Assembly (NCBI GenBank): GCA_047600485.1
Contig: JASGKS010000001.1
Coordinates: 6,912,259 to 6,976,258, forward strand
Length of the DNA stretch: 64,000 nucleotides
DNA from: Archangium sp.
GTDB taxonomy: Bacteria; Myxococcota; Myxococcia; Myxococcales; Myxococcaceae
Direction: 5' to 3'
Shown here: positions 1-64,000 of the stretch, in pieces
Position numbering within the stretch: the first letter of the stretch is position 1
How the letters are laid out: the number at the start of each line of letters is the position of its first letter
The notes under the pieces: generated by a model
The model's input: only the letters and a program-made list of their open reading frames with translations
The model's database searches: none
What the model was told of the DNA's origin: nothing
Program-made: the position numbers and the translations under genes

Positions 1-1404
1 CAGGCCGGCGACACGCTGCAGCGCATTCACTACACCGGCGTGACGACGGGTCGTGGCCCCATCGTGCTCGGCCCCGACAACGCTTTCGCGCAGATGTCGA
101 CGCGCGGCACGGGCGGCATCAAGGTTCCGCTCGGCGTGGTGGTCGCCCACACCCGCAACAACGCGTACGTCGCGAACTGGGCGGAGCGCTCGCTGTCCAT
201 CGTCGACCTCGCGGCGCAGGTGCTCGACACGGACGTGAACTCCGCGACGCTGCCGACGGCGAACACGCCCGAGGCGCACGTGCTGGCGGGTTTGAAGTTC
301 TTCTTCACCGGCACCGGCCGCTGGTCTGACCGCTCGGTGAACTCGTGCGGCTCGTGCCACCCCGACGGTCTGTCGGACCACATCACCTGGCAGTTCGCCG
401 CTGGTCCGCGTCAGTCGACTCCGCTCGATGGCACGTACGCGAAGAACAACCCGAATGATCAGCGCGCGCTCAACTGGTCGGCCATCTTCGACGAGATGCA
501 CGACTTCGAGCTCAACACCCGCGGCACCGCGGGCGGCAAGGGCGCCATCACCACCGGCACGGTTCCCAACGACGTGCAGTTCAACCTGACCAACGGCGTC
601 ACGCTCGACGGCGGTGTGAACAACGTCACGCGCAACGACAACCTCTCGGGCAGCACCAAGGCGGTCGTGGCGAGCGCGGCGTCGGTGAAGGACTGGGACG
701 AAATCGACGAGTACGTGAAGACCATCAAGCCGCTCAAGCAGCCGCGCGCGCTGGTCGCCGCTGACGTCACCGCGGGTCGTGCGTTCTTCGAGAACAACAA
801 CTGCCAGTTCTGCCACTCGGGCCCGAAGTGGACCATCTCCCGCGTGCCGTACACGCCGTCGCCCGAGAAGAACGGCTCGTTGCCCGGTGTGAACCTGTTG
901 CCTGCCGCCGCGACCGGCCTGCGCACCGAGAACAAGTCGCAGACGCTGCCTGGTGGTCTGCAGGCGAACCAGAACACCGACACCCTGAAGATCGACGTCG
1001 AGCGCGGCGTGATGCTCTTCAACGGCATGACCGGCAACGTCGGTCCGGAGCGCATCACCTGCGTGCTCCGCAACGTCAACACGTTCAACTCGGCGTCGAC
1101 CATCGAGCGCAAGGCTGACGGCACTCAGGCGCAGGGCATCAAGGGCTTCAACCCGCCGGCGCTGTTGTCGGTGAACGCGGGCGCTCCGTATCTTCACCAC
1201 GGCGCGGCGCGCACGCTCGAAGACCTCTTCAAGCCGCCCTTCTCGCACTGCCAGTCGGCGTCGGCGAACTGCCTCATCAACGGCGGCACCACCGCGCAGG
1301 AGCAGACCGAGATTCGCCAGCTGGTCGCGTTCCTGAAGTCCATCGACGAGTCGACCACGACGTTCGCGGTGCCGGCGGCGCAGGACATCTGCGGCGGCTA
1401 CTGA
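1..1404 (+). CDS. Di-haem cytochrome c peroxidase-family protein, C-terminal part (5' partial, continues upstream of the window)
   Basis: Open frame runs from nt 1. Two CxxCH haem motifs (CGSCH, CQFCH), plus ITWQF-GPRQSTPL and APYLHHGAA blocks shared with the paralog at 50832..52844. Confidence 0.6.
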   Translation, partial: QAGDTLQRIHYTGVTTGRGPIVLGPDNAFAQMSTRGTGGIKVPLGVVVAHTRNNAYVANWAERSLSIVDLAAQVLDTDVNSATLPTANTPEAHVLAGLKFFFTGTGRWSDRSVNSCGSCHPDGLSDHITWQFAAGPRQSTPLDGTYAKNNPNDQRALNWSAIFDEMHDFELNTRGTAGGKGAITTGTVPNDVQFNLTNGVTLDGGVNNVTRNDNLSGSTKAVVASAASVKDWDEIDEYVKTIKPLKQPRALVAADVTAGRAFFENNNCQFCHSGPKWTISRVPYTPSPEKNGSLPGVNLLPAAATGLRTENKSQTLPGGLQANQNTDTLKIDVERGVMLFNGMTGNVGPERITCVLRNVNTFNSASTIERKADGTQAQGIKGFNPPALLSVNAGAPYLHHGAARTLEDLFKPPFSHCQSASANCLINGGTTAQEQTEIRQLVAFLKSIDESTTTFAVPAAQDICGGY

Positions 1405-1431
1405 GTCTTCTCAGTCGGTCGTGACTTTCGC

Positions 1432-1470
1432 GGCGAGGTGCCTCACGGTGCCTCGCCGCTGTCGTTTCTC
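1432..1470 (+). terminator. Possible rho-independent terminator after the peroxidase-like gene
   Basis: Hairpin GGCGAGG-N12-CCTCGCC followed by the T-containing tail GCTGTCGTTTCTC. Confidence 0.3.
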
Positions 1471-1512
1471 GGCTCGCCCCGGGGCACGTGAAACCAGACG
1501 GTCTTTCGTGTC

Positions 1513-2868
1513 ATGACCTCTTCCGTGGCATCACGGCCGTACCGAACCCTGCTCGTCTTCGCGCTCTCCTTCGCGCTGACGTTCTCCGCGCTCGAGTGGT
1601 TGCTGCGCGCGTTGAGCAGCCCGATGGCGAGCATGATGGAGCGCTCGCTGTTGCACGCCGCGCTCGCGTTCGTCGGCATCGATTTGGCCGTCGGAGTGGT
1701 GCTGGTCTTCACGTTGGTCGCGCGGCTCCGCCTCGAGAAAGCGCGCACGCCCGAGACGCGAACGCCTCCCGCGGTGAGCGTGCTGTTGCCGGTGTGGAAC
1801 GAGGGCGCGGGTGTGCAGCGCACCGTCGACGTGTGGCTCGCGCAAGAAGGCGTGGAGTTCGAGCTGCTGGTCGGTGATGACGGCTCGAAGCAGCCGGTGA
1901 CCCTGCGGCCCGACCCGCGCGTGCGGCTCTTCCACTTTCCGCACGCGGGCAAGGGAGCGACGTTGAACGCGCTCGCCGTGCACGCGCGACACCCCGTGTT
2001 GCTCACCATCGACGCCGACACGCAGCCTTCGCGCGGCGCGTTGGCGCGGCTGGCGGAAGCGTTCCTCGACGACGAGGTCGAGCTCGCGGCAGGAGTCGTT
2101 TCGATTTCCAACGGGCGCGACGGCTGGCTCACCGCGAATCAATCGGCGGAGTATTTGAAGAACGCGCTCGCGCGCATCGCCTGGTCTTCGCTCGGTGCGC
2201 TGGAGCAGGTGCCCGGCGCGTTCGCGGGAATTCGCGCGTCGACGTTTCACGAGGTCGGCGGTTTCCCCATCGACTCGCTCACCGAAGACTACGAGCTCGC
2301 GTGGCGTTTCGTGGCGAACGGCGTGAATCGCGGCAAGCCGACGAAGGTGGTGACCGTGTTGTCGGCGCAGGTGTTCACCGAGGGGCCGTCGACGGTGAAG
2401 GGCCTCATCGCGCAGCGCACGCGCTGGTTCGCCGGGTTCCTCACCACGTTGATGCGCTTCTGGCATCTGGTGCTCGAGCCGCGCGCGGGCACGTTCGGCC
2501 TGGTGCGCTTTCCGTTGAAGGTCATCGACGCGGTGTTGCCGTTGCTCGCGTTCGTGTCGCTGGTGGTGCTGGTGCGCGGCGGAGTGGACGCAGCGCTCGG
2601 CGTCTCGACGCTGTCCATCGCGCTGTTCGTCACGCGCTGGGTGTGGGACCTGGTGGTGTACGGCCTCGCGTTGCGCGCGTCGCGGCAGCTCGGTGATTCG
2701 CGTGCGTCGGCCGAGGCGGCGCCCACTCCAGTCGTCGGTTGGTGGCTCACCGCGTGGGAAGCGTTGACGTGGGTGTGGCTCAAGCACGTGTCGGCGCTGC
2801 GCGGCGTGGTGTTCGCGGTCGCGCGCGTGCGGAAGTGGGAAGCGTCGCGACGGCTGAGCGGTGTATGA
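1513..2868 (+). CDS. Membrane glycosyltransferase family 2 (poly-HexNAc or cellulose-synthase-like)
   Basis: N-terminal TM helices, then LLPVWNEG...VGDDGS...TIDADT...EDYELAWRF (GT2 DxD/QxxRW-like) and C-terminal TM helices. Confidence 0.75.
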   Translation: MTSSVASRPYRTLLVFALSFALTFSALEWLLRALSSPMASMMERSLLHAALAFVGIDLAVGVVLVFTLVARLRLEKARTPETRTPPAVSVLLPVWNEGAGVQRTVDVWLAQEGVEFELLVGDDGSKQPVTLRPDPRVRLFHFPHAGKGATLNALAVHARHPVLLTIDADTQPSRGALARLAEAFLDDEVELAAGVVSISNGRDGWLTANQSAEYLKNALARIAWSSLGALEQVPGAFAGIRASTFHEVGGFPIDSLTEDYELAWRFVANGVNRGKPTKVVTVLSAQVFTEGPSTVKGLIAQRTRWFAGFLTTLMRFWHLVLEPRAGTFGLVRFPLKVIDAVLPLLAFVSLVVLVRGGVDAALGVSTLSIALFVTRWVWDLVVYGLALRASRQLGDSRASAEAAPTPVVGWWLTAWEALTWVWLKHVSALRGVVFAVARVRKWEASRRLSGV

Positions 2869-3791
2869 GGCACGTCCTGTGGCTGGTGTTGTGTGCGGGG
2901 TGCGTGACCGTGCCGCCGCCGCGTGCCGGGTTCGACGTCGCGCTGACGGTCGATGATTTGCCGCTCCATGGGCCGCTCAGCGCCGAGCGACCGCCGCTCG
3001 ACATCGCCGAACGTTTCATCGCGGTGCTGCGCGCTCACGGCGTGCGCGGGGTATATGGGTTCACCAACGGCTCGCGCGTCGAGCCAGGCACGGAGCCGGT
3101 GCTCACCGCGTGGGTGAAGGCGGGCCATCACCTGAGCAACCACACGTGGTCTCACGGGAGCTTGAACCGACTCTCCGCCGAGGAGTTCCTCGCCGACGCT
3201 TCGCAGAACGAGCAACTGCTCGCGAAGTACGAGCCCGATGCGACGGCGCGCTTGTTCTTTCGGTACCCGTTCTTGTTCGAGGGCGACACGCTCGAGAAAC
3301 GCGAGGCGGTGCGACGCGGGTTGTTCGAGCGCGGCTTCAAGCTGGCGCACGTGTCCATCGATGCTGACGACTGGGCGTTCAACCCGCCGTTCGTGCGCTG
3401 TTTGAAAGCCGGTGAGCGCGAGAAGGTGGCGGAGCTGCGGAAGTTGTTCATCGCCACGCACCTCGACGAGTGGGAACGCATGCGCGCGTTGAGCAAATCG
3501 CTCACGCAGCGTGACGACGTGCCGCAGGTGTTGCTGCTGCACCTCGGTGCGGGTGACGCGGAGTTTCTCGACGAGTTGCTGACGGCGTTCGAGCAACGCG
3601 GCGCGCGTTGGGTTTCGTTGGACCGTGCGCTGGCTGATCCGTTCTATGGAATTGATCCCGCGCTGGCGCAGAAGTCGGGCGCGGCGTTTCCGTATCGCGT
3701 GGCGAAGGCGCGCGCGGTGAGCGTCGATGCGCCCATCTACGCGCGCGGGCTCGAGGAACGGCTGGAGACGTTCTGCGAGGGCGCCGAGTGA
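2865..3791 (+). CDS. Polysaccharide deacetylase (NodB/PgaB-like), secreted or lipoprotein
   Basis: ATG overlaps the GT2 stop (ATGA). Signal peptide MRHVLWLVLCAGC; TVDDLP...HTWSHG NodB-type motifs. Confidence 0.75.
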   Translation: MRHVLWLVLCAGCVTVPPPRAGFDVALTVDDLPLHGPLSAERPPLDIAERFIAVLRAHGVRGVYGFTNGSRVEPGTEPVLTAWVKAGHHLSNHTWSHGSLNRLSAEEFLADASQNEQLLAKYEPDATARLFFRYPFLFEGDTLEKREAVRRGLFERGFKLAHVSIDADDWAFNPPFVRCLKAGEREKVAELRKLFIATHLDEWERMRALSKSLTQRDDVPQVLLLHLGAGDAEFLDELLTAFEQRGARWVSLDRALADPFYGIDPALAQKSGAAFPYRVAKARAVSVDAPIYARGLEERLETFCEGAE

Positions 3792-3816
3792 CCTAGTGCG
3801 CTGAGTCCTACCCCGG

Positions 3817-3859
3817 CCCTCTCCCCGCTGTCGCAGGGAGAGGGTGCTGAGCGCTCAGC
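3817..3859. repeat. REP-like palindromic element (CCCTCTCCCC-N-GGGAGAGGG) plus second hairpin GCTGAGCGCTCAGC between convergent genes
   Basis: Two inverted repeats read directly from the sequence; same family as the copies at 4679, 18284, 30163 and 31139. Confidence 0.5.
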
Positions 3860-4676
3860 GGCGCTTGATCAACAGCACTGCGCCGAAGACTGCTCCGAGC
3901 GTGAGAATGATGGTCGCTCCGCTCGCGACGTTGAGGTGGTAGCTCGCGATGAGACCGATGACCGAGGTCACCACGCCGATGATCAACGCCCAGGCTGCGA
4001 CTCCCGAGAGCGTCTTGCCGAGCATGCGCGCGGTCGCCGCGGGAATGACGATGAAGCTCGAGACCAGCACCACGCCGACCGTCTTCACGCTGACCACGAT
4101 GATGAGCGCCGTGAGGCCGAGCAGCAGATAGTCGAGCGCCGCGACGGGAACTCCGGACAGCGCGGCGAGGTCGGGGTCGAACGTCGCGTACGCGAGGCGT
4201 GACCAGGTCGCGAGCAGCGCGACGAGCGTGATGAGCACCACCACCGCCACCATCCACATGTTCTGCGGAGAGATGGCGAGGATGCTGCCGAAGAGGACGG
4301 TTTCGACGTTCACCGGTTTGGCGTTCACCGAGCGCAGGCCGAGGAAGAGGACGCCGAGCGCGAAGCTGACGGAGAAGAAGACTCCGGTGGCGACGTCGCC
4401 GCGCAGCTTCCCGCGCCGCAGCACGTAGACGATGCCCATCGCCACCGCGAGCGTGAACGGGAGCGAGACCCAGCCGGCTTGATCGACGCTGACTCCGAGG
4501 AAGAGGCCGAGGCCCAGACCGCCGAAGGAAGCGTGCGCGAGGCCATCGCCGAGGAAGGACAGGCCTCGCTGCACGACGAAGACGCCGATGAGCGCGCAGA
4601 GGCCGGCGACGGCGGCTCCGGCGACGAGGGCGCGCTGCATGAACTCGAGTGCGAGGGGCTCGGTGAGGAAGTTCAT
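3855..4676 (-). CDS. znuB: Metal (Zn/Mn) ABC transporter permease
   Basis: Polytopic membrane protein with a TroC/ZnuB-like sequence (MNFLTEPLALEFMQRAL...); last gene of the SBP-ATPase-permease operon. Confidence 0.7.
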   Translation of the reverse strand: MNFLTEPLALEFMQRALVAGAAVAGLCALIGVFVVQRGLSFLGDGLAHASFGGLGLGLFLGVSVDQAGWVSLPFTLAVAMGIVYVLRRGKLRGDVATGVFFSVSFALGVLFLGLRSVNAKPVNVETVLFGSILAISPQNMWMVAVVVLITLVALLATWSRLAYATFDPDLAALSGVPVAALDYLLLGLTALIIVVSVKTVGVVLVSSFIVIPAATARMLGKTLSGVAAWALIIGVVTSVIGLIASYHLNVASGATIILTLGAVFGAVLLIKRR

Positions 4677-4678
4677 GT

Positions 4679-4718
4679 TTGACCCTCACCCCGACCCTCT
4701 CCCTCGCGGGAGAGGGGG
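4679..4718. repeat. REP-like palindromic element copy (GACCCTCACCCCGACCCTCTCCC-tcgc-GGGAGAGGG)
   Basis: Lies in the intergenic gap between the ATPase and permease genes. Confidence 0.5.
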
Positions 4719-4727
4719 ACATGGACG

Positions 4728-5516
4728 TCAGTCTTCATCGGGGGCCGCCTTGTGGTCTTGCGGAGGCGCGAACGCGAGCGCGGTCAGTCGGTCGTGTCCG
4801 AGCAATTCATCGGGCAAGCCCCACGCCACGAGTCTTCCGGCTTCGAGGTACACGATGCGCTCGGCGGTCTTGGTCACCGCCGCCACGTTGTGAGTGACGA
4901 GAATCGCCGCGATGTGGTCGCTCTTCGAAATGCCCGCGAGCAGCTCGAGAAATTCGCCGCGGCCCTTCACGTCGACGCCCGCGGTCGGCTCATCGAGGAT
5001 GAGCAGTTCCGGGTTGGTCACCATCGCGCGCGCGAGGAACACGCGCTGGGTTTCGCCACCCGAGAGCCCCGCGAGTGGCTTGTCGATGAGCTTCTCGCCG
5101 CCCGTCTTCACCAGCGCGAGTCGCGCCTTCTCGCGTTCTTCGGCCGTCACGCGCAGCGGCCACTTGCCGCGCAGGTTCGCGACGATGAGCTCCACTCCGG
5201 TCGCGGGGAAGTCTTGAGCGAACGTCTTGCGCTGCGGCACGTAGCCGATGGCGCCGCGCGTGTTTTCGAGCGGAACTCCGTTCACTTTGATTTCACCGCG
5301 CGTGCGCTTCATCAGCCCGAGGGCCGATTTGAGGAACGTGCTCTTGCCTGCTCCGTTGGGGCCGCAGAGACAGACGAATTCACCTTTGGGAATGTAGAAG
5401 GTGATGCCGTCGATGAGCGTGCGGTCGTCGACGTCGACGCCGAGGTTCACCACGTCGAGCACGCGCGGCAGCGACGGGTCGGGCACGGTGCCCTTGAGCG
5501 TCGTCGTCTCGCTCAC
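4728..5516 (-). CDS. znuC: Metal ABC transporter ATP-binding protein
   Basis: Walker A GPNGAGKST, ABC signature LSGGE, Walker B ILDEP. Start overlaps the SBP stop (ATGA). Confidence 0.8.
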   Translation of the reverse strand: MSETTTLKGTVPDPSLPRVLDVVNLGVDVDDRTLIDGITFYIPKGEFVCLCGPNGAGKSTFLKSALGLMKRTRGEIKVNGVPLENTRGAIGYVPQRKTFAQDFPATGVELIVANLRGKWPLRVTAEEREKARLALVKTGGEKLIDKPLAGLSGGETQRVFLARAMVTNPELLILDEPTAGVDVKGRGEFLELLAGISKSDHIAAILVTHNVAAVTKTAERIVYLEAGRLVAWGLPDELLGHDRLTALAFAPPQDHKAAPDED

Positions 5517-6460
5517 TGCAGCGCCTTCTCCAGCACCGCGGCGTTGGAGCGCAGCAGCTTCTCGTAGCTCTCGACGCCCGGCGTGCCACCGACCGGGTCG
5601 AGCTCGAACAGCGGCAGCTTCGCTTGATCAGCCACGGTCTTCGCCGGAGCACGGTCGAGCTGCGGCTCGCTGAAGAGCGCAGCGGCGCCGGTCTTCTTCA
5701 CCGCCTCGAGCACCTCGGCCATGTACTTCGCGGTCGGCTCGCGGCCGGGGAACGGCTCGATGACGGCGGCGAGCTCCAGCTTGTAGCGCGCGATGAAGTA
5801 GCCCATCGAGGCGTGGAAGGTGACGAGCTTGCGCTTGGTCCACTTCGCTTGCTGCGCGTCGATTTCGGCGTGCAGCGTGGCGAGCGACTTCTTCACTTCT
5901 TCTCCGCGCGCCTTGAAGCCGTCGGCGCCGGCGGCATCGAGCTTGGTGAACTCGGCGACCAGCACGTCGACGGCGGTCTGCATGCGAACCGGGTCGAGCC
6001 AGAAGTGCGGGTCCATCGCGCCGGGCTCTTCGCCTTCGTCTTCGTCCTTCGCGACCTCGGCGGCGGCGGCCTCACCGACGTGGTCTTGCGTGAACGGCTG
6101 CGGGCTGCACTTCGGCGCGAGCTCGAGCGACTGCACGTTGGGCGACGCGGTCTTCACCAGCTTCTCGGCCCACTCGTCCATGCTGAAGCCGGAGAGCACG
6201 ACGAGCTTCGAGTCGGCGACGCGCGCGACCTCTTTCGGCGTGGGCTCGTAGCCGTGCTCCGATTTTCCGGGCGGGAGAATGAGGACCACGTCGAGCCGGT
6301 CACCGGCGACGCGCTTGGCGATGTCGTGCAGCGGGAAGATGGAGACGGCGACGCGCGGCTTGGCGGCGGCTGCGGGCTCAGACGGTTTGTCGGTCTTGTC
6401 TTTGGGACAAGCGGTGAGGACGACGGCTCCGAGCGCGGCCAGCAGGAGGGGTCGGGACAT
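5513..6460 (-). CDS. znuA: Periplasmic metal-binding lipoprotein (TroA/ZnuA cluster A-I SBP)
   Basis: Lipoprotein signal LLLAALGAVVLTAC; acidic/His loop DHVGEAAAAEVAKDEDEGEEPGAMDPHFWLDP. Confidence 0.7.
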   Translation of the reverse strand: MSRPLLLAALGAVVLTACPKDKTDKPSEPAAAAKPRVAVSIFPLHDIAKRVAGDRLDVVLILPPGKSEHGYEPTPKEVARVADSKLVVLSGFSMDEWAEKLVKTASPNVQSLELAPKCSPQPFTQDHVGEAAAAEVAKDEDEGEEPGAMDPHFWLDPVRMQTAVDVLVAEFTKLDAAGADGFKARGEEVKKSLATLHAEIDAQQAKWTKRKLVTFHASMGYFIARYKLELAAVIEPFPGREPTAKYMAEVLEAVKKTGAAALFSEPQLDRAPAKTVADQAKLPLFELDPVGGTPGVESYEKLLRSNAAVLEKALQ

Positions 6461-6475
6461 GGGCGCGCAAACTAC

Positions 6476-7681
6476 TCACTCCATGCCGACCGTGTAGCGG
6501 TACTTCGGGAGCGGGGCGTTGGTGGATTCCTCTCCGTCGTAGCGGAGCTGCGGGTCGGCGCGGGAATGCTCGACGTTCTTCACCAGGGTCTTCAGCGTCT
6601 TCACGTCGTCGTCGCTGAAGCCGGTCTCGCGCACGATGAGTTGGTCGAGCTTCGAGAGCAGTGACGCGTTCTTCGTGAACCACGGCACGTCGGTGCTCGA
6701 CAGTGAGCTCTGCGAGAGATTGAGCACGCGCAGCGTCGGCGGCAGACCGGTCTGCGCGAGGAGTTCGAGCAGCGAAGTCGTCGAGGCGAAGTTGGTGAGC
6801 GTCAGGGTTTCGAGCGGCGACTTCACGAGATTGCGCAGCGCGGAGCCGAACTCGTTCGGCCAGTTCGCTCCCTCGGAGTAGCCGGTGTCGCCCTCGTCTT
6901 CGGGGAAGCTGTCGAACGTGATGTACGAGTCGGTGTCGTCGACGTGATTGACGGTCCACTCTTCGTTGAGGCGCAGCTCGAAGTGCTTCAGCTTCGGGAG
7001 CGTCGCCTGCCCGAGCATGTCGCACGCTTCGCACGGCTCGACGTCGCCGAAGTTCTGACCGGCGAGGCGCAGACCTTGAAGAGTGAAGGACTCGAGGAGC
7101 GGAGCGTTGATGGCGCCGAGGGTGAGCTGGCGCACATCGGCCGTGACGAGCTTGAGCGAGCGGAGTGATTTCCAGAGCGGAGTGAGGGCGCCGAAGTCGA
7201 CGAGGTTGTTGGCCGGGTCGAAGTCGCGCGAGGTGAGGAGCGTGACCTGCTCGGCGCGCCCGTCGATGAGTTCGAGGGCCGGCGGCGAGCTGCTCGCGAG
7301 GTTCGTGATGAGGTCGTCGAGCTCGATGATTCCAGGAGCCATCGGAACGGCGACGACGCTCAAGGTCTGCAGCCGCTCGGAGCGCGGGTTGTCGAGCACC
7401 AGCTTCACGACGTCGACGAGCGTTTCGGCGCGGGTGGCGCGCACCGTGGCGCGGTCGATGAAGCCCCAGCGCCAGTCGAGCTTCACGTTCGCTCCGACCT
7501 TGCCGAGGAGCTCGGGCCCGAGGAACGCGGAGCCGTGCTGGATGAGCCACTCGTTCTGTTTCGTCTCGTCGCCGGCGTTCACCAACATGATGAATTCGCC
7601 GAGCAGGTCGCCCTGTTGCTGGAGCGCGTCGGCGTAGACGAGCCATTCAGAAGCGGGTGCGTCGGAAGGAGGAGCGCGCAT
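6476..7681 (-). CDS. Leucine-rich-repeat protein with N-terminal TIGR02996-like repeat-companion motif (WLVYADALQQQGD)
   Basis: Motif identified from memory of the Gemmata/Myxococcus domain family. LRR-like L-rich body. Start taken at MRAPPSD. Confidence 0.6.
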   Translation of the reverse strand: MRAPPSDAPASEWLVYADALQQQGDLLGEFIMLVNAGDETKQNEWLIQHGSAFLGPELLGKVGANVKLDWRWGFIDRATVRATRAETLVDVVKLVLDNPRSERLQTLSVVAVPMAPGIIELDDLITNLASSSPPALELIDGRAEQVTLLTSRDFDPANNLVDFGALTPLWKSLRSLKLVTADVRQLTLGAINAPLLESFTLQGLRLAGQNFGDVEPCEACDMLGQATLPKLKHFELRLNEEWTVNHVDDTDSYITFDSFPEDEGDTGYSEGANWPNEFGSALRNLVKSPLETLTLTNFASTTSLLELLAQTGLPPTLRVLNLSQSSLSSTDVPWFTKNASLLSKLDQLIVRETGFSDDDVKTLKTLVKNVEHSRADPQLRYDGEESTNAPLPKYRYTVGME

Positions 7682-7731
7682 GGTGGCGCAGCCTACCGAG
7701 CAATGTCGGCCCCGCATGCGATGGGGTGGGC

Positions 7732-8370
7732 ATGCACAAACTGATGAGGTCGTGGGTGGCGATGCAGCAGGCTCTGCGCGCGGTCGACAGCGTGAACCGT
7801 TTCTGGGCGAAGTCGTTGGGGCTCAACCCTGAGGACGTGCTGCTCCTGATGTTGCTCGCGAGGGAGGAGCACACCCTCACCTCGCTCGGAATTGCGACCG
7901 GACGGGTGCGGCAGCAGGTGCATCGCAGCTTGTTCCGGCTCGAGCGCAGGCATGTCGTCGAGGCCGCGTCGTTCGCGCGTCGAGGGCGCGTCAGCCATTG
8001 GCGGCTGACTCAGTACGGTGGGCGGATGGTGCGCTGCCTCGAGCGACGCATGGAGCTGTGGGAGCGAGAGCTCGAAGGGCGCGTGAACGTCGAGACGCTG
8101 GTTCACGAGATGCGTGGTGTGTTGCAGACGCTCGTGAATCGAAAACTCGATGGCTACTTCGCGGGTCTGTATCTGCCGCACGAGGTGGGGACCGACCCGA
8201 ACCTCGAGTTCCTTCGCGAGGCGATGGAGTTGAGGGAGGAGTTCAGTGTGCTCGAGGAGCGCGCCTCACCCGTCGAGTCGCGGAAGGAGCTTGCTCGGCA
8301 GCACGTCGAGGCGACCGATCTTGCGGAGGGGAATGAGTCGGCGGCGGCGTGGGAGCGGCTGTGGAACTGA
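7732..8370 (+). CDS. MarR-like winged-helix transcriptional regulator (hypothetical)
   Basis: LLMLLAREEHTLTSLGIATGRVRQQVHRSLFRLERRHVV resembles the MarR wHTH. Start chosen at ATG 7732 to avoid overlap with the convergent gene. Confidence 0.45.
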   Translation: MHKLMRSWVAMQQALRAVDSVNRFWAKSLGLNPEDVLLLMLLAREEHTLTSLGIATGRVRQQVHRSLFRLERRHVVEAASFARRGRVSHWRLTQYGGRMVRCLERRMELWERELEGRVNVETLVHEMRGVLQTLVNRKLDGYFAGLYLPHEVGTDPNLEFLREAMELREEFSVLEERASPVESRKELARQHVEATDLAEGNESAAAWERLWN

Positions 8371-8525
8371 TGTGAGTGGCACGGCTCTGCCGAAAACTGC
8401 ATTGAGGACGATGGGGTCGCTGTTCTCCGCGCCGTGCCAGACGATGCGCGAGCCTCTCGGCTTCGGGCGACTGGCTCCTCGCGCCGTGTGCCACTTCTGG
8501 CTCGAATTGGTGCTTCATCAGCAAA

Positions 8526-8650
8526 GCTGACAGTGGCGTGCCCCGTCGCGACCCCGAGATTCTCATCAGCAAAGCTGACAGTGGCGCAGCACCGCGCGAC
8601 CCCGAGATTCTCATCAGCAAAGCTGACAAGTGGCGCATGACGATCACGCC
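8526..8650 (+). repeat. Tandem 48-bp repeat array A (2.6 copies; unit CATCAGCAAAGCTGACAGTGGCG-N9-GCGACCCCGAGATTCT)
   Basis: Exact 48-nt period: unit starts at 8526, 8574 and 8622. Confidence 0.85.
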
Positions 8651-8755
8651 TTACCGGGATCCGATGACGCCGCCGCCGAATGAGAGCCGGCGAAAAGGGT
8701 GACGGCACGTAAGCAAGAAGAGCGTGACGTCGTGGTGTCCCAGACTGGTCGCACT

Positions 8756-8920
8756 GTCAGCTTTGCTGATGAGAATCTCTGGGTCGCGCCGAGGCGCGTC
8801 ACTGTCAGCTTTGCTGATGAGAATCTCGGGAGCGCGACCGGGCGCACGACTGTCAGCTTTGCTGATGAGAATCTCGGGGTCGCGCCGGGCAGCGCCACTG
8901 TCAGCTTTGCTGATGAAGCG
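8756..8920 (-). repeat. Tandem 48-bp repeat array B (3.4 copies, reverse complement of array A)
   Basis: Unit starts at 8756, 8804, 8852 and 8900. Conserved core of about 39 bp and a variable 9 bp. Confidence 0.85.
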
Positions 8921-9071
8921 ACCGCCAATTCGACCGCAGAACCGGCACACGGCCCAAAATCGCCAGGCGCTCGAAGCCGAGAGGCTCGTGCATCGTCTGG
9001 CACTGCGCGGAGCACTGAAACACCATCGTCCTCACTGCAGTTTTCCGCCGCGCTCATGCCACAGTCGGCGC

Positions 9072-10406
9072 GTGAGCGATCCACGAGAGACCATCGTCAC
9101 CGCCCAGAAGCAGCACGCGGAAGGCAAGACCCAAGACGCCTACCGAACCCTGCGCGGAGTCTTCTCCGGAGTCGGCGAATCACTGCGCGACGACGCGCTC
9201 TTCTTCGACGCGATCTCGTTGCTCGCCACCCTGAGCCACACCTTCGGCGCCACGAAAGTCTCCGCCGCGCTCAAGCAGTGCGTCGCCAAACGTGACGACA
9301 CGCAGATGCTCTACGACGCCGCGTACCAGCTCTACGAGGAGCAGCAGTTCGCGCCCGCCTCCGCACTGCTCTTCCGCGCGAACCGCCTCGCACCCGGCCA
9401 ACCAGGAATCATCGCCGAGCTCTCGAGCGCGCTCGAAGCCCAGCTCCGCTACGGCGAAGCAGCGCTGGTGCTCGAACAATCGAACACCGCCGAAACAGAA
9501 CCACTCTGCGCGTACCTCGCAGGCTTCAACTGGCTGATGACCGGCGACCTCGAGCGCGCGAGTTCGCACTTGAAGCGGCTCGCGACCGAGACCGACGAGC
9601 GCATGGTCTTTCAGCGCAACATGCTCGCCGGCATGGTGGCGCGAGCCGAAGCCATGCGCGCAGCCGGAATCTCCCTCGAAGGGCTCGCGCTCACCGCCTG
9701 GCAAGGAGCCATCAACGGCACCGTGCTCCTCCACGAATCACCGCACGGCTACGAGCAACCGATGCACGGCCGCTACGCCTTCGTCTCCGACAGCGCCGGG
9801 CTGCAGCGCGAAGGGCTCGAGCGATTGAAGGTGGTGTTGAGCGCGACGAACTCCGCTCCCGCGCGCATCGTGAGTGCTCCGGGCCGCGAGAGTCGACTGC
9901 TCGGCCTCGCAGCGGCGAAGACGCTCGGAGCGCCCGTCGCCGAGTGGACGCCCGGCTCCGAGAAAGGTGCCCTCGTCGTCGCGTGGACGCTGGAGAGCGT
10001 TCCCACCGACGAGCTGCTCAAGGCGTTGTCGACGCACGCTCCGGCGAACCGGCTGTTCGTGCACGCGTCGTCGTGGGTCGAACCGTTCGGCTACGCGCCC
10101 GACGTGACGACGCTGCTGCACCAGACCATCACGCACCCGTACGCGGGCGGTGCGCTGCGCGTCGACCCCGCGACGCAGAAGGTGACTCGCAGTGAACCCG
10201 ACACGCGCGCTGATGAGGTGCTGGTCGAGGAAATCGTCGCCGCGAAGATCTCGGACCCGAGCAAGACGTCGCTCGAACACGTCACCAGAGTGACTGGCGC
10301 GCTCAGGAGCGTCGACGCTTCGCATCGCGCTGGGCTGTTCGCCCAGAGCGGCCGTAGGCTTCGTCAGCGCGCTGGCGGCCCGGTGTTGAGCAATCGGTTT
10401 CTATGA
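9072..10406 (+). CDS. Hypothetical helical (TPR-like) protein
   Basis: Open frame with high GC3. Start uncertain (GTG 9072, after the palindrome). Stop overlaps the GH5 start (ATGA). Confidence 0.45.
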   Translation: MSDPRETIVTAQKQHAEGKTQDAYRTLRGVFSGVGESLRDDALFFDAISLLATLSHTFGATKVSAALKQCVAKRDDTQMLYDAAYQLYEEQQFAPASALLFRANRLAPGQPGIIAELSSALEAQLRYGEAALVLEQSNTAETEPLCAYLAGFNWLMTGDLERASSHLKRLATETDERMVFQRNMLAGMVARAEAMRAAGISLEGLALTAWQGAINGTVLLHESPHGYEQPMHGRYAFVSDSAGLQREGLERLKVVLSATNSAPARIVSAPGRESRLLGLAAAKTLGAPVAEWTPGSEKGALVVAWTLESVPTDELLKALSTHAPANRLFVHASSWVEPFGYAPDVTTLLHQTITHPYAGGALRVDPATQKVTRSEPDTRADEVLVEEIVAAKISDPSKTSLEHVTRVTGALRSVDASHRAGLFAQSGRRLRQRAGGPVLSNRFL

Positions 10407-11764
10407 ACGCGTTTGACCCTCACCCCAACCCTCTCTTGCTTCTGCTGCTGCTGGTGGCTTGCGTGCCGCCGAAGACCGAGCCACCTCCGGCGCGCACGTT
10501 CTCGGTGAGCAACGGCTTCATCCGCGACCCCGACGGACGCGCGGTGATTCTGCGCGGCGCGAACGTGAGCGGCCGCCACAAAGACCCGCCGTACTTCGAC
10601 TTCCACGAAACACCCGACTTCGAACGCATGCGCGACGAGTGGGGCATGAACTCGGTGCGCTTCCTCATCTCGTGGGCCGCGCTTGAGCCGACGCGCGATG
10701 CGTACGACGACGCGTACCTCGACGAAGTGGTGCGCAAGGTGAAGCTCGCGACCGACGCCGGGCTCCTCGTCTTCCTCGACATGCACCAGGACCTGTACGG
10801 AGTCGGTTTCCCCGGCGGAAACGGCATGCCGCGCTGGACCTGCGACGAGTCGAAGTACGCGAGCTACCGCCCGGGCACGACGTGGTTCTTCAACTACCTC
10901 TCCGCCGAAGTGACCGCGTGCTTCGACGGCTTCTGGGGCAGCCGCGACTTGCACGCGAAGTACGCCGCCGCCTGGAGCCACGTCGCGCAGCGCTTCGTCG
11001 ACGCACCACTCGTCATCGGCTTCGACCCGATGAACGAGCCGTACTGGGGCTCGTATCAACCCGACTTGCTCGAGCAGGGCCGCCTCGCGAGTCTGTATCG
11101 AGACGTCATCGCGGCGGTGCGCGTGCATCGACCCGACTGGCTCGCGTTTCTCGAGCCCGTCTCGAGCCGCAACATCGGCCTGCCCTCGAAGTTGCCGACC
11201 TTCAGCGAAGGCAACGTCGTCTACGCGCCACACTCCTACGACGGCACCGCAGAGCAGGGTATGGGCTTCGACCCGACCCGCCGCTCGGTGCTCATGGAAC
11301 AAATCGCGAAGATGCGCACCGAAGCCGACGCGCGCAACGCCGCGCTCGTGCTCGGCGAATACGGCGGCATGACCAACACGCCGGGCATCAGCGAATACAT
11401 GGACGCGGAGTACGACGCCGCGGGGCTCCAGCGCGCCGGCGCGATGTATTGGGATTACGGAAAGAACGACGGCTACGCGCTGCTCTCCGCCGATGGCACG
11501 CCGAAGGCCGACCTGCTGGCGATGGTCGCGCGCCCGTACCCCGCGCGCGTCGCGGGCGAACCCGGAGCGTGGGCAGTCGACGGCGACACGTTCACCTTCC
11601 GCTACGCGCCGAATTTCGCGCTCACCGTTCCCACCGTGATTCGCGTCCCAACGGGCACGTTCACCGCGACGTGTGACGGCTGCACGGTCGAAGCGAAGAG
11701 CGGAGCATTCGAGCTCACGCCGACGAGCGGCGTCACCGAAGTGCACTTCACGCTGACGCGCTGA
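10403..11764 (+). CDS. Glycoside hydrolase family 5 (endoglycanase/endoglycoceramidase-like) lipoprotein
   Basis: GH5 blocks NSVRFLISW, LVFLDMHQD and GFDPMNEP (catalytic NEP). Lipobox LLLVAC. Confidence 0.7.
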   Translation: MNAFDPHPNPLLLLLLLVACVPPKTEPPPARTFSVSNGFIRDPDGRAVILRGANVSGRHKDPPYFDFHETPDFERMRDEWGMNSVRFLISWAALEPTRDAYDDAYLDEVVRKVKLATDAGLLVFLDMHQDLYGVGFPGGNGMPRWTCDESKYASYRPGTTWFFNYLSAEVTACFDGFWGSRDLHAKYAAAWSHVAQRFVDAPLVIGFDPMNEPYWGSYQPDLLEQGRLASLYRDVIAAVRVHRPDWLAFLEPVSSRNIGLPSKLPTFSEGNVVYAPHSYDGTAEQGMGFDPTRRSVLMEQIAKMRTEADARNAALVLGEYGGMTNTPGISEYMDAEYDAAGLQRAGAMYWDYGKNDGYALLSADGTPKADLLAMVARPYPARVAGEPGAWAVDGDTFTFRYAPNFALTVPTVIRVPTGTFTATCDGCTVEAKSGAFELTPTSGVTEVHFTLTR

Positions 11765-11784
11765 GCCCCAGGCCTGCTCCGAGT

Positions 11785-12441
11785 TCACCAGCGGAAGCGC
11801 ACGCCGACGCTGATGCTGCAGTACGGCCACGTCATGAACGGCGGAAAGCGACGCATGAAGCCCGGCTGCGCGGTGCCCATCGTTCCGCGCACGTGCAGCA
11901 CCTTCCACGCGAACTCGAACACGCTGCCGAAGCGAAACGCATCGGGCTCGTTTGAGATGGGCATCCACTGCACGCGCGCTTCGAAGCGCAGGTCGCGATC
12001 TCCGAACAGCACGCCGAACGACGGCCCACCACCGGCGAGGAACGCGAAGATTCCGTACCACTCGCCCGACGCCGCGTAGTGCACGTTGCGCATCTCGCCA
12101 TCGACGCCGATGGTCAGAAATTTCGCAAACACCGCGCGCCCGGAAATCTGGTGCTCGAAGCCCGCGTACTCCGTGAACGGCGGCCACCACACGCCCTGCA
12201 CCCAGCCCGAGAAGATGAAGTGCTCCTCTTCGTGAACGAGGTCGATGCGACCTGATGCGCTGGGGCCCCAGCCGAGGCTGTCGCCGAGCGCGAAGCCGGC
12301 ACCGAGCCCGAGCTCGCCCCGCACTTCCGGAGACGCCATCAACACCGCACTCAACACACACGCGCTCAGCACGCGCGGGCCCTGATCAACATTCGTGCCG
12401 ACCACACCGCGCGGGGAAAGGAGAACACCCGCGACGCGCAC
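11785..12441 (-). CDS. Hypothetical outer-membrane beta-barrel-like protein
   Basis: Alternating amphipathic strands, aromatic C-terminus (...VGVRFRW). Start uncertain. Confidence 0.4.
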   Translation of the reverse strand: MRVAGVLLSPRGVVGTNVDQGPRVLSACVLSAVLMASPEVRGELGLGAGFALGDSLGWGPSASGRIDLVHEEEHFIFSGWVQGVWWPPFTEYAGFEHQISGRAVFAKFLTIGVDGEMRNVHYAASGEWYGIFAFLAGGGPSFGVLFGDRDLRFEARVQWMPISNEPDAFRFGSVFEFAWKVLHVRGTMGTAQPGFMRRFPPFMTWPYCSISVGVRFRW

Positions 12442-12459
12442 GTCATGACGCCGCTGTCG

Positions 12460-13584
12460 TCAGAAGAGGCTGACTTCGGAGCACGCGTTCACTCCACCCG
12501 GGAACTGGAACGTGACCTTCTTCGCCGTCACGCCGCCATCGACCGCCACCGTCACCCACGCGGGAGTCGAGCCGACCAGCAACATGCCCGCGTCGCGACG
12601 ACGCCTCGGCAACGACGACAACGCGCGCTGCGAATAATCGAATGTGCCCTGCTGCGTTGCCGCGAGCCCGCCGTCGGCGTCGAAGAACTGCGCGACGATG
12701 ATGGGCGCTCCGACTTCGAGCTCGCGGAACACGACGCTCTGCACGCGCTGCGGAGTCGGCAGCTCAATCGACACCGACATCCGCGAGCCGAGGTCGAAGG
12801 GCTCGGCCACTCCGTCCGTCAGCGGACACGGAGTTCCGAGCGAGCCGCAGGCCGCGCCGCGGCTCAACGCCGTGCGCGTTCCCACCACGGGAATCTTCTG
12901 GCTCGCCGTCAACCGCACCGCGTTGAACGTCAGCCCGTCGAACGGGCTCGTGCCGCTCCCCATGCGCTGACCCGCCACCGCGCTGAACGAGAGCTCGCCT
13001 GTGAAGTCTTCGGCGTGCAACTCGGAGAACTCCATCGGCCGCGTCACCGGCTCCATCGTGAAGGTGTCGAAGTACACGTCGTCGACTTCCCAGAACAACC
13101 CGCCATCGCTGCTCTCGAAGTCCGCGCGCTGCGTGAGCGTGCCGCCGTCGACCGAGTTCACGTCGTACACCGGCGTCAGCGACAGCAACCCGTTCTCCAG
13201 GCGCGCATCGGGCACCCAGTCGAAGAACGTCGCGAGCTGCGTCTCGTTGGCGATGCCGATGAGGTCCGTCTCCGCGACCGTGCCGGACGCGAACGTCACC
13301 CGCACCTTGAAGCAGAAGAGTCCCTGCTGACTGAGGCTCTGCGTCTGCGCGCGGAACACCTCGAAGAGGAACGCTCCGTCGGCGTCGGTGGTGGTGGTCT
13401 TGAACGCGCGGAACTCGCCATCGCACGCGCCGGAAAAATCGGCCGACTCCGCGCGCAACATCTCGACCGTCAGCCCTTCGACTCCGTTCGCTGAGACGAC
13501 CTGGCCGTGAATCGGAAAGATGTCGTCGGGGTTGAAGCACCCGGCGGCGAGCAACGAGAACATCAGCAGCGCGCGGGTCCGCAT
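12460..13584 (-). CDS. Lipoprotein with carboxypeptidase-regulatory-like N-domain, coupled to the TonB-dependent receptor
   Basis: MRTRALLMFSLLAAGC lipobox. TGATG stop/start overlap with the upstream gene. Confidence 0.6.
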   Translation of the reverse strand: MRTRALLMFSLLAAGCFNPDDIFPIHGQVVSANGVEGLTVEMLRAESADFSGACDGEFRAFKTTTTDADGAFLFEVFRAQTQSLSQQGLFCFKVRVTFASGTVAETDLIGIANETQLATFFDWVPDARLENGLLSLTPVYDVNSVDGGTLTQRADFESSDGGLFWEVDDVYFDTFTMEPVTRPMEFSELHAEDFTGELSFSAVAGQRMGSGTSPFDGLTFNAVRLTASQKIPVVGTRTALSRGAACGSLGTPCPLTDGVAEPFDLGSRMSVSIELPTPQRVQSVVFRELEVGAPIIVAQFFDADGGLAATQQGTFDYSQRALSSLPRRRRDAGMLLVGSTPAWVTVAVDGGVTAKKVTFQFPGGVNACSEVSLF

Positions 13585-16301
13585 CAGTACACCACCTTGA
13601 AACCAATCGTCGGCAGCACGATGGGAGCGCCCTGCTGTTCCTTGAGCGGCGCTCCGTTCTCGTCGAACCCGTAGCTGAAGCCGTACACCTCGGGCCGCAC
13701 CAGCACGTTGAAGACGTCGAGGTAGATGTCGACCGAGAAGTTGTTGAACGAAATCAGCTTCGACGCGCGCAGGTCGAGCCGTCCGAACGCGGGCAAGCGG
13801 TCGACCTGATTCAACGGCACCGGCGCCCACACCTGCCCGCCCATGCCGTCGCTCACGAGGCGCGAGGTGCGCGAGCTGAACTCGCCTGACTCGGGGCGGC
13901 CGGTGTTGAGGTGGAACGACGCGCTCACCTTGAAGCCCGCAGGCAGCTGCACTCCGGCGACGAGGTTGAGCGAGTGCGCCTGGTCGAACGCGAAGGGCAG
14001 CATCTCCGTCGCGTCGGTGACGTTGATCTGATCAGCGTCGTAAATCGCGAACCGCCGCATGCGCTCGCTGCGCATGAACGTGTACGAGAGCCAGCCGAAG
14101 AAACGGCCTTGCTGCGGCAAGCGCACCATCACCTCGAGGCCGTACGCGCGGCCCCAGCGATTTCCCGAGAAGCGGTCGTCGAGCGAGGAGATGCCGGTGA
14201 CGAACTCCGCGAGGCTGCGCTCTCGGGCCTGGAAGATGTGGTTGTAGAAGACGTCGCCCGACACCTCGAGGCCGAACCACGGCAGCGTGCCCACCGCTCC
14301 GACGCTGAACTGCCCGACTTCCTGCAGACCGGTCTTGAGCGCGCCGGCGTCGGTGACCGGCAGCGAGATGAGCAACATCGGCGCTTGATGCGCGAGGCCG
14401 GCGCTGCCGCGGAAGCGCAAGAAGTCCCACGGCTCGACGCGCACCTCGAGGCGAGGATCCACCGACGGCAGCAGGAAACTCGGCGCGAGATGCCACGTGT
14501 CGACGCGCACGCCCGCCACCACCGTCACCGGCTTGTAGAAGAACGCCGCCTCGACGAACGAGCCGGTGAAGACACCCATCACGCGCGGCTGCTTGAGCAA
14601 ATCGCCGCCCGCACCCGCGCCTGCTCCGACGCCCAGCGTGGTCTCGACGTCGCTCGTCTGTCGCTCGGTGTCGAAGCCCGCCTTGAACTGCAGATGCTCT
14701 CCGAGCTCGAGCCGGTACGAGAGCCGCGTGGTCCAGATGAACCGGTTGAGGAGGAAGCTGCCGATGCGTTCCTGCTTCTGGTTCTCGCCGTAGAGACCCA
14801 TCGTCTCCCAGCCGATCCACGTGCCCGCTTCGAGCGTGCCGGGACCGATGGGGTACTGCGCGCGCAAGTCGACGCGATGGAAGATGGACGTCAGGTACAC
14901 GGAGGGCGTTCGCTCGACTTCCGACTTCGTGCCCACGCGGTCGCTCGAACCGAACGCGAGCAGGCGGATGTTGCCCTTCCCAATCTTCTGCTCGACGCGC
15001 GCCTGGTAGTCGTACGACTCGAACACCGGCTTGATGCCTTCGCCGAACGCGCCCGCGGCGGAGAGAGCGCCGAGCAGCCACGCCGAATAATTGATGTGGC
15101 CGCCGACCGAGATGTTGGTGCCGCTCTCCTTGATGGGTACTTCGACGAACGCGTTGGTCTGCAGCGCGTCGGGAGAGACGACGACGTGCACGCGGTCGTC
15201 GCGGGCTTTCGCGACCTGCGCGCTCACCACTCCGCCCGAGATGCGGCCGTACCGCGTCGGCGCGTTCGCCGGGTAGAAGTCGATGCTCTCGATGAACTCG
15301 GGGTGCACCACGGAAGCGCCCGCGAGCAGGTGGTACAGCTGCGGTACGCGCACACCGTCGAGGTAGAAGCCCGTCGCCGCCGGCAGCGAGCCGCGCACCA
15401 CGGGGTAGGAAATTCCCGACGCGGGCGTGACGACTCCGGGGAGCAACATCACCACGCGCAGCGGCTCACCACCGGTGCCCGCGACTTCGCGCAGCTCGGC
15501 GCCGGAGAGCGAGATGCGCGAGAGCTCGGCGCGATCGACCTGACCGCGCACGATGGTCTCGTACGGTTTCGAGTACTGGCGGTCGAGGCGGTAGAGCAGC
15601 TCGACCTGCTGGCCCGGCTTCAGCGTCTCCTTGAAGACGCGCGGCTTGTGATTCGGAGCGATGACGCGAATTCGCACCGCGCCCGCGGGCAACGAGAACT
15701 CGAGGCGGCCTTCACCGTTCGTTTCTCCGAGCGAAACGCCGCCGTCTTCGAAGCCACTCTCGAGCGCGGCCTTCGCGGCCTTCTTGCTGAGCTTCTCGCC
15801 GCTCGCCACGTCGGGCAGCCAGCTGAACTGTGCGAGCGAGATGGTCTCTCGCGTGCCGCGCGTGAGCACCTGGACCTTGAGCGTGGCGTTGGTGCCGGCG
15901 TCGGGTTCTTCGAGGGCGACGGGCGCTTCGAAGCGATAGCGGTACGCGAGCACCACGCTCACCGCGACGCCGTCACGCATCGCGGGGTCGAAGCCGAGAC
16001 CGCGCGCGGCGTTGAGAGCGGCGGTGGTGAACGGCTCGCCCGGGCTGTCCTTCACTTCGACCGCGCTCACGCTGCCGTCGGTCTCGATGGTGAGCATCAG
16101 CTCGACGTCACCGCCGATGAGGCCCGCTTCCCTTGCAGCTTCGGGCCACGGCGCTGGAGAGGTCTGCACCAGCACGGGCGGGAGAAAAATGCCGGCGTCG
16201 ATTTCGGCAGCGACGTCGATGATCAGCCCGCCGTCGATTCCCGCGTCTTGCGCGCGAGCGAGCGAGGCGGCGACGACCACAACCAGAGCAAGACAGCGCA
16301 C
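13584..16301 (-). CDS. TonB-dependent receptor (Oar-like) with N-terminal TonB-C domain
   Basis: Signal peptide; TonB C-terminal-like segment; CarboxypepD_reg-like region; plug (GEPLRVVMLLPGV...FYLDGVRVP); long C-terminal barrel. Confidence 0.7.
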   Translation of the reverse strand: MRCLALVVVVAASLARAQDAGIDGGLIIDVAAEIDAGIFLPPVLVQTSPAPWPEAAREAGLIGGDVELMLTIETDGSVSAVEVKDSPGEPFTTAALNAARGLGFDPAMRDGVAVSVVLAYRYRFEAPVALEEPDAGTNATLKVQVLTRGTRETISLAQFSWLPDVASGEKLSKKAAKAALESGFEDGGVSLGETNGEGRLEFSLPAGAVRIRVIAPNHKPRVFKETLKPGQQVELLYRLDRQYSKPYETIVRGQVDRAELSRISLSGAELREVAGTGGEPLRVVMLLPGVVTPASGISYPVVRGSLPAATGFYLDGVRVPQLYHLLAGASVVHPEFIESIDFYPANAPTRYGRISGGVVSAQVAKARDDRVHVVVSPDALQTNAFVEVPIKESGTNISVGGHINYSAWLLGALSAAGAFGEGIKPVFESYDYQARVEQKIGKGNIRLLAFGSSDRVGTKSEVERTPSVYLTSIFHRVDLRAQYPIGPGTLEAGTWIGWETMGLYGENQKQERIGSFLLNRFIWTTRLSYRLELGEHLQFKAGFDTERQTSDVETTLGVGAGAGAGGDLLKQPRVMGVFTGSFVEAAFFYKPVTVVAGVRVDTWHLAPSFLLPSVDPRLEVRVEPWDFLRFRGSAGLAHQAPMLLISLPVTDAGALKTGLQEVGQFSVGAVGTLPWFGLEVSGDVFYNHIFQARERSLAEFVTGISSLDDRFSGNRWGRAYGLEVMVRLPQQGRFFGWLSYTFMRSERMRRFAIYDADQINVTDATEMLPFAFDQAHSLNLVAGVQLPAGFKVSASFHLNTGRPESGEFSSRTSRLVSDGMGGQVWAPVPLNQVDRLPAFGRLDLRASKLISFNNFSVDIYLDVFNVLVRPEVYGFSYGFDENGAPLKEQQGAPIVLPTIGFKVVY

Positions 16302-16379
16302 GGGCGCTGAGTTGCCACACGTCAGTCGGGCGATCCACCGCGACTCTCGGGAACAGCCCTGGTGAACAGCAGGGCAAAC

Positions 16380-16560
16380 CGGGTTTCGGGCCGTGCTCGA
16401 CGCCGGCAGCCCCTCACTTTGAGCGAATTTCGCTCACTTGGTTCACCACTTCGTGAAAGTGGCTGTGGGCACAGCCAGATCCACGTAGTGGTGAAATTGA
16501 GCCCAATTCCCCTCAAACCAAGGGGCACGCTTGCTTCTCGGCACGGCGAACACAACCCAA
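16380..16560 (-). promoter_or_regulatory. Structured leader/promoter region of the TonB-receptor gene with clustered palindromes
   Basis: 17-bp perfect palindrome TGAGCGAATTTCGCTCA (16420..16436); CCACTTcgtgaAAGTGG; GGCTGTGggCACAGCC; CCACgtaGTGG. Confidence 0.3.
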
Positions 16561-16619
16561 ACCACTACCCATCTCAATGCATTTTCCCGTGGCCCGCCGC
16601 AGCAATCGAACAGCCACTT

Positions 16620-18254
16620 TCACGCAGTGGTGCCCGTCCGCCGACGCGCGCGCCGGCTGAACGCCACGAGCGCGGCGAACGACAACAGACTGACCGGATC
16701 GACCGAGGAGCAGCCCTGCTGTTGCGCAGCCGTCTCACTCGTGTCGAGCAGCGGCACCTTCTGGTGAATCTTCGCGATGTTGTTGGTGAGGATGGTCGGC
16801 GTGCCCTCCTCCGGCACCGTCGCGATGCTGAGTGCCGCCGGCAGTCCGTCGAGCTTGGTGCTCGGCTTCACCATCCACCCCTGCTCGGTGGTGACCTCGG
16901 TCTCGCCGCAGCCGAAGTCCTGAATCGAGCGATGTTCGCGCGCGACGTCGGGCAGCGACGCGTTGAACGCGAACACCGGGTCGACGTTCATGTCCTCGGG
17001 GTTGAGCGTCGTGTACAGCCGCGTGAGCTTCGGGAACTCGTCGAACAGCGCGAACGCCTCGCGCGTCGGCTTCACGTACTGCGTGAAGATGTCGTGCGCG
17101 AGCGCCGGAGCGTCGAGCGTCGCGGTGTACCCCGTGAACTTGTCGGGGTTCTCCGTGCGGTATTGGCCCAGGTAGTAGCCGAGTGAATTCACCCACGTGT
17201 TGGCGTCGACTCCGACGGCGGCGGGCACCGGCAGCTGCTTCACGATGAGCGACACGACGAGCGGATCAAAATTGTCGGCGCGATCGAACTGCGCACTCTT
17301 GAGCTGCGCGACGAAGGCTTCGGGGGTCGTGGCAGCAGCGAGGTCTGCCTCACTGCCGAAGCGCGAGAACGGCAACTTGAGCGGAGTCGTCGGCCCCGCG
17401 TAGTCGGTGACGAACGCGTGCTTGCCCGGCGCTTCACCGACCGCGCGGGTGACGATTTCGGAATAGTTCGTCACGCCGCTCGCCCAGTTCAGCAGCGCGT
17501 CGTTGATGGTGACGTGCGCGTAGTTGCGGGGAATGCCGCGCCCCTGCCCGAGCATGAAGACCTGCACGCCCATGTTCGGCGTGGCGCCGACGCTGGTGAG
17601 CGTGATGGGAATCATCGGGTAGCTCGACTCGTACTCGAGGACGATGGGCGTCACGTCTCCTGCGCTGCGGTCCGACTGCAGCTTGAGCGCGAGGAAGTAC
17701 GCGCCGGGGTTGATGTACGGGTCGACCGCCGAATCCGTGCCGGTGGGGATGAAGTAGCGGTTGTCGTTGAGCCACTTCAGCATCGCGGTCTTGTCGGCCG
17801 CCGAGAGCACCGCGAAGTCGTACGGGCCGACCGAGCCCTGCTTCACCGCGACCGTGCCTGCGTCGACCGTGCCGTCGGTCCCGCGGTTGCTCGCCAGCCG
17901 AGCTGGTGCGAAGGCGCAGCCGAGCTGAATCGGCCGGCACTTCACGTTGCCGGCGGTGGTGAACACCGGGTCGGTCTCCTCGAGCAAGCGGTTGAAGAGT
18001 TCGTCGCTGCCGGTCTTCAACGTCGGCACCGACGGCAACGGCAACAGCCAACCGAAGTCACTCGCGTTGCCCGAGTACTGAATCTGCACGTGCGCGATGA
18101 CCTTGCCGTCGCGGACCGCGAACACGATGCGCTCGCCCGCTTGAATCACGGGCGTGATGGTGGTGCTGGGTGCGAAGCAGCCGCAGGCGTCGGCGGGTCG
18201 GCTCCAGAGCGCGCAGGACAGCGCGACGATCGTGAAAGCGATGCTGCGAATCAT
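16620..18254 (-). CDS. Secreted protein with C-terminal MYXO-CTERM-like sorting signal
   Basis: Signal peptide MIRSIAFTIVALSCALW. C-terminus GCSSVDPVSLLSFAALVAFSRRARRR (Cys, hydrophobic stretch, Arg cluster). Confidence 0.6.
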   Translation of the reverse strand: MIRSIAFTIVALSCALWSRPADACGCFAPSTTITPVIQAGERIVFAVRDGKVIAHVQIQYSGNASDFGWLLPLPSVPTLKTGSDELFNRLLEETDPVFTTAGNVKCRPIQLGCAFAPARLASNRGTDGTVDAGTVAVKQGSVGPYDFAVLSAADKTAMLKWLNDNRYFIPTGTDSAVDPYINPGAYFLALKLQSDRSAGDVTPIVLEYESSYPMIPITLTSVGATPNMGVQVFMLGQGRGIPRNYAHVTINDALLNWASGVTNYSEIVTRAVGEAPGKHAFVTDYAGPTTPLKLPFSRFGSEADLAAATTPEAFVAQLKSAQFDRADNFDPLVVSLIVKQLPVPAAVGVDANTWVNSLGYYLGQYRTENPDKFTGYTATLDAPALAHDIFTQYVKPTREAFALFDEFPKLTRLYTTLNPEDMNVDPVFAFNASLPDVAREHRSIQDFGCGETEVTTEQGWMVKPSTKLDGLPAALSIATVPEEGTPTILTNNIAKIHQKVPLLDTSETAAQQQGCSSVDPVSLLSFAALVAFSRRARRRTGTTA

Positions 18255-18283
18255 GAAACCTGTCTAGCACGCAACCACGCGCT

Positions 18284-18318
18284 CCCTCTCCCCGCAGGGG
18301 AGAGGGTTGGGGAGAGGG
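18284..18318. repeat. REP-like palindromic element copy (CCCTCTCCCCGCAGGGGAGAGGGTTGGGGAGAGGG)
   Basis: Lies 3' of the histidine-kinase gene. Confidence 0.5.
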
Positions 18319-18320
18319 CC

Positions 18321-19979
18321 CTACGCAGCCGCGCGCACGTACTCCGCGAGCGTTTCGAGCAACCGCTCCCGCGTCACCGGCTTCGCAAGGAACCCATTCA
18401 TGCCCGCCGCGCGACACTCATCAGCGTCTTCCGAATGTGCTGACGCCGACACGCCGATGATGGGAAGCGTGTGCCCCGCCGCGCGCATGCGACGCGCGGT
18501 CTCGAGCCCATCGACCTTCGGCATGTGCACATCGAGCAGCACCACGTCGTAGCCCTGCGCGAGTTCACCAACCGCCGACTCACCGTCATCGAGCGTGGTC
18601 ACCGAGCAGCCCGCCGACTCGAGCAGCCGCTGCGCGACGCGTTGATTGACGCGGTTGTCATCGACCACCAGCACGCGGTGCTGCAACCGCTCGTCGGCGC
18701 GCACGGGCCGCTGAGCTTCCAGCGTCGCGACCTCCAACGGAATGCGCAGCGAGAAGGTGCTGCCCTTCCCCGCGACAGAAGTCACTCCAAGCTCACCGCT
18801 CATCAGCGCGGCGAGCTCTCGCGAGAGATGAAGCCCGAGTCCGCTCCCGGAGTGCGTGCGCGTGCGCCCGGTCTCGGCCTGAACGAAACGACCGAACAGC
18901 CGCGCCTGGTCTTCAGCCGAGATGCCGATGCCGCTGTCGCTCACCTCACACGCGAGTGTTGAGCCGTCGGCGCGCAGCATGACCTTCACTCCACCGCGCG
19001 AAGTGAACTTGATGGCGTTGCTGATCAGATTGCTGAGCACCTGTCGCACGCGACGGCCATCGGCGCGCACGGCCTGCGGCAGCTCGGGAGTCACACTCAC
19101 TTCGAGCGTGAGCGACTTCCTTTGCGCGAGCGGCTGCCACAGCCCGCGCAGTTCGGCGGTCAGCAACTGCAGCGACATCGGCGCCGGCTCGAGCTTCAGC
19201 TTGCGCGCCTCGAGCTTCGACAAATCGAGCAGGTCGTCGATGAGCGAGAGCAGCACGTCACCGCTGGAGCGAATGGTCTGCACCATGTCTCGCTCTTCCG
19301 GGTCGAGCGTGCGCGTGAGCAGCGCGTCGGTCATGCCGAGCACCGCGTTCATCGGCGTGCGGATTTCGTGGCCGACGTTGGCGAAGAAGACGGCCTTGGC
19401 CTGCTCGGCCTCGACGAGTCGCACCAGCGCGCGCTCCCGGTCTCTGGCCAGCGCCTCGAGCAACGCCACGCTCGCGCCCAGCGTACAGACGAAGTTCATC
19501 ACCCGCGTGAACACCGGAGCGGGGTCGACCGCAGGAACGGTGAAGCCCGCGTGGCCCGCGACCACCGCCACCGAGCCCGCCAACATCGCCGCGCCGAACC
19601 ACCAGCGCACCTCGCGCGTGTCGAGCAGCGTGGCCGCCATCAGCGGCATGAGGAAGAGGTAGCCCAGCGTGGTGAGCTCCATCGGCGAGGTGGTGAGCGC
19701 TCCGGCGGCGAGCATCACGGTGAAGACGCCCGCTGCCAGGCGCACCACACCGCGCGGAGCTTTCGAGAAGAGTCGCAGCGCGATGGCGGCGACCACCGCG
19801 TCGATGGCGTTGAGCGCGGCGAGCGCCCAGAGGTCGGACGCCGCCGCGAGCACTGCCGACACCACACTCAACGCGAGCGCGATGAGCAGTGTCTTCAGGA
19901 AGACCCGACTCCGCGCGCGTTCGTCTTCGGTCTGGGCCTCGGGGAGAAGGCGATCCAGACGGTGTTGCACCGACGTCAT
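18321..19979 (-). CDS. Hybrid sensor histidine kinase/response regulator
   Basis: TM N-terminus; H-box [11 protein letters not shown]; HATPase motifs (N, G1, G2); C-terminal receiver domain (VVDDN...LLDVHMP). Confidence 0.85.
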
Positions 19980-20072
19980 CGATCAGATTGCTAGCGCCCG
20001 ATTCCAACGAAGGTGAACGTCAAGACGTTGACGCGCGAATGAGTGGCGCCGCGGTGGGAGCGCGTTTCAGCC

Positions 20073-20681
20073 TCAGTCGAGCAGCACACTGACGTCGAAC
20101 TCGCTGCCGCTGTCGCTCGGGTCCGCTCCGGAAATCCACACCCAGACCGTGCCGGCCTGGACCTGCTGAATCAGCGTCTCGCTGGCATCGATGGCGCCCG
20201 TGTCGGAGCAGGCCGCGCTGGTCGCTACCGCGCAGCTCGCGCCGGTGAAGAGCGAGATGACGGGGTCGAAGTGCACGTTGCCACCCGTGCCATGCGGCGT
20301 GACGGTGACGTGGAGCGCGCCCGCGACCGGAGCGACGATTTTGTAGACCACGTCCTTCGTCTTCTGCGCGCAGGTCGGCGTGACGCTCGGAGTCGCGAGC
20401 GAAGTGTCGGAGATGGACGTGCCGACGTAGTCCGTTCCCATCTGGGTGAGCGTGATGGTGCGCTGGTTGTCGCAGGTGTCGCCGTCGAAGCCCGCGCCTT
20501 CGCCGGTCGCTCCGCCTCCGCCCGTTGCGCCGCCGCCCGTGCCGCCACCGGTCGCGGTGCCTCCGCCGGTGCCTCCGCCGGTGAAGAGCCCGCCGCCACC
20601 TCCGGCGCCGGCGTCCTTTCCCGGGTTCATCGAGCCGCACGCGACGAGAGACAGCGAGAGGACCAGCACTGCGTTCCGCAT
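20073..20681 (-). CDS. Gly-rich lipoprotein (hypothetical)
   Basis: MRNAVLVLSLSLVACGS lipobox, a poly-Gly/Thr linker and a C-terminal domain. Confidence 0.5.
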   Translation of the reverse strand: MRNAVLVLSLSLVACGSMNPGKDAGAGGGGGLFTGGGTGGGTATGGGTGGGATGGGGATGEGAGFDGDTCDNQRTITLTQMGTDYVGTSISDTSLATPSVTPTCAQKTKDVVYKIVAPVAGALHVTVTPHGTGGNVHFDPVISLFTGASCAVATSAACSDTGAIDASETLIQQVQAGTVWVWISGADPSDSGSEFDVSVLLD

Positions 20682-20815
20682 TTCATGCTCCTGTTTTTTT
20701 CCGGCCGGGCGGCGCGGCGGAGCAATGCGCGTGCCTCGTGTCTCTCGTGCGCGCACCCCGCGCGAGTTGTCGGGAACAGGCGACAGGTGTCGTGCGCAGC
20801 CGACAGAATGCGCGC

Positions 20816-21265
20816 GTGAAATTCGACGACGCGTCCTGGCACTACGGCGGCAAATTTCCCAAAGGGCTGCCGAAGGAAAATGGCGGCACGCACATCGGTC
20901 TGTTCGTCGCGTGGTGCATCGAGCACGACCTCATCGGACGCAGGCACTTCACCGAGTCACGCAAACAAGTCGACCGCGTGCTCGCGCGGAAGATGACGGG
21001 CCGCGACTTTCTCTTCGAGGTGCTCGACGAGAAGTTCTGCGACGAGGACCTCGTGCCGCTCGGCAGAAAGTTCACGCGCGCCTACTTCAACGACGGCAAG
21101 TACATCGACCACTACCTGAAGACCTTCGGCGTGAAGGACGACGGCTCGGTCTACACGGTGAAGGACACCTGGGAGAACTACGAGCGGCTCAAGCCGGCCA
21201 TCGAGAAAGCGTTCGGCGCGTGGGCGAAGAAGAACCCGTTCGCGGCTCGCAAGAAGCGTCGCTGA
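20816..21265 (+). CDS. Hypothetical cytoplasmic protein (conserved FDDASWHYGGKFP N-terminus)
   Basis: Open frame with GC3 bias. Probable GTG start at 20816; the track ORF starts at 20738. Confidence 0.45.
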   Translation: MKFDDASWHYGGKFPKGLPKENGGTHIGLFVAWCIEHDLIGRRHFTESRKQVDRVLARKMTGRDFLFEVLDEKFCDEDLVPLGRKFTRAYFNDGKYIDHYLKTFGVKDDGSVYTVKDTWENYERLKPAIEKAFGAWAKKNPFAARKKRR

Positions 21266-22156
21266 TCAGCAGTGGCTCGCCGCGAAATTGCCGGCGATGA
21301 AATCAGCGAGCAACCGCACGCGCGCTGGCACGTACTTCGACGCGGGCATCACGAGGTGAACGCCACCGCCGCTGATGCTCCACTCGGGCAACACGCGCTC
21401 GAACGGCGGAGCACCCTTCTTCGCGCACGCCGACGTCATGAAGATGGGCATCAACCCGATGCCGGTGCCGCGCGCGGTGATGGCGCGCATGAAGCCGAAG
21501 TCGTCGACGCTCAACGCGCCGCGCACCGTCACTTCGCGCTCGTCGTCACGCCGCGAGAGCTTCAGCCGCGCCTTGCCCTGACGGCCGCGGAACAGAATCA
21601 GCTCGTGCTCTGCAAGGGCGTCGACGTTCCTCGGCGCGCCGTGCTTGCGCACGTACTCAGGCGTCGCGAACAGCCCGAGGTCCGACTGCGCGAGCTTGCG
21701 TGAGATGAGCGACGAGTCGTCGAGCCGACCCGCACGCAGCGCGAGGTCGATGCCTTCCTCGATGAGATTCACCTGGCGGTTGGTCACCACCACCTCGACG
21801 TGAATGTTCGGGTGGTCCTTCGAGAAGCGCGCGAGCAGCTCGGCCATCGGGTACGCGTCGTTGGGCAGTGAGAGCCGCACCACGCCGCTCGCGTCGTCGG
21901 TGGCGTGACCCACCTCGGCCTGCGCTTCTTCGAGCGCCGCGCGCGCTGCCTTCGCCCGCTCGTAGAACGCGCGACCCGCTTCGGTCAGCTCGAGTGAACG
22001 CGTGGTGCGCTGCAGAAGCTGCGTCTCGAGCTCCTTCTCCAGCGAAGTGACGGCGCGGCTCGCAGTCGACTTCGGCACGCCGAGCGACTTCGCGGCGGCG
22101 GTAAAGCTCCCTTGATCCACCACCTTGAGGAAGACGGGAACGCGGCTCCAATCCAT
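21266..22156 (-). CDS. LysR-family transcriptional regulator
   Basis: N-terminal HTH (FLKVVDQGSFTAAAKSLGVPKSTASR) and a LysR substrate-binding domain. Start taken at MDWSRV (ATG 22156). Divergent from the doxX-rSAM operon. Confidence 0.8.
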   Translation of the reverse strand: MDWSRVPVFLKVVDQGSFTAAAKSLGVPKSTASRAVTSLEKELETQLLQRTTRSLELTEAGRAFYERAKAARAALEEAQAEVGHATDDASGVVRLSLPNDAYPMAELLARFSKDHPNIHVEVVVTNRQVNLIEEGIDLALRAGRLDDSSLISRKLAQSDLGLFATPEYVRKHGAPRNVDALAEHELILFRGRQGKARLKLSRRDDEREVTVRGALSVDDFGFMRAITARGTGIGLMPIFMTSACAKKGAPPFERVLPEWSISGGGVHLVMPASKYVPARVRLLADFIAGNFAASHC

Positions 22157-22231
22157 GTTGCATGAATAGCAACAAAGCGTTCGAAACGCACAATCTAGTG
22201 CTGCTGGCGCAACGGCCTTATTCGTGCGCCC

Positions 22232-22666
22232 ATGACCAAATACCTCGCGCACCTTCCCCGCCTCTTCCTGGGCCTCGTCTTCACCGTGTTCGGCATCGCA
22301 GGGTTGTTTCACCTGATGCCGCAGCCGCCGCTCCCCGAGGGCATCGCCGGCACGTACATCTCCGCGCTCGGCGGCACGTACCTCTTCACGCTGGTGAAGC
22401 TCACCGAGGTGGTGGCCGGCGTGCTGTTCCTCGCCAACCGCTTCAGCGCGCTCGCCGCGATTCTCATCGCGCCGGTGGTGGTGAACATCTTCGCGGCGCA
22501 CGCCTTCGTGCTGCCCGGCGGTCTGGGCCTGCCCATCGCGCTCGTCGCCGCGCTGGTCTTCGTGGCCTGGCAGCGTCGTGAGGCCTACCGCCCGCTGTTC
22601 GTCGCGAAGACGCAGACGGCTGCGGCGGCTTCCGAGCCGAGCGCCCGCACGCTCGCGGCGGCCTGA
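22232..22666 (+). CDS. DoxX-family membrane protein
   Basis: About 140 aa with four TM helices. First gene of the operon with the rSAM enzyme (21-bp gap). Confidence 0.65.
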   Translation: MTKYLAHLPRLFLGLVFTVFGIAGLFHLMPQPPLPEGIAGTYISALGGTYLFTLVKLTEVVAGVLFLANRFSALAAILIAPVVVNIFAAHAFVLPGGLGLPIALVAALVFVAWQRREAYRPLFVAKTQTAAAASEPSARTLAAA

Positions 22667-22687
22667 TTCGTCTACAGTGCGCGGCTC

Positions 22688-23989
22688 GTGACTGCGCCGC
22701 GCCACACGCTCCGACTCGAGGCTGATCGCGCGCTGCTCTACGACCGCGTCGCGCATCAGTACTTCCCGCTCAGCGCCGGCGAGGCGTTCCTCTGCACCGC
22801 CGCTGCCGAGGTCGGGCTCGACGAAGCGACGCGCCTGCTCGCGCAGAAAATCGGCGACGACGACGCGAACGACTTTCGCGCGCAGCTCGAAGACGACGGA
22901 GCGCTGAACGAAAACGGCTTCACCGGCCGGCTCCTCGAGCAGCGCGACATCAAGGGTGCGTACGCCGCTCCGCTGGTGTGCCACCTGGGCGTGACGCTGG
23001 CGTGCAACTTCGCGTGCAACCACTGCTACTCGTCGAGCGGCCAGCGCGCGAAAGACGAGCTCACGCTCGACGACATCAAGGGCCTCGTCGATCAGCTCGT
23101 CGACATCGGCTGCATGAAGCTGGTGCTCGGCGGCGGCGAACCGTTCCTCCGCAAGGAACTGGCCGACATCGTCGCGTACGCCGATTCGCGCGGAGTCGAC
23201 TGCTTCGTCCACACCAACGCCTCGCTGGTGCGCGCTGAAGTCCTCGAGCGCCTCGCGAAGACGCCGCCCGCCTCACTCGCCGTCAGCCTCGACGGCCCCG
23301 ACGCGCACACCAACGACCGCGTGCGCGGACCCAAAGCGTTCGAGAAGACGATGAAGGGCCTCGAGGTGCTGCGCGCCAATTGGCCGCACGGCTTCAACCT
23401 CTCGGTCACCATCACGCCCGAGAACGCCACGCTCACACCGCAGCTCGTCGCGCTCGCGAAGGAACAGGGCGCCAACGTGTTGCTGCTGCGACCCGCGTAC
23501 CCCGCCGGCGAAGCGATGAAGGACACCTCGCTCATCTGCGACCGCGAGACGTTCGCGCGCGCCATCGACCTCGCACGGCCCGAAGCGAAGAAGCTCGGCG
23601 TCACGCTCGACGCGCCGCACCCGCATGAGCAGGGCGAGCCCGACTTCGAAGGCTTCGGCTGCGTCGCGGCGCGCGTGGTGCTCGGTGTCGACCCGCGCGG
23701 CAACGTCACGCCGTGCCTCAATCTCCCGGGCGGCTTCGACAGCGGCAACATCAAGGAGAAGAAGCTGCAAGACCTCTGGAAGAAGGGTCGCGGCTTCGTG
23801 CTGCTGCGCGCGCAGGAAGCGGGTCCTCAGTGCAGCACCTGCAAGCACTACGAGACCTGTCGCGGCGGCTGCCGCGTGCGCGCCCTCTATTCCGAGAACG
23901 GTCTCGGTGGCCCCGACAGTTGGTGTCACTATGAGCCGCGCGAAGTTTCGAAGCAGACCCGCCGCACACGCACAGGAGCAACACGATGA
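22688..23989 (+). CDS. Radical SAM/SPASM-domain peptide-modifying enzyme with N-terminal PqqD-like RRE
   Basis: CNFACNHC (Cx3Cx2C); GGEPFL; twitch/SPASM Cys cluster (CLNLPGG...CSTCKHYETCRGGCRVRA...WCHYEP). N-terminal segment of about 95 aa is RRE-like (YFPLSAGEAFL...). Confidence 0.8.
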   Translation: MTAPRHTLRLEADRALLYDRVAHQYFPLSAGEAFLCTAAAEVGLDEATRLLAQKIGDDDANDFRAQLEDDGALNENGFTGRLLEQRDIKGAYAAPLVCHLGVTLACNFACNHCYSSSGQRAKDELTLDDIKGLVDQLVDIGCMKLVLGGGEPFLRKELADIVAYADSRGVDCFVHTNASLVRAEVLERLAKTPPASLAVSLDGPDAHTNDRVRGPKAFEKTMKGLEVLRANWPHGFNLSVTITPENATLTPQLVALAKEQGANVLLLRPAYPAGEAMKDTSLICDRETFARAIDLARPEAKKLGVTLDAPHPHEQGEPDFEGFGCVAARVVLGVDPRGNVTPCLNLPGGFDSGNIKEKKLQDLWKKGRGFVLLRAQEAGPQCSTCKHYETCRGGCRVRALYSENGLGGPDSWCHYEPREVSKQTRRTRTGATR

Positions 23990-24306
23990 CGGTTCGACGA
24001 ACGGGCACTCGCACGCCGGTGTCCAGTGGTTGTGGTTCTTCTTCGACGCGCGGAACTTCGAAGCCGTCGCCGCGCAAGCCGGTCGCCACGGGCTGCGGCA
24101 CCTCGTCGAGCTCGGGCAGCAAGGGCTGGTCGGCGAAGACCGGCGGCAAGGTGAGCGACAAGGTCAGCCAGCGCAGCAAGGACCTGCTCGACAAGGCCGA
24201 GGGCAAGACCGGGCGTCGCACCACGTCGAGCGGCTGCGGCACGTCGTCGCCGAGCAAGCCGTCGCCGCACAAGCCCACTCCGAAGCCGACGCGCACGGGG
24301 TGCTGA
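23986..24306 (+). CDS. Small basic Ser/Thr/Pro-rich peptide with repeated GCG(S/T)SS motifs (candidate rSAM substrate)
   Basis: ATGA overlap with the rSAM stop. High GC3 in this frame. SGCGSSS, TGCGTSSSS, SGCGTSSPS and a C-terminal TGC. No signal peptide. Confidence 0.5.
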   Translation: MTVRRTGTRTPVSSGCGSSSTRGTSKPSPRKPVATGCGTSSSSGSKGWSAKTGGKVSDKVSQRSKDLLDKAEGKTGRRTTSSGCGTSSPSKPSPHKPTPKPTRTGC

Positions 24307-24307
24307 G

Positions 24308-24613
24308 ATGAACCAGCACCGACTGTCCCGCTTGAAGCGATTGGCGACGGGCGCAGCGTTGATCAGCTCCACGCTCGCGCTCGGCGAAGACGTCAAGGCG
24401 CCGCCCGTGAACCCGGGCCCGCCGACTCGCATGAACTCACCGGGCAAGCAGAAGCCGGTGGCGGTCGACGCGGGCGTCGTCGATGCGGGCGTGACCGAAG
24501 AACCGGTGAAGCCCGATGACGGCCCGCACGTGAACAGCCCGCCGCCGCAGAAGCCCATTGCGAAGCCGCGGCCGCCGAACGTGAACTCGCCGCCTCAGCC
24601 GACCACGAAGTGA
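24308..24613 (+). CDS. Secreted Pro-rich peptide with three (R/H/N)(M/V)NSP..QKP repeats
   Basis: Starts 1 nt after the stop of the preceding peptide. Signal peptide ...ALISSTLALG. High GC3. Confidence 0.5.
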   Translation: MNQHRLSRLKRLATGAALISSTLALGEDVKAPPVNPGPPTRMNSPGKQKPVAVDAGVVDAGVTEEPVKPDDGPHVNSPPPQKPIAKPRPPNVNSPPQPTTK

Positions 24614-24663
24614 ATCGAAGCTGACGTCAGGCCGCGGGTGTCGGCGCTGTCCGACCCTGCGCC

Positions 24664-25281
24664 ATGTCACCGTCGCTCCCCGCTCTCCGCGCCGCCCTTC
24701 GTGCTCGGCCACGAGACGCGGCGTTGCGCGCGGTGTTCGCCGATTTTCTGCTCGAGCGTGGCGACCCCAGAGGCCTCTTCATTCAGGCGCAGCGCGAAGG
24801 ACGCGTCGAAGAAGCGCAGCGCCTGCTCGAGAAATACCGCGTCCACTTCGTTCACCCGTTGCCGCATGGCGCTGACGTGGACTTCGTCGATGGCTTCGTC
24901 GACGCGTGGCGCACGACGCCCGACGAATTTCGCCGCGCGGGCAGAAGGATGTTGCGACACCTGCCGCTGCGCTCGCTCACCTTGAGCGGAGTGCGCCAGG
25001 TCGACCTCCAATACCTGCTCGCCTCGGAAGGTCTGGAGTGCGTCACCACGCTCGTGCTCCACCAGCTGCGCATCGGCGCGCTGCAGTTGCTGGCGAGCAA
25101 CGACTTGCCGCACGTGCGCGTGCTGCAGGTCTCCGGCGCGCTGATGGAATCGCAGCTCGACGCGCTGCCCGACACCGACGTCGCGCGCCGGCTGCGCAGA
25201 GCCGCGACGCCACCGACCCGCGGCCGCCCGTTCTTCTGGATCGACGAGCGCTTCGAGTCACCGTTCGCGCAGTTGGGCTAG
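24664..25281 (+). CDS. TIGR02996-like repeat-companion/LRR protein (short paralog)
   Basis: LRAVFADFLLERGDPRGLFI motif near the N-terminus. Confidence 0.5.
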   Translation: MSPSLPALRAALRARPRDAALRAVFADFLLERGDPRGLFIQAQREGRVEEAQRLLEKYRVHFVHPLPHGADVDFVDGFVDAWRTTPDEFRRAGRRMLRHLPLRSLTLSGVRQVDLQYLLASEGLECVTTLVLHQLRIGALQLLASNDLPHVRVLQVSGALMESQLDALPDTDVARRLRRAATPPTRGRPFFWIDERFESPFAQLG

Positions 25282-25294
25282 ACCTCGCGCTCGC

Positions 25295-26164
25295 GTGACG
25301 AGCACCATCTTCAGCCGCACCGCCGTTCCCGATGGAGACACGCTCGGGCTCACGCGCGAACACGAGCTCGTCGCGCAGCCGCGCAAGGGCACCATCGACT
25401 GGGCGTCGTTCAATCGCTCACAGTTCGATGAAGCGAGCCTCGAGACCGCGCGCACGTTGTGGAGTCACCGCGCCTTCACCGAGTTCCACTCGCTCACGCA
25501 CTTCTCGCAGCTCAGCTCACAGCTGCATCTGCTCGGCGCGCCGCTCGACTGGAGCGGTGCCTTCGCGCGCATGGTGAGCGACGAGGTACGCCACACCGAG
25601 CTGTGTCTGCGAATGGTCGAAGCGCTCGGCGGCTCGCGAGACCTCACGCTTCCTTCGCTCGACGGCGTTCATCAGACCGTTCCGCAGGGCACGCTCCGCG
25701 CGCACGTGCGTCGCACCGTCATCAGCGCGTTCTGCATCGGCGAGACGCTCTCGGGGCGCATGTTCAAGCGCTGCCTCGCGGGCGCGAACGTGCCGCTGGC
25801 GCGCGACGTGGTGACCGCCATTCTCGTCGACGAGACGTTCCACTCCGAGCTGGGTTGGGAATTGGGCGCGCTCCTGATGCGGCCCGACGAGGCGGTCGCG
25901 ACGGAAGTCGCCGCGCTCGAAGCCGAGCTGCCGAAGCTGTTCGCTGATTTTGCGCAGCAGTGTCTGGCGACGAAGAGCGCGGCCTGGGCGCGCGCGCAAC
26001 CCGAGTTCGACGACGGTCCCAACTTCGGCACCATGAGCACCGCGGGCTACGCACACGCCTTCTACGAGGGCATGGAGCACGACGTGGTGCCGGGCCTGGA
26101 AGCCATCGGACTGGGTCACGCGCGCGCAGCGTGGGAGCAATTCATCGCCACGCGCCGCTATTGA
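25295..26164 (+). CDS. Ferritin-like (di-iron, two ExxH) domain protein
   Basis: DEVRHTELCLRM and DETFHSELGWELG suggest di-iron carboxylate ligands. Start uncertain. Confidence 0.5.
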   Translation: MTSTIFSRTAVPDGDTLGLTREHELVAQPRKGTIDWASFNRSQFDEASLETARTLWSHRAFTEFHSLTHFSQLSSQLHLLGAPLDWSGAFARMVSDEVRHTELCLRMVEALGGSRDLTLPSLDGVHQTVPQGTLRAHVRRTVISAFCIGETLSGRMFKRCLAGANVPLARDVVTAILVDETFHSELGWELGALLMRPDEAVATEVAALEAELPKLFADFAQQCLATKSAAWARAQPEFDDGPNFGTMSTAGYAHAFYEGMEHDVVPGLEAIGLGHARAAWEQFIATRRY

Positions 26165-26371
26165 TCAATTCAAGCGCTTGCTGAGCGCGTCGAGCCGCTT
26201 CTTCAAGTCGGCCAGCGCCTCGGTGGTCGCCACCGACGCCGAGCTGAGCGCGCGCTCCAACTGCGGCTCGAGCTGTTCCCACTCACTGCGCACCTCCATG
26301 CCGGCGAGGTGAATCTTCAGCTTCAGCTCATCGCGCAACGACTTGAGGGCTTCGAGATTGGGGCTCTGCAT
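26165..26371 (-). CDS. Small coiled-coil protein (68 aa, hypothetical)
   Basis: Strong SD (GAAAGGAGA) 6 nt upstream of ATG 26371; MQSPNLEALKSLRDELKLKIH... Confidence 0.5.
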   Translation of the reverse strand: MQSPNLEALKSLRDELKLKIHLAGMEVRSEWEQLEPQLERALSSASVATTEALADLKKRLDALSKRLN

Positions 26372-26494
26372 GGTGAGTCTCCTTTCGACTGCGTGATGTT
26401 CCGCAGACACTTCAGGACTCGTGCCGACACCGCGCTTCGCGTGGTTGCACCACTCGACGGCGCAAACACGCCTCATCGCGCGAAAAGGCTGCGC

Positions 26495-27430
26495 TCAGTC
26501 GGAGTCGGTCATCGCCAGCACCGCGAGCCTCGCGTCGGGCCGCAGACACACCAGCCCCACGTCGAGCACCACGTGGGCGAACCAATCGCTGTCGCTCTCG
26601 AACTGCGCCCACTGGCACTGCTCGGCGAGCGCGTTCACCTCGTCGAACGAAGCGTTGTCGGCTGCTCCGGTGAGCGCGCGCAGAGAACGCCACGCGAGCA
26701 ATCTCCCGAAGGCCGCCGAGCGCGCCGCGACGTACGCGCCTCCACACGTCGCGAGTTGCAGCAACAACGCCATCACTTCGCGCGGCGTGCTGGCGCGCAT
26801 CTTCGGCGGTGTTCCCGCGGCGAGGCAGTCGAGCTTCAGGGGAAACAGCGCGAGCGTCTCGACTCGGAGCGGCGCGCGCTCGAGCTTGAACACGCGGCCT
26901 TCCCACGTCGAGTTGGGCGCGAGTGCTTCGTCGCTGAGCACCGACGCCATGACCCGCGCATCGCAGCTCTGCTCGACCGCCGCAGTGGCCCACGTGCCCG
27001 GCGAGCCGTTGACCGCCCAGTTCATGCCGTCGAACTCGAACCAGTTTCCGAGCGTGTCTCCACGGCGCGCCGAGGTGCGGATGCACTTCTCTTCGAGCGG
27101 CAGCACGCGCAAGGGCAGCGCCTTCAGTGGATGTTGCGACGGCAGGCGTTCCCAGAACGCGGTGACGAACGGCGAGCGCGCGACCTCGCTGCCACGCACC
27201 ACGCGCTCCTGAATCCAGCACGCGAAGAGGTCCTGCAGTGAAGGCTCGGGGCCGAACCACTCAAGCTCACGCTCCAGCATCGCGTCGTCTTGCGCGTAGG
27301 CGAGCAGCGCTCCCAGGTTGCGCGCCGGAGCATCGACCAGCGTACGAACGCCGCTTCGGTGCTGCTCGCTCTCTGGAGGCGTCTTCGCGAGTTCCAGGAA
27401 ACGCCGCAGCGCATCGGGCTGCTTCAGCAT
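26495..27430 (-). CDS. Hypothetical protein (start uncertain)
   Basis: The track ORF extends to 28279 but overlaps the 27631..28968 gene. No canonical in-frame start lies between 27430 and 27630. Confidence 0.4.
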   Translation of the reverse strand: MLKQPDALRRFLELAKTPPESEQHRSGVRTLVDAPARNLGALLAYAQDDAMLERELEWFGPEPSLQDLFACWIQERVVRGSEVARSPFVTAFWERLPSQHPLKALPLRVLPLEEKCIRTSARRGDTLGNWFEFDGMNWAVNGSPGTWATAAVEQSCDARVMASVLSDEALAPNSTWEGRVFKLERAPLRVETLALFPLKLDCLAAGTPPKMRASTPREVMALLLQLATCGGAYVAARSAAFGRLLAWRSLRALTGAADNASFDEVNALAEQCQWAQFESDSDWFAHVVLDVGLVCLRPDARLAVLAMTDSD

Positions 27431-27630
27431 GCCGAGCGCGCGAAACGACGACTGGTGCGGCCAGCTCTGCAGCAGCGGGTGCTTGTGACTCGCGCGGTGC
27501 AGCTCGAGCAGGAACGTCTCGTCGTCGCGGCGAATGGCGTCGGTGATGGACGTCTGCAGCAACCGCCAGTCGTCTCCGTCGGCCGGCGCGCCGGTGCGGG
27601 GAAAGCGCGCGACGAGGCGCTCGACTGGAG

Positions 27631-28968
27631 TCAGAAGCCGACCACCCACGCGTTGATTTCGGTGCCCGAGTACGTCGTCGCGGTGCCGAAGGTGGTGGGC
27701 AGCGCAGTGGTGATGGTGAGCGAGCGGTACGCGGTGGTCGCGGTGTTGGTGCCGTGGAACACGCTGGTGTCGGTGCTGAAGTTGCTCATCAACCAGTACG
27801 TGCCCGCGGTGACGGTGGTCTGCGCAGTGGCTGGGATTTCGGTGCGGCCCGCAGTCGACGTGACGGTTGCCGTCGAGGCGACCAGCGTGCCCGGTGCTCC
27901 GGCGGAGTTCGTGTACAGCGCATAGCGCGCGGTGGCGCCGCTCGGAGCGCTCGAGAGATTGATGCCGAAGTGCGTGAGCGTGAACGTGGCCGGCACGGTG
28001 ATGGTGTGCCCGAGCAGATACGGCCCCTGGTGCGTGTTGGCGCTGCTGAAGGTGCCCGAGTTGCCGTAGCGCACCATGCCGCCGCCGCCGGTGCATTGAC
28101 CGGTGCTGCAGGTCTGCGTGCCGCTGCACACGTTGCACGTCGCTCCGTTGATGCCGCACGCCGCGAGCGTGGTGCCGGTCATGCACGTGCCGCTCGCCGA
28201 GCAGCAGCCCGCGCAGTTGGCCGCACTGCAGGTGGTGCTCACGCACTGATTGGTGGTGCACGTCTCGCCGCTGCCGCACGAGACGCAGGCGTCACCGCCG
28301 AAACCGCACGAGGCGTTGGTGGTGCCCGACAAACACGTGCCTCCCGAGTTGCAGCAGCCGGCGCAGTTCGCAGGGCTGCACGACGGAGGCGTCACGCACA
28401 GACCGTTCGAGCACGCGCGCCCGCCGGAGCACGCCTGGCAGAGGTTGCCGCCCGAGCCGCACGCCGCGGTGTTGTCGCCCGCCTGGCAGAAGCCGCCCGA
28501 GGTGCAGCAGCCGGCGCAGTTCGCGGGGCTGCAGGTCGCTCCGCCACCACCGGTCGGGCCGCCGCCACCGCCCGTCACTCCGCCGCCGCCGCCCGTGACG
28601 CCGCCACCGCCGGTCGTTCCACCGCCGGTCACGCCACCGCCTCCGCCCGTGACTCCGCCGCCTCCGCCCGTCGCTCCGCCGCCGCCGGTCGTACCGCCGC
28701 CACTTCCACCGCCGGTGCCGCCACCGCCTCCACCGCCCGCGAAAATCGGCGGCTGGCAGAAGCCGAAGTTGCACTGGTAGTTCGAGATGCACGCCTGGCA
28801 CATCGCGCCGCCGCTGCCGCACGCGGTCGGAAGCGAGCCGGGCTGACACGAGCCCGTGGCGTCACAACACCCGGTGCAGTTCGACATGGAGCACTTGTCC
28901 TTCGCGGGTCCGCACGAGACGACGAGTGAACCCAACGAGAGACAAACGACGAGCGGCAGAAATCGCAT
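27631..28968 (-). CDS. Lipoprotein with five tandem 8-Cys modules, poly-Gly linker and C-terminal beta-rich domain
   Basis: Signal peptide MRFLPLVVCLSLGSLVVSCG. Modules of the form CSxxNCxGCCxxxGxCxxGxxxxACGxxGxxCxxC....C. Confidence 0.65.
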   Translation of the reverse strand: MRFLPLVVCLSLGSLVVSCGPAKDKCSMSNCTGCCDATGSCQPGSLPTACGSGGAMCQACISNYQCNFGFCQPPIFAGGGGGGGTGGGSGGGTTGGGGATGGGGGVTGGGGGVTGGGTTGGGGVTGGGGGVTGGGGGPTGGGGATCSPANCAGCCTSGGFCQAGDNTAACGSGGNLCQACSGGRACSNGLCVTPPSCSPANCAGCCNSGGTCLSGTTNASCGFGGDACVSCGSGETCTTNQCVSTTCSAANCAGCCSASGTCMTGTTLAACGINGATCNVCSGTQTCSTGQCTGGGGMVRYGNSGTFSSANTHQGPYLLGHTITVPATFTLTHFGINLSSAPSGATARYALYTNSAGAPGTLVASTATVTSTAGRTEIPATAQTTVTAGTYWLMSNFSTDTSVFHGTNTATTAYRSLTITTALPTTFGTATTYSGTEINAWVVGF

Positions 28969-29011
28969 GAAGCGTGCTTACCCCAGTTGAGGTGGTGTAG
29001 GCGGGGGGCCC

Positions 29012-30154
29012 ATGACGATCGAGGTTCGCCCCGTCCGCGGAAAGAAAGAGCTCGAAGTGTTCCTGCACGTGCCGTGGAGCGTGGGCATGGACAAGGAACC
29101 CAACTGGGTGCCGCCGCTGCTCGACGACTACCGCAAGCAGCTGAACCCCGCGAAGAGCATCTTCCTCGAGCACGGTGAGCTGGAGATCTGGACCGCGTTC
29201 AAGGACGGCAAGCCCGTCGGCCGCATCAGCGCGCAGATCGACACCGACTACGACAAGGTGTGGCCCAACGAGCCGAAGACGTGCTTCTTCGGTTTCTTCG
29301 AGTGCGCTGACGACGTCGAGGTCGCGAAGGCGCTGTTCGCGAAGGCCGAAGCGTGGGCGAAGGAAAAAGGTCGCGTGCGCATGCGCGGTCCGTTCACGCC
29401 CGACACCAAGGGAGAGGTCGGCGTGCTGGTGAACGGCTTCGACAAGCCGTCGATGATCGGCACGATGTGGAACCGCCCGTTCATGGACAAGCTGATCCAG
29501 GACGCGGGTTACCCCAAGGTGAAGGACGTCATCGGCTGGTGGTACGACCGCTCGCAGCCGATGGACGAGACGACGAAGAAGCTCGCCGACAAGACGCGCG
29601 CGCTTCCGAACGTGAAGATTCGCAAGATGGAGCTGAGCGAGTTCAAGCGCGAAGCGAACATCATCCAGGAGATCTACAACGAGGCCTGGAAGGAGAACTG
29701 GAACTTCACTCCGTTCACCAACAAAGAGCTCGAGGTCATCGCCAACGACTACAAGATGTTCATCGACACGAACCTCACGTTCGTGGCGGAGATCGACGGC
29801 AAGCCCGCGGCGATGTGCTTCGCGATTCCCGACATCAACGAGCTGATCAAGGACTTCAACGGCGAGCTCGGGCCCATCAACATCGCCAAGCTGCTGTGGC
29901 GGCTGAAGTTCAACCGGCCGAAGAACATCCGTCTGATCATGCTCGGCGTGAAAGACGAGTTCCGCGCGTCGCGAAAGTACGGCGCGCTCGTCGCGTGCCT
30001 CTACGAAGACATCGCGACGCACGGCAAGGCGGCCGGCTACCAGTCGAGCGAGCTCTCGTGGACGCTCGAAGACAACGTCGGCATCAACCGTGGCATCGAG
30101 CGCATGGGCGGCAAGGAATACAAGCGCTGGCGCATCTACGAGAAGCCGCTCTGA
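29012..30154 (+). CDS. GNAT-fold acyltransferase-like protein (conserved hypothetical)
   Basis: 380-aa conserved protein; the fold assignment is an inference. Confidence 0.55.
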   Translation: MTIEVRPVRGKKELEVFLHVPWSVGMDKEPNWVPPLLDDYRKQLNPAKSIFLEHGELEIWTAFKDGKPVGRISAQIDTDYDKVWPNEPKTCFFGFFECADDVEVAKALFAKAEAWAKEKGRVRMRGPFTPDTKGEVGVLVNGFDKPSMIGTMWNRPFMDKLIQDAGYPKVKDVIGWWYDRSQPMDETTKKLADKTRALPNVKIRKMELSEFKREANIIQEIYNEAWKENWNFTPFTNKELEVIANDYKMFIDTNLTFVAEIDGKPAAMCFAIPDINELIKDFNGELGPINIAKLLWRLKFNRPKNIRLIMLGVKDEFRASRKYGALVACLYEDIATHGKAAGYQSSELSWTLEDNVGINRGIERMGGKEYKRWRIYEKPL

Positions 30155-30162
30155 GCAATCTC

Positions 30163-30203
30163 TCCCTCTCCTTGCGAAGCGGGGAGAGGGTCGGGGTGAG
30201 GGG
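30163..30203. repeat. REP-like palindromic element copy (CCCTCTCC-ttgcgaagc-GGGGAGAGGG-TCGGGGTGAGGGG)
   Basis: Lies 3' of the GNAT-like gene. Confidence 0.5.
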
Positions 30204-30233
30204 CCGCAGCTGATCAGCTGACGCGTCAACGGT

Positions 30234-31100
30234 GTGGCAGGTGGCACTGGGCGTTGCCCGACGTCACCGTTGTTGATGCGCGTGATGCACGAGAGCGGCG
30301 TGGTGCGGGTGCGGCAGACCCGTCAGGGCGCGATGGCGTACCCGACCACCGACGCACACGTCGGTCGCTCACTCGATCTCTACGGGCAGTGGGCGCAGGC
30401 CGAGCTCGAGCTGTGCGGCCTGTTTCTCAAACCGGGCTCCATCGCCATCGACGTCGGCGCGAACCTCGGCACGCACGCGGTGTCGTTCGCACAGCGCGTC
30501 GGCCCGACCGGAGCGGTCATCGCCTTCGAGCCGCAGCGCCTCATGCACCAGCTGTTGTGCACCAACGCGACGCTCAACGGAGTCTCGTGGCTGCGCGCAG
30601 TGCACGGCGCGGTGGGTGCCGAAGCTGGAGCCATCACCGTGCCCGACGTCGACTACTCGTCGAGCGGAAACTTCGGAGGCCTCTCGCTCGCGGCTCCGGC
30701 GAACGGCGGTGACACCGTGCCCCTGTTCGCGCTCGACACGCTCGGGCTGCCGCGGTGTGCGTTGATCAAGATCGACGTCGAGGGAATGGAAGGCCAGGTG
30801 CTCGACGGCGCGCGCGCGCTCATCGCGTCGACGCGGCCGGCCATCTACTTCGAGCACAACGCGCCGAACGGAGCGCCCGACGTCATCGAGCGGCTGCTCC
30901 GTCACGAGTACGCGTGCTTCTGGCACTTCAGTCCGTTCTTCGACGCGAAGAACTTCGCGGGCGAAACGAAGGACGTGTTCGGCGGGCTCCTCGACGCGAA
31001 CGTCCTCGCAGTGCCACGCGCGATGGCCGGTGGACTCGAGACGGTGCTGCGGCCGGTGCTCAGCCCGCAGGACACCGCGCACCAAGCACTCGCACGCTGA
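30234..31100 (+). CDS. FkbM-family SAM-dependent methyltransferase
   Basis: IDVGANLGTHAV...AFEP...LIKIDVEGMEGQVLDGA. Start may be the internal M at 30276. Confidence 0.65.
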   Translation: MAGGTGRCPTSPLLMRVMHESGVVRVRQTRQGAMAYPTTDAHVGRSLDLYGQWAQAELELCGLFLKPGSIAIDVGANLGTHAVSFAQRVGPTGAVIAFEPQRLMHQLLCTNATLNGVSWLRAVHGAVGAEAGAITVPDVDYSSSGNFGGLSLAAPANGGDTVPLFALDTLGLPRCALIKIDVEGMEGQVLDGARALIASTRPAIYFEHNAPNGAPDVIERLLRHEYACFWHFSPFFDAKNFAGETKDVFGGLLDANVLAVPRAMAGGLETVLRPVLSPQDTAHQALAR

Positions 31101-31138
31101 TTCCGCGCGATGAAGAGGGTCGTGGTGAGAGGCGAGCT

Positions 31139-31174
31139 CCCCCTCTCCCGCGAGGGAGAGGGTCGGGGTGAGGG
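31139..31174. repeat. REP-like palindromic element copy (CCCCCTCTCCCGCGAGGGAGAGGGTCGGGGTGAGGG) between convergent genes
   Basis: A partial second copy lies upstream at 31112..31136. Confidence 0.5.
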
Positions 31175-31185
31175 TAAACCTGCAG

Positions 31186-32211
31186 TTACCCCTCGACGCG
31201 ATTACGCCCGAGCTTCTTCGCGCGATAGAGCGCGGCGTCAGCACGAGCGAGCCACGCACTCGAAATCTCACCACGCTCACGAGTCGCGACCCCGACGCTG
31301 ACCGTCACTCCGAGCTGTTCCCCCGCCCACGGCACGCGCAGCGAAGCGATCGCCTCACGCAAACGCTCCGCAGCCTTCATCGCCTCGCCGTGCGGAAGCT
31401 CGCTGATCAACGCGACCATCTCTTCACCGCCGTAGCGCGCGACGAAATCCGAACGTCCACGGAACGCACGCGCCGCGGCGTTGGCGACCGCCTTCAGAAT
31501 CGCATCACCCGCGGGATGCCCGTACGTGTCGTTCACCTTCTTGAAGTGATCGATGTCGAACAACAACACCGCCGCCGGAGTGCCGCTGATCATCGCGAAC
31601 TCGCTGGTCTGCTCGAAGCGCACGTCGAACGCCTTGCGGTTGAACAGCTGCGTGAGCCCGTCGGTGTTCGCTTCACGCCGAGCGACCTCGAGCTGCGAAG
31701 TCACCGAGCTCAGCTTCGCGGCCAGCGCCGAGAGCTGCTTCTCCTGCCGTTCGCGACGAACCTGCAGCGCGGTCTGCACCTGCTTCACCGCATCGAGCGC
31801 AAGCTTGCGCACGTCGGCCGCCGGAGCGTTCTGCATCGCCGCGCTCAAGTGGCCCATCGATTCGTTCAGCTTCTGATCAGCCACGTCGCTCGCCGACGCT
31901 TCGCGATTGAGCGAAGAGATGAACGTCCACACCACGTCGCGCAACCCGTCGACGCTCAGCGTGAACTCGCTCTGTTCCTGTTTTCGCTGCGCGGTGAACT
32001 GCGCGCGCAATTCAGCGAACGCCTTCGCGCCCGCCCCTGCCGCTCCACCGCTCGGAGGCGCGATGCCGGTCAGCAGGTGCTGCGACCATTGATCGAACAA
32101 CGCCTGCGTCTTGCGCGCGTCTTGCCGCTCGAGGTCGAACGAGAAGCGCCCGTAGTCGCGCACCACGCCCGCGAGCGTGTCGAGGAGCTGATCATCGGGG
32201 CCCTTGCCCAT
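31186..32211 (-). CDS. GGDEF diguanylate cyclase with coiled-coil N-terminus (variant GGEEM motif)
   Basis: DGLTQLFNRKAF...RYGGEEMVAL...LYRAKKLGRNRV. Start chosen at MGKGPDD to avoid overlap with the divergent gene. Confidence 0.65.
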   Translation of the reverse strand: MGKGPDDQLLDTLAGVVRDYGRFSFDLERQDARKTQALFDQWSQHLLTGIAPPSGGAAGAGAKAFAELRAQFTAQRKQEQSEFTLSVDGLRDVVWTFISSLNREASASDVADQKLNESMGHLSAAMQNAPAADVRKLALDAVKQVQTALQVRRERQEKQLSALAAKLSSVTSQLEVARREANTDGLTQLFNRKAFDVRFEQTSEFAMISGTPAAVLLFDIDHFKKVNDTYGHPAGDAILKAVANAAARAFRGRSDFVARYGGEEMVALISELPHGEAMKAAERLREAIASLRVPWAGEQLGVTVSVGVATRERGEISSAWLARADAALYRAKKLGRNRVEG

Positions 32212-32259
32212 CTGAGAACGGTAAGCGCCGGCCACGCACCACGCGCGACAGTCAAAGTC

Positions 32260-33285
32260 GTGACGCGTAGAATTCGCTCGTTCGTGACCGCGGTGCCTGA
32301 CGTGATTCTCGAGTCGCTCGCGGCACGACCCGACGACGTCGGCGTGTGGCAGGTGCTCACCGACTTTCTGCTCGAGACCGGAGCGCCGGGCGCTTCCCTC
32401 GCGATGTGCGAGCTGGAACTGATGAAGGGCATCTCCAACCCCGATCTGCTCGGTGAGCTGGCCGAGGCGCGCGCGCAACGCGAGAAGCTGCCGTTCGAGC
32501 CGTGGGGCGGGTACCCCGCATTGTGGAAGTGCGGCTTCGTGGTGCGCATGCAGCTCTCGTTGCAGAGCCGCACGTCGGAATTGCCCGCAGTCTTGAAAGC
32601 ACCAGCGATGCGCGGGCTACACCACCTCATCTTGAGTGAAGACTCGGGACGCACGGGCGCGCTGCTGTTCGGTACCGAAGAAGAGCGCCTCGCGTGGCCG
32701 ACGATTTCGCAGCGGCTGCCGACGTTGTTGGGAGCGGTCACTCCGCATCTGCGGCGGCTCTCGTTGCGTGTCGAGGAACGCTACGTGCCGCTGCAGGCCG
32801 AAGAGCAGCGCGCCGCGTTGCGTGCGTTGCTCAGCGCGTTGCCCAGGAAGCTCGACCGGCTCGACCTCGCGCTCGGCGTGCTGCACGAACTTTCCATCGA
32901 GCCGCTGCTGGAGCTGATCAGCCAGGTGCCATCGGTCTGCCTCGATGGAACGCGACTCCCGCTGAGCCCGGGCTTCGCTGATCAGCTGCAGAGCGTGAGC
33001 ACCGGACACGTGTATCTGGCCGGCACCGGGCTCTCCCCGCGCAACGTCACCGCCAAAGACTGGCTCGCGCCCGACGTGAAGACCTGGCTCGAGTTGGAGA
33101 GCACGGGCGCGCTGGTGCCGCTCACGGCGGTCGCGACTCCGGACGGTTTCGATTCACCGGCGTGGCCGCGGCTGCGCGCGTATCTGCAGAAGGACCTGCT
33201 CGGCTTCTCGGTGCAGGGCGAGCTGCTCGAGCCCGGAGCGGTGCTCAACCTCGACGACGTGCTCGCCGTGTTCAGGCGGCGCTGA
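32260..33285 (+). CDS. TIGR02996-like repeat-companion/LRR protein (paralog)
   Basis: WQVLTDFLLETGAPGASLAMCEL motif with an L-rich body. GTG start at 32260; the upstream part of the track ORF is off-frame junk. Confidence 0.5.
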   Translation: MTRRIRSFVTAVPDVILESLAARPDDVGVWQVLTDFLLETGAPGASLAMCELELMKGISNPDLLGELAEARAQREKLPFEPWGGYPALWKCGFVVRMQLSLQSRTSELPAVLKAPAMRGLHHLILSEDSGRTGALLFGTEEERLAWPTISQRLPTLLGAVTPHLRRLSLRVEERYVPLQAEEQRAALRALLSALPRKLDRLDLALGVLHELSIEPLLELISQVPSVCLDGTRLPLSPGFADQLQSVSTGHVYLAGTGLSPRNVTAKDWLAPDVKTWLELESTGALVPLTAVATPDGFDSPAWPRLRAYLQKDLLGFSVQGELLEPGAVLNLDDVLAVFRRR

Positions 33286-33286
33286 G

Positions 33287-33709
33287 TCAGCGCGTGCCGT
33301 CCCACTCACCGCCGTCGTCGTCCTGATCTCCGTGACCCCACGTGCCCTCGAAGGAGTGCCCGTCGGCGCGAAACACGAAACGCATGCGACCGTAGCGGTC
33401 TCCACCTTCGTCCCACCGCCCGCGCAATTCGTTGCCGGTGATGGTGCCTTCGAACGAGCCTTCGATGGTGCCTTCCACTCCGGGCTCGGGCCGCGCGGTC
33501 GTGGTGTACGTCGCCGTCACGCGCTCGCCCTGCTGCACCATCGTCACCACCGCGACGTAGTCACCGCCGCCGATCCACTTCGTGTTCCACGGGCCGCTCA
33601 CGTCGGGCACTGGCGTCGACGAAACGGTCTCGGAAATTCCGTACACGTAGCGCACACAACCCGACATCAAGGCGAGCGCTGCGCAGCTAGCAATAAGGAG
33701 TGATCGCAC
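33287..33709 (-). CDS. Small lipoprotein (hypothetical)
   Basis: MRSLLIASCAALALMSGC lipobox. Confidence 0.5.
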   Translation of the reverse strand: MRSLLIASCAALALMSGCVRYVYGISETVSSTPVPDVSGPWNTKWIGGGDYVAVVTMVQQGERVTATYTTTARPEPGVEGTIEGSFEGTITGNELRGRWDEGGDRYGRMRFVFRADGHSFEGTWGHGDQDDDGGEWDGTR

Positions 33710-33740
33710 GAGGGACTCCGACGGAGAGCCCTCAGCCTGA

Positions 33741-33789
33741 CTTCACTTCCCGAGCACGTCCATCGCGGCGTTCACCACGCCCGAGTACT
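33741..33789. repeat. Left copy of 49-bp direct repeat (duplicated 3' end of the hydrolase gene), islet boundary
   Basis: CTTCACTTCCCGAGCACGTCCATCGCGGCGTTCACCACGCCCGAGTACT, identical to 35628..35676. Confidence 0.85.
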
Positions 33790-33830
33790 CCTGCACGGTA
33801 GTCGGCGTGTGTGCGTTGCCGCAGAACCAT

Positions 33831-34232
33831 TCAGGGAGACGCGCGTCGCCTTGGTCTCTTGGTTCCGGACAACGCCGTTTTCAGCACTGCGCGTCGCCGC
33901 TCGACTACTTCTGTCGGCGGTAAAGCTGGCTCCATTCGAGGGAATATCAATCCCACCGCTCCTCCGACCGGCCGGAGTACGGCGTTCATCGTGTCGATGG
34001 TCGGGTTCGAATCGGGTTTGTCTTCAACGACCTGCAGTGCCGATGTTGAGATCTTCACGAGGCGTGCAAAGTCCGAGCGATTCTTCCGGAGCACCACAGC
34101 GCGAAGAAACCGCACCGCATCACCGAACCGCCACTCACCCTGGTTTACAAGAGCGGCCACATCTTCCAAGAGATCCTTGCGTTCCATCGGGCCCATCGCT
34201 GCGAGTTCATCGCGCTTCAAAGCAGACCCCAC
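33831..34232 (-). CDS. XRE-family HTH protein (putative antitoxin, HipB-like)
   Basis: HTH GEWRFGDAVRFLRAVVLRKNRSDFARLVKISTSALQVVE. Overlaps the HipA-like stop by 16 nt. Confidence 0.6.
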   Translation of the reverse strand: MGSALKRDELAAMGPMERKDLLEDVAALVNQGEWRFGDAVRFLRAVVLRKNRSDFARLVKISTSALQVVEDKPDSNPTIDTMNAVLRPVGGAVGLIFPRMEPALPPTEVVERRRAVLKTALSGTKRPRRRASP

Positions 34233-35509
34233 TCCTTCAGCCGCTTGTCCGTGCGCTGAAGTCCCAAGCCTGGGAACTCAAGAGTCTCTTTCGGCAAGCC
34301 GAGTTTCATCAGCAGCACTGGCAGATCTGTGAGCTTCTCGCCGAGTTCCCGCAGTCCGTCACGCACTGTCGCCTCATGTTCTCCAAAGGTCGAGATGACG
34401 CCCTGCCAGTTAATGTCGCCGCCCCTCTCGAGAGGCCCCCACGTAGTGGACCGGGCGATACCGTCGAGATCCATCTTCATCGGCGCGAAGTCGTACACCG
34501 GGGACAGACAAACAGCGTCCTCGCTCTTTAGGAGTGACGTGTTCCGACCGTGGTTATCGGAGTTACCGAACACGAGGTTGAGGACGTCTCGCCGGACATA
34601 CTCAAGAAGAAGTGCCGGCCATGAGGATGCCGGGACTACCTTTCGCAACTCCGCGAGCACATCTTGGTGTCGCAGTCGCGAGCCAGGACCAGCAGAGAGG
34701 AGCGAATACATCGACTCCACTCCCAGGCGCACTTCTTGACCGTCACGACGGCGTACGTCGAAGCGGGGCAACCACAGGCTCGGGCCGGCCTGTCCCTCGC
34801 GGAGTTCCATACCCTCGGTAGAGATGGTGTCGATGCCCAACTCTGCGAGAGCCCGATAGAAGACGTACTCCGAGCGGAGGATGAGCTGATCGCGTTCGTG
34901 CCTCGTTCGAGCGAACTTCACGAGTAAGTGACTCGCCGAATCTCCTGGTTCGTCCTGCCAGACATCGATCCAGACTCGGCCATCGGGATCTTTCCGCAGC
35001 AGCAGTTTGGGGGAATCACCGCCAGCGCCGGTTGCTCCGCCAACCTGCGCGCCATGCTCAGCGGCCCATTCGATGAAGTCGTGTTCTCGCTCGACGACAG
35101 CGTCCGCGGGAAAGCGGCGTGGCGGGCTATTTGACCTTGGTGGCACCGACTCTGCGATGCGCAGGTTACCCACTGGCGCCACGGTGCCTTGGCTCAGGAG
35201 ACGTAGATCGCTGCTGGGTGCGTCCGCAAGCCCAAGCCGATTGAGCCACCAGCGCCGCGCATTGGCCATTGGTCGGACGTCATCAAGAAACGAAGGCCAT
35301 TTCGGAGAGAGCGTCGGACCGAAGGTCAGTGGAAGGCGCAGGCTCGCTGCTGTGTCGAAGCGGTGCGATCCCAGCCGAGCCTCCAAGTAGGCGAACTCGT
35401 ACTCGAAGTAGCACCGTCCAACGTCGCCAGTGGCGTCTGGAAACTCAAGGATCGCAGCCTTCTCCCAGCGGCCGTCCAAGAGCATCTCCAGCGTCAGAGA
35501 AGCTGTCAT
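34217..35509 (-). CDS. HipA-like Ser/Thr kinase toxin
   Basis: HipA C-terminal catalytic motif LVFGNSDNHGRNTSLL with HipA N-domain-like sequence. ATG 35509 is preceded by an AT-rich promoter. Confidence 0.7.
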   Translation of the reverse strand: MTASLTLEMLLDGRWEKAAILEFPDATGDVGRCYFEYEFAYLEARLGSHRFDTAASLRLPLTFGPTLSPKWPSFLDDVRPMANARRWWLNRLGLADAPSSDLRLLSQGTVAPVGNLRIAESVPPRSNSPPRRFPADAVVEREHDFIEWAAEHGAQVGGATGAGGDSPKLLLRKDPDGRVWIDVWQDEPGDSASHLLVKFARTRHERDQLILRSEYVFYRALAELGIDTISTEGMELREGQAGPSLWLPRFDVRRRDGQEVRLGVESMYSLLSAGPGSRLRHQDVLAELRKVVPASSWPALLLEYVRRDVLNLVFGNSDNHGRNTSLLKSEDAVCLSPVYDFAPMKMDLDGIARSTTWGPLERGGDINWQGVISTFGEHEATVRDGLRELGEKLTDLPVLLMKLGLPKETLEFPGLGLQRTDKRLKEWGLL

Positions 35510-35627
35510 AGTATTTTATAATATCTTATCCAGCCTGGTTCCGACGCCGAAAATATACTTTAAAGTACTATGGGCGCTCGCGGACCCGCACAATTACTAC
35601 TAAAGAAGTAATCCGCCTCAACGCGAG
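35510..35627 (-). promoter_or_regulatory. AT-rich promoter region of the islet operon
   Basis: Minus-strand sense TTTAAAGTATATTTTCGG...GATAAGATATTATAAAATACT directly upstream of the HipA-like ATG. Confidence 0.4.
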
Positions 35628-35676
35628 CTTCACTTCCCGAGCACGTCCATCGCGGCGTTCACCACGCCCGAGTACT
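35628..35676. repeat. Right copy of 49-bp direct repeat (functional 3' end of the hydrolase gene)
   Basis: Identical to 33741..33789; encodes ...QYSGVVNAAMDVLGK*. Confidence 0.85.
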
Positions 35677-36745
35677 GGACCTGCCAGAGGTGCGCGAGCG
35701 GCGTGTTGTGCGGCCCTTCCATCAGCACCGTCTTCGCGCCCGGCATGGCGAGCTGCGCGGTGGGCATGTAGCCGTCGCCGTCTTCGAACACGCCCTTCTT
35801 CGGGCCGAGCGTCGGAGTGCCGGTGGTGCCGATGATGGTCACTCCACCGCTGACCTGATTCTTCTGACGGTCCCAGTTGGTGTTGAGGTCGTTGATCATC
35901 TTGCTGCCCACCGCGAGCTCGCGCGCGGCGTCGTCGACGTTCTTGATGGGGTCGCCCACCACGTTGCCGATGTTGCCCAGGTACGTGCCGTGTGACGCGG
36001 GGCCGATCATTACGGTGCGATCGATCTTCGGGCCCTTCGACGGGTCGCGCTGATCCAGATACAGCCGGAAGTCGGTGCCGCCCGCGGAGTGCGTGATGAC
36101 GTCGACGTCACCCGTGCCCGTCGCCTTCGAGATCGCCGCCATCGCGTTCGCAATCTGCGGAGCCTTCAGCGTCGGCGACGCCCACGGGTCTTTGTATTCG
36201 ACCTCGAAAATCTTCGCGCCCTTCACCTCGGCCGCCGTCGCCTCGCGTCCCTGCGAATCGTTGAGGCGGAACTTGTTCTGCTCCGCGACGTAGACGACGA
36301 CCGGACCGTTGGCCTTGTTGCTCGCGAGCTGATCACCCAGCCCGTCGAAGCTCTTCGCCGGCATTGTCAGCCCGGGAATCATCACCACCGGCCGCTTCAA
36401 CACCGGCGGTGCGTTCTTCGGCCCGTACGCCACGCGCTGCGCACCCGTCAGCGCTTCCGGCGCGCCACCCGGCTTCAGCTTGTTGAACACGCGATCCGAC
36501 ATCCAATCCTTGCTGGCATTGAAGAGGTCGATCTTCGGACCCGGCCCCTGCTTGAAGGCGTCGGGCGTCACCGCGTTCTTCAGGTTCTCGAACCCGTTCT
36601 TCAAGTTGTTCAACGGAGCCCACCCGCGCGCCTTCGCCGCAGGAGCAGGAGCAGCAGCAGGAGCCGCGGTCGCCGCAGCCTTCGGAGCCGAAGTCGGAGC
36701 GCTGCGAACCGCCGGACGTGAAGCATCGATGCGCGAGGTAGCCAT
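35630..36745 (-). CDS. Alpha/beta-hydrolase (lipase-like) protein
   Basis: VITHSAGG nucleophile-elbow-like motif with an Ala/Pro-rich N-terminus. Start taken at MATSRID. Confidence 0.55.
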   Translation of the reverse strand: MATSRIDASRPAVRSAPTSAPKAAATAAPAAAPAPAAKARGWAPLNNLKNGFENLKNAVTPDAFKQGPGPKIDLFNASKDWMSDRVFNKLKPGGAPEALTGAQRVAYGPKNAPPVLKRPVVMIPGLTMPAKSFDGLGDQLASNKANGPVVVYVAEQNKFRLNDSQGREATAAEVKGAKIFEVEYKDPWASPTLKAPQIANAMAAISKATGTGDVDVITHSAGGTDFRLYLDQRDPSKGPKIDRTVMIGPASHGTYLGNIGNVVGDPIKNVDDAARELAVGSKMINDLNTNWDRQKNQVSGGVTIIGTTGTPTLGPKKGVFEDGDGYMPTAQLAMPGAKTVLMEGPHNTPLAHLWQVQYSGVVNAAMDVLGK

Positions 36746-36870
36746 GTGCGCATTGTCGTCAGAGGTGCGCTCCGGTTCATCGGCAGAGCGCGACAATCTG
36801 ATGTGCAAACCGCGACATCTCACGCATCGTGGCTCTGCACTCCGACTCACTCTCGAGGGTTTGGCACTCC

Positions 36871-39800
36871 ATGCGTTTCCAGTTCGCCGTCTTCCCGCTC
36901 GCGCTCGCGTTCGCGGTGTCGTTGTCCGCCTGTTCTCCCGCGTCGCAGAAGTGTTCGGCGTCCACCTGTCCCAACGGTTGCTGTGACGCTTCAGGCTCGT
37001 GTCAGGCCGGCTCGTCGGGCCTCGCGTGCGGCGCGGCCGGAGCGATGTGCACGCAATGCCAGCTCGGAGAAATCTGTACCTTCGGACAATGCAGCTCCAT
37101 CACCGGCAACGGCGGTGGCGGCGGCTCGAGCGGCGGCGGTGGCGGAACGGGTGGCGGCTCGACTGGCGGCGGAAGTGCGGGCGGCGGTAGCGCGATGGGC
37201 GGCGGCAGCGCGATGGGCGGCGGCAGCGCGATGGGCGGTGGCAGCGCGATGGGCGGTGGCGGCGGCTCGACTGGTGGCGGCGGCGGCTCGACCGGCGGCG
37301 GCGGCGGAATGCTCGACCCGTGCGCCGGCACGCTGACTCTGTGCGGCACGCGCTGTCTCGATCTCTCCGCTGACCCCGAGAACTGCGGCACCTGCGGCCG
37401 CGTGTGTGGCCAGGGCGAGGTGTGCAACCGCGGCTCGTGCAACGTGCTCCCCAACGACTGCACCATGCAGAGCAACGGCTGCGGCGCGGGCTACTACTGC
37501 GACCCCGTCAGCAAGCACTGCATGACCGGCTGCCGACTCACCACCGACTGCCCGATGGGAGCGACCTGCAGCATGGGCACCTGCTCGTGCGGCCCGGGCC
37601 AACACGCGTGCGGCCAGGAATGCGTGGCTGACGACGCCGCGACCTCGTGCGGCTCCCGCTGCGGAGCGTGCCCGCAACCTGCGCACTCCACCGCGACCTG
37701 CGTCGCCGCCTCGTGCGACTTCACGTGCGCCAGCGGCTACGTGCTCAACAGCGCCATGTGCGTCGACGTCGATGAGTGCGCCACCAACAACGGCGGCTGC
37801 AGCGCGAACGCGGCGTGCACGAACACCGACGGCTCCCGCACCTGCGCGTGCAACGCGGGCTTCACCGGCGACGGAGTGACCTGCACCGACATCAACGAGT
37901 GCGCGAGCAACAACGGCGGCTGCGACGTGAACGCGATGTGCACCAACACCCCGGGCTCGCGCACCTGCACCTGCGCCACCGGCTACACCGGCAACGGCAC
38001 CTCGTGCGTCGACATCGACGAGTGCGCAGCGGGCAACGGTGGCTGCGCGACGAACGCGACCTGCACCAACACTCCGGGCGCGCGCACCTGCGCGTGCAAC
38101 GCGGGCTTCACCGGCAACGGCCTCACGTGCACCGACGTGAACGAGTGCCTCACCAACAACGGCGGCTGCGCGGCGACCACCGCGGGCGGCGTGTGCACCA
38201 ACACTCCGGGCACGCGCACCTGCTCGTGCGCGACGGGCTTCACCGGCGACGGCTTCACCTGCACCGACGTGAACGAGTGCCTCACCAACAACGGCGGCTG
38301 CGCGGCGACCACCGCGGGCGGCGTGTGCACCAACACCGCCGGCTCGCGCACCTGCTCGTGCAACACCGGCTTCACGGGCAACGGCTTCACCTGCACCGAC
38401 ATCAACGAGTGCCTCACCAGCAACGGCGGCTGCGCGGCGACCACCGCGGGCGGCGTGTGCACCAACACCTCGGGCTCGCGCACCTGCTCGTGCAACACCG
38501 GCTTCACCGGCGACGGCTTCACCTGCACCGACGTGAACGAGTGCCTCACCAACAACGGCGGCTGCGCGGCGACGACTGCTGGTGGCGTGTGCACCAACAC
38601 CGTCGGCTCCCGCACTTGCTCATGCAACACCGGCTTCACGGGCAACGGCTTCACCTGCACCGACGTCAACGAGTGCCTCACCAACAACGGCGGCTGCGCG
38701 ACGACGGCGAACGGTGGCGTGTGCACCAACACCGTCGGCTCACGCACCTGCTCGTGCAACACCGGCTTCACCGGCGACGGCTTCACCTGCAGCGACGTCA
38801 ACGAGTGCCTCACCAACAACGGCGGCTGCGCGGCGACCACCAGCGGCGGCGTGTGCACCAACACGCCGGGCTCGCGAAACTGCACCTGCGCCTCGGGCTG
38901 GACGGGGAATGGACTGACCTGCACCGACGTCGACGAGTGCCTCACCAACAACGGCGGCTGCTCGGTGAACGCGACGTGCACCAACACGCCGGGCTCGCGG
39001 AGCTGCGCGTGCAACTCCGGCTACGCGGGCAACGGCATCACCTGCACGCCGAACGGAGACACCTGCGCGGCGCCGGTGACGTTGACGCTCAACACGCCGT
39101 TCTCCGGCTCGACGGTGGGCGCGGTGAACGACTACGCGACGGCGCTCTCGCAGCTGTGCGATGGCGCGACGCTGCCCGGCTCCGACACGGTGCACGTCTT
39201 CACGCCCGCGACGACCGGCTCATTCCGTCTCGGCATCACCGGCTTCGCGGGCATTCGCGTGTGGCTCGCCCCCACCTGTGGAGCGGCAGCGAGCTGCGCG
39301 GGTCTGGCGCCGGAATACAGCTCGAGCACCGCGCTCAACTTCCGCGGCACCGCGGGCGTGCCGGTGTTCATCGTCGTCGATTCAACGAGCAGCCCGGGCG
39401 CGTACACCTTGAACGTCACGTCCATCGCGACGGTGGCGAACGAGACGTGCGCCAACGCGGCACCGCTCACGCTCGGCACGCCGGTGACGGCTTCGCTCAG
39501 CAACGCCATCAACGACGTGACGCTCCTCGCGTCGTGCGCGAGCCCGCCGTACACGCAGCCTGAGCTCGTCTACAGCTTCACGCCGTCGAGCACCGGCAAC
39601 TACGTGCTGCGCGAGACGACCTCGGCCGACGTGGTGATGTGGGTCGGCACCGGCTGCACCGGCACCTGCGTGCTCGAGACCGATGAGCCGGAGTCGATGC
39701 AGGTCGCGCTCACCGCCGGCACGCAATACTTCTTCTTCGTCGAGCCCTACACGACGGCGACCTCGTTCACGATTTCGCTCGATCAAATCGTCACGCCGCC

Positions 39801-41286
39801 CAACGACACCTGCGCCGGAGCCGTCACCCTCCCCGTCTCGACCACCGTGAGCGCCACCACGCTCGGCGCGGCGAACGACTACGCGGGTCCGCTCTCGTCG
39901 GCGTGCTCGTCGATTGCGGTGCCGGGCAATGACGTCGTCTACACGTTCACGCCCGCGACGACCGGCTCGTACTTCGTGACGGTCACCACCAGCAACGGAG
40001 CGACCGACACCTGGGTCAGCACCACGTGCGGCGATTCGAATTCCTGCGTCGCGGTCGAGCCGGCCATCGGTTCCAACTTCGTGTTCCGCGGCACCGCGGG
40101 CGTTCCGGTGTTCCTCACGGTCGATGGAACGTCGGCTACGAGCCCGGCTGACTTCGGCATCTCGGTCGAGCCCATCACGCCGCCGGCGAACGACACGTGC
40201 GCGACTGCGCAGACCATCTCGGTCGGCATGCCCACCAGCGGCACCACCATCGGAGCGGCCGACGACCTCAACCCCGTCACCGCGTGCGGACCGACGCGGC
40301 GCGCGGCCGACGTGGTGTACAGCTTCACGCCTCCGACGACCGGCCCGTACGTGTTCCGCGAGACGACCTCGGCCGACGTGGTGATGTGGGCCTCGAGCGC
40401 GTGCGATGGAACGTGCAGCGGCTACACCGATGAGCCCGAAGAGCTCATCTTCAACGGCACCGCGGGCGTGCCGGTGTTGCTCTTCCTCGAGCCGTACTCG
40501 CAGCGCGCGGCGTTCACCGTCGAAGTGCTCGCGGGCACCGTGCCCACCAACGACACCTGCGCGGCGACGCAGGCGCTCACGCTCGGCACTCCGGCCAACG
40601 GCACCACGTCGTTCGCCAACAACGACTACTCCGGCACGCTCAACACCACGTGCGGCGGGCTGGCGGTGAACGGCCGCGACGTCGTGTTCTCGTTCACGCC
40701 GGCGTCGTCGGGCAACTTCAGCATCGTCACCACCACCACCGGTTGGTCGCCGACGGTCTGGGCCTCGACGGCGTGCGGCGCGACGGCGAGCTGCGTGTCG
40801 GCGCAGTCGAGCACGTTGACGCAGGTGGTGCGTGGCACGGCGGCGACTCCGTTCTTCGTCACCGTCGATGGCACCGACATGACGAACTCCGGCAGCTACA
40901 CGCTCACCGTGAACTCGGTCGTGGCGCCGGTGAACGACACGTGCGCGACGGCCACTCCGTTGACGAACGGCGTCTCGGTGAACTCCACCACCGTCGGCGC
41001 GGTGAACGACGTGCACCCGCTGCCTTCGTGCACCACCAGCACGCGGCGCAACGGAGAGGTGATGTTCAGCTTCGTGCCTCCCACCAGCGGCACGTGGTTC
41101 TTCCACGAGACGAGCGGCTCCGACGTGTTGATGTGGGTTGGCACGGTGTGCGACGGCTCGTGCCTCGCGTACGTCGATGACCCGGAAGACATCGGGCTCA
41201 CGCTGACCGCGGGCGTCACGTACTACCTCTTCGTCGAGCCGTACTCGACGCCGGGTCCCATCACCGTCATCGCGAGCCCGAATTGA
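36871..41286 (+). CDS. Giant lipoprotein: 8-Cys module, poly-Gly linker, 13 cbEGF-like repeats, 8 alternating PPC-like beta-domains
   Basis: Lipobox LALAFAVSLSAC. Repeats of the form D(V/I)(N/D)EC.(T/S)NNGGC...C.NT.GSR.C.C..G(F/Y)TG.G..C. Eight repeats of about 90 aa with NDTCA...DVVY.FTP.TTG.Y. Confidence 0.7.
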   Translation: MRFQFAVFPLALAFAVSLSACSPASQKCSASTCPNGCCDASGSCQAGSSGLACGAAGAMCTQCQLGEICTFGQCSSITGNGGGGGSSGGGGGTGGGSTGGGSAGGGSAMGGGSAMGGGSAMGGGSAMGGGGGSTGGGGGSTGGGGGMLDPCAGTLTLCGTRCLDLSADPENCGTCGRVCGQGEVCNRGSCNVLPNDCTMQSNGCGAGYYCDPVSKHCMTGCRLTTDCPMGATCSMGTCSCGPGQHACGQECVADDAATSCGSRCGACPQPAHSTATCVAASCDFTCASGYVLNSAMCVDVDECATNNGGCSANAACTNTDGSRTCACNAGFTGDGVTCTDINECASNNGGCDVNAMCTNTPGSRTCTCATGYTGNGTSCVDIDECAAGNGGCATNATCTNTPGARTCACNAGFTGNGLTCTDVNECLTNNGGCAATTAGGVCTNTPGTRTCSCATGFTGDGFTCTDVNECLTNNGGCAATTAGGVCTNTAGSRTCSCNTGFTGNGFTCTDINECLTSNGGCAATTAGGVCTNTSGSRTCSCNTGFTGDGFTCTDVNECLTNNGGCAATTAGGVCTNTVGSRTCSCNTGFTGNGFTCTDVNECLTNNGGCATTANGGVCTNTVGSRTCSCNTGFTGDGFTCSDVNECLTNNGGCAATTSGGVCTNTPGSRNCTCASGWTGNGLTCTDVDECLTNNGGCSVNATCTNTPGSRSCACNSGYAGNGITCTPNGDTCAAPVTLTLNTPFSGSTVGAVNDYATALSQLCDGATLPGSDTVHVFTPATTGSFRLGITGFAGIRVWLAPTCGAAASCAGLAPEYSSSTALNFRGTAGVPVFIVVDSTSSPGAYTLNVTSIATVANETCANAAPLTLGTPVTASLSNAINDVTLLASCASPPYTQPELVYSFTPSSTGNYVLRETTSADVVMWVGTGCTGTCVLETDEPESMQVALTAGTQYFFFVEPYTTATSFTISLDQIVTPPNDTCAGAVTLPVSTTVSATTLGAANDYAGPLSSACSSIAVPGNDVVYTFTPATTGSYFVTVTTSNGATDTWVSTTCGDSNSCVAVEPAIGSNFVFRGTAGVPVFLTVDGTSATSPADFGISVEPITPPANDTCATAQTISVGMPTSGTTIGAADDLNPVTACGPTRRAADVVYSFTPPTTGPYVFRETTSADVVMWASSACDGTCSGYTDEPEELIFNGTAGVPVLLFLEPYSQRAAFTVEVLAGTVPTNDTCAATQALTLGTPANGTTSFANNDYSGTLNTTCGGLAVNGRDVVFSFTPASSGNFSIVTTTTGWSPTVWASTACGATASCVSAQSSTLTQVVRGTAATPFFVTVDGTDMTNSGSYTLTVNSVVAPVNDTCATATPLTNGVSVNSTTVGAVNDVHPLPSCTTSTRRNGEVMFSFVPPTSGTWFFHETSGSDVLMWVGTVCDGSCLAYVDDPEDIGLTLTAGVTYYLFVEPYSTPGPITVIASPN
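37183..37254 (+). repeat. In-frame 18-bp tandem repeat x4 (GGCGGYAGCGCGATGGGC, encoding GGSAMG) inside the giant gene
   Basis: Four consecutive near-identical 18-mers. Confidence 0.8.
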
Positions 41287-42455
41287 GCCACAGAGTCTTC
41301 GGTCTTTGCGTGGCGGCGTTGATCAGCACCGGCTGTCCCGGTGTGGTGTCGGGCGACGATGCGGGCAGCATGGTGGACTCGGGAGTCACCGCGATGGACG
41401 GCGGTGACGTCGACGCGGGCACCGGCACCGACGCGGGCCTCACGTTGCCGCAGTGGCGCGTCGGCCTTCCGCTGCTGGAGTGGACCGAAATTCCCAACAC
41501 CAGCGGCGCCGGCGGAGCAGCCATCGACGCCTGGGGCGCGCTCGCCGAGAACAAAGCGACCGGCGAGCTCTACATCGCGGCGTCGGGCGGCCACAGCGAC
41601 AGCGCCGACAACCGCGTGGTGAGCATGAACCTGATGGCCGACGCTCCGACGTGGACGTTGCGACACGCGGCGAGCGCGAACCCGATGACCGACGTTCTCT
41701 ATTACGCCGACGGGTTGCCCACCGCGCGTCACCTGTACGCGCATCTGCACTACCTGCCGTCGATAAACGCGGTGCTGCTCGGTGGTTGTCGCTACGGCTA
41801 CGGCGGTGGCACGCCGACCGGCCCGGGTATGGACGCGTTCGACCTGACGACGAACCAATGGCTGCCGCGCCAGACGCTCGCCGACATCACGCCGTTCAAC
41901 GGCTACGTGGTGGAAATCGACGGCGCGGGTTCAGCGTGGTCCACCTCGGGCAATCGCTTCGTGCCGTCGACCAACACGTGGAGCACGCCAGGCACGGGCC
42001 CGGGCCTCGGCCGTTTTCCGCATGCCACCGCGCCCGCGCGCAATCTCATCTTCAGCCTGCAGTACGGAGACGGTCAGGGCTACGACCTGAACCTCGGCGT
42101 CGTCGCGCGCAAGCTCGACACCACCACGGGAAACTCGGTGGAGATTTCGTTCACGCCGAGCACTGCGCTGACGGAGTTCATCGCCGCGCAGCCGACGTAT
42201 GCGGGCATGGACTTCGACGCGGCGAACGACCGCTTCCTTTTCTACCACGGTGGTGAAACCGGGAAGGTCTACGCCATCACGCCCAACGCGACGAACACGT
42301 GGAGCATCAGCGTGCTGACGACGACTGGCCTGCCGGGGGTCACGCCGACCTCAGGCTCAGGCATCAACAAACGCTTCCGCTATCTGCCCACACTGGACGG
42401 CTTCGTGTTGATGCCGCGTGGTGGGAGCAACTTGTACTTCCTGCGCACACGGTGA
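41283..42455 (+). CDS. Lipoprotein, probable beta-propeller (hypothetical)
   Basis: ATGA overlap with the giant gene's stop. Lipobox ALISTGC. DAGTGTDAG linker. Confidence 0.55.
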   Translation: MSHRVFGLCVAALISTGCPGVVSGDDAGSMVDSGVTAMDGGDVDAGTGTDAGLTLPQWRVGLPLLEWTEIPNTSGAGGAAIDAWGALAENKATGELYIAASGGHSDSADNRVVSMNLMADAPTWTLRHAASANPMTDVLYYADGLPTARHLYAHLHYLPSINAVLLGGCRYGYGGGTPTGPGMDAFDLTTNQWLPRQTLADITPFNGYVVEIDGAGSAWSTSGNRFVPSTNTWSTPGTGPGLGRFPHATAPARNLIFSLQYGDGQGYDLNLGVVARKLDTTTGNSVEISFTPSTALTEFIAAQPTYAGMDFDAANDRFLFYHGGETGKVYAITPNATNTWSISVLTTTGLPGVTPTSGSGINKRFRYLPTLDGFVLMPRGGSNLYFLRTR

Positions 42456-42477
42456 CTTCACGTAGCATTCCGGTGCG

Positions 42478-42924
42478 ATGTCGAACCTGCGCGCAGCGGT
42501 GGTTGGTGAGACGGTGGTGCTCGTCACGAACGCGACGAACCCCGAGCAGGAAGAGTGGGACGCGTACCTCGTGAAGCTCGGCGAGCATCTGAACGCGCGC
42601 GCCGGAAAACCGGGGCGACTCATCGTCTTCGCGGGTGGCGGCACGCCGAGCTCATCGATGCGGCTCGGGCTGCGCAACGTGGTGAAGGAGCGGCCGCTGC
42701 AGACCGCGGTGATTTCTGATTCCGCCGTGGTGCGCGGCATCATCGGCGTGTTCGCGCTGTTCGTGAAAGGCACGAAGCCCTACGGCGTGCGCGATTGGAA
42801 GGCGGCGCTCGAGTACGTCGGCTTTCCGTACGACAAGCTCAACGACCTGGTGAACGAAGTGAAGGCGATGGACTCGCAGATTGGCGGCTGCGTCGCGGTG
42901 GCTGATCTCGTGAAGACGAAATGA
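42478..42924 (+). CDS. Hypothetical protein (148 aa)
   Basis: Open frame with codon bias consistent with coding. Confidence 0.45.
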   Translation: MSNLRAAVVGETVVLVTNATNPEQEEWDAYLVKLGEHLNARAGKPGRLIVFAGGGTPSSSMRLGLRNVVKERPLQTAVISDSAVVRGIIGVFALFVKGTKPYGVRDWKAALEYVGFPYDKLNDLVNEVKAMDSQIGGCVAVADLVKTK

Positions 42925-42939
42925 GCTGACGCGAATCTG

Positions 42940-43707
42940 TTACTCCCACGTTGCGTCGTCGCGCAGCGCCGTTCCGATTTCTTTCACATCACGCGCGGCA
43001 AGCTCGCGAGGCAGTCGTGTGAGGTATTCCACGAGGTCGTCGAGACCAACGACGTGAACGCCGTCAGGTTCGCGCGTACCTCGGACATCTGCGAGAAAAA
43101 CCAGGACGGGTTGAATCCAGGTTCTCAAGCCGACTTCGGACAGACGCGCGTTGATCTCTCGCGCCTGCTCCTGAACCTGCTCCGCCATGTCGCTCTTTCG
43201 CCCGTCGACAACGATGCCGCGCTTGCTCGTCTTCACGTCGCCGCTTCGAAATTTGGTATCGAGCACGAACGCGCCGGGCGGGCCAACGACGACATGATCA
43301 GCGTTCCAGCGTCGCCCAATCATGCGGTCGTGCACCACGACCCACTGGCTCCCCAATTTCGCCAGCTCTCGACCAACGGCTTCTTCAGACTCGGCGCCGA
43401 CGCGCCATGAACGATCCGGAGAACTGACGAGTCCGCCTGTCACTCTGCTGAGAAAGCTGCGGACAGGGTTCTGCTTCGCAAGCGCATCTGCGATGTCGCG
43501 CGCGCCTTGCCCAGCCTTGCGATTACTCGACTCCGTGAGGGCGGCACATTTCGAGCACAGCGAGAGTTCTGCTTCGGTAAGCGCGCCGCAATTCTCGCAA
43601 CGCCCGAGTTGTCCGTTCTGTTGCGCACTCCAGTGCGGCTTGCACAGCGTGTGACCCTTCTTGTTGATCTCCCGCTTGCACCCATCCACCGCACACGAAC
43701 TCGCCAT
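42940..43707 (-). CDS. NERD-domain protein with N-terminal Cys4 zinc ribbons
   Basis: CAVDGCKREINKKGHTLCKPHW and CENCGALTEAELSLCSKC, followed by a NERD-like core (VVVHDR...HVVVGPPGAFVLDTK). Confidence 0.55.
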   Translation of the reverse strand: MASSCAVDGCKREINKKGHTLCKPHWSAQQNGQLGRCENCGALTEAELSLCSKCAALTESSNRKAGQGARDIADALAKQNPVRSFLSRVTGGLVSSPDRSWRVGAESEEAVGRELAKLGSQWVVVHDRMIGRRWNADHVVVGPPGAFVLDTKFRSGDVKTSKRGIVVDGRKSDMAEQVQEQAREINARLSEVGLRTWIQPVLVFLADVRGTREPDGVHVVGLDDLVEYLTRLPRELAARDVKEIGTALRDDATWE

Positions 43708-43754
43708 CGCTCAACGATAGCGAGATCGAACCGATAGGCCACGGAGCGCAAGAC

Positions 43755-44816
43755 TCAGTCCGCGGAGTGCTCACGGAACGTGCCGGGGGTGACACCAGTC
43801 CAAGTGCGGAACGCGCGCACGAACGCGGCACTGTCGGCGTAACCCACCTGCTCAGCCACTTCCGCGAGAGGCTGGTCGGTGTGCCCGAGCAATCGCTCCG
43901 CCTGCGCGCGACGCACTTCGTTGAGCAGCGCGGCGAACGAGCCGCCATTTTCTTCGAGCCGACGCTGCAGCGTGCGCGGAGTGACGTGCAGCCGCTTCGC
44001 CACCTTCGCGAGCGTCGCACCACCATCAGGCAAGAGCTCGATGACCGCTCCGCGAGCGCGCTCGTACGCGTCGTCGACGTCACCACAGCGCTCGAGCACC
44101 GCCGCGCCATGCATCTCGAGCGCGCGATTGAGCTCGGCGTCTGAGCCCGTCGGCACGCGCTCCAGCGTCTTCGCTGAGAACGAGATGCCGTTGCTCGCTC
44201 GCCCGAACGCGATGTGTTTGGTGCCCAGGAACTTCGCCACCTCATCCGGACAGCTCTTCTCGTCGTGCGCAAACCACGCGCGCACCGGCAGCACGTCGTC
44301 GCCCATCATCTCGCGCGCAATCTGCAGAATGCGCGTCACCGTGAAGAGGTTGCCCTGCCGCCCCACGCCACCCTTCTTCGGAGCGCGGTGGTGCAACGCC
44401 ACCTCGTCGCCATCGACCTCGAGACTCCAGCGCACCAGCGGGTTGATGAGCGCTCCGTAACGCGCCAGCTGCTCCATCGCGATGCGGCCCGTCGGCGCGG
44501 AGCGCAGCCCGAACTCCAGCAGCCCATACGCGCCGCGCGACATGCCGAGCGCGCAGTGCAGACCGAACAACGGGTCGCCGAGCAGCTTCGAAGCATCGGC
44601 GAGCAACGCACCCAATTCGTCGAGGCTCACTTCGGGCGCCGCGATGCCATCGGCGGTGCGCACGTGCAGGTACTTCTTCTCGAGCGACTTCGGGTCCTTC
44701 CCGCTCATGCGCGCGTACGTGAGGACGTACGGAACGAGTGCACTGGTGAAGCGCTTCGCCTTGAGCGGTCGAGCCATGCGGTGGCGCACGATGCCACATC
44801 GACGGTCAGGGACCAC
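43755..44816 (-). CDS. AraC-family transcriptional regulator
   Basis: C-terminal double HTH (AKRLHVTPRTLQRRLEE...GYADSAAFVRAFRTWTGVTPGTFR). Start may be the internal M at 44777. Confidence 0.7.
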   Translation of the reverse strand: MVPDRRCGIVRHRMARPLKAKRFTSALVPYVLTYARMSGKDPKSLEKKYLHVRTADGIAAPEVSLDELGALLADASKLLGDPLFGLHCALGMSRGAYGLLEFGLRSAPTGRIAMEQLARYGALINPLVRWSLEVDGDEVALHHRAPKKGGVGRQGNLFTVTRILQIAREMMGDDVLPVRAWFAHDEKSCPDEVAKFLGTKHIAFGRASNGISFSAKTLERVPTGSDAELNRALEMHGAAVLERCGDVDDAYERARGAVIELLPDGGATLAKVAKRLHVTPRTLQRRLEENGGSFAALLNEVRRAQAERLLGHTDQPLAEVAEQVGYADSAAFVRAFRTWTGVTPGTFREHSAD

Positions 44817-44879
44817 GAGGCTGATCAGTCCGCACGCGCGACTCGCTTAAGAGTCCATTTGACTTGATTCAACGACACC

Positions 44880-45659
44880 ATGCGACTCGATCATCCCGAC
44901 ACCCATCTCTTCGTGCTCACCGGCGCCGGCGTCTCGGCCGAGAGCGGCATCCCCACCTTCCGCGGCAGCGGCGGTGTGTGGAACGGCGAGTCGGTCGCGC
45001 GTGTGGCTTCGCTCAGCGGTTTCGTGCACGACCCCGCGCGCGTGTGGCGCTTCTATTCGGAGCGACGCGCCGCCGCCAGCGCGAAACCGAACGCCGCGCA
45101 CTACGCGCTCGCAGAAGTCGAACGTCGCCTCGGCGACCGCATGCTCCTCGTCACGCAGAACATCGACGGCCTGCACGCCGCGGCCGGCAGCACGCAGCTG
45201 CTCGAGCTGCACGGCAATCTCTTCAAGTCGCGCTGCTCACGCTGCGAGCGCGAGCCGTTCGACGACGCCGCCAGCTACGAGGCGCAGCGACTGCCTGCCT
45301 GCGGTCGCTGTCACGCGCGCGGTGAGTTCGCGCTCCTGCGTCCGCACGTGGTGTGGTTCGGAGAGCGCATCGCGCGCGCCGACCTGGAGCGCATCGAAGC
45401 CTTCATGCGCCGCGCCTCGACCTCGAAGCACTTCGTGTTCCTGGCCGCCGGCACCAGCGGGCTCGTCGCGCCGTCAGCGCAGCTCGTCGACGCCGCGCGC
45501 TCGCTCGGAGCAGACACCTGGCTCGTCAACGCCGACACGCCCGCCAACGCGGCGAGCTTCCACCACGTGGTGCTCGGCAACGCGTCGACCGAGCTGCCGA
45601 AGCTACTGGCACTTCCCGCCAGCGGTGCCGGTCGGGCTGCTGGCGACGCACATCTGTGA
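44880..45659 (+). CDS. cobB: NAD-dependent protein deacylase (Sir2/CobB family)
   Basis: GAGVSAESGIPTFRG, TQNIDGLH, and Zn-binding CxxC...CxxC. Confidence 0.75.
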   Translation: MRLDHPDTHLFVLTGAGVSAESGIPTFRGSGGVWNGESVARVASLSGFVHDPARVWRFYSERRAAASAKPNAAHYALAEVERRLGDRMLLVTQNIDGLHAAAGSTQLLELHGNLFKSRCSRCEREPFDDAASYEAQRLPACGRCHARGEFALLRPHVVWFGERIARADLERIEAFMRRASTSKHFVFLAAGTSGLVAPSAQLVDAARSLGADTWLVNADTPANAASFHHVVLGNASTELPKLLALPASGAGRAAGDAHL

Positions 45660-45842
45660 GCCCGGACACGCGACACAATCGGCGCCGTCGTGACCACACA
45701 CCGCGGTGTCGCGGCCCGTCACGCACTTGCCGCTCGTCGGGTCGCAGCACCCGTCGCAGTTCGCGGTGCTGCACGTCGTCGAAGGGCCGCAGCCGGTGAT
45801 GAGGCTTCCTGCCACGAGAACGATGAAGAGGAATGAGCGCAT
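45603..45842 (-). CDS. Small lipoprotein consisting of a single 8-Cys module
   Basis: MRSFLFIVLVAGSLITGC followed by CSTANCDGCCDPTSGKCVTGRDTAVCGHDGADCVACPGSQMC. Its 3' end overlaps the cobB 3' end (convergent). Confidence 0.5.
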   Translation of the reverse strand: MRSFLFIVLVAGSLITGCGPSTTCSTANCDGCCDPTSGKCVTGRDTAVCGHDGADCVACPGSQMCVASSPTGTAGGKCQ

Positions 45843-45916
45843 CACGCGGCGGTAGCAGAGCCGCTCACGCGCACAACGCTCGCGCACTGCAGTGAGGAAT
45901 CACGCCTCGACCGAGC

Positions 45917-47698
45917 TCAGGTCTTCTGAGTCGCAGGCACGGTGGTGCCGATGAGCTCGCCCGCGTTGAAGCGACGGTCCACCTCGGCCTTGATGAAGCG
46001 CTCGATTTCCTCGGCCGAGCTGAACTTCATCGCCTGCTCGAGGATGTTCACCGCGTCTTCCTTCGTCATCTGGCGAATCACGTTCTTCACCATCGGAATC
46101 TGGCCGGCGGTCATCGAGAACTCCTCGAGGCCGAGCGCGAGCAGCACGATGGTGAGCGCGGCGTCACCGGCCATCTCGCCGCACATCGCGACGGGAATGC
46201 CGGAGTTCTTGCCGGCACGAATGATGTTCTCGAGCGAGCGCAGAATCGCGAGGTGCAGCGGCCGGTACAGGTACGCGACGTCGCGGTTCTGCCGGTCGAT
46301 GGCCAGCGAGTATTGAATGAGGTCGTTGGTGCCGATGCTGAAGAAGTCGGCTTCCAGCGCGAGGCGGTCCGCGATCCACGCCGCGCTCGGAGTCTCCACC
46401 ATGATTCCGATGGGGAACCGCTTGCCGACCGGCACGCCCTGACGCGAGAGCTCGCTGCGGCACGCTTCCAATTCCGAGCGCGCTTCGCGCAGTTCCGAAA
46501 TCGAAGACACCAGCGGGAACATCACGCGAATGTTGCCGTACGCCGACGCACGCAGCAGCGCGCGCAGCTGCACGCGGAACAGCTCCCGGTGCGAGAGGCA
46601 GTAGCGAATGGCGCGCAGGCCCATCGCCGGGTTGTTCTCTTTGTCGTGCTTCTTGCCCGGCACCTTGTCGCCGCCCAGGTCGAGCGTGCGAATGGTCACC
46701 GGCCGATTGCCCATCGCCTCGAGCACCTGCTTGTACGACTCGAAGTGCTCTTCTTCGGTCGGCGGGTGCGTGCGATTGAGAAACAGAAATTCCGTGCGGT
46801 ACAGCCCGATGCCCTCGGCGCCGTGCGCCAGCAGCGACGGAATCTCCTCGGGGAATTCCATGTTGCCGTTCAACCGCACGCGCACGCCATCGAGCGTGAC
46901 GGCCGGCAATTCGGCGGTGCGCAGCGCGGCCTGCTCGCTCTGCAGCTGCCGGCGCATCGTCTCGCGGAAGAGCGCGAGCTGTTCTTCGCTCGGGTTGACG
47001 AGCACCAGCCCGCGGCGACCGTCGACCGCGACCATGTCTCCGCTGCGAATCGACTCACACGCCTTGCCAAGACCGACCACCGCCGGAACTTCACGTGCGC
47101 GCGCGACGATGGCGGTGTGTGAGGTCTGGCCGCCGAGGTCGGTGACGAACGCGCCGATGCTCCCCGAGCGCACCAGCATCGCCGCGTCAGCCGGAGAGAT
47201 GTCGTGCGCGCACACGATGGCGTGCGGAGGCACCTCGAGCTCCTGGTCCACCACCTCGCCCATCAGGTTGCGCACCAGACGGTCGGCGACGAACTCGATG
47301 TCGCTCTTCCGCTCGCGGAAATATTCGTCTTCGAGGTTGTCGAACTGGTGACGCAGCCGCTTGCACACGCGGCGCACCGCCCACTCGGCGTTGATGGTGT
47401 CTTCTTTGATGAGCCGCGAGACCTCCACGATGAACATGGGGTCGTGCAGCATCATGCGATGCGCCTCGAGAATGAGGCCGTGCTCTTCACCGTCTTCGCC
47501 GAGCCGCTTCTTCAGGTCTTCGAGCTGACGGTCGGACAAATCGATGGCCGTCTTGAAGCGCAGCACTTCCGCTTCGGTCTCGGTCTTCGTCAGCTTGATC
47601 TTCGGAGTGCGAACGCGCTTCTCGTCGAGGACGAACGCGTGCCCGACGGCGACGCCGGGACTTGCACCGATGCCCTGGAAGGAGACTGTTGCACTCAA
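45917..47698 (-). CDS. ptsI: Phosphoenolpyruvate-protein phosphotransferase (PTS enzyme I)
   Basis: Full-length EI with phospho-His region GGQTSHTAIVARAREVPAVVG and a PEP-utilising domain. Confidence 0.9.
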   Translation of the reverse strand: MSATVSFQGIGASPGVAVGHAFVLDEKRVRTPKIKLTKTETEAEVLRFKTAIDLSDRQLEDLKKRLGEDGEEHGLILEAHRMMLHDPMFIVEVSRLIKEDTINAEWAVRRVCKRLRHQFDNLEDEYFRERKSDIEFVADRLVRNLMGEVVDQELEVPPHAIVCAHDISPADAAMLVRSGSIGAFVTDLGGQTSHTAIVARAREVPAVVGLGKACESIRSGDMVAVDGRRGLVLVNPSEEQLALFRETMRRQLQSEQAALRTAELPAVTLDGVRVRLNGNMEFPEEIPSLLAHGAEGIGLYRTEFLFLNRTHPPTEEEHFESYKQVLEAMGNRPVTIRTLDLGGDKVPGKKHDKENNPAMGLRAIRYCLSHRELFRVQLRALLRASAYGNIRVMFPLVSSISELREARSELEACRSELSRQGVPVGKRFPIGIMVETPSAAWIADRLALEADFFSIGTNDLIQYSLAIDRQNRDVAYLYRPLHLAILRSLENIIRAGKNSGIPVAMCGEMAGDAALTIVLLALGLEEFSMTAGQIPMVKNVIRQMTKEDAVNILEQAMKFSSAEEIERFIKAEVDRRFNAGELIGTTVPATQKT

Positions 47699-47746
47699 AA
47701 CGAGTCACGCAGACCGTACAACAACGGCGCAGCGTCTGCGCGTACG

Positions 47747-49705
47747 TCACCGCGGCCGGCGAGAGCCCTGCGGAGTGCCGTGCGCGTTCACCCACCCCGT
47801 CGCCGCGAGACCGAGGTCGGGCACCTCGAAGAACAGCAGCCGCTGCGTCGGCACATGGTCGAGGATGTCGATGTCGGACGGGCTGAGGGCCAGCCACTTG
47901 CCGTTGAAGCCCGCGAGCGCCGCGCCGTAGACGGTCGCTCCGCCCGACTCGTTGAGCTCACAGCGCTCGACCGCGCCGCCGGCCGCCGGCACCAGCTGGG
48001 CGCGCGCGCGGTCCCACGAACTCACGATGAGCGCTGAGCCGTTGCGCGTGAGGAACGCCGACTGCGAACCGTCACTGGCATCGTCGAGCAACGTGGTCAC
48101 CGCGCCGCGGGCATCGCGCCGGTCGACGCGCAGCCGAGGAGGCCGCAGCGCGCCGTCCCACGCGAGACGCCAACGCGCGCCGTCTGACGCCAGCCCGCCC
48201 GAGGCTCGCGGCAGCTGCTGACCGGGTGGCACCACCACCTGCCCGTCGAAGGTGTTTCGCTCGGAGTCGTCGCTCCACACCACCCGCTCGCCATCGACGT
48301 ACAGCGGCGTCTCTTCACCGATAGTCACCGGGCCGCTCGTCGTGCCGTTCGCGTCGACGCGCAGGTACGTCGAGGCCGAAGTCGTCGACAGCGTCGAGAC
48401 CACGTGCGCACGGTGCGCTGAGTCGAGCAGCAACGCGCGCGTGCGCCCCGGCAAGGACACGCGGCCCAGCACGGCACCGCTCGACACGGAGAAGCGCACC
48501 AGCGACCAACCGTTCGCCGTGGTGTGACTGACGGCCCACGCCTGCCCCGAGCCGTCTTCGGCCATCAACTCCACCAACTCGCCGCTCAGCGTGCTCCACG
48601 CCTCCTGACCGGTGAGCTGATCAATCGCATGCAACCCATTGGCAGACACGATGAAGAACGCGCCGGCCAACACCTGGCCCGAGCCCGACGCGGTGGTCGG
48701 CCCGAGGTCGCGGCGGAAACGCTCGAAGCCCGTGGCGGTGAACGACACCGCCTCGCAGCGCGACCCGCATTCCACCCAGAACCAGTTGCCCGCGTCGTCG
48801 TGCAGCCCGTCGAAGCGCAGCCAGCGTCCCGTCGCGACGTACGACCAGCGCGCCTCGAGCGGCTCCGGCGCGGGCCGCACGCAGCTGCGTTGATGACACG
48901 CACCGGCGCCCTGACAGAGCGAAGCCTCGGCGCACGTGAAGCCCTCGGGCGGAGTCACCGCGCGGCACGCACCCGCGAGACAGACGTTGGCGAGCTCGCA
49001 CGAGACGTCACCACACGGCGTACCATCGGCGACCGGCCCCACGGTGCAACCCAGAGCCGGGTCGCAGCGCGCGGCGAGGCAGGGCTCGGTCGGCGCGGTG
49101 CACTGCAGCGTCGTGTGCTGGCAACCGGAACCCACGGCGCACGAATCGACGGTGCACGGGTTGGCGTCGTCACAAAGCGCCGCGCGGCCGATGCACACGC
49201 CGGACGAACACGAGCCCGAGTCGACGCACGCCGCGACGTCGGAGCAGGCCGTCCCTTCTTCCGCTGCCTCGCGCACGCAGCGCAGTTGATCAGCGTCGAA
49301 GCGCACCACCTCGCACGGCCCGGCGGCACCGCACGCTTGCTGCTCCACGCCTTCACCGCGCAGCACGACCGTCGCGCCACCCAGCTCGAGCACGCCGTCG
49401 CTGAGGCCGGCTTCCGTCGGACTGAAGGTGACCTCGAGACGCTCCTCGGTGCCTCCGCCGACGGTCACCTCATTGCGCACCGAAAACGGAGCGGTCGTCG
49501 AGGGCGTCAACGTCACTGGAACGCGCGTGCGGTTGGTGATGGGCAGCACCGCGACCCTCGAATATCCGAGGGCGGTGGCGGGGAACTGCAGCGAATCTGG
49601 CAGCTCGAGCGAACCCTCACCGACGCCAACCACGCGCGGTCGCTCGCATCCCACCAGCGCCAACAAGAGCACCACCCCGAACGCACGTCGCACGTCCCGC
49701 CGCAC
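47747..49705 (-). CDS. Lipoprotein with Myxococcus-type Cys-rich (CDDxNPCTxDxC...GC.H) repeats and beta-propeller-like C-terminus
   Basis: Lipobox LLLALVGC. CDDANPCTVDSCAVGSGCQHT-type repeats. Confidence 0.55.
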   Translation of the reverse strand: MRRDVRRAFGVVLLLALVGCERPRVVGVGEGSLELPDSLQFPATALGYSRVAVLPITNRTRVPVTLTPSTTAPFSVRNEVTVGGGTEERLEVTFSPTEAGLSDGVLELGGATVVLRGEGVEQQACGAAGPCEVVRFDADQLRCVREAAEEGTACSDVAACVDSGSCSSGVCIGRAALCDDANPCTVDSCAVGSGCQHTTLQCTAPTEPCLAARCDPALGCTVGPVADGTPCGDVSCELANVCLAGACRAVTPPEGFTCAEASLCQGAGACHQRSCVRPAPEPLEARWSYVATGRWLRFDGLHDDAGNWFWVECGSRCEAVSFTATGFERFRRDLGPTTASGSGQVLAGAFFIVSANGLHAIDQLTGQEAWSTLSGELVELMAEDGSGQAWAVSHTTANGWSLVRFSVSSGAVLGRVSLPGRTRALLLDSAHRAHVVSTLSTTSASTYLRVDANGTTSGPVTIGEETPLYVDGERVVWSDDSERNTFDGQVVVPPGQQLPRASGGLASDGARWRLAWDGALRPPRLRVDRRDARGAVTTLLDDASDGSQSAFLTRNGSALIVSSWDRARAQLVPAAGGAVERCELNESGGATVYGAALAGFNGKWLALSPSDIDILDHVPTQRLLFFEVPDLGLAATGWVNAHGTPQGSRRPR

Positions 49706-49735
49706 AGCAAATGAGGTGCCGCCGCGTGAACCCCG

Positions 49736-50764
49736 GTGCTACGGCGCACGGCTGACGTGAGCGGGCTCGTCAAACGCCTCGAGTGGTTGATGAAGGTGTG
49801 CCTCGCGGTGGCGATGTCCATCGTGTGGTGGCGTGCGCGCCGTTCGGTGGAGCCGGCCCGCGCGAAGCAGCGCGTGCTGCTGGTGCGCATCGACAATCGC
49901 GTCGGAGAAGCGCTCCTCACCACGCCGCTCATCGACGCGCTCGCGAACGCCGGCCACGAAGTGCACGTGCTGACGCACCCGAAAATGCGCCGCGTGCTCG
50001 ACGGCCACCCGAACGTCGCGAAGCTCCACGACTACTTCGCGAAGTGGAGCGTGCTCTCCGCCCTGCGCGCGCTTCGCTTCGACGTGGTCATCAACTGCGG
50101 CAACTGGGACCTCGAGTCCGTGACTTCCGCGCTCGTCGCGCGCGCGTGCGGCCCGAAGTCGGTGGTGGTCGGCCCGGCGAACTTCCCCTCGGGCTGGTTG
50201 ATGGACGTGGGCGTCGCTGCGATGCGCGATTCGCGCTCGGAAGCCGCGCAGCGCAGACATCTCGGCTCGCCGCTGGTGAAGATGGAAGGCCCCGCGAAGC
50301 TCTCGTTTCGCCCGACGCGCGAGTTCCGCGTGGTCGAGGGCCGCTATGCCGTCGTGAACCCGGGCGGGCGGCTCGGCTTTCGTCGCGTCTCGCCCGAGCG
50401 TTTCGCCGCCGGAGCGCGCGCGCTGCTCGAGCGCGGAGTGACTCCGCTCGTCACCTGGGGCCCCGGCGAAGAGGCGCTGGTCGACGAGGTGGTGAAGCTC
50501 GCTCCGGGAGCGGTGCGCGCGCCGGCGACGACGATTGATGAGCTCGCCTCGCTCATGCGCGGCGCGGAGCTCACGCTCTGCAACAACACCGGCCCCATGC
50601 ATCTCTCGGTGGCGGTGGGCTGCCCGACGGTCGCACTGTTTCTCCACATGGAGGTCGCGCGCTGGGGCCACGCCTTCGCTCCGCACCGCATGATTGACCT
50701 CACCAACGCCGCGAACGCTGATCAGCTCGTTGCCGCTGGTGTGCAGGTCTCTGCACAGTCATAG
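49736..50764 (+). CDS. Glycosyltransferase family 9 (heptosyltransferase-like)
   Basis: KILVVR-type N-terminus (VLLVRIDNRVGEAL) and C-terminal NNTGPMHLS motif. Confidence 0.65.
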   Translation: MLRRTADVSGLVKRLEWLMKVCLAVAMSIVWWRARRSVEPARAKQRVLLVRIDNRVGEALLTTPLIDALANAGHEVHVLTHPKMRRVLDGHPNVAKLHDYFAKWSVLSALRALRFDVVINCGNWDLESVTSALVARACGPKSVVVGPANFPSGWLMDVGVAAMRDSRSEAAQRRHLGSPLVKMEGPAKLSFRPTREFRVVEGRYAVVNPGGRLGFRRVSPERFAAGARALLERGVTPLVTWGPGEEALVDEVVKLAPGAVRAPATTIDELASLMRGAELTLCNNTGPMHLSVAVGCPTVALFLHMEVARWGHAFAPHRMIDLTNAANADQLVAAGVQVSAQS

Positions 50765-50831
50765 TGTCTGTCGTTGTTTTGTACCGTCAGCATCTGGCGT
50801 GGCCGACGCCGATGCGCTGAGGTTCCCCGCC

Positions 50832-52844
50832 ATGACCCCATTTCGTTCGACGTTGCTCGCAGCGCTCATGTTGCTCGGTGCGTGCGCCGAGCCTTCCGTT
50901 CCCCCGCGTGCGTCAGGTTCGCTCGCCGTCTCTCAAGACGGTCTGACCGTGTTCGCCGCCGACACCGACAACGGGCTGCTGCTCGTGGTCGATGCGAAGA
51001 CGCTCGAGAAGAAGGGCGAAGTGAAGGTCGGCGCCCAGCCGTTCCGCGTCTCGGTCGGCAACGACGGCACCGTCTACGTCGCGAACCGCGGCAGCCGCAG
51101 CGTGAGCGTCGTCTCCCCGAAGGACTTGAGTGTGGTCGCCGAGCTCCCCACGGGCGTCGACCCGGTCGGCATGCAGCTCTCCGCCGACGGCAGCAAGCTG
51201 TACGTCGTCTCGGCGACGTCGGCCGATGACACCAGCTTCGGCACGCTCACCGCGTTCGACACCGCCACGCGCGAGCAGCGCTGGGTGTTGCCGGTCGGCG
51301 AGGAGCCGCGCGGCCTCGGGTTGATCAGCGGCGAGCGCGCGGTCATCAGCCAGTACAAGTCGGGCCGCCTCGTCGAGGTCGACCTCGCGAACGGCACCGT
51401 CAGCAAGCCGAACGTCGAGTTCTACGGCGCGCTGAACGCGCAGGCGCTGCAGGGTCCGCGCAGCGCGTACGGTCTCACCTCGTTCGCGCCGCGCGCGATG
51501 ACCGACGTCGCGGTCAGCCCCGACGGCACGCGCGCCTTCGCGACCATGATGCTCTCGCGTGAAGCGCCCATCCTCACGCAGCCCACGCCCGACACGCCTT
51601 ATTACAAGGGCCAGGGCCCGCAGCTCGCCGGCTCGGTCTCGACCGGCGGTCTCGTCACGCTCGACAACAGCACCGGCTCGCTGACCCCGCAGGTCGATGA
51701 CGTGAGCGGCTATGGCTACGGCATCCGCTACGACGCCACCATCGGCGGCACCGCAGCGACGACCGCCGGCGACCACCCGCAGACCAGCTTCGCGGTGAAT
51801 GGCTTCGACTCGTCGCCCATTCTTCAGGGCCCGAGCGTGGCGGTGGTCGACAGCTCCGGTGACTGGCTGTTCGTGGTGAACAAGGAATCGAGCAAGCTCG
51901 CCATCGTCAGCGCGAACCGCAACGTGGCGAAGCCGAACCAGGCCGCGAGCTCCAGCCCGTACGCGTACAACCAGGTGCAGCTGCCCTCGGTGCACAGCAC
52001 GGCCTCGATTGGTGCCGGCGCCGACGGAGTCGCCATCCTCACCGACAACAAGACCACGCTCGTCTACAGCCAGTACGAGCACAAGCTGCAGAAGTTCTCG
52101 CCGGCGAACGACGGCACGCTCGCCCTGCAGGGCACGTCGATCGCGCTCGCGCCCGACACGCTGCCGGCCGACGAAGTGCTCGGCCGCAAGATGTTCCACG
52201 ACGCCAACAACCGCATGATGTCGGCGGTCGAAGCGTCGGTCGCGTGCAGCAGCTGCCACCTCGAGGGTCGTGACGACGGCCACACCTGGCAGTTCCCCGA
52301 TGGTCCGCGCCAGACGCCGACGCTCGCGGGTCGCGGCATCAAGGCCACCGCGCCCTTCCACTGGAGCGGCGAGTTCCCCGACCTCCAGGCGTTCCTCACG
52401 CACACCATCACCGCGCGCATGGGCGGCAAGGGTCTGTCGCAGATCGAGGTCTCGCAGCTGAACGCGTACGTCGACTCGGCGCCTGCTCCGGAAAACCCGT
52501 ACCTGCAGAAGAACTCGCCCGAGCAGATTGCGCGCGGCTCACAGGTCTTCGCGCGCGCGGGCTGCGACACGTGCCACTCCGGTCAGTGGCTCACCAACAA
52601 CACCAACGTCGACGTCGGCAGCCTGGTGCTCTCGGGCATCAACCCCGACAACGGCCTCGTGATGCAGGGCCTCAACGTTCCGTCGCTCAAGGGTCTGGCG
52701 CGCAGCGCGCCGTATCTGCACGACGGCTCGGCGATGTCGCTCAAGGCGCGCGTGCTGAAGAACCCGGGCGACAAGCACGGCGTGACCAGCACGCTCTCGA
52801 CGGCTGACGTCGACGACCTCGTGGCGTACCTCGAGACTCTGTAA
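50832..52844 (+). CDS. Lipoprotein with YVTN-type beta-propeller fused to di-haem cytochrome c peroxidase domain
   Basis: Signal LLAALMLLGAC. CSSCH and CDTCH haem motifs; blocks shared with the 1..1404 paralog. Confidence 0.7.
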   Translation: MTPFRSTLLAALMLLGACAEPSVPPRASGSLAVSQDGLTVFAADTDNGLLLVVDAKTLEKKGEVKVGAQPFRVSVGNDGTVYVANRGSRSVSVVSPKDLSVVAELPTGVDPVGMQLSADGSKLYVVSATSADDTSFGTLTAFDTATREQRWVLPVGEEPRGLGLISGERAVISQYKSGRLVEVDLANGTVSKPNVEFYGALNAQALQGPRSAYGLTSFAPRAMTDVAVSPDGTRAFATMMLSREAPILTQPTPDTPYYKGQGPQLAGSVSTGGLVTLDNSTGSLTPQVDDVSGYGYGIRYDATIGGTAATTAGDHPQTSFAVNGFDSSPILQGPSVAVVDSSGDWLFVVNKESSKLAIVSANRNVAKPNQAASSSPYAYNQVQLPSVHSTASIGAGADGVAILTDNKTTLVYSQYEHKLQKFSPANDGTLALQGTSIALAPDTLPADEVLGRKMFHDANNRMMSAVEASVACSSCHLEGRDDGHTWQFPDGPRQTPTLAGRGIKATAPFHWSGEFPDLQAFLTHTITARMGGKGLSQIEVSQLNAYVDSAPAPENPYLQKNSPEQIARGSQVFARAGCDTCHSGQWLTNNTNVDVGSLVLSGINPDNGLVMQGLNVPSLKGLARSAPYLHDGSAMSLKARVLKNPGDKHGVTSTLSTADVDDLVAYLETL

Positions 52845-54524
52845 TCAGTACGCTTCAACGCCGTTGCCGACCGGGACGAACAACATCCCGTCGGCGGCGG
52901 CAAACCCGGCGAGCGGATTCGAGACGTTCTGCTCGTCGGGAGTCCGTACCCCGCTCACCGCGAACGACGACGCGAGCGAGCCATCAATCACGTTCACCGC
53001 GAAGAGATGTTGGCCGCTCGCCACGATGACGTGCGGGCCGACGACGATGGGCGCGGTGTTGATGGTCTCGGTGCCCGCGTCGAACGTCCACGCGATGGAG
53101 CCACCGTCGAGTCGCAGCGCGCGCACCGACGTGCCCGGCGTGGTGAACGCCACGTCACCCGAGAACGCGGGAATGAAGCGGCTCGAGTACGTGCCCAGCT
53201 CGAGACCCGTCGTGGCGCCGAGCATCAGGTTGCCCATGAAGTCGCGCGTGAAGATGCGGCCCTGGTACGCCGCCACGTTCTTCCCGCCGCCGCCCGAGCA
53301 CGCACCCGAGTGGTGCCACAGCTGCGCACCCGTCGAGGGATTGAAACCCCACGCCTGATTGCACGCATACGAGACGAACACGCCGTTCGGCGTCACCGCC
53401 GGTGAGCTCGTGTTTCCGTTCGCGACGGGCATCGTCCAGCGCACGCCGCCGTCTCCTGCGTTCAGCGCGTACACGGTGCCGCCGCTGCCCGCGGCGCCCG
53501 TGTAGACGAGTCCGTTCGCCGCCGTCGGCGCGGAGTCACACGAGTACTGACCCGGCACCTGGCGCGCCCACAACACGGCGCCGCTCGCTGCATCGACGGT
53601 GGTCATGAAGCCACTGGCGTTGATCGCGAACACGCGGCCGTTGTCGTACGCCGCCGCGGCCCACCAGTACGTGCCGCCCAAATCGACCGGCCCCCACACC
53701 ACGGCGCCGGTGAATTGATCGAGCGCCCACAGGAGATTTCCGTAACCGGCCTGGTTGGTGTGCGAGACGACGTACACGCGGCCGTCGGCGACGACCGGGT
53801 AGCCGGCGGCTCCACCCAGGTCGCGCGACCAGCGACGGCACAGCGGGAGTCGGAGCAGATCATTCGGCTGCGCGCCGGTGTGCGCGATGTCGACCTGGTA
53901 CGTGACCGAGCTCGTGCCGGTGGGAATGCGCGGGTAGCAGCCGGCGTCGTCGGGGCCCGCGTCGGGGTCGAAGAAACCCGCATCGCGCACTCCGGCATCG
54001 GGAGTTCCAGCGTCCGGCTCTCCGGCGTCGGGTTCGCCCGCGTCTGGTGTTCCCGCATCGGCTTCACCGGCATCGGTCTCTCCAGCATCAGGCGTCCCCG
54101 CATCGGGCCGGCCCGCGTCGATGAAGATGCGCAACGAGCGCCCGAGAATCGACACGCGCACCTGAGGCGACGTGCTCGCGTTCGACTCGATGAGCAGCGT
54201 GGCGCCGTCAGCTCCTTCGGTCATCGGCGCGCGGTAGCGAACGTTGAGGGTGAAGCTCGCTCCGGCTTCGAGCGTGGGCGGGAGCATGCCGACCATGAAC
54301 GCCTGCCGCGTGTCTCCTTCGAGCGTCGCGTTGGTGAGCGAGAGCGGCGCGTTGCCGGTGTTGGTCAGCTCGAGCGTGAGGTCGTTCATGCTGCCGGGCG
54401 AGCGGTTGCCGAAGTCGAGCGCGAGCGGCACGACCTGCAAGTCACCGCGCGCCGAGGAGATGTTGGGCCCGCAGTCACAGCCCGACACCACGACGAGCAG
54501 CAGTCCCGCCAGAGCGATGCGCAT
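52845..54524 (-). CDS. Lipoprotein with DAG(T/E)PDAG repeats and PQQ/BamB-like beta-propeller
   Basis: Lipobox VVSGC. Seven DAGxPDAG repeats, then WAL..FTGAVVW-type propeller blades. Confidence 0.6.
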   Translation of the reverse strand: MRIALAGLLLVVVSGCDCGPNISSARGDLQVVPLALDFGNRSPGSMNDLTLELTNTGNAPLSLTNATLEGDTRQAFMVGMLPPTLEAGASFTLNVRYRAPMTEGADGATLLIESNASTSPQVRVSILGRSLRIFIDAGRPDAGTPDAGETDAGEADAGTPDAGEPDAGEPDAGTPDAGVRDAGFFDPDAGPDDAGCYPRIPTGTSSVTYQVDIAHTGAQPNDLLRLPLCRRWSRDLGGAAGYPVVADGRVYVVSHTNQAGYGNLLWALDQFTGAVVWGPVDLGGTYWWAAAAYDNGRVFAINASGFMTTVDAASGAVLWARQVPGQYSCDSAPTAANGLVYTGAAGSGGTVYALNAGDGGVRWTMPVANGNTSSPAVTPNGVFVSYACNQAWGFNPSTGAQLWHHSGACSGGGGKNVAAYQGRIFTRDFMGNLMLGATTGLELGTYSSRFIPAFSGDVAFTTPGTSVRALRLDGGSIAWTFDAGTETINTAPIVVGPHVIVASGQHLFAVNVIDGSLASSFAVSGVRTPDEQNVSNPLAGFAAADGMLFVPVGNGVEAY

Positions 54525-54539
54525 GGAGCGCGATGCTAC

Positions 54540-55337
54540 TCACTCCAGGCGAGGCGGTAACGGAACGCACTGCGTCCCCGCGCACGCGACGACCACGCGC
54601 ACCTGCCACGCGTCGAGCGTCCACTCGTTGCCGGACCACGTGACGTCTTCGGCCGTCGTTCCGTCGAGCACGCGAATCGTCCCCGTCGTCATCGAGTCGG
54701 GGAACACGAGTCGCTGCCGCGCGGACAAGCTCGCGCCGATGGTCTGTCGAGCGGTGTCGAGCAACTTCGACTGCGGTCGCACGCGATCGACCTCGAGCAA
54801 CATCGTCGCGTTGCGCACGTTGCGGGTGCGCGCCTTCTGCACGGTCACCACGCGGCGCGACAAATCGAAGTCGAGCCACTGCCATTCCAGCGGAGGACTC
54901 ACCGCGAAGCCGGGAATCGAGAGCACGTTCTTGCGCCCGTCGAACTTCCATTCCGGCGGCTCGTGCCACGCGCGCAGCAGCTTCGAAGTGCCTTCTTCGA
55001 GCGCGTCGAGCACCGAACTCAATTCAGCGCGCGTCACCCTCGAGGTCGGAGCGAGCGTCACGCGCTGCTCGGTGCCCAGCGCCGCGACGTCGACGTTCCA
55101 CGTGCGGCCTTCTCGCGTGAGGCTCAGCGTTCCCGCGAGGCGGTCGTCGGCAACGACGCGAAAGCCGCGCCGCTCGAGCGTGAGCCACGTGGCGTCGAAG
55201 ACTTCGTCGGTCGCGCCGCTCCACGAGCGCGTCGCGAGCGCACGCGCTTCGGTCTCACTGAGCGGACCACTCGAAACACAGCCGCTGATCAGCACCACGA
55301 AGAAGAGAGACCGCGCCAGGTTCAGAAGCACTTCCAC
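54540..55337 (-). CDS. Lipoprotein (hypothetical)
   Basis: MEVLLNLARSLFFVVLISGC. Confidence 0.45.
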   Translation of the reverse strand: MEVLLNLARSLFFVVLISGCVSSGPLSETEARALATRSWSGATDEVFDATWLTLERRGFRVVADDRLAGTLSLTREGRTWNVDVAALGTEQRVTLAPTSRVTRAELSSVLDALEEGTSKLLRAWHEPPEWKFDGRKNVLSIPGFAVSPPLEWQWLDFDLSRRVVTVQKARTRNVRNATMLLEVDRVRPQSKLLDTARQTIGASLSARQRLVFPDSMTTGTIRVLDGTTAEDVTWSGNEWTLDAWQVRVVVACAGTQCVPLPPRLE

Positions 55338-57157
55338 CGCTTCACGGGCACGGGCGCAGAGAGTGCCTTCGACTCGTACGCCACGTCTTCCACCACGCGG
55401 CCGTTCAAGAACTCACGCACGCCGCGCGCGCTCCACACCGAATCACTGAGCGCGACCTCTCCCGCTTCCGCGAGCGACTGCAGCTTGGCCGCGAGGTTCA
55501 CCGTCTGACCGAAGTAGTCGATGCTGGCGTTCAACTTCACGGCGATGCACGGCCCGGTGTTGAGCGAGATGCGCAGCCGCGTCGCCGAGTCCTGCCGGTC
55601 CTTGTGAAACAGCGCGTGAATTTCGGCGCACGTCTTCACCGCGTCGAGCGGGTCGGTGAACGAAGCCATGATGGCGTCACCGATGGTCTTCACCACCGCG
55701 CCGCGATTCTTCGCCACCAGCGGGAACACCTCGGTGAAGTGCTTCTTCACTTCCATGAAGGCCGCCGGGTCGCCGCGCTGCGCGTACATCGCCGTCGAGC
55801 CCACGATGTCGGTGAAGAGAATCGTCTGCTCGCCGATGGCCAGCTGCACGTCGGCGGCGAGGTAGTCCTCACTGAAGAGGTCGCGGTACTCCTGCAGGTT
55901 GAACAGCTGCGCGGGTCGCAGCGCGAAGTCGTTCCAGCCGGCGGCCTCGAGCACGAAGCGCTTCGTCTCGGCGCTGTCGTTGATGAGCTTGATGGCCGGC
56001 TTCGGAGCGCCTTCGAGCTTCGGGTGCTCGGTCGCCTTCCACTCGAGCGCGCTGGTGACACCTTCGTGCGTGTCGAGCACGCCGTACGACTTGCTGCCGT
56101 GGGTGCGCAGGCGCCAGCGGCCCGAGCCGAGCTTCGGCTCGACGACGTACGACTCGCCGGGCTTCAGGTCGCGCTGCAGACGAATGTGTTCCTTCTTCGC
56201 CGGCTCCGCGCTGCAGAAGGTGCGCACGGCGATTTCACGAATCGCCGGGTGCACGTGGAACGTGATTTCCACCGACTCGGGCGTGTTGGAGCCGAAGTCG
56301 ATCTGACACACCTCGCAGCTGCCGCTGGCCTTCAGCTCGCCCAGCTCTTCGGACTTGCTCGTCGGGCCGCGGCAGTGCGGGCAGATGAGGTCCCAGCTGA
56401 TTTCGAGCAGGCCTTCGCGCGTGGCGTGCAGCGCGACGCGGAGCAATTCCTGCTCGTCGACCTTCCACGCCCGCGCGCGCTCGCGAATCTGAATGCGGAA
56501 GAGATCGATTTCATCGCCGGTGCGAATCCATTCGACGAGCTTGTCGACCAGCTTCACGTCAAGCGAGTGCTTCACCAGCTCGGCGCGAATCTGCGCGATG
56601 CGGCCCTCGGCGTCGGCGCTCAGCGGGTCGGCCGGAGGAAGCTCGAAGACCGGCTGCAGCGCGTTGAGCTGCTCCGTCACTTCCTTGAACACGCGCACGA
56701 AGTCCTTCTGCAGCGTGGGGAAGCCGAGCTTGTTGATGAACTTGCCGAAGAAATTTCGCGGCACCGCGCCGAAGTAGACCGACACGCGCGTGCGCTTTTC
56801 GTCGAGCGGCGTGAAGACGAACACGCCGAACACGGCCTTGCTGAACCCGCGCTTGTAGACGCGCAGCGACTCAATCCACTCGCCCGACACCCAGTTCCAG
56901 GGAACCTCGAGCCATTCCTGCTCGATGCCCAGCGGCGCCGAGCTGCCCCAGCGCTCCGAGCCGCGGTCCTCGAACTTCATTTCCTGCACGCCGAGCGCGC
57001 GATTCATGCGCGAGCTGTCGGCGACGATGGGCCACACCTTCTCGACGGGGAGGTCGACCTCGAAGTGCCACAGCCACTCGACGCGCGGCTCCTTCGCGAA
57101 CTCCGCGGGCCAGGGGTGGAGCGCGAGAACTTGCTCCAACGTGAGGGCGCTGCTCAT
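55322..57157 (-). CDS. Class III adenylate/guanylate cyclase with large N-terminal domain
   Basis: C-terminal cyclase domain (ILFTDIVGST...KTIGDAIMA...). ATGA overlap with the upstream gene's stop. Confidence 0.7.
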   Translation of the reverse strand: MSSALTLEQVLALHPWPAEFAKEPRVEWLWHFEVDLPVEKVWPIVADSSRMNRALGVQEMKFEDRGSERWGSSAPLGIEQEWLEVPWNWVSGEWIESLRVYKRGFSKAVFGVFVFTPLDEKRTRVSVYFGAVPRNFFGKFINKLGFPTLQKDFVRVFKEVTEQLNALQPVFELPPADPLSADAEGRIAQIRAELVKHSLDVKLVDKLVEWIRTGDEIDLFRIQIRERARAWKVDEQELLRVALHATREGLLEISWDLICPHCRGPTSKSEELGELKASGSCEVCQIDFGSNTPESVEITFHVHPAIREIAVRTFCSAEPAKKEHIRLQRDLKPGESYVVEPKLGSGRWRLRTHGSKSYGVLDTHEGVTSALEWKATEHPKLEGAPKPAIKLINDSAETKRFVLEAAGWNDFALRPAQLFNLQEYRDLFSEDYLAADVQLAIGEQTILFTDIVGSTAMYAQRGDPAAFMEVKKHFTEVFPLVAKNRGAVVKTIGDAIMASFTDPLDAVKTCAEIHALFHKDRQDSATRLRISLNTGPCIAVKLNASIDYFGQTVNLAAKLQSLAEAGEVALSDSVWSARGVREFLNGRVVEDVAYESKALSAPVPVKRWKCF

Positions 57158-57951
57158 CGCGCGCGAGCGTACCGTCGTCGCAGCCAGCACAACACGGCAA
57201 TCAAGACCGCCACCGGGCTGGTGGAGCAGGAGCCACGCACACCCTCGTCGCTCGGCTCACTCGGAGTCTCCACGCCCGCGTCGGCCTCTTCGCCCGCATC
57301 GACGTCTTCGATCCCAGAGTCGGGAGTTCCCGCATCTGGAGTTCCCGCGTCGACTCCGCCTGCGTCGAAGTCCGCGTCAGGAGTTCCTGCGTCGACGACG
57401 ACCATGCCCGCATCGAAGCCTGCGTCGGGCGGCACGTACGTTCCACCCGGCGAGACGATGGTCACCGTCACGCGCAAATCGGTCGGCATGTAGAGCGCAG
57501 ACACCGTCGCACCGACGTTTTCCGGAGCGGGCTTCACGTTCATCGTGTCCTTCAAGATGAGCGCGACGCGTCGCGTGCCCTGCGACCAGTCGACCTGGTT
57601 GTATTGGTAGAAATTCGTGAACGACGTGGTCCACGTGTAGACGCCGGGCGTCGTGTACGCCGGAGCCTGGTCGGTGCACGCGTAGCTCGGCGTCGCCTCG
57701 AAACAGATTTGGTAGCGCGTCGCGGTCGTCGTCGGTTTGGTGAACACCTGCAGGCGCACCACCGCCGTGCCGTGCGAGTAGTCGATGGGCGACACCCAGT
57801 TGCTCGGCGTGCCAGGCAGCGGATCGACGCGGTAGTGCGAGTCGGTCGTGGTGGTCGCCGAGTGCGTGTACGTCACTTCGGTCAGCACAAATTGATCAGC
57901 CAGCGCCACCGCGCTCGACATCACCAACCACGCCGACACGAGCCGCGTCAC
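57154..57951 (-). CDS. Secreted protein with DAGTPDAG repeats and MYXO-CTERM-like tail
   Basis: C-terminus GSCSTSPVAVLIAVLCWLRRRYARAR. Confidence 0.55.
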   Translation of the reverse strand: MTRLVSAWLVMSSAVALADQFVLTEVTYTHSATTTTDSHYRVDPLPGTPSNWVSPIDYSHGTAVVRLQVFTKPTTTATRYQICFEATPSYACTDQAPAYTTPGVYTWTTSFTNFYQYNQVDWSQGTRRVALILKDTMNVKPAPENVGATVSALYMPTDLRVTVTIVSPGGTYVPPDAGFDAGMVVVDAGTPDADFDAGGVDAGTPDAGTPDSGIEDVDAGEEADAGVETPSEPSDEGVRGSCSTSPVAVLIAVLCWLRRRYARAR

Positions 57952-58457
57952 TCGAGCTTCACTTCGACCATCTCGCTGGTCGCCGGCTCGCCATCACCCG
58001 CTTCGAAGTCGATGACGAACACCACCATGCGCCCCGTGGGGTCGGGGTACGCGGCGACCTTCGCCTTGCGCACCTTCTTGCCGACGTAGTCCGCAATCAT
58101 GCTCTTGCCGGTGAACTTCTTCTTTCCCTTCTCGGCGATGAGCTCGAGCTTCACCGCCTTGCCCGCGCCTCCGAAGGTGGTCGCCGCCTTGCCGTCGGCC
58201 TTGATGGTGACCTTCACGCCGTCGAGCGTGGTGCTCTTCGTGAGCGCGTGCGTCTTCTTCCATTCCTCGAGGCCGGTGACGTCCTGCTCGTCACCGCGCG
58301 CCGTCGTGACCTCACGCCAGCCGAACGTCTTCTTGCCGTTGAACTCGTTGGTCCACGCGTAGGTCTCGCCGTCGGCGGTCCACCCGAGAAATTCGCCCTG
58401 CGTGAACGACAGCGGAGCACCGTGCAGCACCAACGAGAGCGCGAGAGCAGTGAGCAT
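57948..58457 (-). CDS. Secreted Lys-rich protein (hypothetical)
   Basis: Signal peptide MLTALALSLVLHGAP. Stop overlaps the next gene's start. Confidence 0.5.
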   Translation of the reverse strand: MLTALALSLVLHGAPLSFTQGEFLGWTADGETYAWTNEFNGKKTFGWREVTTARGDEQDVTGLEEWKKTHALTKSTTLDGVKVTIKADGKAATTFGGAGKAVKLELIAEKGKKKFTGKSMIADYVGKKVRKAKVAAYPDPTGRMVVFVIDFEAGDGEPATSEMVEVKLE

Positions 58458-58474
58458 GCGCCCGCAGATCTAGC

Positions 58475-60148
58475 TCAGCGGCGGCGCGACTTCTTCGCCA
58501 TCAACCACGGAGGCACCGGCGCGTCGTCGTTCTTGCGGCTGGTGCGCTTCTTCTTCGCGCTCGCGATGGCCTTCATCGGTTTCGCTTGCGCCGTCGCGAC
58601 AGACTCGGGAACCGCGAGCAACTCGGGCTCGTAGGTCGCTTCGGCTTCGGCGCGCGAAGACGTCGGCTGCTCGAACGCCACGCTCACCGTTTCAGTCTGC
58701 GCGTCGTCGAGCCACACCAGCGGCGGCTTCGGCGGAGCGGGAGGCGGCGCCAGCAATTCGGGCAACACCATCACGCCAGCGACTCCGGCGAGCCCCACCA
58801 CGAACGCGGCGAGCACCGGCCAGCGACGCTTCGGCGGCGGCACGTTCTTCTTGCGCTTGCGCGACGGAGCGACCGCCTCGAACAACTGCACGCGCGGCGG
58901 CGGCGCAGCCGTGACTCCCTCGCCCTGCAAGCGGGGAGAGGGGCCGAGTGCAGCAGAAGCGTCCGGCGTCGGCATCGGCGTCGGCGCACGCACCGGCATC
59001 GGGTCGAGCTTGGGCAGCTGCGCGCGCAGCGACTCCTCTTCCTTGCGGCGCGGCTCGAAGTGACGCGCGACGAACTGCGCGCGGAGTTCTTTTCGCCACG
59101 TGAACGCCGCCGCGGCCTCGCTCAACGCGAGCGCAAACTCACGGCCGTTGGCGTAGCGCTTCGAGCGGTCAGCGCTCAGCGCGCGGGAGATGACCTCGTC
59201 GAGCTGCGCGTTCACCGTGACGTTCAGGCGCGACGCGGGAATGAAGTGGCCCTCGCTCGCGAGCTTGAAGTGCTGGTCGAACGACTTCGCCTTGCGCACC
59301 TTCTCGCCGGTGAGGCACTCGTAGAGCACCGCGCCGAGCGAATACACGTCGGCCTTCGGGTCGGGCAGCCGACCTTCGAGCAATTGCTCCGGAGCGAAGA
59401 ACGCCGCCATCGCCTCACGCAATTCGAGCCACGAAGCGCCCTGCCCCATGCAGCGGAACAAGCCGGTGTCGTGCAACCGCGCCGAACCATCGAAGCCAAT
59501 CGCCACCGACTGGTCGCTCACCAGACCGTGCGCCGCGCCGTGCGAGTGCAATTCACCGAGCGCGCGCGCGACGTCGAGCACCGCACCGAGCGCGAGCCCG
59601 AGCGGCACCGACTGCCCGTTCTTCTTCATCGCGACGGTGAGCTCGGTGAGCGTCGCGCCGCTGGCGAGCTCGGTGACCCAGAACACACCTTCTTCACTCG
59701 TCTCGCAGGGGAACACCTGCACCAGCGCGGGGTGCGTGAAGTGGCCCGCCCACTCGGCGTGATTGCGAACGTCGCGCGCGAGCACCTCGGGCAGCTCGAG
59801 CCGGCGCATCACGACCAGCGCCGGCGTGACACCTTCTTCACGGCGCACCGCGAGCAGCGTCTTCGCTCCGCCGTCGGACAATCGACGCAGCACGGTGCAC
59901 GAGCCGAGCTCGAAACCCTCGAACGGGTCGGCCTTCGCTCCGTCACCGCGCAGCGTGAGGCGCGCGAGCGGCGACTTCGCTTCGGCGATGCGGCCGTGCT
60001 TCGGCAGCTCGGCGCGGTCCCAGGGCAGACCGATGCAGAACTCCTGGCCCGGGAGGAGGAAGGTCTGCGTCGGGATCCGGAGCTCGGTGGAGGTGCTCAA
60101 GGCGTGGAGCAGAGAGCAACGACAATGCCTGCTCCGCAAACGCTGCAA
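58475..60148 (-). CDS. Membrane-anchored Ser/Thr-kinase-like protein, predicted pseudokinase
   Basis: Kinase fold with VVMR in place of VAIK, HGLVSDQS in place of HRDLKPxN, and FDG in place of DFG. APE is retained. One TM segment plus a periplasmic tail. Start uncertain. Confidence 0.55.
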   Translation of the reverse strand: MQRLRSRHCRCSLLHALSTSTELRIPTQTFLLPGQEFCIGLPWDRAELPKHGRIAEAKSPLARLTLRGDGAKADPFEGFELGSCTVLRRLSDGGAKTLLAVRREEGVTPALVVMRRLELPEVLARDVRNHAEWAGHFTHPALVQVFPCETSEEGVFWVTELASGATLTELTVAMKKNGQSVPLGLALGAVLDVARALGELHSHGAAHGLVSDQSVAIGFDGSARLHDTGLFRCMGQGASWLELREAMAAFFAPEQLLEGRLPDPKADVYSLGAVLYECLTGEKVRKAKSFDQHFKLASEGHFIPASRLNVTVNAQLDEVISRALSADRSKRYANGREFALALSEAAAAFTWRKELRAQFVARHFEPRRKEEESLRAQLPKLDPMPVRAPTPMPTPDASAALGPSPRLQGEGVTAAPPPRVQLFEAVAPSRKRKKNVPPPKRRWPVLAAFVVGLAGVAGVMVLPELLAPPPAPPKPPLVWLDDAQTETVSVAFEQPTSSRAEAEATYEPELLAVPESVATAQAKPMKAIASAKKKRTSRKNDDAPVPPWLMAKKSRRR

Positions 60149-60246
60149 TCACTCGCGCGATGTAAAGGAATGAGGCGCGAAGTGGTGTGGAGAGGCACCG
60201 CGCCCCGCCCGGAAATCGGGCACATCCGAACCAACGGCGTTTGCAG

Positions 60247-60678
60247 TCACCCGGGCGTGACGTCGATGCGCGCGGGCGTCCAATTCTTCGCGCGGCGAGC
60301 GCGGCGCGCCTCGGCATCTTCGGAGTCGTAGGCCGTGAACTGCGTCGGATCAGCCGTGAAGCCTTCCGCGCGCTCGAGCACGTCGAGGTTGATGACCGCA
60401 CGCGCCGCGGAACCGGTCTCGACGGCAGCGACGAAGACTCCGCACGCGGAGCAGATGAGAAAGTCGGCGAGCCGCAGACCGAAGCGGTAGCGAATCACCT
60501 TCGACTCGTCTGCGAAGCGCACCACCACGAGCCCTTCGGGGTCCGACGTGTAGCGCGGGCGGTGTTTCTTGCAGAACGTGCAGCCACAGAGCCGCACCGG
60601 GAGTTGATGCGGTTCGCGCATGGTCGCCAGCTCGACCGTGAGCGCACCGCAGTGACAGGAACCGCGAAGCATCGGCAT
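60247..60678 (-). CDS. GFA-family (CENP-V/glutathione-dependent formaldehyde-activating-like) zinc protein
   Basis: CHCGAL...CGCTFCKK Cys pattern. Confidence 0.65.
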   Translation of the reverse strand: MPMLRGSCHCGALTVELATMREPHQLPVRLCGCTFCKKHRPRYTSDPEGLVVVRFADESKVIRYRFGLRLADFLICSACGVFVAAVETGSAARAVINLDVLERAEGFTADPTQFTAYDSEDAEARRARRAKNWTPARIDVTPG

Positions 60679-60680
60679 GG

Positions 60681-61142
60681 CTAGACCAGAGTGAGCGCCT
60701 TCTCGACGAGGGGAATCTGAGCGGGGTTGATGGCGACGCGCGCGCGCTCGAGCGAAGCCCACTCGGCGCGGTCGACCTCGGGAATCTTGATGCGCTTGCC
60801 GCTGCGAGGTGGGTGTTCGATTTCGATGATGTTCGAGTCGAGCGTCTCGACGTCGAAGTCGCCCACCAGGCCGAACGCGACGACCTTCTTGCCGCTCTTC
60901 TGCGTCACTTCTCCCAGCGGAGTTGCGGGACCTCCGGGCGCGGGCGAGCCCGTCTCCTCGAGAAATTCACGCCGCGCGGCGGTGAGCGGCTCTTCGCCCG
61001 CTTCGATGAGACCTTTGGGCAGGCCCCACGCGCCGGCGTCTTTCTTCGCCCAGAACGGCCCACCGAAATGAACGATGAGGACCTGCGGCGTCCCATCGGG
61101 TCCGCGCCGCACGAGGGCGATGGCTGCACTGCGGTCACTCAT
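60681..61142 (-). CDS. NUDIX hydrolase
   Basis: Nudix box GLPKGLIEAGEEPLTAARREFLEETG. Confidence 0.75.
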   Translation of the reverse strand: MSDRSAAIALVRRGPDGTPQVLIVHFGGPFWAKKDAGAWGLPKGLIEAGEEPLTAARREFLEETGSPAPGGPATPLGEVTQKSGKKVVAFGLVGDFDVETLDSNIIEIEHPPRSGKRIKIPEVDRAEWASLERARVAINPAQIPLVEKALTLV

Positions 61143-62175
61143 CGAACACCTCCGTCACCTTCACCTTCCACGAAATTTCCTCGAGCAACTGTCTCAGCTC
61201 GACGTTGCGAGCTATTCGACGGTTGCCGCGCTGAATGATCACTTCGGCAAGCGGCGCCACGTCAGCGAGTTCACGCAGTCCGTCGCGAAGGCGGCGTGCA
61301 GCATCGGACTCCAGCGACTCCTTCACGAGAACACTCGCCACCTTCAAACACGGAGCCCGCGCCGGCAACGTGAACGACTCGTCGGGAATCAGCTCCACCC
61401 GTTCGATCGTGAAGGCCGCGGCGTGCGTGAAGAGCAACCGCAATTCGGAGGTCCACGACGTGGCCGCGCAGATGAAACCGAGCCGCCAATCGAGAGAGAC
61501 CGCGCTGCCCACGAGCGGACCCACCACGCTGCAGTCGTGCTCCACGAGCAACTCCGCACGCCACGACGTCGCGTTCGCAGCGGACAGCTGAATGTACTCA
61601 CCGAGGCTCGCGCCGCCGTTCTGCTCAGCGAGCCACTCGGCGTAGAGCAGTCGGCGTTCGAGTGAGGTCGGTTGTTCGATCACCGCCTGCTCGAGCCCAA
61701 CGTCGCGCGGCAGCGTCAATTCCTTCACGCGCGCGTCGGACCGGTTCCACGCGCGCCAGCGCTCGCGCAGGTTGTCACCCTGCTGGCGCAGCCGATTGAG
61801 TCGCACGATCCAACCAACGTCGCTCGAGAACCCGGGCCCCAGCATCTGCGCAGCGAAGGCATCCTCGACTCGTTGTTGCTCGGAAGGATCCGACAATCGC
61901 GCCCGTTCCACTGACCACGCGTAGTCGCGCTCTTCGGTCGGGAAGCGATTCACGACGTCGAGCACCTTGCGCGTCACGTTCGACGTCGAGTGCAGAATCG
62001 ACAGTACGCCCTCGCGTGCGAGCTTTCTCCAGCGCGCATCGACTTCACGAAGATCATCGTCGTCCACGCCTTCGCCGAGCGCCGCCGCTTCGCGCGTCCA
62101 GAACTGCCGCAGCGGCTGCTCGAGGTCACGAATGAACAACGCACGCGCAATCGACGCTTCAGGGTCGTCGGGCAT
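61135..62175 (-). CDS. Hypothetical protein with internal TIGR02996-like motif (RRLLYAEWLAEQNGG)
   Basis: Motif similarity with the other three paralogs. Start taken at MPDDPEAS. Confidence 0.45.
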   Translation of the reverse strand: MPDDPEASIARALFIRDLEQPLRQFWTREAAALGEGVDDDDLREVDARWRKLAREGVLSILHSTSNVTRKVLDVVNRFPTEERDYAWSVERARLSDPSEQQRVEDAFAAQMLGPGFSSDVGWIVRLNRLRQQGDNLRERWRAWNRSDARVKELTLPRDVGLEQAVIEQPTSLERRLLYAEWLAEQNGGASLGEYIQLSAANATSWRAELLVEHDCSVVGPLVGSAVSLDWRLGFICAATSWTSELRLLFTHAAAFTIERVELIPDESFTLPARAPCLKVASVLVKESLESDAARRLRDGLRELADVAPLAEVIIQRGNRRIARNVELRQLLEEISWKVKVTEVFDE

Positions 62176-63115
62176 GGGCAGCGACGCGTGCACGAGCCTG
62201 GACGCTACTCGGCTCCTCGACCGCGCGCTGCACGAGGCGACGGAACCACTGATGCACCGGGTCACGCCTCAGGAGCTCGGGGAAGTACTGCGCCATCGTG
62301 AAGCCGGGCAGCGGCAGCGGAGCGTCCACCACAGCCAGGCCGCGCACCTCGCGCCACGACTCCGCGACGCGTCTCGGCACCACCGCCACGCTGTCGTCGT
62401 GCAGCACCATCGCGGGCGCCGTGCCGTAGTGCGGAGCGCGCAACACGACGTTCCGCCGCAGCCCCAGCTTCGCCAACGCCGAGTCGACGAAATCAGGCCC
62501 GAGCCCGCGCGCCGAGATCTGCACGTGCGGCAGCTCGGCGAAGGCCTTCGGCGTCCACCGCTGCAGGGCGCGGTTGCGCTGGCCCAGCACGCACACGTTC
62601 TCGTCGGAGAACAGCTTCTGCCGCACCACTCCCGCCGGAGCGTCGACCATCGGCGCCACCGACACGTCGTACTTCGCCGCCGCCACGTCGCTCAGGTTCG
62701 CCGCCATCGCGTCACTGCGAAAGTGAACGTCGAGTCGCACGCGCGGTGCTTCTTCGCGCAACGACTCCATCAGCCGCGGCAACACCACGAGCTGTACGTA
62801 GTCGGACAGCAGCAGCTTGAAGGTGCGCTCCAGCGTGCGCGGGTCGAACACCTCGGCCGCCAGCAACGAGCCCACGCGCTCGTGCACGTCTCTGACTCGC
62901 GCCTCGAGCGAGCGTGCGCGCGGAGTCGCCTCGAACTTCCCGCCGACGCGCACGAACAGCTCGTCGTTGAGCGCCGAACGCAGCGCCTTGAGCGAGTGGC
63001 TCACCGCCGACTGCGTGCGACCCAGCCTTCTTGCCGTCTCGGTGACGCTGCCCGTCTCCAGCAGCAGCCCGAGCACCGGCCAGAGGTTCCAGTCAACTCC
63101 ATCGATGGCGTTCAT
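62159..63115 (-). CDS. LysR-family transcriptional regulator
   Basis: HTH LETGSVTETARRLGRTQSAVSHSLKALR with a LysR substrate-binding domain. Confidence 0.75.
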   Translation of the reverse strand: MNAIDGVDWNLWPVLGLLLETGSVTETARRLGRTQSAVSHSLKALRSALNDELFVRVGGKFEATPRARSLEARVRDVHERVGSLLAAEVFDPRTLERTFKLLLSDYVQLVVLPRLMESLREEAPRVRLDVHFRSDAMAANLSDVAAAKYDVSVAPMVDAPAGVVRQKLFSDENVCVLGQRNRALQRWTPKAFAELPHVQISARGLGPDFVDSALAKLGLRRNVVLRAPHYGTAPAMVLHDDSVAVVPRRVAESWREVRGLAVVDAPLPLPGFTMAQYFPELLRRDPVHQWFRRLVQRAVEEPSSVQARARVAAHARRP

Positions 63116-63164
63116 GAGCACCATCAACGCCATGAATTGGCTTCATGCGCAAGGCGGACGCACC

Positions 63165-63707
63165 ATGCCGCGCATGACCACCACACTCCTGGTTGCACTC
63201 CTGCTGTCTGGTTCCCCCGACGTAAAGGGCTCGTGGAAGAGCGCCGCCGCCGAAGACATGGGCAACGGCTCGTTCTGCACGCGCGACTTCACCCTCACCG
63301 ATTCCACCTGGGCGCTGACCTTCACCATCTACGCGGACAAGGAGCTCAAGACGCCGCTGGTGGCGATGAACTTCGAGGGCGGGTGGAAGGCGACGGGCGA
63401 TTCGAAGAGCGTGCCCGGCGCGAGCGAGGCGACGTTCGAGTTCAAGAAGAAGAGCGTGACGCTGCACGCGAAGGACGCGGCGAAGGGCTTCGGCATGGAC
63501 GGTTGCGGACTCACGCCCGGCAAGGCGAAGGACGTGACGAAGACGGGCTGCAGCTTCGTCGCCAGCGTCGAGAAGTACGGCCGCGAGTTCGACCTGCTCA
63601 AGCGCGACGGCGCGCAGCTCTTCTTCGGCGCGCGACCGGCTGATGGCGACATGGGCTCCGAGGCGAAGCGACCGACCGCGCTCGGAGCGCCGTTGATCAA
63701 GAAGTGA
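63165..63707 (+). CDS. Secreted hypothetical protein (180 aa)
   Basis: Signal peptide MPRMTTTLLVALLLSGSPDVKG. Confidence 0.5.
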   Translation: MPRMTTTLLVALLLSGSPDVKGSWKSAAAEDMGNGSFCTRDFTLTDSTWALTFTIYADKELKTPLVAMNFEGGWKATGDSKSVPGASEATFEFKKKSVTLHAKDAAKGFGMDGCGLTPGKAKDVTKTGCSFVASVEKYGREFDLLKRDGAQLFFGARPADGDMGSEAKRPTALGAPLIKK

Positions 63708-63956
63708 TCACTTCCTGCCGAACAGCTCGTTGAACATCTTCTGCGTGTTCGGGTCGGTGTTGCCGCTGATCTCCGAGGGGTTGAGCTTCGTCAGCAGCTT
63801 CTTCTCGGCGGCGGTCAGCGGCACCATCGGCGTGTTCTTCTTGTCGGCGTCGTTGTTGTACTCCTTGAAATACTGACCGGTCTTCGCGTCGCGGTAGATG
63901 GTGACGTTGTTGTTCCGGTTGCCCATGTCGCGCGTCTCGTCGATGGGCGTCGACAC
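63708..63956 (-). CDS. Small hypothetical protein (82 aa)
   Basis: Lower-GC, Lys/Asn-rich ORF abutting the convergent gene. Weak support. Confidence 0.35.
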   Translation of the reverse strand: MSTPIDETRDMGNRNNNVTIYRDAKTGQYFKEYNNDADKKNTPMVPLTAAEKKLLTKLNPSEISGNTDPNTQKMFNELFGRK

Positions 63957-64000
63957 CGTGAACTCCGTCGAGCCAGGCGAGAGGCCGAGGTACTTCGCGG

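Follow-up and report, generated by a model that had tools for sequence, protein, structure and literature searches.

Peptide B and the genes around it

The window, by which we mean the whole stretch of 64,000 nucleotides that was analysed, contains a same-strand array of six genes in the order DoxX-like gene, radical SAM (rSAM)/SPASM gene, peptide A, peptide B, TIGR02996-domain gene, and ferritin-like gene, separated in that order by gaps of 21, −4, 1, 50, and 13 nt. A promoter and terminator scan of positions 21900-26600 gave no promoter-like site and no predicted terminator inside the array. Because the gaps are short and no terminator was predicted, co-transcription of all six genes is plausible. 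The genes and features considered here, with the evidence for them, are as follows:

22688-23989, plus strand: rSAM/SPASM enzyme, 433 aa, with Pfam Radical_SAM and SPASM matches
23986-24306, plus strand: peptide A, a Cys-repeat peptide of 106 aa, likely precursor for the rSAM enzyme
22688-24306, plus strand: block formed by the rSAM/SPASM gene and peptide A, a proposed separate module and an indel relative to locus L001
24308-24613, plus strand: peptide B coding sequence, 101 aa plus stop (ORF, codon-position GC, homologues, dN/dS)
24308-24385, plus strand: signal-peptide-like region of peptide B, MNQHRLSRLKRLATGAALISSTLALG, aa 1-26 (alignments, dN/dS, AlphaFold helix)
24404-24424, plus strand: degenerate motif copy PVNPGPP, aa 33-39 (sequence)
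24428-24457, plus strand: motif copy 1, RMNSPGKQKP, aa 41-50, with N43 nearly invariant in the family alignment
24467-24490, plus strand: DAGVVDAG segment, aa 54-61 (sequence)
24527-24556, plus strand: motif copy 2, HVNSPPPQKP, aa 74-83, with N76 nearly invariant in the family alignment
24578-24607, plus strand: motif copy 3, NVNSPPQPTT, aa 91-100, lacking QKP
24664-25281, plus strand: TIGR02996-domain gene, 205 aa, between peptide B and the ferritin-like gene
25295-26164, plus strand: ferritin-like diiron-carboxylate protein of 289 aa lacking a signal peptide, peptide B's conserved partner across genomes

The full sequence of the peptide B protein is MNQHRLSRLKRLATGAALISSTLALGEDVKAPPVNPGPPTRMNSPGKQKPVAVDAGVVDAGVTEEPVKPDDGPHVNSPPPQKPIAKPRPPNVNSPPQPTTK. 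The TGA stop codon of peptide A ends at 24306 and the ATG of peptide B is at 24308, leaving the 1-nt spacing that an earlier reading of this DNA, made from its letters (the sequence-only reading), had reported. That reading had also described a secreted, Pro-rich peptide with NSP repeats and a DAGVVDAG segment, which is correct; its count of three NSP..QKP copies holds for the (M/V)NSP core but not for QKP, which is present in only two. When the mature part was shuffled 200,000 times, no shuffle contained three or more NSP. Ser is encoded by TCA, AGC, and TCG in the three copies, so the repeat is maintained at the protein level and does not stem from a recent DNA duplication. AlphaFold placed a single helix at aa 3-24 of peptide B and gave coil for all the rest (pTM 0.23).

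GC-rich DNA yields many long ORFs on both strands and peptide B is of low complexity, as would be expected if it were a spurious ORF, a compositional artefact of the genome. Against this, its codon-position GC content was 0.67/0.53/0.87, which is coding-like for a genome of 67% GC and shows the normal order of GC1 above GC2; dN/dS was below 1; and 48 unique homologues were found, each placed identically with respect to a conserved gene. Compared with the closest homologue, dN/dS was 0.35 overall, with 0.06 in the first 26 codons vs 0.40 in the remainder; the flanking genes gave 0.12-0.16. Peptide B is under purifying selection, and the identical protein is annotated in an Archangium sp. MAG, as found by protein search. 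The comparative data have already refuted the artefact reading, which we regard as negligible: peptide B is a genuine gene. Two minus-strand ORFs that overlap it (23929-24558 and 24437-24712) were rejected because their full-length codon-position GC was not coding-like in GC3, and an alternative plus-strand frame was ruled out by codon-position GC over the full length.

Direct sequence searching with peptide B recovered only four homologues; a profile search of 1.84 billion representatives recovered 23 clusters of 64-146 aa. The family comprises 48 unique sequences, uncurated, and peptide B matched the family HMM with E=3.9e-26. In alignments aa 1-26 formed the most conserved part, with the family pattern M-x-x-(H/R)-R-L-x-(R/K)-L-x-x-L-(A/T)-x-G-x-A-L followed by a hydrophobic stretch. 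The mature part is hypervariable and Pro-rich, with one to four copies (median three) of (H/R/T/Y/N)-(V/I/T/M/L)-N-(S/A/G)-P; a DA(G/A) motif occurs in 36 of the 48 members, and the C-terminus is basic. A conserved Cys-containing core motif was not found in the family, where the conserved motif is h-N-(S/A/G)-P. Two subgroups could be distinguished, a Myxococcaceae/Archangium type that includes the window peptide and a more distant group-2 type with the N-terminus MRxHRLxRLxxLTQGxALVGLG...AC. Pfam and NCBIfam scans of peptide B and 34 family members gave only weak compositional matches to Pro-rich regions of DnaX and TonB, the TonB matches occurring in one of the 34 at E values of 0.007-0.02. 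As peptide B stops after its last motif and has no C-terminal TonB domain, a TonB-like identity was rejected.

Two variant arrangements were seen in the family. One lipobox-bearing variant (L091 1018-1839 and L092 2136-2969; compared loci are designated by L numbers) carries between its motifs a His/Asp-rich insert, HDGDHDGDHHGDHHGEHAHHHDADH, which is suggestive of metal binding whether or not the peptide is an enzyme substrate. In L002, tandem peptide B paralogues of 104 and 87 aa (2616-2930 and 2932-3195) lie ahead of one ferritin-like gene.

The rSAM enzyme and its companion peptide

The rSAM protein of the window reached no NCBIfam equivalog cutoff; its best score, 189 bits, was to mycofactocin maturase, whose cutoff is 265. 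Its orthologue group contains about 70 proteins of 43-89% identity from Myxococcota and from related MAGs labelled Deltaproteobacteria or Pseudomonadota, and outside the group identity falls to about 33%, with MftC-like enzymes. We compared 14 genome loci (L003-L016) and 7 metagenome loci (L117-L123, some redundant), about 18-20 of which were distinct. At least 15 of these distinct loci had a peptide A-like ORF directly after the rSAM gene. These ORFs encode Ser/Thr/Lys/Pro-rich peptides of 89-154 aa in which (S/T)(S/T)GC(G/A) motifs are repeated three to five times and which nearly always end in ...R(T/S)(G/S)C; examples lie at L003 6320-6640, L005 5382-5672, L117 4009-4284, L118 2990-3346, L121 1933-2397, L013 6338-6790, and L014 6277-6684. 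Peptide A of the window matched no NCBIfam equivalog, and its codon-position GC (0.47/0.76/0.86) was unusual because of its composition. These comparisons indicate that the rSAM/SPASM enzyme has its true companion in peptide A.

The sequence-only reading had taken peptide B for the third gene of the rSAM operon and, among other options, for a second substrate or an exported carrier or partner of the rSAM/SPASM enzyme. By position the first of these claims stands, the genes being on the same strand with short gaps; by function it does not. The 1-nt distance from the peptide A stop, the lack of a predicted terminator, and the recurrence of the order rSAM, peptide A, peptide B at other loci would all suit a partner of the enzyme, and a lineage-specific link is conceivable in the three lineages where the genes co-occur. 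This order, however, was restricted to the window, L003 (a Myxococcaceae MAG, rSAM 84% identical), L005, and L122/L123 (Archangium, 89-91%), and the co-occurring loci are closely related, with rSAM proteins 84-91% identical. Peptide B was absent after the rSAM gene in L004/L118/L119 (82%), L120 (83%), L121 (78%), L117 (74%), and L006-L016 (43-64%), most of which keep peptide A, and it was present without any rSAM gene in L001, L002, and 25 metagenome loci. The usual cross-links made in peptides by rSAM/SPASM enzymes are Cys thioethers and C-C or C-O links to Trp, Tyr, or Phe, and by composition the window peptide B contains none of these four residues. Like precursors of the sactipeptide, ranthipeptide, or mycofactocin type, peptide B is encoded beside an rSAM/SPASM gene, directly after that gene and the likely precursor; unlike them, it contains neither Cys nor aromatic residues, varies independently of the enzyme across genomes, and bears an export signal. 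Peptide A fits the precursor role and peptide B does not. The co-occurrence of NSP-repeat peptides with the rSAM enzyme, which the sequence-only reading had named as its own check, thus came out against a functional tie, and a role for peptide B as substrate or partner of the rSAM enzyme has already been largely refuted by the comparative data and appears very improbable.

The arrangement at L001 suggests how the two sets of genes came to lie together. The LysR, DoxX-like, and TIGR02996 genes of L001 are 90-95% identical to those of the window, and its DoxX gene is followed, after a 42-nt spacer, by a peptide B gene (74% identical) with neither rSAM nor peptide A. The first ~28 nt of this spacer are common to the window, after which the window continues with the 1.6-kb rSAM and peptide A block and L001 with CCGCACAGGAGCCACAC before the ATG. 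The block is therefore an indel, and peptide B persists intact where it is missing. The three co-occurrences of rSAM and peptide B would fit a single ancestral juxtaposition. We propose that rSAM and peptide A form a separate RiPP-type module that was placed upstream of peptide B in one Archangium/Myxococcaceae sublineage.

Several other features of these loci were recorded. The window rSAM protein had no exact or near-exact copy in the protein search (best match 89%), unlike peptide B and the ferritin-like protein of the same MAG, both of which were matched at 100%; the rSAM gene may have been left un-called or flagged in the deposited annotation, though its ORF is intact. In L005 a gene on the minus strand (3115-3900), whose product has two LysM-like repeats and resembles lysozyme at its C-terminus, lies between DoxX and rSAM, and because this gene intervenes, the rSAM array of L005 cannot share a transcript with DoxX. 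In L117 an extra plus-strand gene of 260 aa (1971-2753), with a SPASM-domain match only, immediately precedes the rSAM gene and runs into the start of that gene. In the window, a plus-strand ORF of 175 aa (20738-21265) lies between a minus-strand gene for a Gly-rich, lipoprotein-like protein of 227 aa (20073-20756) and the LysR gene; it has no counterpart in L001, where the flanking genes are 64 nt apart, and is a second indel between the two genomes. On the minus strand at 27631-28968 is a gene for a predicted lipoprotein of 445 aa with a long Gly-rich linker of (T/V)GGGG repeats and about five Cys-rich modules of the form C-S-x-x-N-C-x-G-C-C-x(5)-C-x(9-10)-C-G-x-G-G-x-x-C-x-x-C, which looks like a myxobacterial Cys-repeat secreted protein.

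Pairing of peptide B with a ferritin-like diiron protein

The ferritin-like gene is two genes downstream of peptide B in the window, and a homologue of it lay just downstream in every context recovered for peptide B homologues. Scanning metagenome contigs with an alignment of the ferritin-like protein yielded 35 loci, whose ORFs were searched with the peptide-family HMM; in each of the 25 loci with at least 250 nt of upstream sequence, the ferritin-like gene was immediately preceded by a same-strand, peptide B-like ORF, which in one case was frameshifted. Together with the window, L001-L003, and L005, a peptide B-family ORF was therefore present upstream of the ferritin-like gene at 30 of 30 loci with enough sequence, directly adjoining in 27 and one inserted gene away in three (the window, L001, and L005). 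In the 27 directly adjoining loci the distance from the peptide stop to the estimated enzyme start was −16 to +15 nt, usually with the two abutting. When neighbouring ORFs from about 40 loci were compared all against all, the only recurring gene families were peptide B and the ferritin-like protein, and no other conserved neighbour was found beyond sporadic TIGR02996-domain genes. Two candidate Rosetta-stone fusions of peptide and enzyme, P0181 and P0184, proved to be a C-terminal repeat extension and a mis-called start.

The TIGR02996 gene of the window scored 36.5 bits against an NCBIfam cutoff of 29. It lies inside the pair only in the window, L001, and L005, being absent from that place in L002, L003, and the 25 metagenome loci, and is a lineage-specific insertion. 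TIGR02996-domain genes, with or without LRR repeats, recur beside the cassette (L001 3245-3862, L005 6121-6807, L002 964-2376, and L116 608-2011), between the pair members in three loci and upstream in L002. This recurrence could be due to chance, the family being highly paralogous in Myxococcota, or to a loose association.

We hold with high confidence, from the comparison of loci, that peptide B is partnered with the ferritin-like gene and independent of rSAM. Literature searches returned no description of this pairing, and the two-gene pair has no earlier description. Among the three options of the sequence-only reading, an unrelated secreted peptide co-transcribed with the rSAM system came closest; that reading overlooked the ferritin-like partner at 25295-26164. 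In the Archangium lineage the peptide B cassette has probably been joined into one transcription unit with the rSAM/Cys-repeat RiPP module, so that the genes of both would now be co-transcribed.

The 289-aa protein is annotated in its source as a "ferritin-like domain-containing protein" and has more than 365 homologues of 55-78% identity in Myxococcota, including Polyangiales and Labilithrix. No signal peptide was found on it. The residues E63, E97-x-x-H100, E150, and E180-x-x-H183 were invariant in 38 homologues, and the AlphaFold model (pLDDT 91, pTM 0.89) shows the four-helix-bundle core that, with E, ExxH, E, ExxH ligands, characterizes the ferritin-like superfamily. The model has a full catalytic-type diiron site, and its fold is closest to those of substrate-oxidising enzymes. 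Matches to Pfam AurF (PF11583) were weak, occurring in 28 of the 38 homologues with a best E value of 1.2e-6; the window protein itself had no match at E<=0.1 and did not reach the family threshold. Searched against PDB sequences, the profile found only AurF, at E=0.17, and no detectably related solved structure. On the ligands, the model, and the AurF matches, we consider the protein a divergent diiron (or Mn/Fe) carboxylate oxidase or oxygenase that is probably catalytic. Ferritin-like diiron oxidisers include the AurF/CmlI-type enzymes, ADO, PaaA, and R2lox; the known members, to our knowledge, act on small molecules or acyl carriers and not on ribosomal peptides, and the sequence similarity of the window protein to the AurF/CmlI type is marginal.

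Predicted export of peptide B and its proposed relation to the diiron enzyme

A Sec signal peptide consists of an n-region with positive charge, 10-15 hydrophobic residues that form the h-region, and small residues at −3 and −1. By inspection all three elements are present in peptide B: the n-region MNQHRLSRLKR has four basic residues (R5, R8, K10, and R11) and is followed by a 14-residue hydrophobic stretch, LATGAALISSTLAL, and then by A-L-G ahead of E27. The predicted signal peptidase I site after A-L-G lies 1-2 residues from the lipobox Cys of distant relatives. In all 23 group-2 members the h-region ends with a Cys at about position 26-32, which in 22 of the 23 is the sole Cys; it aligns with D28 of the window peptide, a placement expected of lipoproteins, although many of the boxes are non-canonical, for example Q-L-A-C. 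The window peptide and its Myxococcaceae/Archangium subgroup have no Cys and show an A-x-(G/A) signal-peptidase-like site instead. The presence of this Cys in every group-2 member supports real export of the family, and from the peptide's own sequence together with these lipobox-bearing relatives we consider export of peptide B very likely.

A Tat-type signal, by which a folded, metal-loaded ferritin-like protein would be co-exported bound to the peptide, would account for a partner without a signal of its own and for a conserved, Arg-rich N-terminus that includes RR in some members (MNDRRL...). The twin arginine is not conserved, however, and for this we rejected a Tat signal: HRL is the commonest form, and the residues after it do not match S/T-R-R-x-F-L-K. 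The mature peptide, moreover, is disordered, with no evident docking domain. Co-export of this kind is in our judgement scarcely credible.

In the model that we favour, with a probability of roughly 0.6, peptide B is an exported, disordered peptide that serves as the dedicated partner, and probably the substrate, of a cytoplasmic diiron oxygenase and not of the rSAM enzyme. Peptide B would be made with a Sec-type signal, which in most relatives is a lipoprotein signal peptide ending in Cys, and would be bound in the cytoplasm, before export, by the signal-less diiron enzyme, perhaps through the conserved N-terminal segment HRLxRLxxL...G.AL. The enzyme would then oxidatively modify the repeated h-N-(S/A)-P motifs, after which the peptide would be exported and its signal peptide cleaved, to leave a disordered, Pro-rich product of about 75 aa, periplasmic or extracellular and, in the lipobox relatives, lipid-anchored. 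Several properties of the pair are typical of a precursor and its tailoring enzyme. The two genes are obligately paired, their stop and start codons abut, and no third gene is conserved; a well-conserved enzyme stands beside a hypervariable peptide whose mature part conserves only a short motif, in variable copy number; tandem peptide paralogues occur; and the N-terminal region is under tighter constraint than the mature part. Neither a recognition domain nor a partner of the RRE type was evident in the two-gene cassette. We know of no ferritin-like diiron enzyme that acts on a ribosomal peptide, and literature searches found no ferritin-like or AurF enzyme acting on ribosomal peptides, nor one paired with lipoproteins in myxobacteria. 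Enzymatic modification of peptide B, taken as a separate claim, is tentative, and we give it somewhat less than an even chance.

The conserved pairing and translational coupling would also fit a partnership in which peptide B is not a substrate, and this is the main rival to our model. Peptide B might be exported unmodified and share a process with the ferritin-like protein, such as the handling of metal or oxidative stress; alternatively, it might serve as a membrane or periplasmic tether or as a regulator, the pairing then reflecting co-regulation or a transient complex. The linkage data fit such a partnership equally. The predicted compartments of the two proteins differ, one having no signal and the other a signal or lipobox; the mature part is Pro-rich and disordered like the spacers that span the periplasm, with weak compositional matches to the Pro-rich region of TonB; and the variant of L091 and L092 has its metal-binding-like insert. 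A non-substrate role leaves unexplained, however, why the sole conserved feature of the mature part is a short motif, why its copy number varies, and why tandem paralogues accompany one enzyme gene, and it sits poorly with a full catalytic-type diiron site in a fold closest to substrate-oxidising enzymes. We consider a non-substrate partnership in an envelope, metal, or redox process unlikely, though a serious contender.

The favoured model, in which peptide B is probably a substrate, has parallels in two known systems. In bufferins, Sec-signal-bearing BufA precursors are modified in the cytoplasm by an iron enzyme, the MNIO BufB, together with BufC; modification precedes export and the peptides act in the periplasm (PMC11626156). 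By analogy, Sec or lipoprotein export is compatible with a precursor-peptide model for peptide B. The bufferin signal peptide is, however, dispensable for modification (PMC11626156), so that a conserved signal peptide is no proof of a leader role. Bufferins and the present pair are both widespread, conserved small cassettes, but the bufferin enzyme is an MNIO/DUF692 TIM barrel whereas that of the pair folds as a ferritin-like four-helix bundle of the diiron-carboxylate type. A DUF2063-type partner is lacking, and a Pfam and NCBIfam scan of seven neighbouring proteins detected neither DUF692 nor DUF2063. The core of peptide B has a conserved h-N-(S/A)-P in place of Cys, and its mature part is predicted to be disordered, in contrast to a folded mini-protein. 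DAG-RiPPs are substrates of ChrH-related MNIO enzymes and have lipoprotein signal peptides (PMC13056109). In most peptide B relatives, likewise, the signal peptide ends in a Cys, a feature that suggests lipoprotein-pathway processing, and the gene adjoins that of an iron enzyme. The enzyme superfamily and the motif are not the same, however, and in the window copy and its Myxococcaceae/Archangium group the Cys is lost and the peptides resemble signal peptidase I substrates. Judged by sequence, the pair thus resembles bufferins and DAG-RiPPs but belongs to neither, having no MNIO enzyme and no Cys motif.

The furthest extension of our model is that the pair represents a new class of exported, modified ribosomal peptide, with the first ferritin-like diiron oxygenase to act on a ribosomal peptide and with the invariant Asn or its neighbour oxidised in the one to four h-N-(S/A)-P motifs before export, which we think decidedly doubtful. 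Possible products would be β-hydroxy-Asn or N-hydroxy (hydroxamate-like) groups, through which the peptide would bind metal in the periplasm.

These results correct the boundary of the cluster, in that the rSAM system consists of rSAM and peptide A only, which matters for mining or expressing it. If peptide B and the ferritin-like protein are substrate and enzyme, they would extend the recently recognised use of the general Sec/lipoprotein pathway by RiPP-like peptides, known so far from MNIO enzymes and Cys chemistry. A member of the ferritin-like diiron superfamily would then act on a motif centred on Asn, in a two-gene system that is directly testable. If their partnership is not enzymatic, the pair would still be a widespread, unannotated cassette specific to Myxococcota.

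Follow-up and report, generated by a model that had tools for sequence, protein, structure and literature searches.

The question raised by this locus is what kind of short element recurs between the genes of the 64-kb window, by which we mean the whole stretch of 64,000 nucleotides that was analysed, and by what means it may have come there. A sequence-only reading had described a REP-like family of palindromes at gene 3' ends with five full copies and one partial copy, three of them between convergent genes, that probably act as terminators or stabilise mRNA. The positions and sequences given in that reading all hold, and the GC-rich stem is present with a length of 9-12 bp. The partial copy was found again as well, and the census needed two corrections: the first copy is longer than listed with a third block short of one base, and a degenerate remnant had been missed. 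Counted anew, the window has four full copies and a fifth whose third block has decayed, besides a fragment of two blocks and a remnant that retains only the hairpin (Table 1). The element measures about 34-40 nt. Its C-rich block is followed by a loop and by the G-rich complement of that block; after a spacer of 3 nt comes another G-rich block, the mirror image of the first G-rich one.

Table 1. Copies and remnants of the three-block repeat in the 64-kb window.
Feature	Position	Strand	Build	Gene setting
Copy 1	3807..3844	-	9-12 bp hairpin and decayed third block; on the minus strand CCCTCTCCC TGCGACAGCG GGGAGAGGG CCG GGGTAGGA, the third block GGGTAGGA having lost one base	convergent, polysaccharide-deacetylase gene (stop 3791) / znuB (stop 3855)
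Copy 2	4679..4718	-	full three-block copy, CCCCCTCTCCC GCGA GGGAGAGGG TCG GGGTGAGGG TCAA	same-strand, znuC stop (4728) / znuB ATG (4676), within the znuACB operon
Copy 3	18284..18318	+	full copy, third block GGGAGAGGG	hybrid histidine kinase gene stop (18321) / DUF2330 gene start (18254), both genes on the minus strand
Copy 4	30163..30203	+	full copy, one stem mismatch, 12-bp extended stem, 9-nt loop	same-strand, 9 nt past the stop of a GNAT-like gene (30154), about 30 nt before an FkbM methyltransferase gene
Copy 5	31139..31174	+	full canonical copy	convergent, FkbM methyltransferase gene (stop 31100) / GGDEF gene (stop 31186)
Fragment	10415..10435	-	blocks 2 and 3 only, GAGAGGG TTG GGGTGAGGG TC on the minus strand	in the first 11 codons of a GH5 lipoprotein ORF, encoding DPHPNPL (residues 5-11)
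Degenerate hairpin-only remnant	58917..58942	.	CCCTCGCCC TGCAAGCG GGGAGAGGG	in frame within a Ser/Thr kinase gene, 58475-60148(-), past the kinase domain, encoding PSPRLQGEG

All five copies are intergenic according to gene calls made from GC3 together with Pfam support, and the statements on orientation made below are taken from the Pfam-supported genes of the window and, for E. coli, from published tables. As had been claimed, each copy lies just after a stop codon, at a distance of 2-38 nt, copy 2 being at the same time located inside an operon in front of the znuB ATG. Only copies 1 and 5 are found between convergent genes, so the count of three given earlier drops to two, and the other three copies sit between same-strand genes. 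With the fragment and the remnant included, intergenic DNA holds five of seven motif-like sequences, for which P <= 0.005 when a non-coding share of as much as 20% is assumed for the window, and the remnant is the weakest member with a fold z-score of -0.5. At a G+C content of 66.8%, the window holds four exact matches to CCCTCTCCC-N3-12-GGGAGAGGG compared with none in 100 dinucleotide-preserving shuffles, and three exact matches to the three-block pattern CCCTCNCCC-N3-9-GGGNGAGGG-N3-GGGNGAGGG, again compared with none in the shuffles; a fourth copy of this pattern, at 30164-30202, deviates by one mismatch in the stem. The G-rich strand is the plus strand in three copies and the minus strand in two, showing no strand bias. 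No two copies in the window form an inverted pair within 300 nt, no Rfam family was matched in it at gathering thresholds and no tRNA genes were found.

Judged by its sequence, the element is a BoxC/PIT/TMECO/HPGQ repeat and as such a member of a known family. The comparison with described repeat families thus ended at the BoxC/PIT/TMECO element of E. coli and gave no novel myxobacterial family; what is new about the window is the host, a Myxococcota MAG, and the high local density. The naming literature on BoxC and PIT reportedly comprises Bergler 1992 and Hoyne & Maher 2000, and to our knowledge the origin, function and means of spread of the family have been without an answer for thirty years. 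TMECO was defined in E. coli as CCCTCNCCC-N3-6-GGGNGAGGG-N3-GGGNGAGGG, BoxC and PIT being earlier names of the same element (PMC4666352) and HPGQ a later one (PMC5100583). This published pattern gives three exact matches and one near-exact match in the window, with copy 1 differing by a 1-nt deletion in block 3, and the window copies share GGGAGAGGGTCGGGGTGAGGG with copies listed in Table 1 of PMC4666352. E. coli MG1655 carries 23 TMECO copies, all of them intergenic and without strand bias (PMC4666352). The window elements resemble the published ones in sequence pattern, in their three blocks, in being intergenic and multi-copy and in their lack of strand preference. Both sets even include a copy inside an ABC-transporter operon, between pstB and pstA in E. 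coli and between znuC and znuB in the window. Most E. coli copies are solo, inverted pairs not being obligatory. With the positions of oriC and terminus that we assume for E. coli, the published coordinates place the G strand on the leading strand in 13 cases and on the lagging strand in 10, which is no clear replication-strand bias.

The role proposed at the outset, a Rho-independent terminator or 3'-end stabiliser whose RNA hairpin stops RNA polymerase or blocks 3' exonucleases, draws on the position of all five copies behind stop codons and on hairpins that are predicted to be strong, with -24 to -26 kcal/mol as RNA and -10.6 to -14 kcal/mol as DNA, the third block being left unpaired in these folds. 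The same role was guessed for 100 palindromes of the form CCCTCTCCCXX(X)GGGAGAGGG in Enterobacter sp. 638 (PMC2869309), which are the same BoxC/TMECO element, and few E. coli copies are found between divergent genes (PMC5100583 Table 1). A placement behind stop codons is, however, equally expected from purifying selection against insertion into genes and promoters. While the repeat shares a GC-rich stem of 9-12 bp after stop codons with intrinsic terminators, it differs from them in lacking the U-tract, in occurring in both orientations, in its conserved extra block and in having an operon-internal copy: A terminator scan returned nothing at copies 4 and 5 and the sequences of the other copies are also without a T-run, one copy lies within the znuC-znuB junction, and relative to the flanking genes, the G-rich strand is in some cases the sense strand and in others the antisense strand. 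At copy 3, both flanking genes are on the minus strand, so that it is the C-rich strand that is transcribed. According to the account of the PIT work given in PMC4666352, PIT elements show neither promoter nor terminator activity in E. coli, and a role of the hairpin only leaves both the conserved third block and the mirror covariation described below unexplained. The proposed terminator or mRNA-stabiliser function is therefore unsupported, and we regard it as quite improbable; a passive effect of the predicted RNA hairpin on 3' ends may exist, at most as a side effect.

The three-block repeat was found in at least 120 stretches of species-representative genomes (one genome per species), with Pseudomonadota, Myxococcota, Desulfobacterota, Planctomycetota, Verrucomicrobiota, Chloroflexota, Acidobacteriota, Nitrospirota, Cyanobacteriota and others among the matches listed, which also include a Bifidobacterium MAG. 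At least 120 further stretches with the repeat come from viral contigs in IMG/VR. Among the 155 copies in the matches listed, block 1 reads CCCTCTCCC in 125, block 2 reads GGGAGAGGG in 143 and block 3 reads GGGTGAGGG in 123, showing that the positions that the pattern nominally leaves free are constrained. The flanks carry less than 0.8 bit, reading (G/T)(C/T)(T/C), and conservation ends about 3 nt outside the element.

To see how the three blocks change with respect to each other, 360 distinct copies were aligned and searched for the best register of base triads. Whenever the pair formed by blocks 1 and 2 changes between C-G and T-A, the mirror position of block 3 goes to A (or T) or to G, respectively, and such coordinated changes between C-G*G and T-A*A occur at triad positions 1, 2, 3, 6 and 9 in different genomes. 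Among 16 changes at positions 1, 2, 3 and 9, 14 are accompanied by a triplex-compatible A or T in mirror register and one by a change in direct register. In the viral scan, in which positions had been left free, A at position 4 of block 2 goes with A at position 6 of block 3 in 103 of 105 copies among the matches listed, and G goes with G in 27 of 30. An independent set of 150 copies that had been selected by protein gives 49 of 52 for the mirror register and 0 of 52 for the direct one. The copies are not independent events, and the argument rests on the at least five different positions at which covariation is seen. Templated copying or conversion yields direct or inverted repeats only, so that a change in mirror register speaks for selection on a structure whose symmetry is of the Hoogsteen type. 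At position 4 of block 3, T (264 copies) is preferred over A (72) and G (11), which favours a purine motif on the G strand over a pyrimidine motif on the C strand. The alignments thus indicate that the three blocks co-evolve in mirror register, as an intramolecular purine-motif triplex requires, a pattern that is predicted neither by a G-quadruplex nor by templated copying.

This result meets a published structure that lacked support in vivo. The isolated G strand of TMECO forms a stable triplex according to CD and NMR, and in vivo DMS footprinting in E. coli, done on bulk duplex DNA, left the triplex undetected, while duplex DNA gave no triplex signal (PMC4666352). The mirror covariation adds comparative evidence for selection on a triplex-compatible fold, and if this reading is correct, it would be the first time that a DNA triplex is singled out by natural covariation as the structure under selection. 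The HPGQ model explains the element differently, namely as a switch between the hairpin and a competing G-quadruplex, formed by GGG-AGA-GGG-TCG-GGGG-TGA-GGG, that would regulate adjacent genes. Canonical copies fit the rule G3+N1-7 x4, and CD spectra in K+ are compatible with a G-quadruplex (PMC5100583), while the 18 imino signals in the NMR spectrum of TMECO were assigned to a triplex rather than to a quadruplex and the genes adjoining TMECO copies have no common function (PMC4666352). Furthermore, variants such as AGGAGAGGG...GGGAGAGGA and GGGAGAAGG...GGATGAGGG break the G3 tracts and nevertheless keep the triads, and the bases that would form quadruplex loops are conserved and co-vary. From these alignments, quadruplex potential does not look like a conserved property, and we consider the switch model extremely unlikely. 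The property under selection would instead be the capacity of the single-stranded G-rich strand to fold into a hairpin plus third block, i.e. into an intramolecular purine-motif triplex.

The relatives of the window bear on insertion and copying of the repeat. The closest ZnuB proteins come from Myxococcota MAGs with 87% and 84% identity, followed by Sandaracinus with 72%. The gap between znuC and znuB spans 51 nt in the window compared with 3, -1 and 4 nt in the 87, 84 and 72% relatives, whose junctions read TGAGCGATG, TGATG or consist of a 4-nt gap, and the extra DNA in the window amounts to copy 2 plus a few bases. Parsimony over these relatives argues for copy 2 as a lineage-specific insertion within the operon that was gained in the lineage of the window. 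Its end lies 2-6 nt before the znuB ATG and places a Shine-Dalgarno-like GAGGG 9 nt 5' of this codon. As copies 2 and 5 are identical across 37 nt with the loop included, recent copying is indicated. The locus of the 87% relative (L001) carries five copies in 20.8 kb at sites other than those of the window; they include two inverted pairs, a form that is absent from the window, one of which is located 2 nt past the stop codon of its znuB. No copies were found in 88 kb from other relatives. The three closest homologues of the FkbM gene (about 70-72% identical) lie in unrelated neighbourhoods, so that no empty site is available for copies 4 and 5. A possible target-site duplication, CATG on both sides, is seen at one site only, and as the filled and empty znuC-znuB junctions are too diverged to set boundaries, neither a target-site duplication nor an exact element boundary could be defined.

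With five copies per 64 kb, the window reaches about 78 copies per Mb. An Enterobacter genome with 143 copies holds about 30 per Mb. This number is the maximum of the 2015 survey, in which Myxococcus xanthus has a single copy (PMC4666352), and the local density in the window lies above that of every genome surveyed. It is worth mentioning that the nearest named relatives of the ZnuB protein in the window are Sandaracinus and Polyangium, making the genus label Archangium doubtful.

A candidate for the enzyme behind the repeats appears where two of them lie further apart. The ORFs found between more distant repeat pairs encode DUF559 proteins (Pfam E = 1e-32 and 1e-33), and in 2.18 Mb of loci selected for the repeat all seven DUF559 matches lie at 1-170 nt from a copy. 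For the reverse test, 80 metagenomic loci were collected with a search built on a four-sequence alignment, the presence of a DUF559 relative being the sole criterion (48-90% identity; 67 clusters at 90%). A repeat copy was found within 250 nt of the gene in 72 of these 80 loci, which sample one DUF559 clade (48-90% identity) as they were seeded from a repeat-associated protein. The arrangement is strongly oriented: An upstream copy is present in 63 of 74 evaluable loci and the nearest one is sense-oriented in 57 of the 63, a downstream copy is present in 61 of 76 evaluable loci with the nearest one antisense in 59 of the 61, and 52 loci have copies on both sides of the gene. The same repeat detector returned no copy in 88 kb of control loci and none in 195 kb of shuffled sequence.

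The association extends to finished replicons, where all eight that were inspected carry repeats beside a DUF559 gene. On pSymB of S. meliloti, the unit has inverted-repeat ends of about 126 nt, each being a '-,+' doublet with a 50-nt spacer. The Azospirillum unit has covarying repeat variants, and in Deinococcus and Picosynechococcus different, lineage-specific sequences next to the DUF559 gene show the same architecture of C-block, G-block and mirror-G-block. In a Variovorax MAG, a whole TM-DUF559-TM unit (TM standing for one copy of the triplex motif) is inserted in frame into the linker of metG, and this unit is absent from the best 120 MetRS homologues, each of about 680 aa. The DUF559 profile matches one solved structure, 3hrl, whose fold group includes Vsr and the group I intron homing endonuclease I-Bth0305I (PMC3424549). 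The window and some 150 kb of related myxobacterial loci yielded no DUF559 gene, either with tblastn or with a six-frame profile search, and no transposase came up among the genes scanned in the window. An incomplete searchable set of literature yielded no report that links DUF559 or ycjD to these repeats.

In E. coli, the corresponding gene is ycjD (b1289), annotated as 'DUF559 domain-containing protein'. Block 1 of a degenerate copy falls within the final codons of the gene, which is followed 167 nt further on by TMECO no. 9. The gene is present as a single copy in 3378 of 5426 complete E. coli genomes. A sample of 60 evenly spaced records was searched with a composite query of ycjD and both repeat types. 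The 37 ycjD-positive records contain 12-36 repeat places with a median of 23, and the 21 ycjD-negative chromosomes contain 1-25 with a median of 3 (P = 1e-8 in a Mann-Whitney test that makes no correction for phylogeny). Between 11 and 25 copies persist in some strains that lack ycjD, and as the contrast follows the phylogroups, few independent events stand behind it. For the published strain set, we take the strains with many copies to belong to phylogroups A, B1 and C and those with one or two copies to belong to B2. Holder et al. list 13-30 copies in one set of E. coli strains and 1-2 in another (PMC4666352 Table S1), and phylogroups A, B1 and C possess ycjD, whose place is taken by eefRABCD in B2 lineages (PMC12817139). 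The sampled contrast agrees with Table S1 when the latter is read against PMC12817139. If the link to DUF559 is true, it would explain the ten-fold difference in repeat number between E. coli phylogroups.

Taking these findings together, we see about an even chance that DUF559 nucleases (YcjD family, Vsr-like PD-(D/E)XK) are the missing partner enzymes of the intrastrand-triplex repeats, lineage-specific variants included, and that they recognise the repeat as folded single-stranded DNA. The nuclease would be the candidate recogniser of the triplex fold, and TM-DUF559-TM the putative autonomous or 'master' unit. Copies standing alone or as inverted doublets would then represent its non-autonomous offspring that is spread and maintained in trans, in the way REPs and REPINs depend on RAYT. 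For the window itself, we regard it as reasonably probable that its elements are solo BoxC/PIT/TMECO copies that are shaped by selection for the triplex fold, recognised by a DUF559 protein, derived from a TM-DUF559-TM master unit and carried here as passengers. They would occupy intergenic DNA in which insertions are tolerated, with the DUF559 partnership being extrapolated to this organism from others, and local effects such as an RNA hairpin at 3' ends or the GAGGG before znuB would be by-products rather than the work of dedicated terminators.

Two other explanations compete with this reading. The repeat could act as a DNA element of the host without a dedicated enzyme, which stalls replication, stimulates recombination and variability as considered by Holder et al., or binds a nucleoid protein. 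From one E. coli strain to another, TMECO loci do vary more than intergenic regions used as controls (PMC4666352), and the triplex covariation fits any role in which the fold is needed; the local variability is, however, equally expected around a mobile element. A host-level role also leaves unexplained why 72 of 80 DUF559 loci carry the TM(+)-DUF559-TM(-) architecture, how a whole unit came to be inserted into metG, and why identical copies exist together with a patchy spread across phyla, which is why we consider it rather unlikely. Alternatively, the repeats might be targets rather than ends, with a homing-type DUF559 gene entering pre-existing inverted pairs and the repeats spreading by other means. 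The kinship of DUF559 with Vsr and I-Bth0305I in one fold group is in line with this idea, as is the frequency of inverted pairs that enclose no gene (59 of 71 adjacent pairs are inverted and 12 are not). Against it, the repeats and the gene of the Variovorax metG insertion are jointly absent from the homologues compared, lineage-specific variants of the repeat are accompanied by DUF559 genes of their own, and repeat numbers in E. coli track the presence of ycjD. We therefore deem repeats as mere targets decidedly improbable and retain DUF559 as the candidate partner.

Both the triplex covariation and the DUF559 link go beyond the literature searched. The repeats of the window are ordinary as a kind, and the annotation label that fits them is BoxC or triplex-motif repeat and not terminator. 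The DUF559 link provides a testable candidate for the way in which the repeat spreads, and with the gene flanked by the repeats a candidate enzyme can be named that is accessible at the bench, as E. coli K-12 possesses it in the form of the uncharacterised ycjD.

The initial description as REP-like is apt in a broad sense, since the elements are short, GC-rich, intergenic, multi-copy and hairpin-forming and have an apparent nuclease-gene partner, and it fails in the strict sense of REP/RAYT. Like REPs and REPINs, the triplex repeats are short GC-rich intergenic palindromes in tens to hundreds of copies, often arranged as inverted doublets, with a single-copy gene between inverted repeats and repeat numbers that follow the presence of this gene. 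Unlike them, they have no GTAG/CGTC tag, which is missing from the flanks of the cross-genome copies as well as from the window sequences, and they contain a third, mirror-symmetric block. The flanked gene encodes a Vsr-like PD-(D/E)XK protein of the DUF559 family instead of an HUH/Y1 transposase, and the repeat sequence is common to several phyla, whereas REPs are species-specific. If the DUF559 link is true, it would make the system a second, mechanistically unrelated counterpart to REP/RAYT that is based on a PD-(D/E)XK enzyme. The DUF559 unit resembles homing endonuclease genes and IS200-IS605 elements, whose ends are recognised as folded single-stranded DNA, in that structured DNA encloses a small nuclease gene, in surviving in frame inside the essential metG and in its apparent dependence on a single-strand fold; it differs in having neither an intron or intein context nor an HUH transposase.

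MITEs offer a further comparison, as they are likewise short and non-autonomous and have ends that correspond to the inverted termini of a unit with a gene; for the triplex repeats, such a unit is found in other genomes. The putative enzyme of the triplex repeats lies outside the known transposase families and solo ends are their commonest form, both unlike MITEs, and the doublets with a short spacer resemble internally deleted units. The inverted adjacent pairs occur in two configurations, with 31 and 28 pairs, respectively. Only one of these two configurations corresponds to a simple internal deletion of the unit, and the S. meliloti unit has '-,+' doublets at its termini.

In the metG gene, encoding methionyl-tRNA synthetase, of a Variovorax MAG, a complete unit of repeat, DUF559 gene (YcjD-type, Vsr-like nuclease family) and repeat lies in the linker that joins the catalytic core to the C-terminal tRNA-binding domain (see table). 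The metG ORF containing this unit runs uninterrupted over 720 codons, and at the protein level the two repeats read PSPASAGEGRGEG and PSPPPSPAEAGEG.

DUF559 genes flanked by different triplex-type repeats were found on the plasmids pAQ6 of Picosynechococcus PCC 7002 (CCCCC-loop-GGGGG-TCA-GGGGG) and pDEIPR03 of Deinococcus proteolyticus (CCCCTCCCCCC-TTGC-GGGGGAGG-CT-GGGAGGGGGG), so that the pairing of gene and repeat may also include the G/C-rich triplex motifs that have been described for cyanobacteria. The repeat family of the window is also common on IMG/VR contigs classed as viral, with at least 120 stretches retrieved, and among the matches listed two such contigs (L188 and L223) carry repeat-flanked DUF559 genes. 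Some of these repeat-bearing contigs may represent prophages together with adjoining host DNA. For E. coli, Holder et al. (PMC4666352) reported that the repeats are not associated with phages. In E. coli K-12 (NC_000913.3, 1351240-1351410), the final 42 nt of the DUF559 gene ycjD occur a second time about 70 nt downstream, between ycjD and the repeat copy TMECO no. 9, which suggests an earlier rearrangement at this repeat-bounded gene end.

Within the window, both znuB (region with its copies, 3807-4718) and an FkbM methyltransferase gene (region with its copies, 30164-31174) lie between two repeat copies in direct orientation, the upstream copy being located 2-31 nt 5' of the respective start codon. 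No conserved neighbours of the FkbM gene were found in its three closest homologues. The third block of the copy upstream of znuB terminates on the minus strand in GGGTGAGGGTCAAACATG (4677-4683 and 4683-4691) and places a Shine-Dalgarno-like GAGGG about 9 nt 5' of the znuB start codon, so that insertion of this copy may now provide the ribosome-binding site. At the other end of the gene, GCTGAGCGCTCAGC forms a perfect 14-nt palindrome (3846-3859) that adjoins the downstream copy and overlaps the znuB stop codon. The nearest named relatives of ZnuB are from Sandaracinus amylolyticus (72%) and Polyangium (68%), while the source MAG of the window is labelled Archangium sp., a genus assignment we consider doubtful.

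Repeat DNA is also found inside a coding region, as a fragment within 10403-10435 of the window encodes residues 5-11 (DPHPNPL) of a GH5 lipoprotein whose start is ATGA-coupled to the preceding gene; it thus appears to have been incorporated into a signal-peptide N-region.

Location and content of the metG-borne unit and of further genes in the window
Feature	Sequence	Coordinates	Strand	Details
Repeat-DUF559-repeat unit	Variovorax MAG JANOCL010000198.1 (L009)	1290-1800		Whole unit, ~163 codons, in frame in metG linker
1485-aa ORF	Window	36829-41286	+	~ten calcium-binding EGF/cEGF repeats and T9SS-associated galactose-binding-like domain; Pfam E = 2e-71
Radical SAM/SPASM region	Window	22232-26164	+	Enzyme gene (22688-23989), then several small ORFs without Pfam matches

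The odd codon-position GC of the 1485-aa ORF (GC2 0.65) gave it the look of a shadow ORF, but the ORF is supported by the Pfam match. The radical SAM/SPASM region may represent a peptide-modification cluster.

Follow-up and report, generated by a model that had tools for sequence, protein, structure and literature searches.

A small foreign DNA segment of 1,838 bp, carrying a two-gene HipA-type operon, has been inserted into the 3' end of a DUF915-type alpha/beta hydrolase gene in Archangium sp., with 49 bp of the target present at both ends of the insert. The window, by which we mean the whole stretch of DNA analysed, is 64 kb long. Comparison with related loci supports the insertion of foreign DNA into the hydrolase 3' end with duplication of the target. 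With regard to the route, insertion with long target duplication and without a dedicated recombinase is, in our view, a better fit than a decayed integrase island. We give this reading a probability of roughly 55%, taken jointly with two further proposals, namely that the cargo is a complete, minimal toxin-antitoxin operon that regulates itself and belongs to the reversed hipAB/hipEB type, and that defence or addiction cargo repeatedly lands at the hydrolase 3' end. The locus is laid out as follows.

32293..33285, plus strand: convergent conserved gene that closes a variable gap; 56% identical to its counterpart in the related locus L052 and matching no Pfam family
33287..33709, minus strand: native downstream neighbour, a small lipoprotein-like gene of 140 aa (GC3 0.79), with a homologue directly after the hydrolase in L052 and L053
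33741..33789: left copy of the repeat, an orphan; 31 bp separate it from the lipoprotein gene downstream, and its position is that of the native hydrolase end in L052 and L053
33790..35627, minus strand: inserted DNA (the islet), 1,838 bp, GC 0.597, found at none of the 28 related hydrolase loci
35628..35676: right copy of the repeat, the functional hydrolase 3' end, comprising the last 15 codons with the TGA at 35630-35632 and 2 nt beyond
35630..36850, minus strand: target gene, a DUF915-type alpha/beta hydrolase (domain match); the alignment with its orthologues begins at about 36745, probably the true start

The 49-mer occurs exactly twice in the window, at the two positions that the original prediction had given, with no mismatches (0/49 differences). 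A shuffled sequence contained 0 matches to it, and once EGF-like tandem repeats are set aside the pair is the sole long exact direct repeat of the window. As had also been proposed, the right copy is the true end of the hydrolase open reading frame, stop codon included, and the left copy is part of no hydrolase reading frame. Similarity is lost sharply at both repeat ends: extension downstream found none (p >0.15), and extension upstream gave p ~0.05-0.07. The latter value corresponds to a borderline in-frame resemblance between the islet DNA just inside the repeat and the hydrolase codons upstream of the repeat. A diverged hydrolase tail at this position had been suspected as an extension of the repeat, and was set aside as evidence because of the borderline p.

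The original prediction anticipated an empty site in which the lipoprotein gene directly follows the hydrolase gene. This arrangement was found in L052 and L053, where a hydrolase orthologue (85% amino acid identity) with a single tail is followed by a 35-bp spacer and the lipoprotein homologue. The orphan copy in the window and its 31-bp spacer align with this native junction, and the agreement extends to the AG that follows the stop. The empty-site sequence for the window locus would read …CAGGTCC + 49-mer + TCAGGCTGAGG…, and excision through the repeats would yield the circular junction …GTGCAGG + 49-mer + CTCGCGTTGAGG…. Almost every species has a different junction after the hydrolase; in L012 no gap is left between the hydrolase stop and the convergent gene. 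Neither hipA nor its partner was found in any of the 28 related hydrolase loci, so the arrangement that would have spoken for an ancestral duplication, with the same genes present in relatives at background GC and without the repeat, was not seen among them. The comparison is one between species, the nearest empty-site genomes being of different species with hydrolases of about 85-87% amino acid identity.

Composition sets the islet apart from its surroundings. Its GC content of 0.597 is the lowest of any stretch of the same size in the 64-kb window, against a mean of 0.668 for the window (sd 0.018 for stretches of that size). The low-GC character claimed beforehand was therefore borne out by the windowed analysis, and the background of about 70% given with it was slightly too high. 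GC3 is 0.68 for hipA and 0.63 for the partner, compared with 0.79-0.92 for neighbouring genes, and the islet interior has no similarity to the flanks. Together with the 0/49 differences between the repeat copies, these values mark the islet as foreign and as a recent arrival. Another low-GC patch, at 29-30 kb, was considered as a sister islet and rejected; its GC3 of 0.92 identifies it as a native Lys-rich GNAT-like gene.

These observations bear directly on the view that nothing was inserted at all, the arrangement being either an ancestral tandem duplication that has since diverged or an assembly artefact in which two organisms were joined at a shared 49-mer. The source is indeed a metagenome-assembled genome (P0001 and P0199 are named 'MAG: ... 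[Archangium sp.]') and the repeat copies are perfectly identical, both of which lend this view some plausibility. Against it stand the interior, which is unlike the flanks and foreign in composition, and the existence of empty sites. An assembler could follow such a path only if real molecules contained both junctions, islet to repeat and repeat to native flank; the contig is 9.4 Mb long, and an analogous structure is present in an independent assembly (locus L014, see below). We regard this view as highly improbable.

The islet holds two genes and a control region:

34217..35509, minus strand: HipA-family Ser/Thr kinase, putative toxin, 430 aa, with a HipA_C domain, Gly-rich loop GGATGAGGDSPK, catalytic loop GNSDNHGRN and the motif PVYDFAP
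33831..34220, minus strand: diverged XRE/Cro-type HTH partner, putative HipB-like antitoxin and autorepressor, 129 aa, overlapping the hipA stop as TTGA
35510..35627, minus strand: AT-rich operon control region, 118 bp, GC 0.44, carrying palindromic boxes
35556-35567: palindromic box TACTTTAAAGTA in the control region
35598-35610: palindromic box TACTAAAGAAGTA, within ATTACTTCTTTAGTAGTAAT, in the control region
35400..35410: third match to TACT-N-AGTA, in the hipA 5' coding region on conserved YFEY codons

The assignment of the larger gene to the HipA family on the strength of its GNSDNHGRN motif held up well: the motif is present, and the protein matches Pfam HipA_C (PF07804) with an E value of 1.3e-25 (90.7 bits, cut-off 30.5). 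The three motifs, corresponding to the D-x-H-x-x-N catalytic loop, the Mg-binding Asp and the Gly-rich ATP loop with its Lys, are invariant in 30 kinase homologues, and the catalytic loop aligns with that of HipT (GNNDMHLRN…PVYDF). The match to the N-terminal subdomain 1 family Couple_hipA (PF13657) falls below its cut-off of 22.5 (E 0.0028, 18.6 bits) and is weak or faint in the homologues too. A PDB search with the single kinase sequence matched no solved HipA, and the family profile gave weak matches to the catalytic loop only (E ~2e-3). The family is thus distant from the solved HipA and HipT proteins.

The likely start of the partner is the TTG at 34220, with AAGGAG 10 nt upstream; a GTG at 34232 would give an alternative protein of 133 aa. 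The earlier description of this protein as XRE-type needs to be qualified, as its own sequence matches no Pfam or NCBIfam family and was missed by the HTH_3 model. The description survives at the family level, where HTH_3 was matched in 24/27 orthologues (best E 1.3e-5), and where hhalign related the family (probability 97%, E 9e-11) to partners in distant relatives, which themselves pass the gathering threshold of HTH_3. By transitive homology to these canonical XRE partners, the protein is probably an XRE-HTH protein. An AlphaFold2 model of the partner was poor (mean pLDDT 68.9) and Foldseek comparison with the PDB returned only noise (E >3), so the HTH call rests on sequence profiles.

Based on what is known of the family, the kinase would phosphorylate an essential translation factor and thereby arrest growth. 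Characterised HipA and HipT kinases phosphorylate aminoacyl-tRNA synthetases. The HTH partner would bind and neutralise the kinase, and would repress the operon via the TACT-N-AGTA palindromes; toxicity, neutralisation and operator binding are each inferred from homology.

The control region offers candidates for such operators. TACT-N(2-5)-AGTA matches three times in the 64 kb, where 0.01 would be expected, and all three matches lie inside the islet. In the other module loci (119 kb), 8/8 matches lie between positions -200 and +150 relative to the hipA start, and the three-box architecture can be aligned across modules. The palindromes are most likely operators for the HTH partner, to judge from this distribution. 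The box at 35400-35410 coincides with the conserved YFEY codons and may therefore be a by-product of coding rather than an operator. An AT-rich promoter had been proposed at this end of the islet: the AT-rich region with its palindromes is there, but a simple scan of 33.2-36.0 kb found no sigma-70 consensus promoter, and no intrinsic terminator was found in that interval.

Among known systems, the operon is closest in layout to the reversed hipAB subclades and hipEB, in which the gene for a full-length kinase homologous to HipA comes first and that for a small HTH protein, the presumed antitoxin and autoregulator, comes second. The islet has this order, with both genes in one operon. Reversed-order HipA modules are rare (20/1,239) and experimentally uncharacterised (Gerdes, Baerentsen & Brodersen 2021, mBio, PMC8262856), and no myxobacterial names were found in the supplement text of that study. 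With hipBA of E. coli K-12 the operon shares the HipA_C kinase, the Gly-rich loop, the Asp-x-His-x-x-Asn loop, the Mg-binding Asp, an XRE-HTH partner and palindromes in the promoter region. It differs in gene order, the canonical order with the HTH gene upstream being reversed in the window and in every related module, in its half-sites (TACT/AGTA), and in an extra N-terminal helix and a C-terminal tail predicted by the model of the partner.

The kinase-partner pair recurs in at least eight unrelated contexts in Myxococcaceae, with the partner always directly downstream and overlapping. Where the products of neighbouring genes are annotated, no recombinase gene adjoins any of these other copies, and a metagenome scan for the kinase yielded 11 loci with no recognisable integrase-type context. 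The expectation that the same islet might be found beside an integrase elsewhere was thus disappointed in both sets. Flanking repeats were considered as a general property of the module and rejected, since among all other copies with enough flank only L029 has bracketing repeats; there, the module and other genes sit between two diverged (81.5% identical) copies of the whole host gene. Carriage by phage was also dropped: the 34-nt core of the repeat is absent from viral contigs, and low-GC proviruses hold only kinase relatives of 40-44% identity.

Recombinase and mobile-element searches gave a similar picture within the window, which represents 64 kb of a 9.4-Mb genome. Neither the islet nor the genes scanned within ~12 kb on either side encode an integrase or transposase domain, in keeping with the earlier remark that no integrase remains. 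The window contains no tRNA genes and an Rfam scan returned nothing. Among the longest 25 of the 82 inverted repeats at 31-39 kb, no pair joins the ends of the insert. A transposon was dropped on this ground; for a DDE transposon or MITE, the duplication of 49 bp is also at odds with the usual length of under ~15 bp. An integron cassette was dropped as well, as the ends lack such a pair and the repeat is not attC-like by eye.

The duplication at a gene 3' end was originally taken as the signature of site-specific integration. The part of that claim concerning foreign insertion with target duplication is upheld by the empty sites; the att origin of the repeats fared less well, given the lack of a recombinase within ~12 kb and endpoints that differ between insertions. 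Under site-specific integration, a tyrosine-recombinase element would have brought a copy of the hydrolase tail as its attP and left attL and attR as the repeats, the integrase and the remainder of the element having later been deleted, or an integrase-less cassette having been moved in trans, in the manner of a CIME, by a recombinase encoded elsewhere. Several observations agree with this. The repeat restores the gene end including its stop codon, as 3' ends borne on attP sites do, and for elements targeting tRNA genes or gene 3' ends, identity blocks of 45 bp to ~100 bp are nothing unusual (PMC2853133). The borderline in-frame resemblance just inside the islet could be the relic of a hydrolase tail borne by the donor, which would fit an attP-like or Campbell-type site.

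Other features of the islet argue against a decayed integrase island, beginning with the lack of an integrase in it or within ~12 kb. Only 17 bp and 41 bp are spare between the repeats and the parts of the operon, the outermost palindromic box lying 17 bp from the repeat. A bare operon of this kind leaves little room for a decayed element, and any deletion must have stopped almost exactly at both att sites. The hydrolase end was examined as an att or regulatory site under extra constraint, and this was rejected: its last 15 codons show no surplus synonymous constraint (synonymous codon sharing 0.77 vs 0.79), so the presumed core has no excess conservation. The absence of this core from viral contigs, of recombinase-family products from the annotated neighbours of the other module copies, and of flanking repeats from these copies (save L029), points the same way.

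The same gene end has received another insertion, independently, in locus L014. This locus carries a truncated Septu ptuA (PADLOC E 2e-83) and a duplication of 110 bp (-73..+35), as compared with 49 bp (-46..+2) in the window; the endpoints differ, and the L014 segment contains that of the window. That both insertions cover the same 49 bp could equally mean that a site-specific crossover takes place there, and the truncated L014 cargo is what a decaying island would look like. The unlike endpoints of the two duplications (49 vs 110 bp) count against site-specific integration. On balance, we consider site-specific integration possible but rather unlikely.

Variable repeat lengths are predicted by another route, the displacement of a gene 3' end. 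Here a hydrolase gene with an adjacent hipAB, donated by a close relative, would have recombined homologously with the recipient gene and been joined illegitimately 47 nt upstream of the recipient stop, the old tail being orphaned. PMC5361080 and the papers it cites describe both this mechanism and 'orphaned 3' regions'. Displacement likewise predicts sharp repeat ends without a conserved core, and the L029 module, lying between 81.5%-identical host gene copies, is what a diverged donor copy would give. It requires, however, an earlier and unexplained adjacency of hipAB and hydrolase in the donor, for which there is no example in the 28 loci. In addition, the hydrolase 3' end as it now stands has a native appearance, with 95% identity to L001 and a close likeness to L052, so that the donor must have been nearly the same species. 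This route overlaps our preferred explanation and does not exclude it; taken by itself, we judge it quite improbable.

Under insertion with long target duplication, the reading that we prefer, a 1,838-bp foreign unit would have become lodged within the final 47 nt of the DUF915 hydrolase gene in an Archangium-like myxobacterium, leaving 49 bp of the target on both sides of the insert. Because the target is duplicated, the hydrolase gene still has a complete end, and the former one remains in front of the lipoprotein gene. The foreign DNA may have been captured at a broken or staggered target, or by one-sided homology and an illegitimate join. The length of the duplication would then be set by where the two joins fall and not by a fixed core, and the addictive property of the module would help to keep it from being lost when the 49-bp repeats recombine. 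The label 'long target duplication' describes the outcome more than the process.

Insertion of this type has been described for restriction-modification units (Nobusato et al. 2000, as cited in Furuta, Abe & Kobayashi 2010, NAR 38:2428, PMC2853133). In the cases described in the latter paper, the target duplications exceed 30 bp, vary from 45-47 bp to ~420 bp and in some instances overlap gene 3' ends, and the inserts have no mobility genes. Like them, the islet is a small addiction-type unit of atypical GC, and its length of 1,838 bp with two genes is well within the limit of 20 kb without mobility or tRNA genes used by Furuta et al. (2010). Its repeat is likewise longer than 30 bp (49/49 identical) and is present as a single copy in empty-site L052 and L053, which belong to other species, the empty site of restriction-modification insertions being conspecific. 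Repeat length also varies by event in both, with 49 and 110 bp at the hydrolase end. The host is a myxobacterium, and the cargo is a kinase/HTH pair (a Septu fragment in L014) in place of R and M genes, so the likeness to this class is structural and not one of strict membership. Since the hipAB cargo is not a restriction-modification system, DNA breakage by a restriction enzyme, the proposed driver, cannot be invoked for it.

Two other comparisons are useful. CIME-type elements are integrase-less, att-flanked derivatives of genomic islands that carry an integrase. The islet resembles integrase islands and CIMEs in having direct repeats at both ends, one of which rebuilds the 3' end of the target gene, and excision between them is possible in principle. 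It departs from these elements in having no recombinase adjoining within ~12 kb, almost no arm-type DNA, and endpoints that vary between events. [quoted passage not shown] The orphaned gene end downstream of newly arrived toxin/immunity-type cargo is common to both situations; in the Rhs/T6SS loci the variable toxin tip is replaced, whereas the islet brings an operon of its own and leaves the gene end unaltered, in two copies.

Bacterial chromosomes are dotted with toxin-antitoxin and defence genes, which often have no mobile element nearby and whose arrival is poorly understood. The locus described here presents a bare operon soon after arrival, with both junctions intact, the empty site known and a second independent insertion at hand. 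It is a clean case study of a known pattern and neither overturns current views nor comes as a surprise; it would extend the restriction-modification pattern to a kinase-type toxin-antitoxin module and to Myxococcota. More tentatively, and at somewhat less than even odds, minimal addiction and defence operons in general, and not just restriction-modification units, may enter genomes through insertion with long target duplication and so independently of a recombinase, with the DUF915 hydrolase 3' end as a recurrent landing pad in Archangium-like myxobacteria. If so, the two events (hipAB with 49 bp, the Septu fragment with 110 bp) would be natural substrates for working out the unsolved mechanism, and, as a kinase toxin cannot cut DNA, nuclease activity of the cargo itself would be ruled out as the driver of insertion. 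Beyond this locus, the module suggests that reversed-order HipA modules with a recognisable, putative operator motif form a family widespread in myxobacteria.

The 49-nt sequence CTTCACTTCCCGAGCACGTCCATCGCGGCGTTCACCACGCCCGAGTACT was found twice in the window by exact search, at 33741-33789 and 35628-35676 and without a mismatch, just as the original prediction had it; shuffled sequence gave no match. The 64 kb contain no other long exact direct repeat, the EGF-like tandem repeats at 37-39 kb excepted. Its boundaries are abrupt. The flanks downstream of the two copies show no relatedness when aligned against shuffles (p above 0.15), and the 30-90 nt upstream of both copies align at a borderline level (p 0.05-0.19). 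The right copy proved to be the true 3' end of the hydrolase gene, stop codon included, as had been claimed, and synonymous conservation over these last 15 codons is nothing unusual (0.77, against 0.79 overall). The features of the locus are:

32293-33285, plus strand: convergent gene
33287-33709, minus strand: lipoprotein gene
33741-33789: left, orphan copy of the 49-bp repeat
33831-34220, minus strand: predicted HTH partner, 129 aa (133 aa from an alternative GTG start at 34232)
34217-35509, minus strand: HipA-family kinase, 430 aa (HipA_C E 1.3e-25, 90.7 bits against a cut-off of 30.5)
35628-35676: right copy, reading on the minus strand as the hydrolase's final 15 codons, the TGA stop and 2 further bases
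35630-36850, minus strand: hydrolase gene, matching DUF915 alpha/beta hydrolases

At 33790-33850, in the hydrolase frame, …GNAHTPTTVQE precedes the repeat and bears a faint, borderline likeness (p about 0.05) to the hydrolase's …GPHNTPLAHLWQVQ. Repeats of other kinds also occur in the window. A dense array of roughly 36-nt units with a 48-bp period, in both orientations, occupies 8512-8900, between the ORFs at 7657-8370 and 8724-10406; its unit CGCGACCCCGAGATTCTCATCAGCAAAGCTGACAGT is direct at 8547 and 8595 and inverted at 8849. The REP-like 38-nt element ACCCTCACCCCGACCCTCTCCCTCGCGGGAGAGGGGGA lies at 4682-4719 and, inverted and 26 kb apart, at 31138-31175, with a partial copy at 30182.

The DNA between the 49-bp copies is lower in GC, as had been noticed: 0.597 over 1,838 bp, against a window mean measured at 0.668 (sd 0.018, same-size windows) where roughly 70% had been estimated. 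It is the lowest-GC stretch of its size in the window. The GC3 values of its two genes are 0.68 and 0.63, compared with 0.79-0.92 in adjoining genes, and the islet alone has no host-like GC3 frame, which is present throughout the rest of the window. Another low-GC gene (29012-30154, GNAT acetyltransferase match, GC about 0.60) was considered and judged native: its GC3 is 0.92, and its low GC is due to a Lys-rich composition and not to foreign origin.

To look for the uninterrupted locus, orthologous hydrolases were scanned in one genome per species, every one a species other than that of the window. This gave 27 loci (66-87% identity), all in Archangium-like MAGs, in none of which the kinase or the partner was present, or the lipoprotein within 10 kb; at the DNA level they matched the window at the hydrolase end alone. 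Two empty sites, L052 and L053, were found through homologues of the lipoprotein. In these the hydrolase (85% identical) is followed by 35 bp, the lipoprotein homologue (63-65%) and, further on, the convergent gene (56%), which is the order the original prediction anticipated. AraC and SIR2 genes on the hydrolase's other side confirm orthology with the locus of the window. The native junction of L052 and L053 aligns with the orphan copy together with the AG that follows its stop and a 31-bp spacer, which identifies the orphan as the former gene end, still in its original position. Foreign DNA now lies between it and the second 49-bp copy that currently ends the hydrolase. These alignments show an insertion with a 49-bp target duplication that left the hydrolase and the upstream context of the lipoprotein intact. 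An artefact or an old duplication is highly improbable; the arrangement expected of the latter, the same gene order with host composition and no repeat, was not seen in related loci.

The flanks of the locus differ in further ways. L052 has an AAA_15/AAA_21 ATPase gene (1-848) a few kb upstream of the hydrolase and an extra 329-aa ORF (6426-7415) between the lipoprotein and convergent genes, which the window lacks. In the window, the segment between the hydrolase and the AraC/SIR2 pair (36829-42924) holds a 1,485-aa Cys/Gly-rich secreted protein with 132-bp EGF-like tandem repeats and two ORFs without Pfam hits. Since the AraC gene of L052 lies directly upstream of its hydrolase, the upstream side is also variable.

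The arrival was probably recent: the repeat copies are identical despite an unconstrained orphan, and the operon's GC3 is far under the host's. The nearest relatives of the kinase (76-79%) lie in roughly 70%-GC contigs with GC3 of 0.81-0.87; therefore the window's copy must have passed time in an unsampled lower-GC replicon.

The kinase was correctly recognized as HipA-like. In addition to its HipA_C match above cut-off, it has a sub-threshold Couple_hipA match at the N-terminus, and the motifs GNSDNHGRN and PVYDFAP and the Gly-rich loop GGATGAGGDSPK are invariant across 30 aligned homologues. Its family is remote from characterised kinases: the single sequence found no matches in the PDB, the family profile hit HipT and HipA structures across the catalytic loop alone, with E about 2e-3, and the top NCBIfam match, YjjJ, was far under its cut-off. 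The best non-identical relative is 78-79% identical. Members of the family are frequent across Myxococcaceae, with Myxococcus, Corallococcus, Pyxidicoccus and Cystobacter among the genera. One copy (L046, 6001-7400 on a 220-kb contig, 76% identical) looks like a decaying module, given its short out-of-frame ORFs and internal deletion. Relatives at 40-44% on IMG/VR provirus contigs (L057-L059, GC about 0.37) have an overlapping canonical XRE-HTH partner downstream; the kinase-first order is thus shared by widely separated lineages and is found on predicted proviruses.

The partner ORF lies directly 3' of the kinase gene, overlaps its stop at TTGA and is preceded by AAGGAG. The window's partner matched no Pfam or NCBIfam model, and HigA3, HipB and HTH_3 proteins surfaced in PDB profile searches at non-significant E. 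AlphaFold2 modelled the protein with low confidence (pLDDT 69), and the model yielded no informative fold match. However diverged the domain, the XRE-type assignment was right: HTH_3 is matched by 24 of 27 orthologues (57-73% identical; best E 1.3e-5), and the family profile aligns with the partners of distant kinase relatives (probability 97%, E 9e-11, 82 columns), which themselves reach 33.8 and 35.1 bits on HTH_3 (cut-off 23). These indirect but consistent lines point to a diverged HTH protein.

A small partner gene follows the kinase gene in all fetched loci, with a 4-nt overlap in most gene calls (a shorter call in the L033 group starts 20 nt downstream), and modules occur in at least eight different gene contexts. 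DNA similarity between the window's module and other copies is confined to the two coding regions. Common to the upstream regions are palindromic TACT-N-AGTA boxes at about -14, -55 and -97, and the start of each module precedes the outermost box by about 8-20 bp. All three matches to TACT-N(2-5)-AGTA in the 64-kb window are inside the islet (0.01 expected), and in the other module-bearing loci (119 kb) all eight fall between -200 and +150 relative to the kinase start. One islet match, at the kinase 5' end, falls on the codons of the conserved YFEY and could be incidental. Reasoning from HipB (PMC8262856), the boxes are likely operators of the HTH partner. Because just 17 bp separate the outermost box from the right repeat and 41 bp the partner stop from the left one, the insert is one bare operon. 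What the comparisons establish is an operon of two genes, conserved as a unit, whose kinase motifs are intact, whose second gene encodes the HTH partner and whose control region carries palindromes specific to the module. By its gene order it belongs to the described reversed-order HipA class; kinase-first modules comprise hipAB subclades and the hipEB family (20 of 1,239 modules) and are experimentally uncharacterised (Gerdes et al. 2021, PMC8262856).

How did the operon enter? The original prediction was site-specific insertion with att duplication. Insertion at the gene end with a target duplication stands, as does the absence of an integrase; an integrase att origin is unproven and we judge it less likely. 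Neither the islet nor the genes scanned up to about 12 kb away gave an integrase or transposase, the tRNA and Rfam scans of the window returned nothing, and no inverted pair links the insert ends among the 25 longest of 82 inverted repeats at 31-39 kb. The suggested search for the islet beside an integrase elsewhere gave no recombinase-family product among annotated neighbours of the other module copies fetched. Site-specific recombination, by an integrase in cis that later decayed or one acting in trans, is nevertheless a possible if unlikely route: long identity blocks are usual for elements restoring a gene end, and a recombinase might lie elsewhere in the 9.4-Mb genome. A decayed island would sit poorly with the scarcity of spare DNA between the repeats and the functional operon parts.

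We favour recombinase-independent insertion with long target duplication, at a probability of roughly 0.55. Furuta, Abe and Kobayashi (PMC2853133) sorted repeat-flanked gene units into site-specific recombination, insertion with long target duplication, and chance. The second class comprises small restriction-modification units of atypical GC without mobility genes, flanked by repeats of variable length above 30 bp (45-47 up to about 420 bp) that are single-copy in the empty-site strain, some overlapping a gene 3' end (PMC2853133). The islet agrees with these units in all structural criteria and differs in cargo alone. The mechanism of the class is unexplained; a role for DNA breaks made by the restriction enzyme was suspected (PMC2853133), an idea that is inapplicable to the islet because its cargo is a kinase. 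One-sided homologous displacement as a distinct route seems improbable. At Rhs and T6SS loci, orphaned 3' ends are what remains after homology-facilitated illegitimate recombination, also called C-terminal displacement (PMC5361080); such a process could give the same picture if a near-relative donor already had the operon beside the hydrolase.

The DNA past the hydrolase stop varies in almost every species, the convergent gene lying from 0 (L012, where the two stops directly adjoin) to 2.7 kb away. A second copy of the hydrolase's own tail occurs in 2 of 29 loci, the window and L014. In L014 (10969-12069), about 1 kb of lower-GC DNA (0.605 vs 0.658) lies inside a 110-bp duplication (98% identical) that spans 73 nt before to 35 nt after the hydrolase stop and so also takes in the convergent gene's end. 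The cargo is a 5'-truncated ptuA encoding the C-terminal 256 residues of the Septu PtuA ATPase (PADLOC E 2e-83, profile positions 189-444 of 448), and a ptuB gene is absent from the insert. Both duplications preserve the flanking genes. That both include the same 49 bp would fit a site-specific recombinase; given different defence-type cargo and different duplication lengths and endpoints, we conclude that the same gene end was hit twice, independently. Flanking repeats were absent at other module copies except L029 (7918-13244), where a scramblase gene (202 aa) occurs twice, at 81.5% identity, once on each side of a 4.7-kb segment; within that segment are a Fic gene, the hipA-partner pair and an ORF of 262 aa. 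An event of this kind may have taken place there too, on a larger scale and longer ago.

Going by its family, the kinase would phosphorylate a translation factor and cause growth arrest, and the partner would neutralise the kinase and repress transcription at the palindromes. Loss of the islet via the 49-bp repeats would then be counter-selected by a stable toxin. The mode of insertion matches a described class, and the islet offers a favourable natural case in which to study the entry of bare addiction and defence operons into chromosomes.
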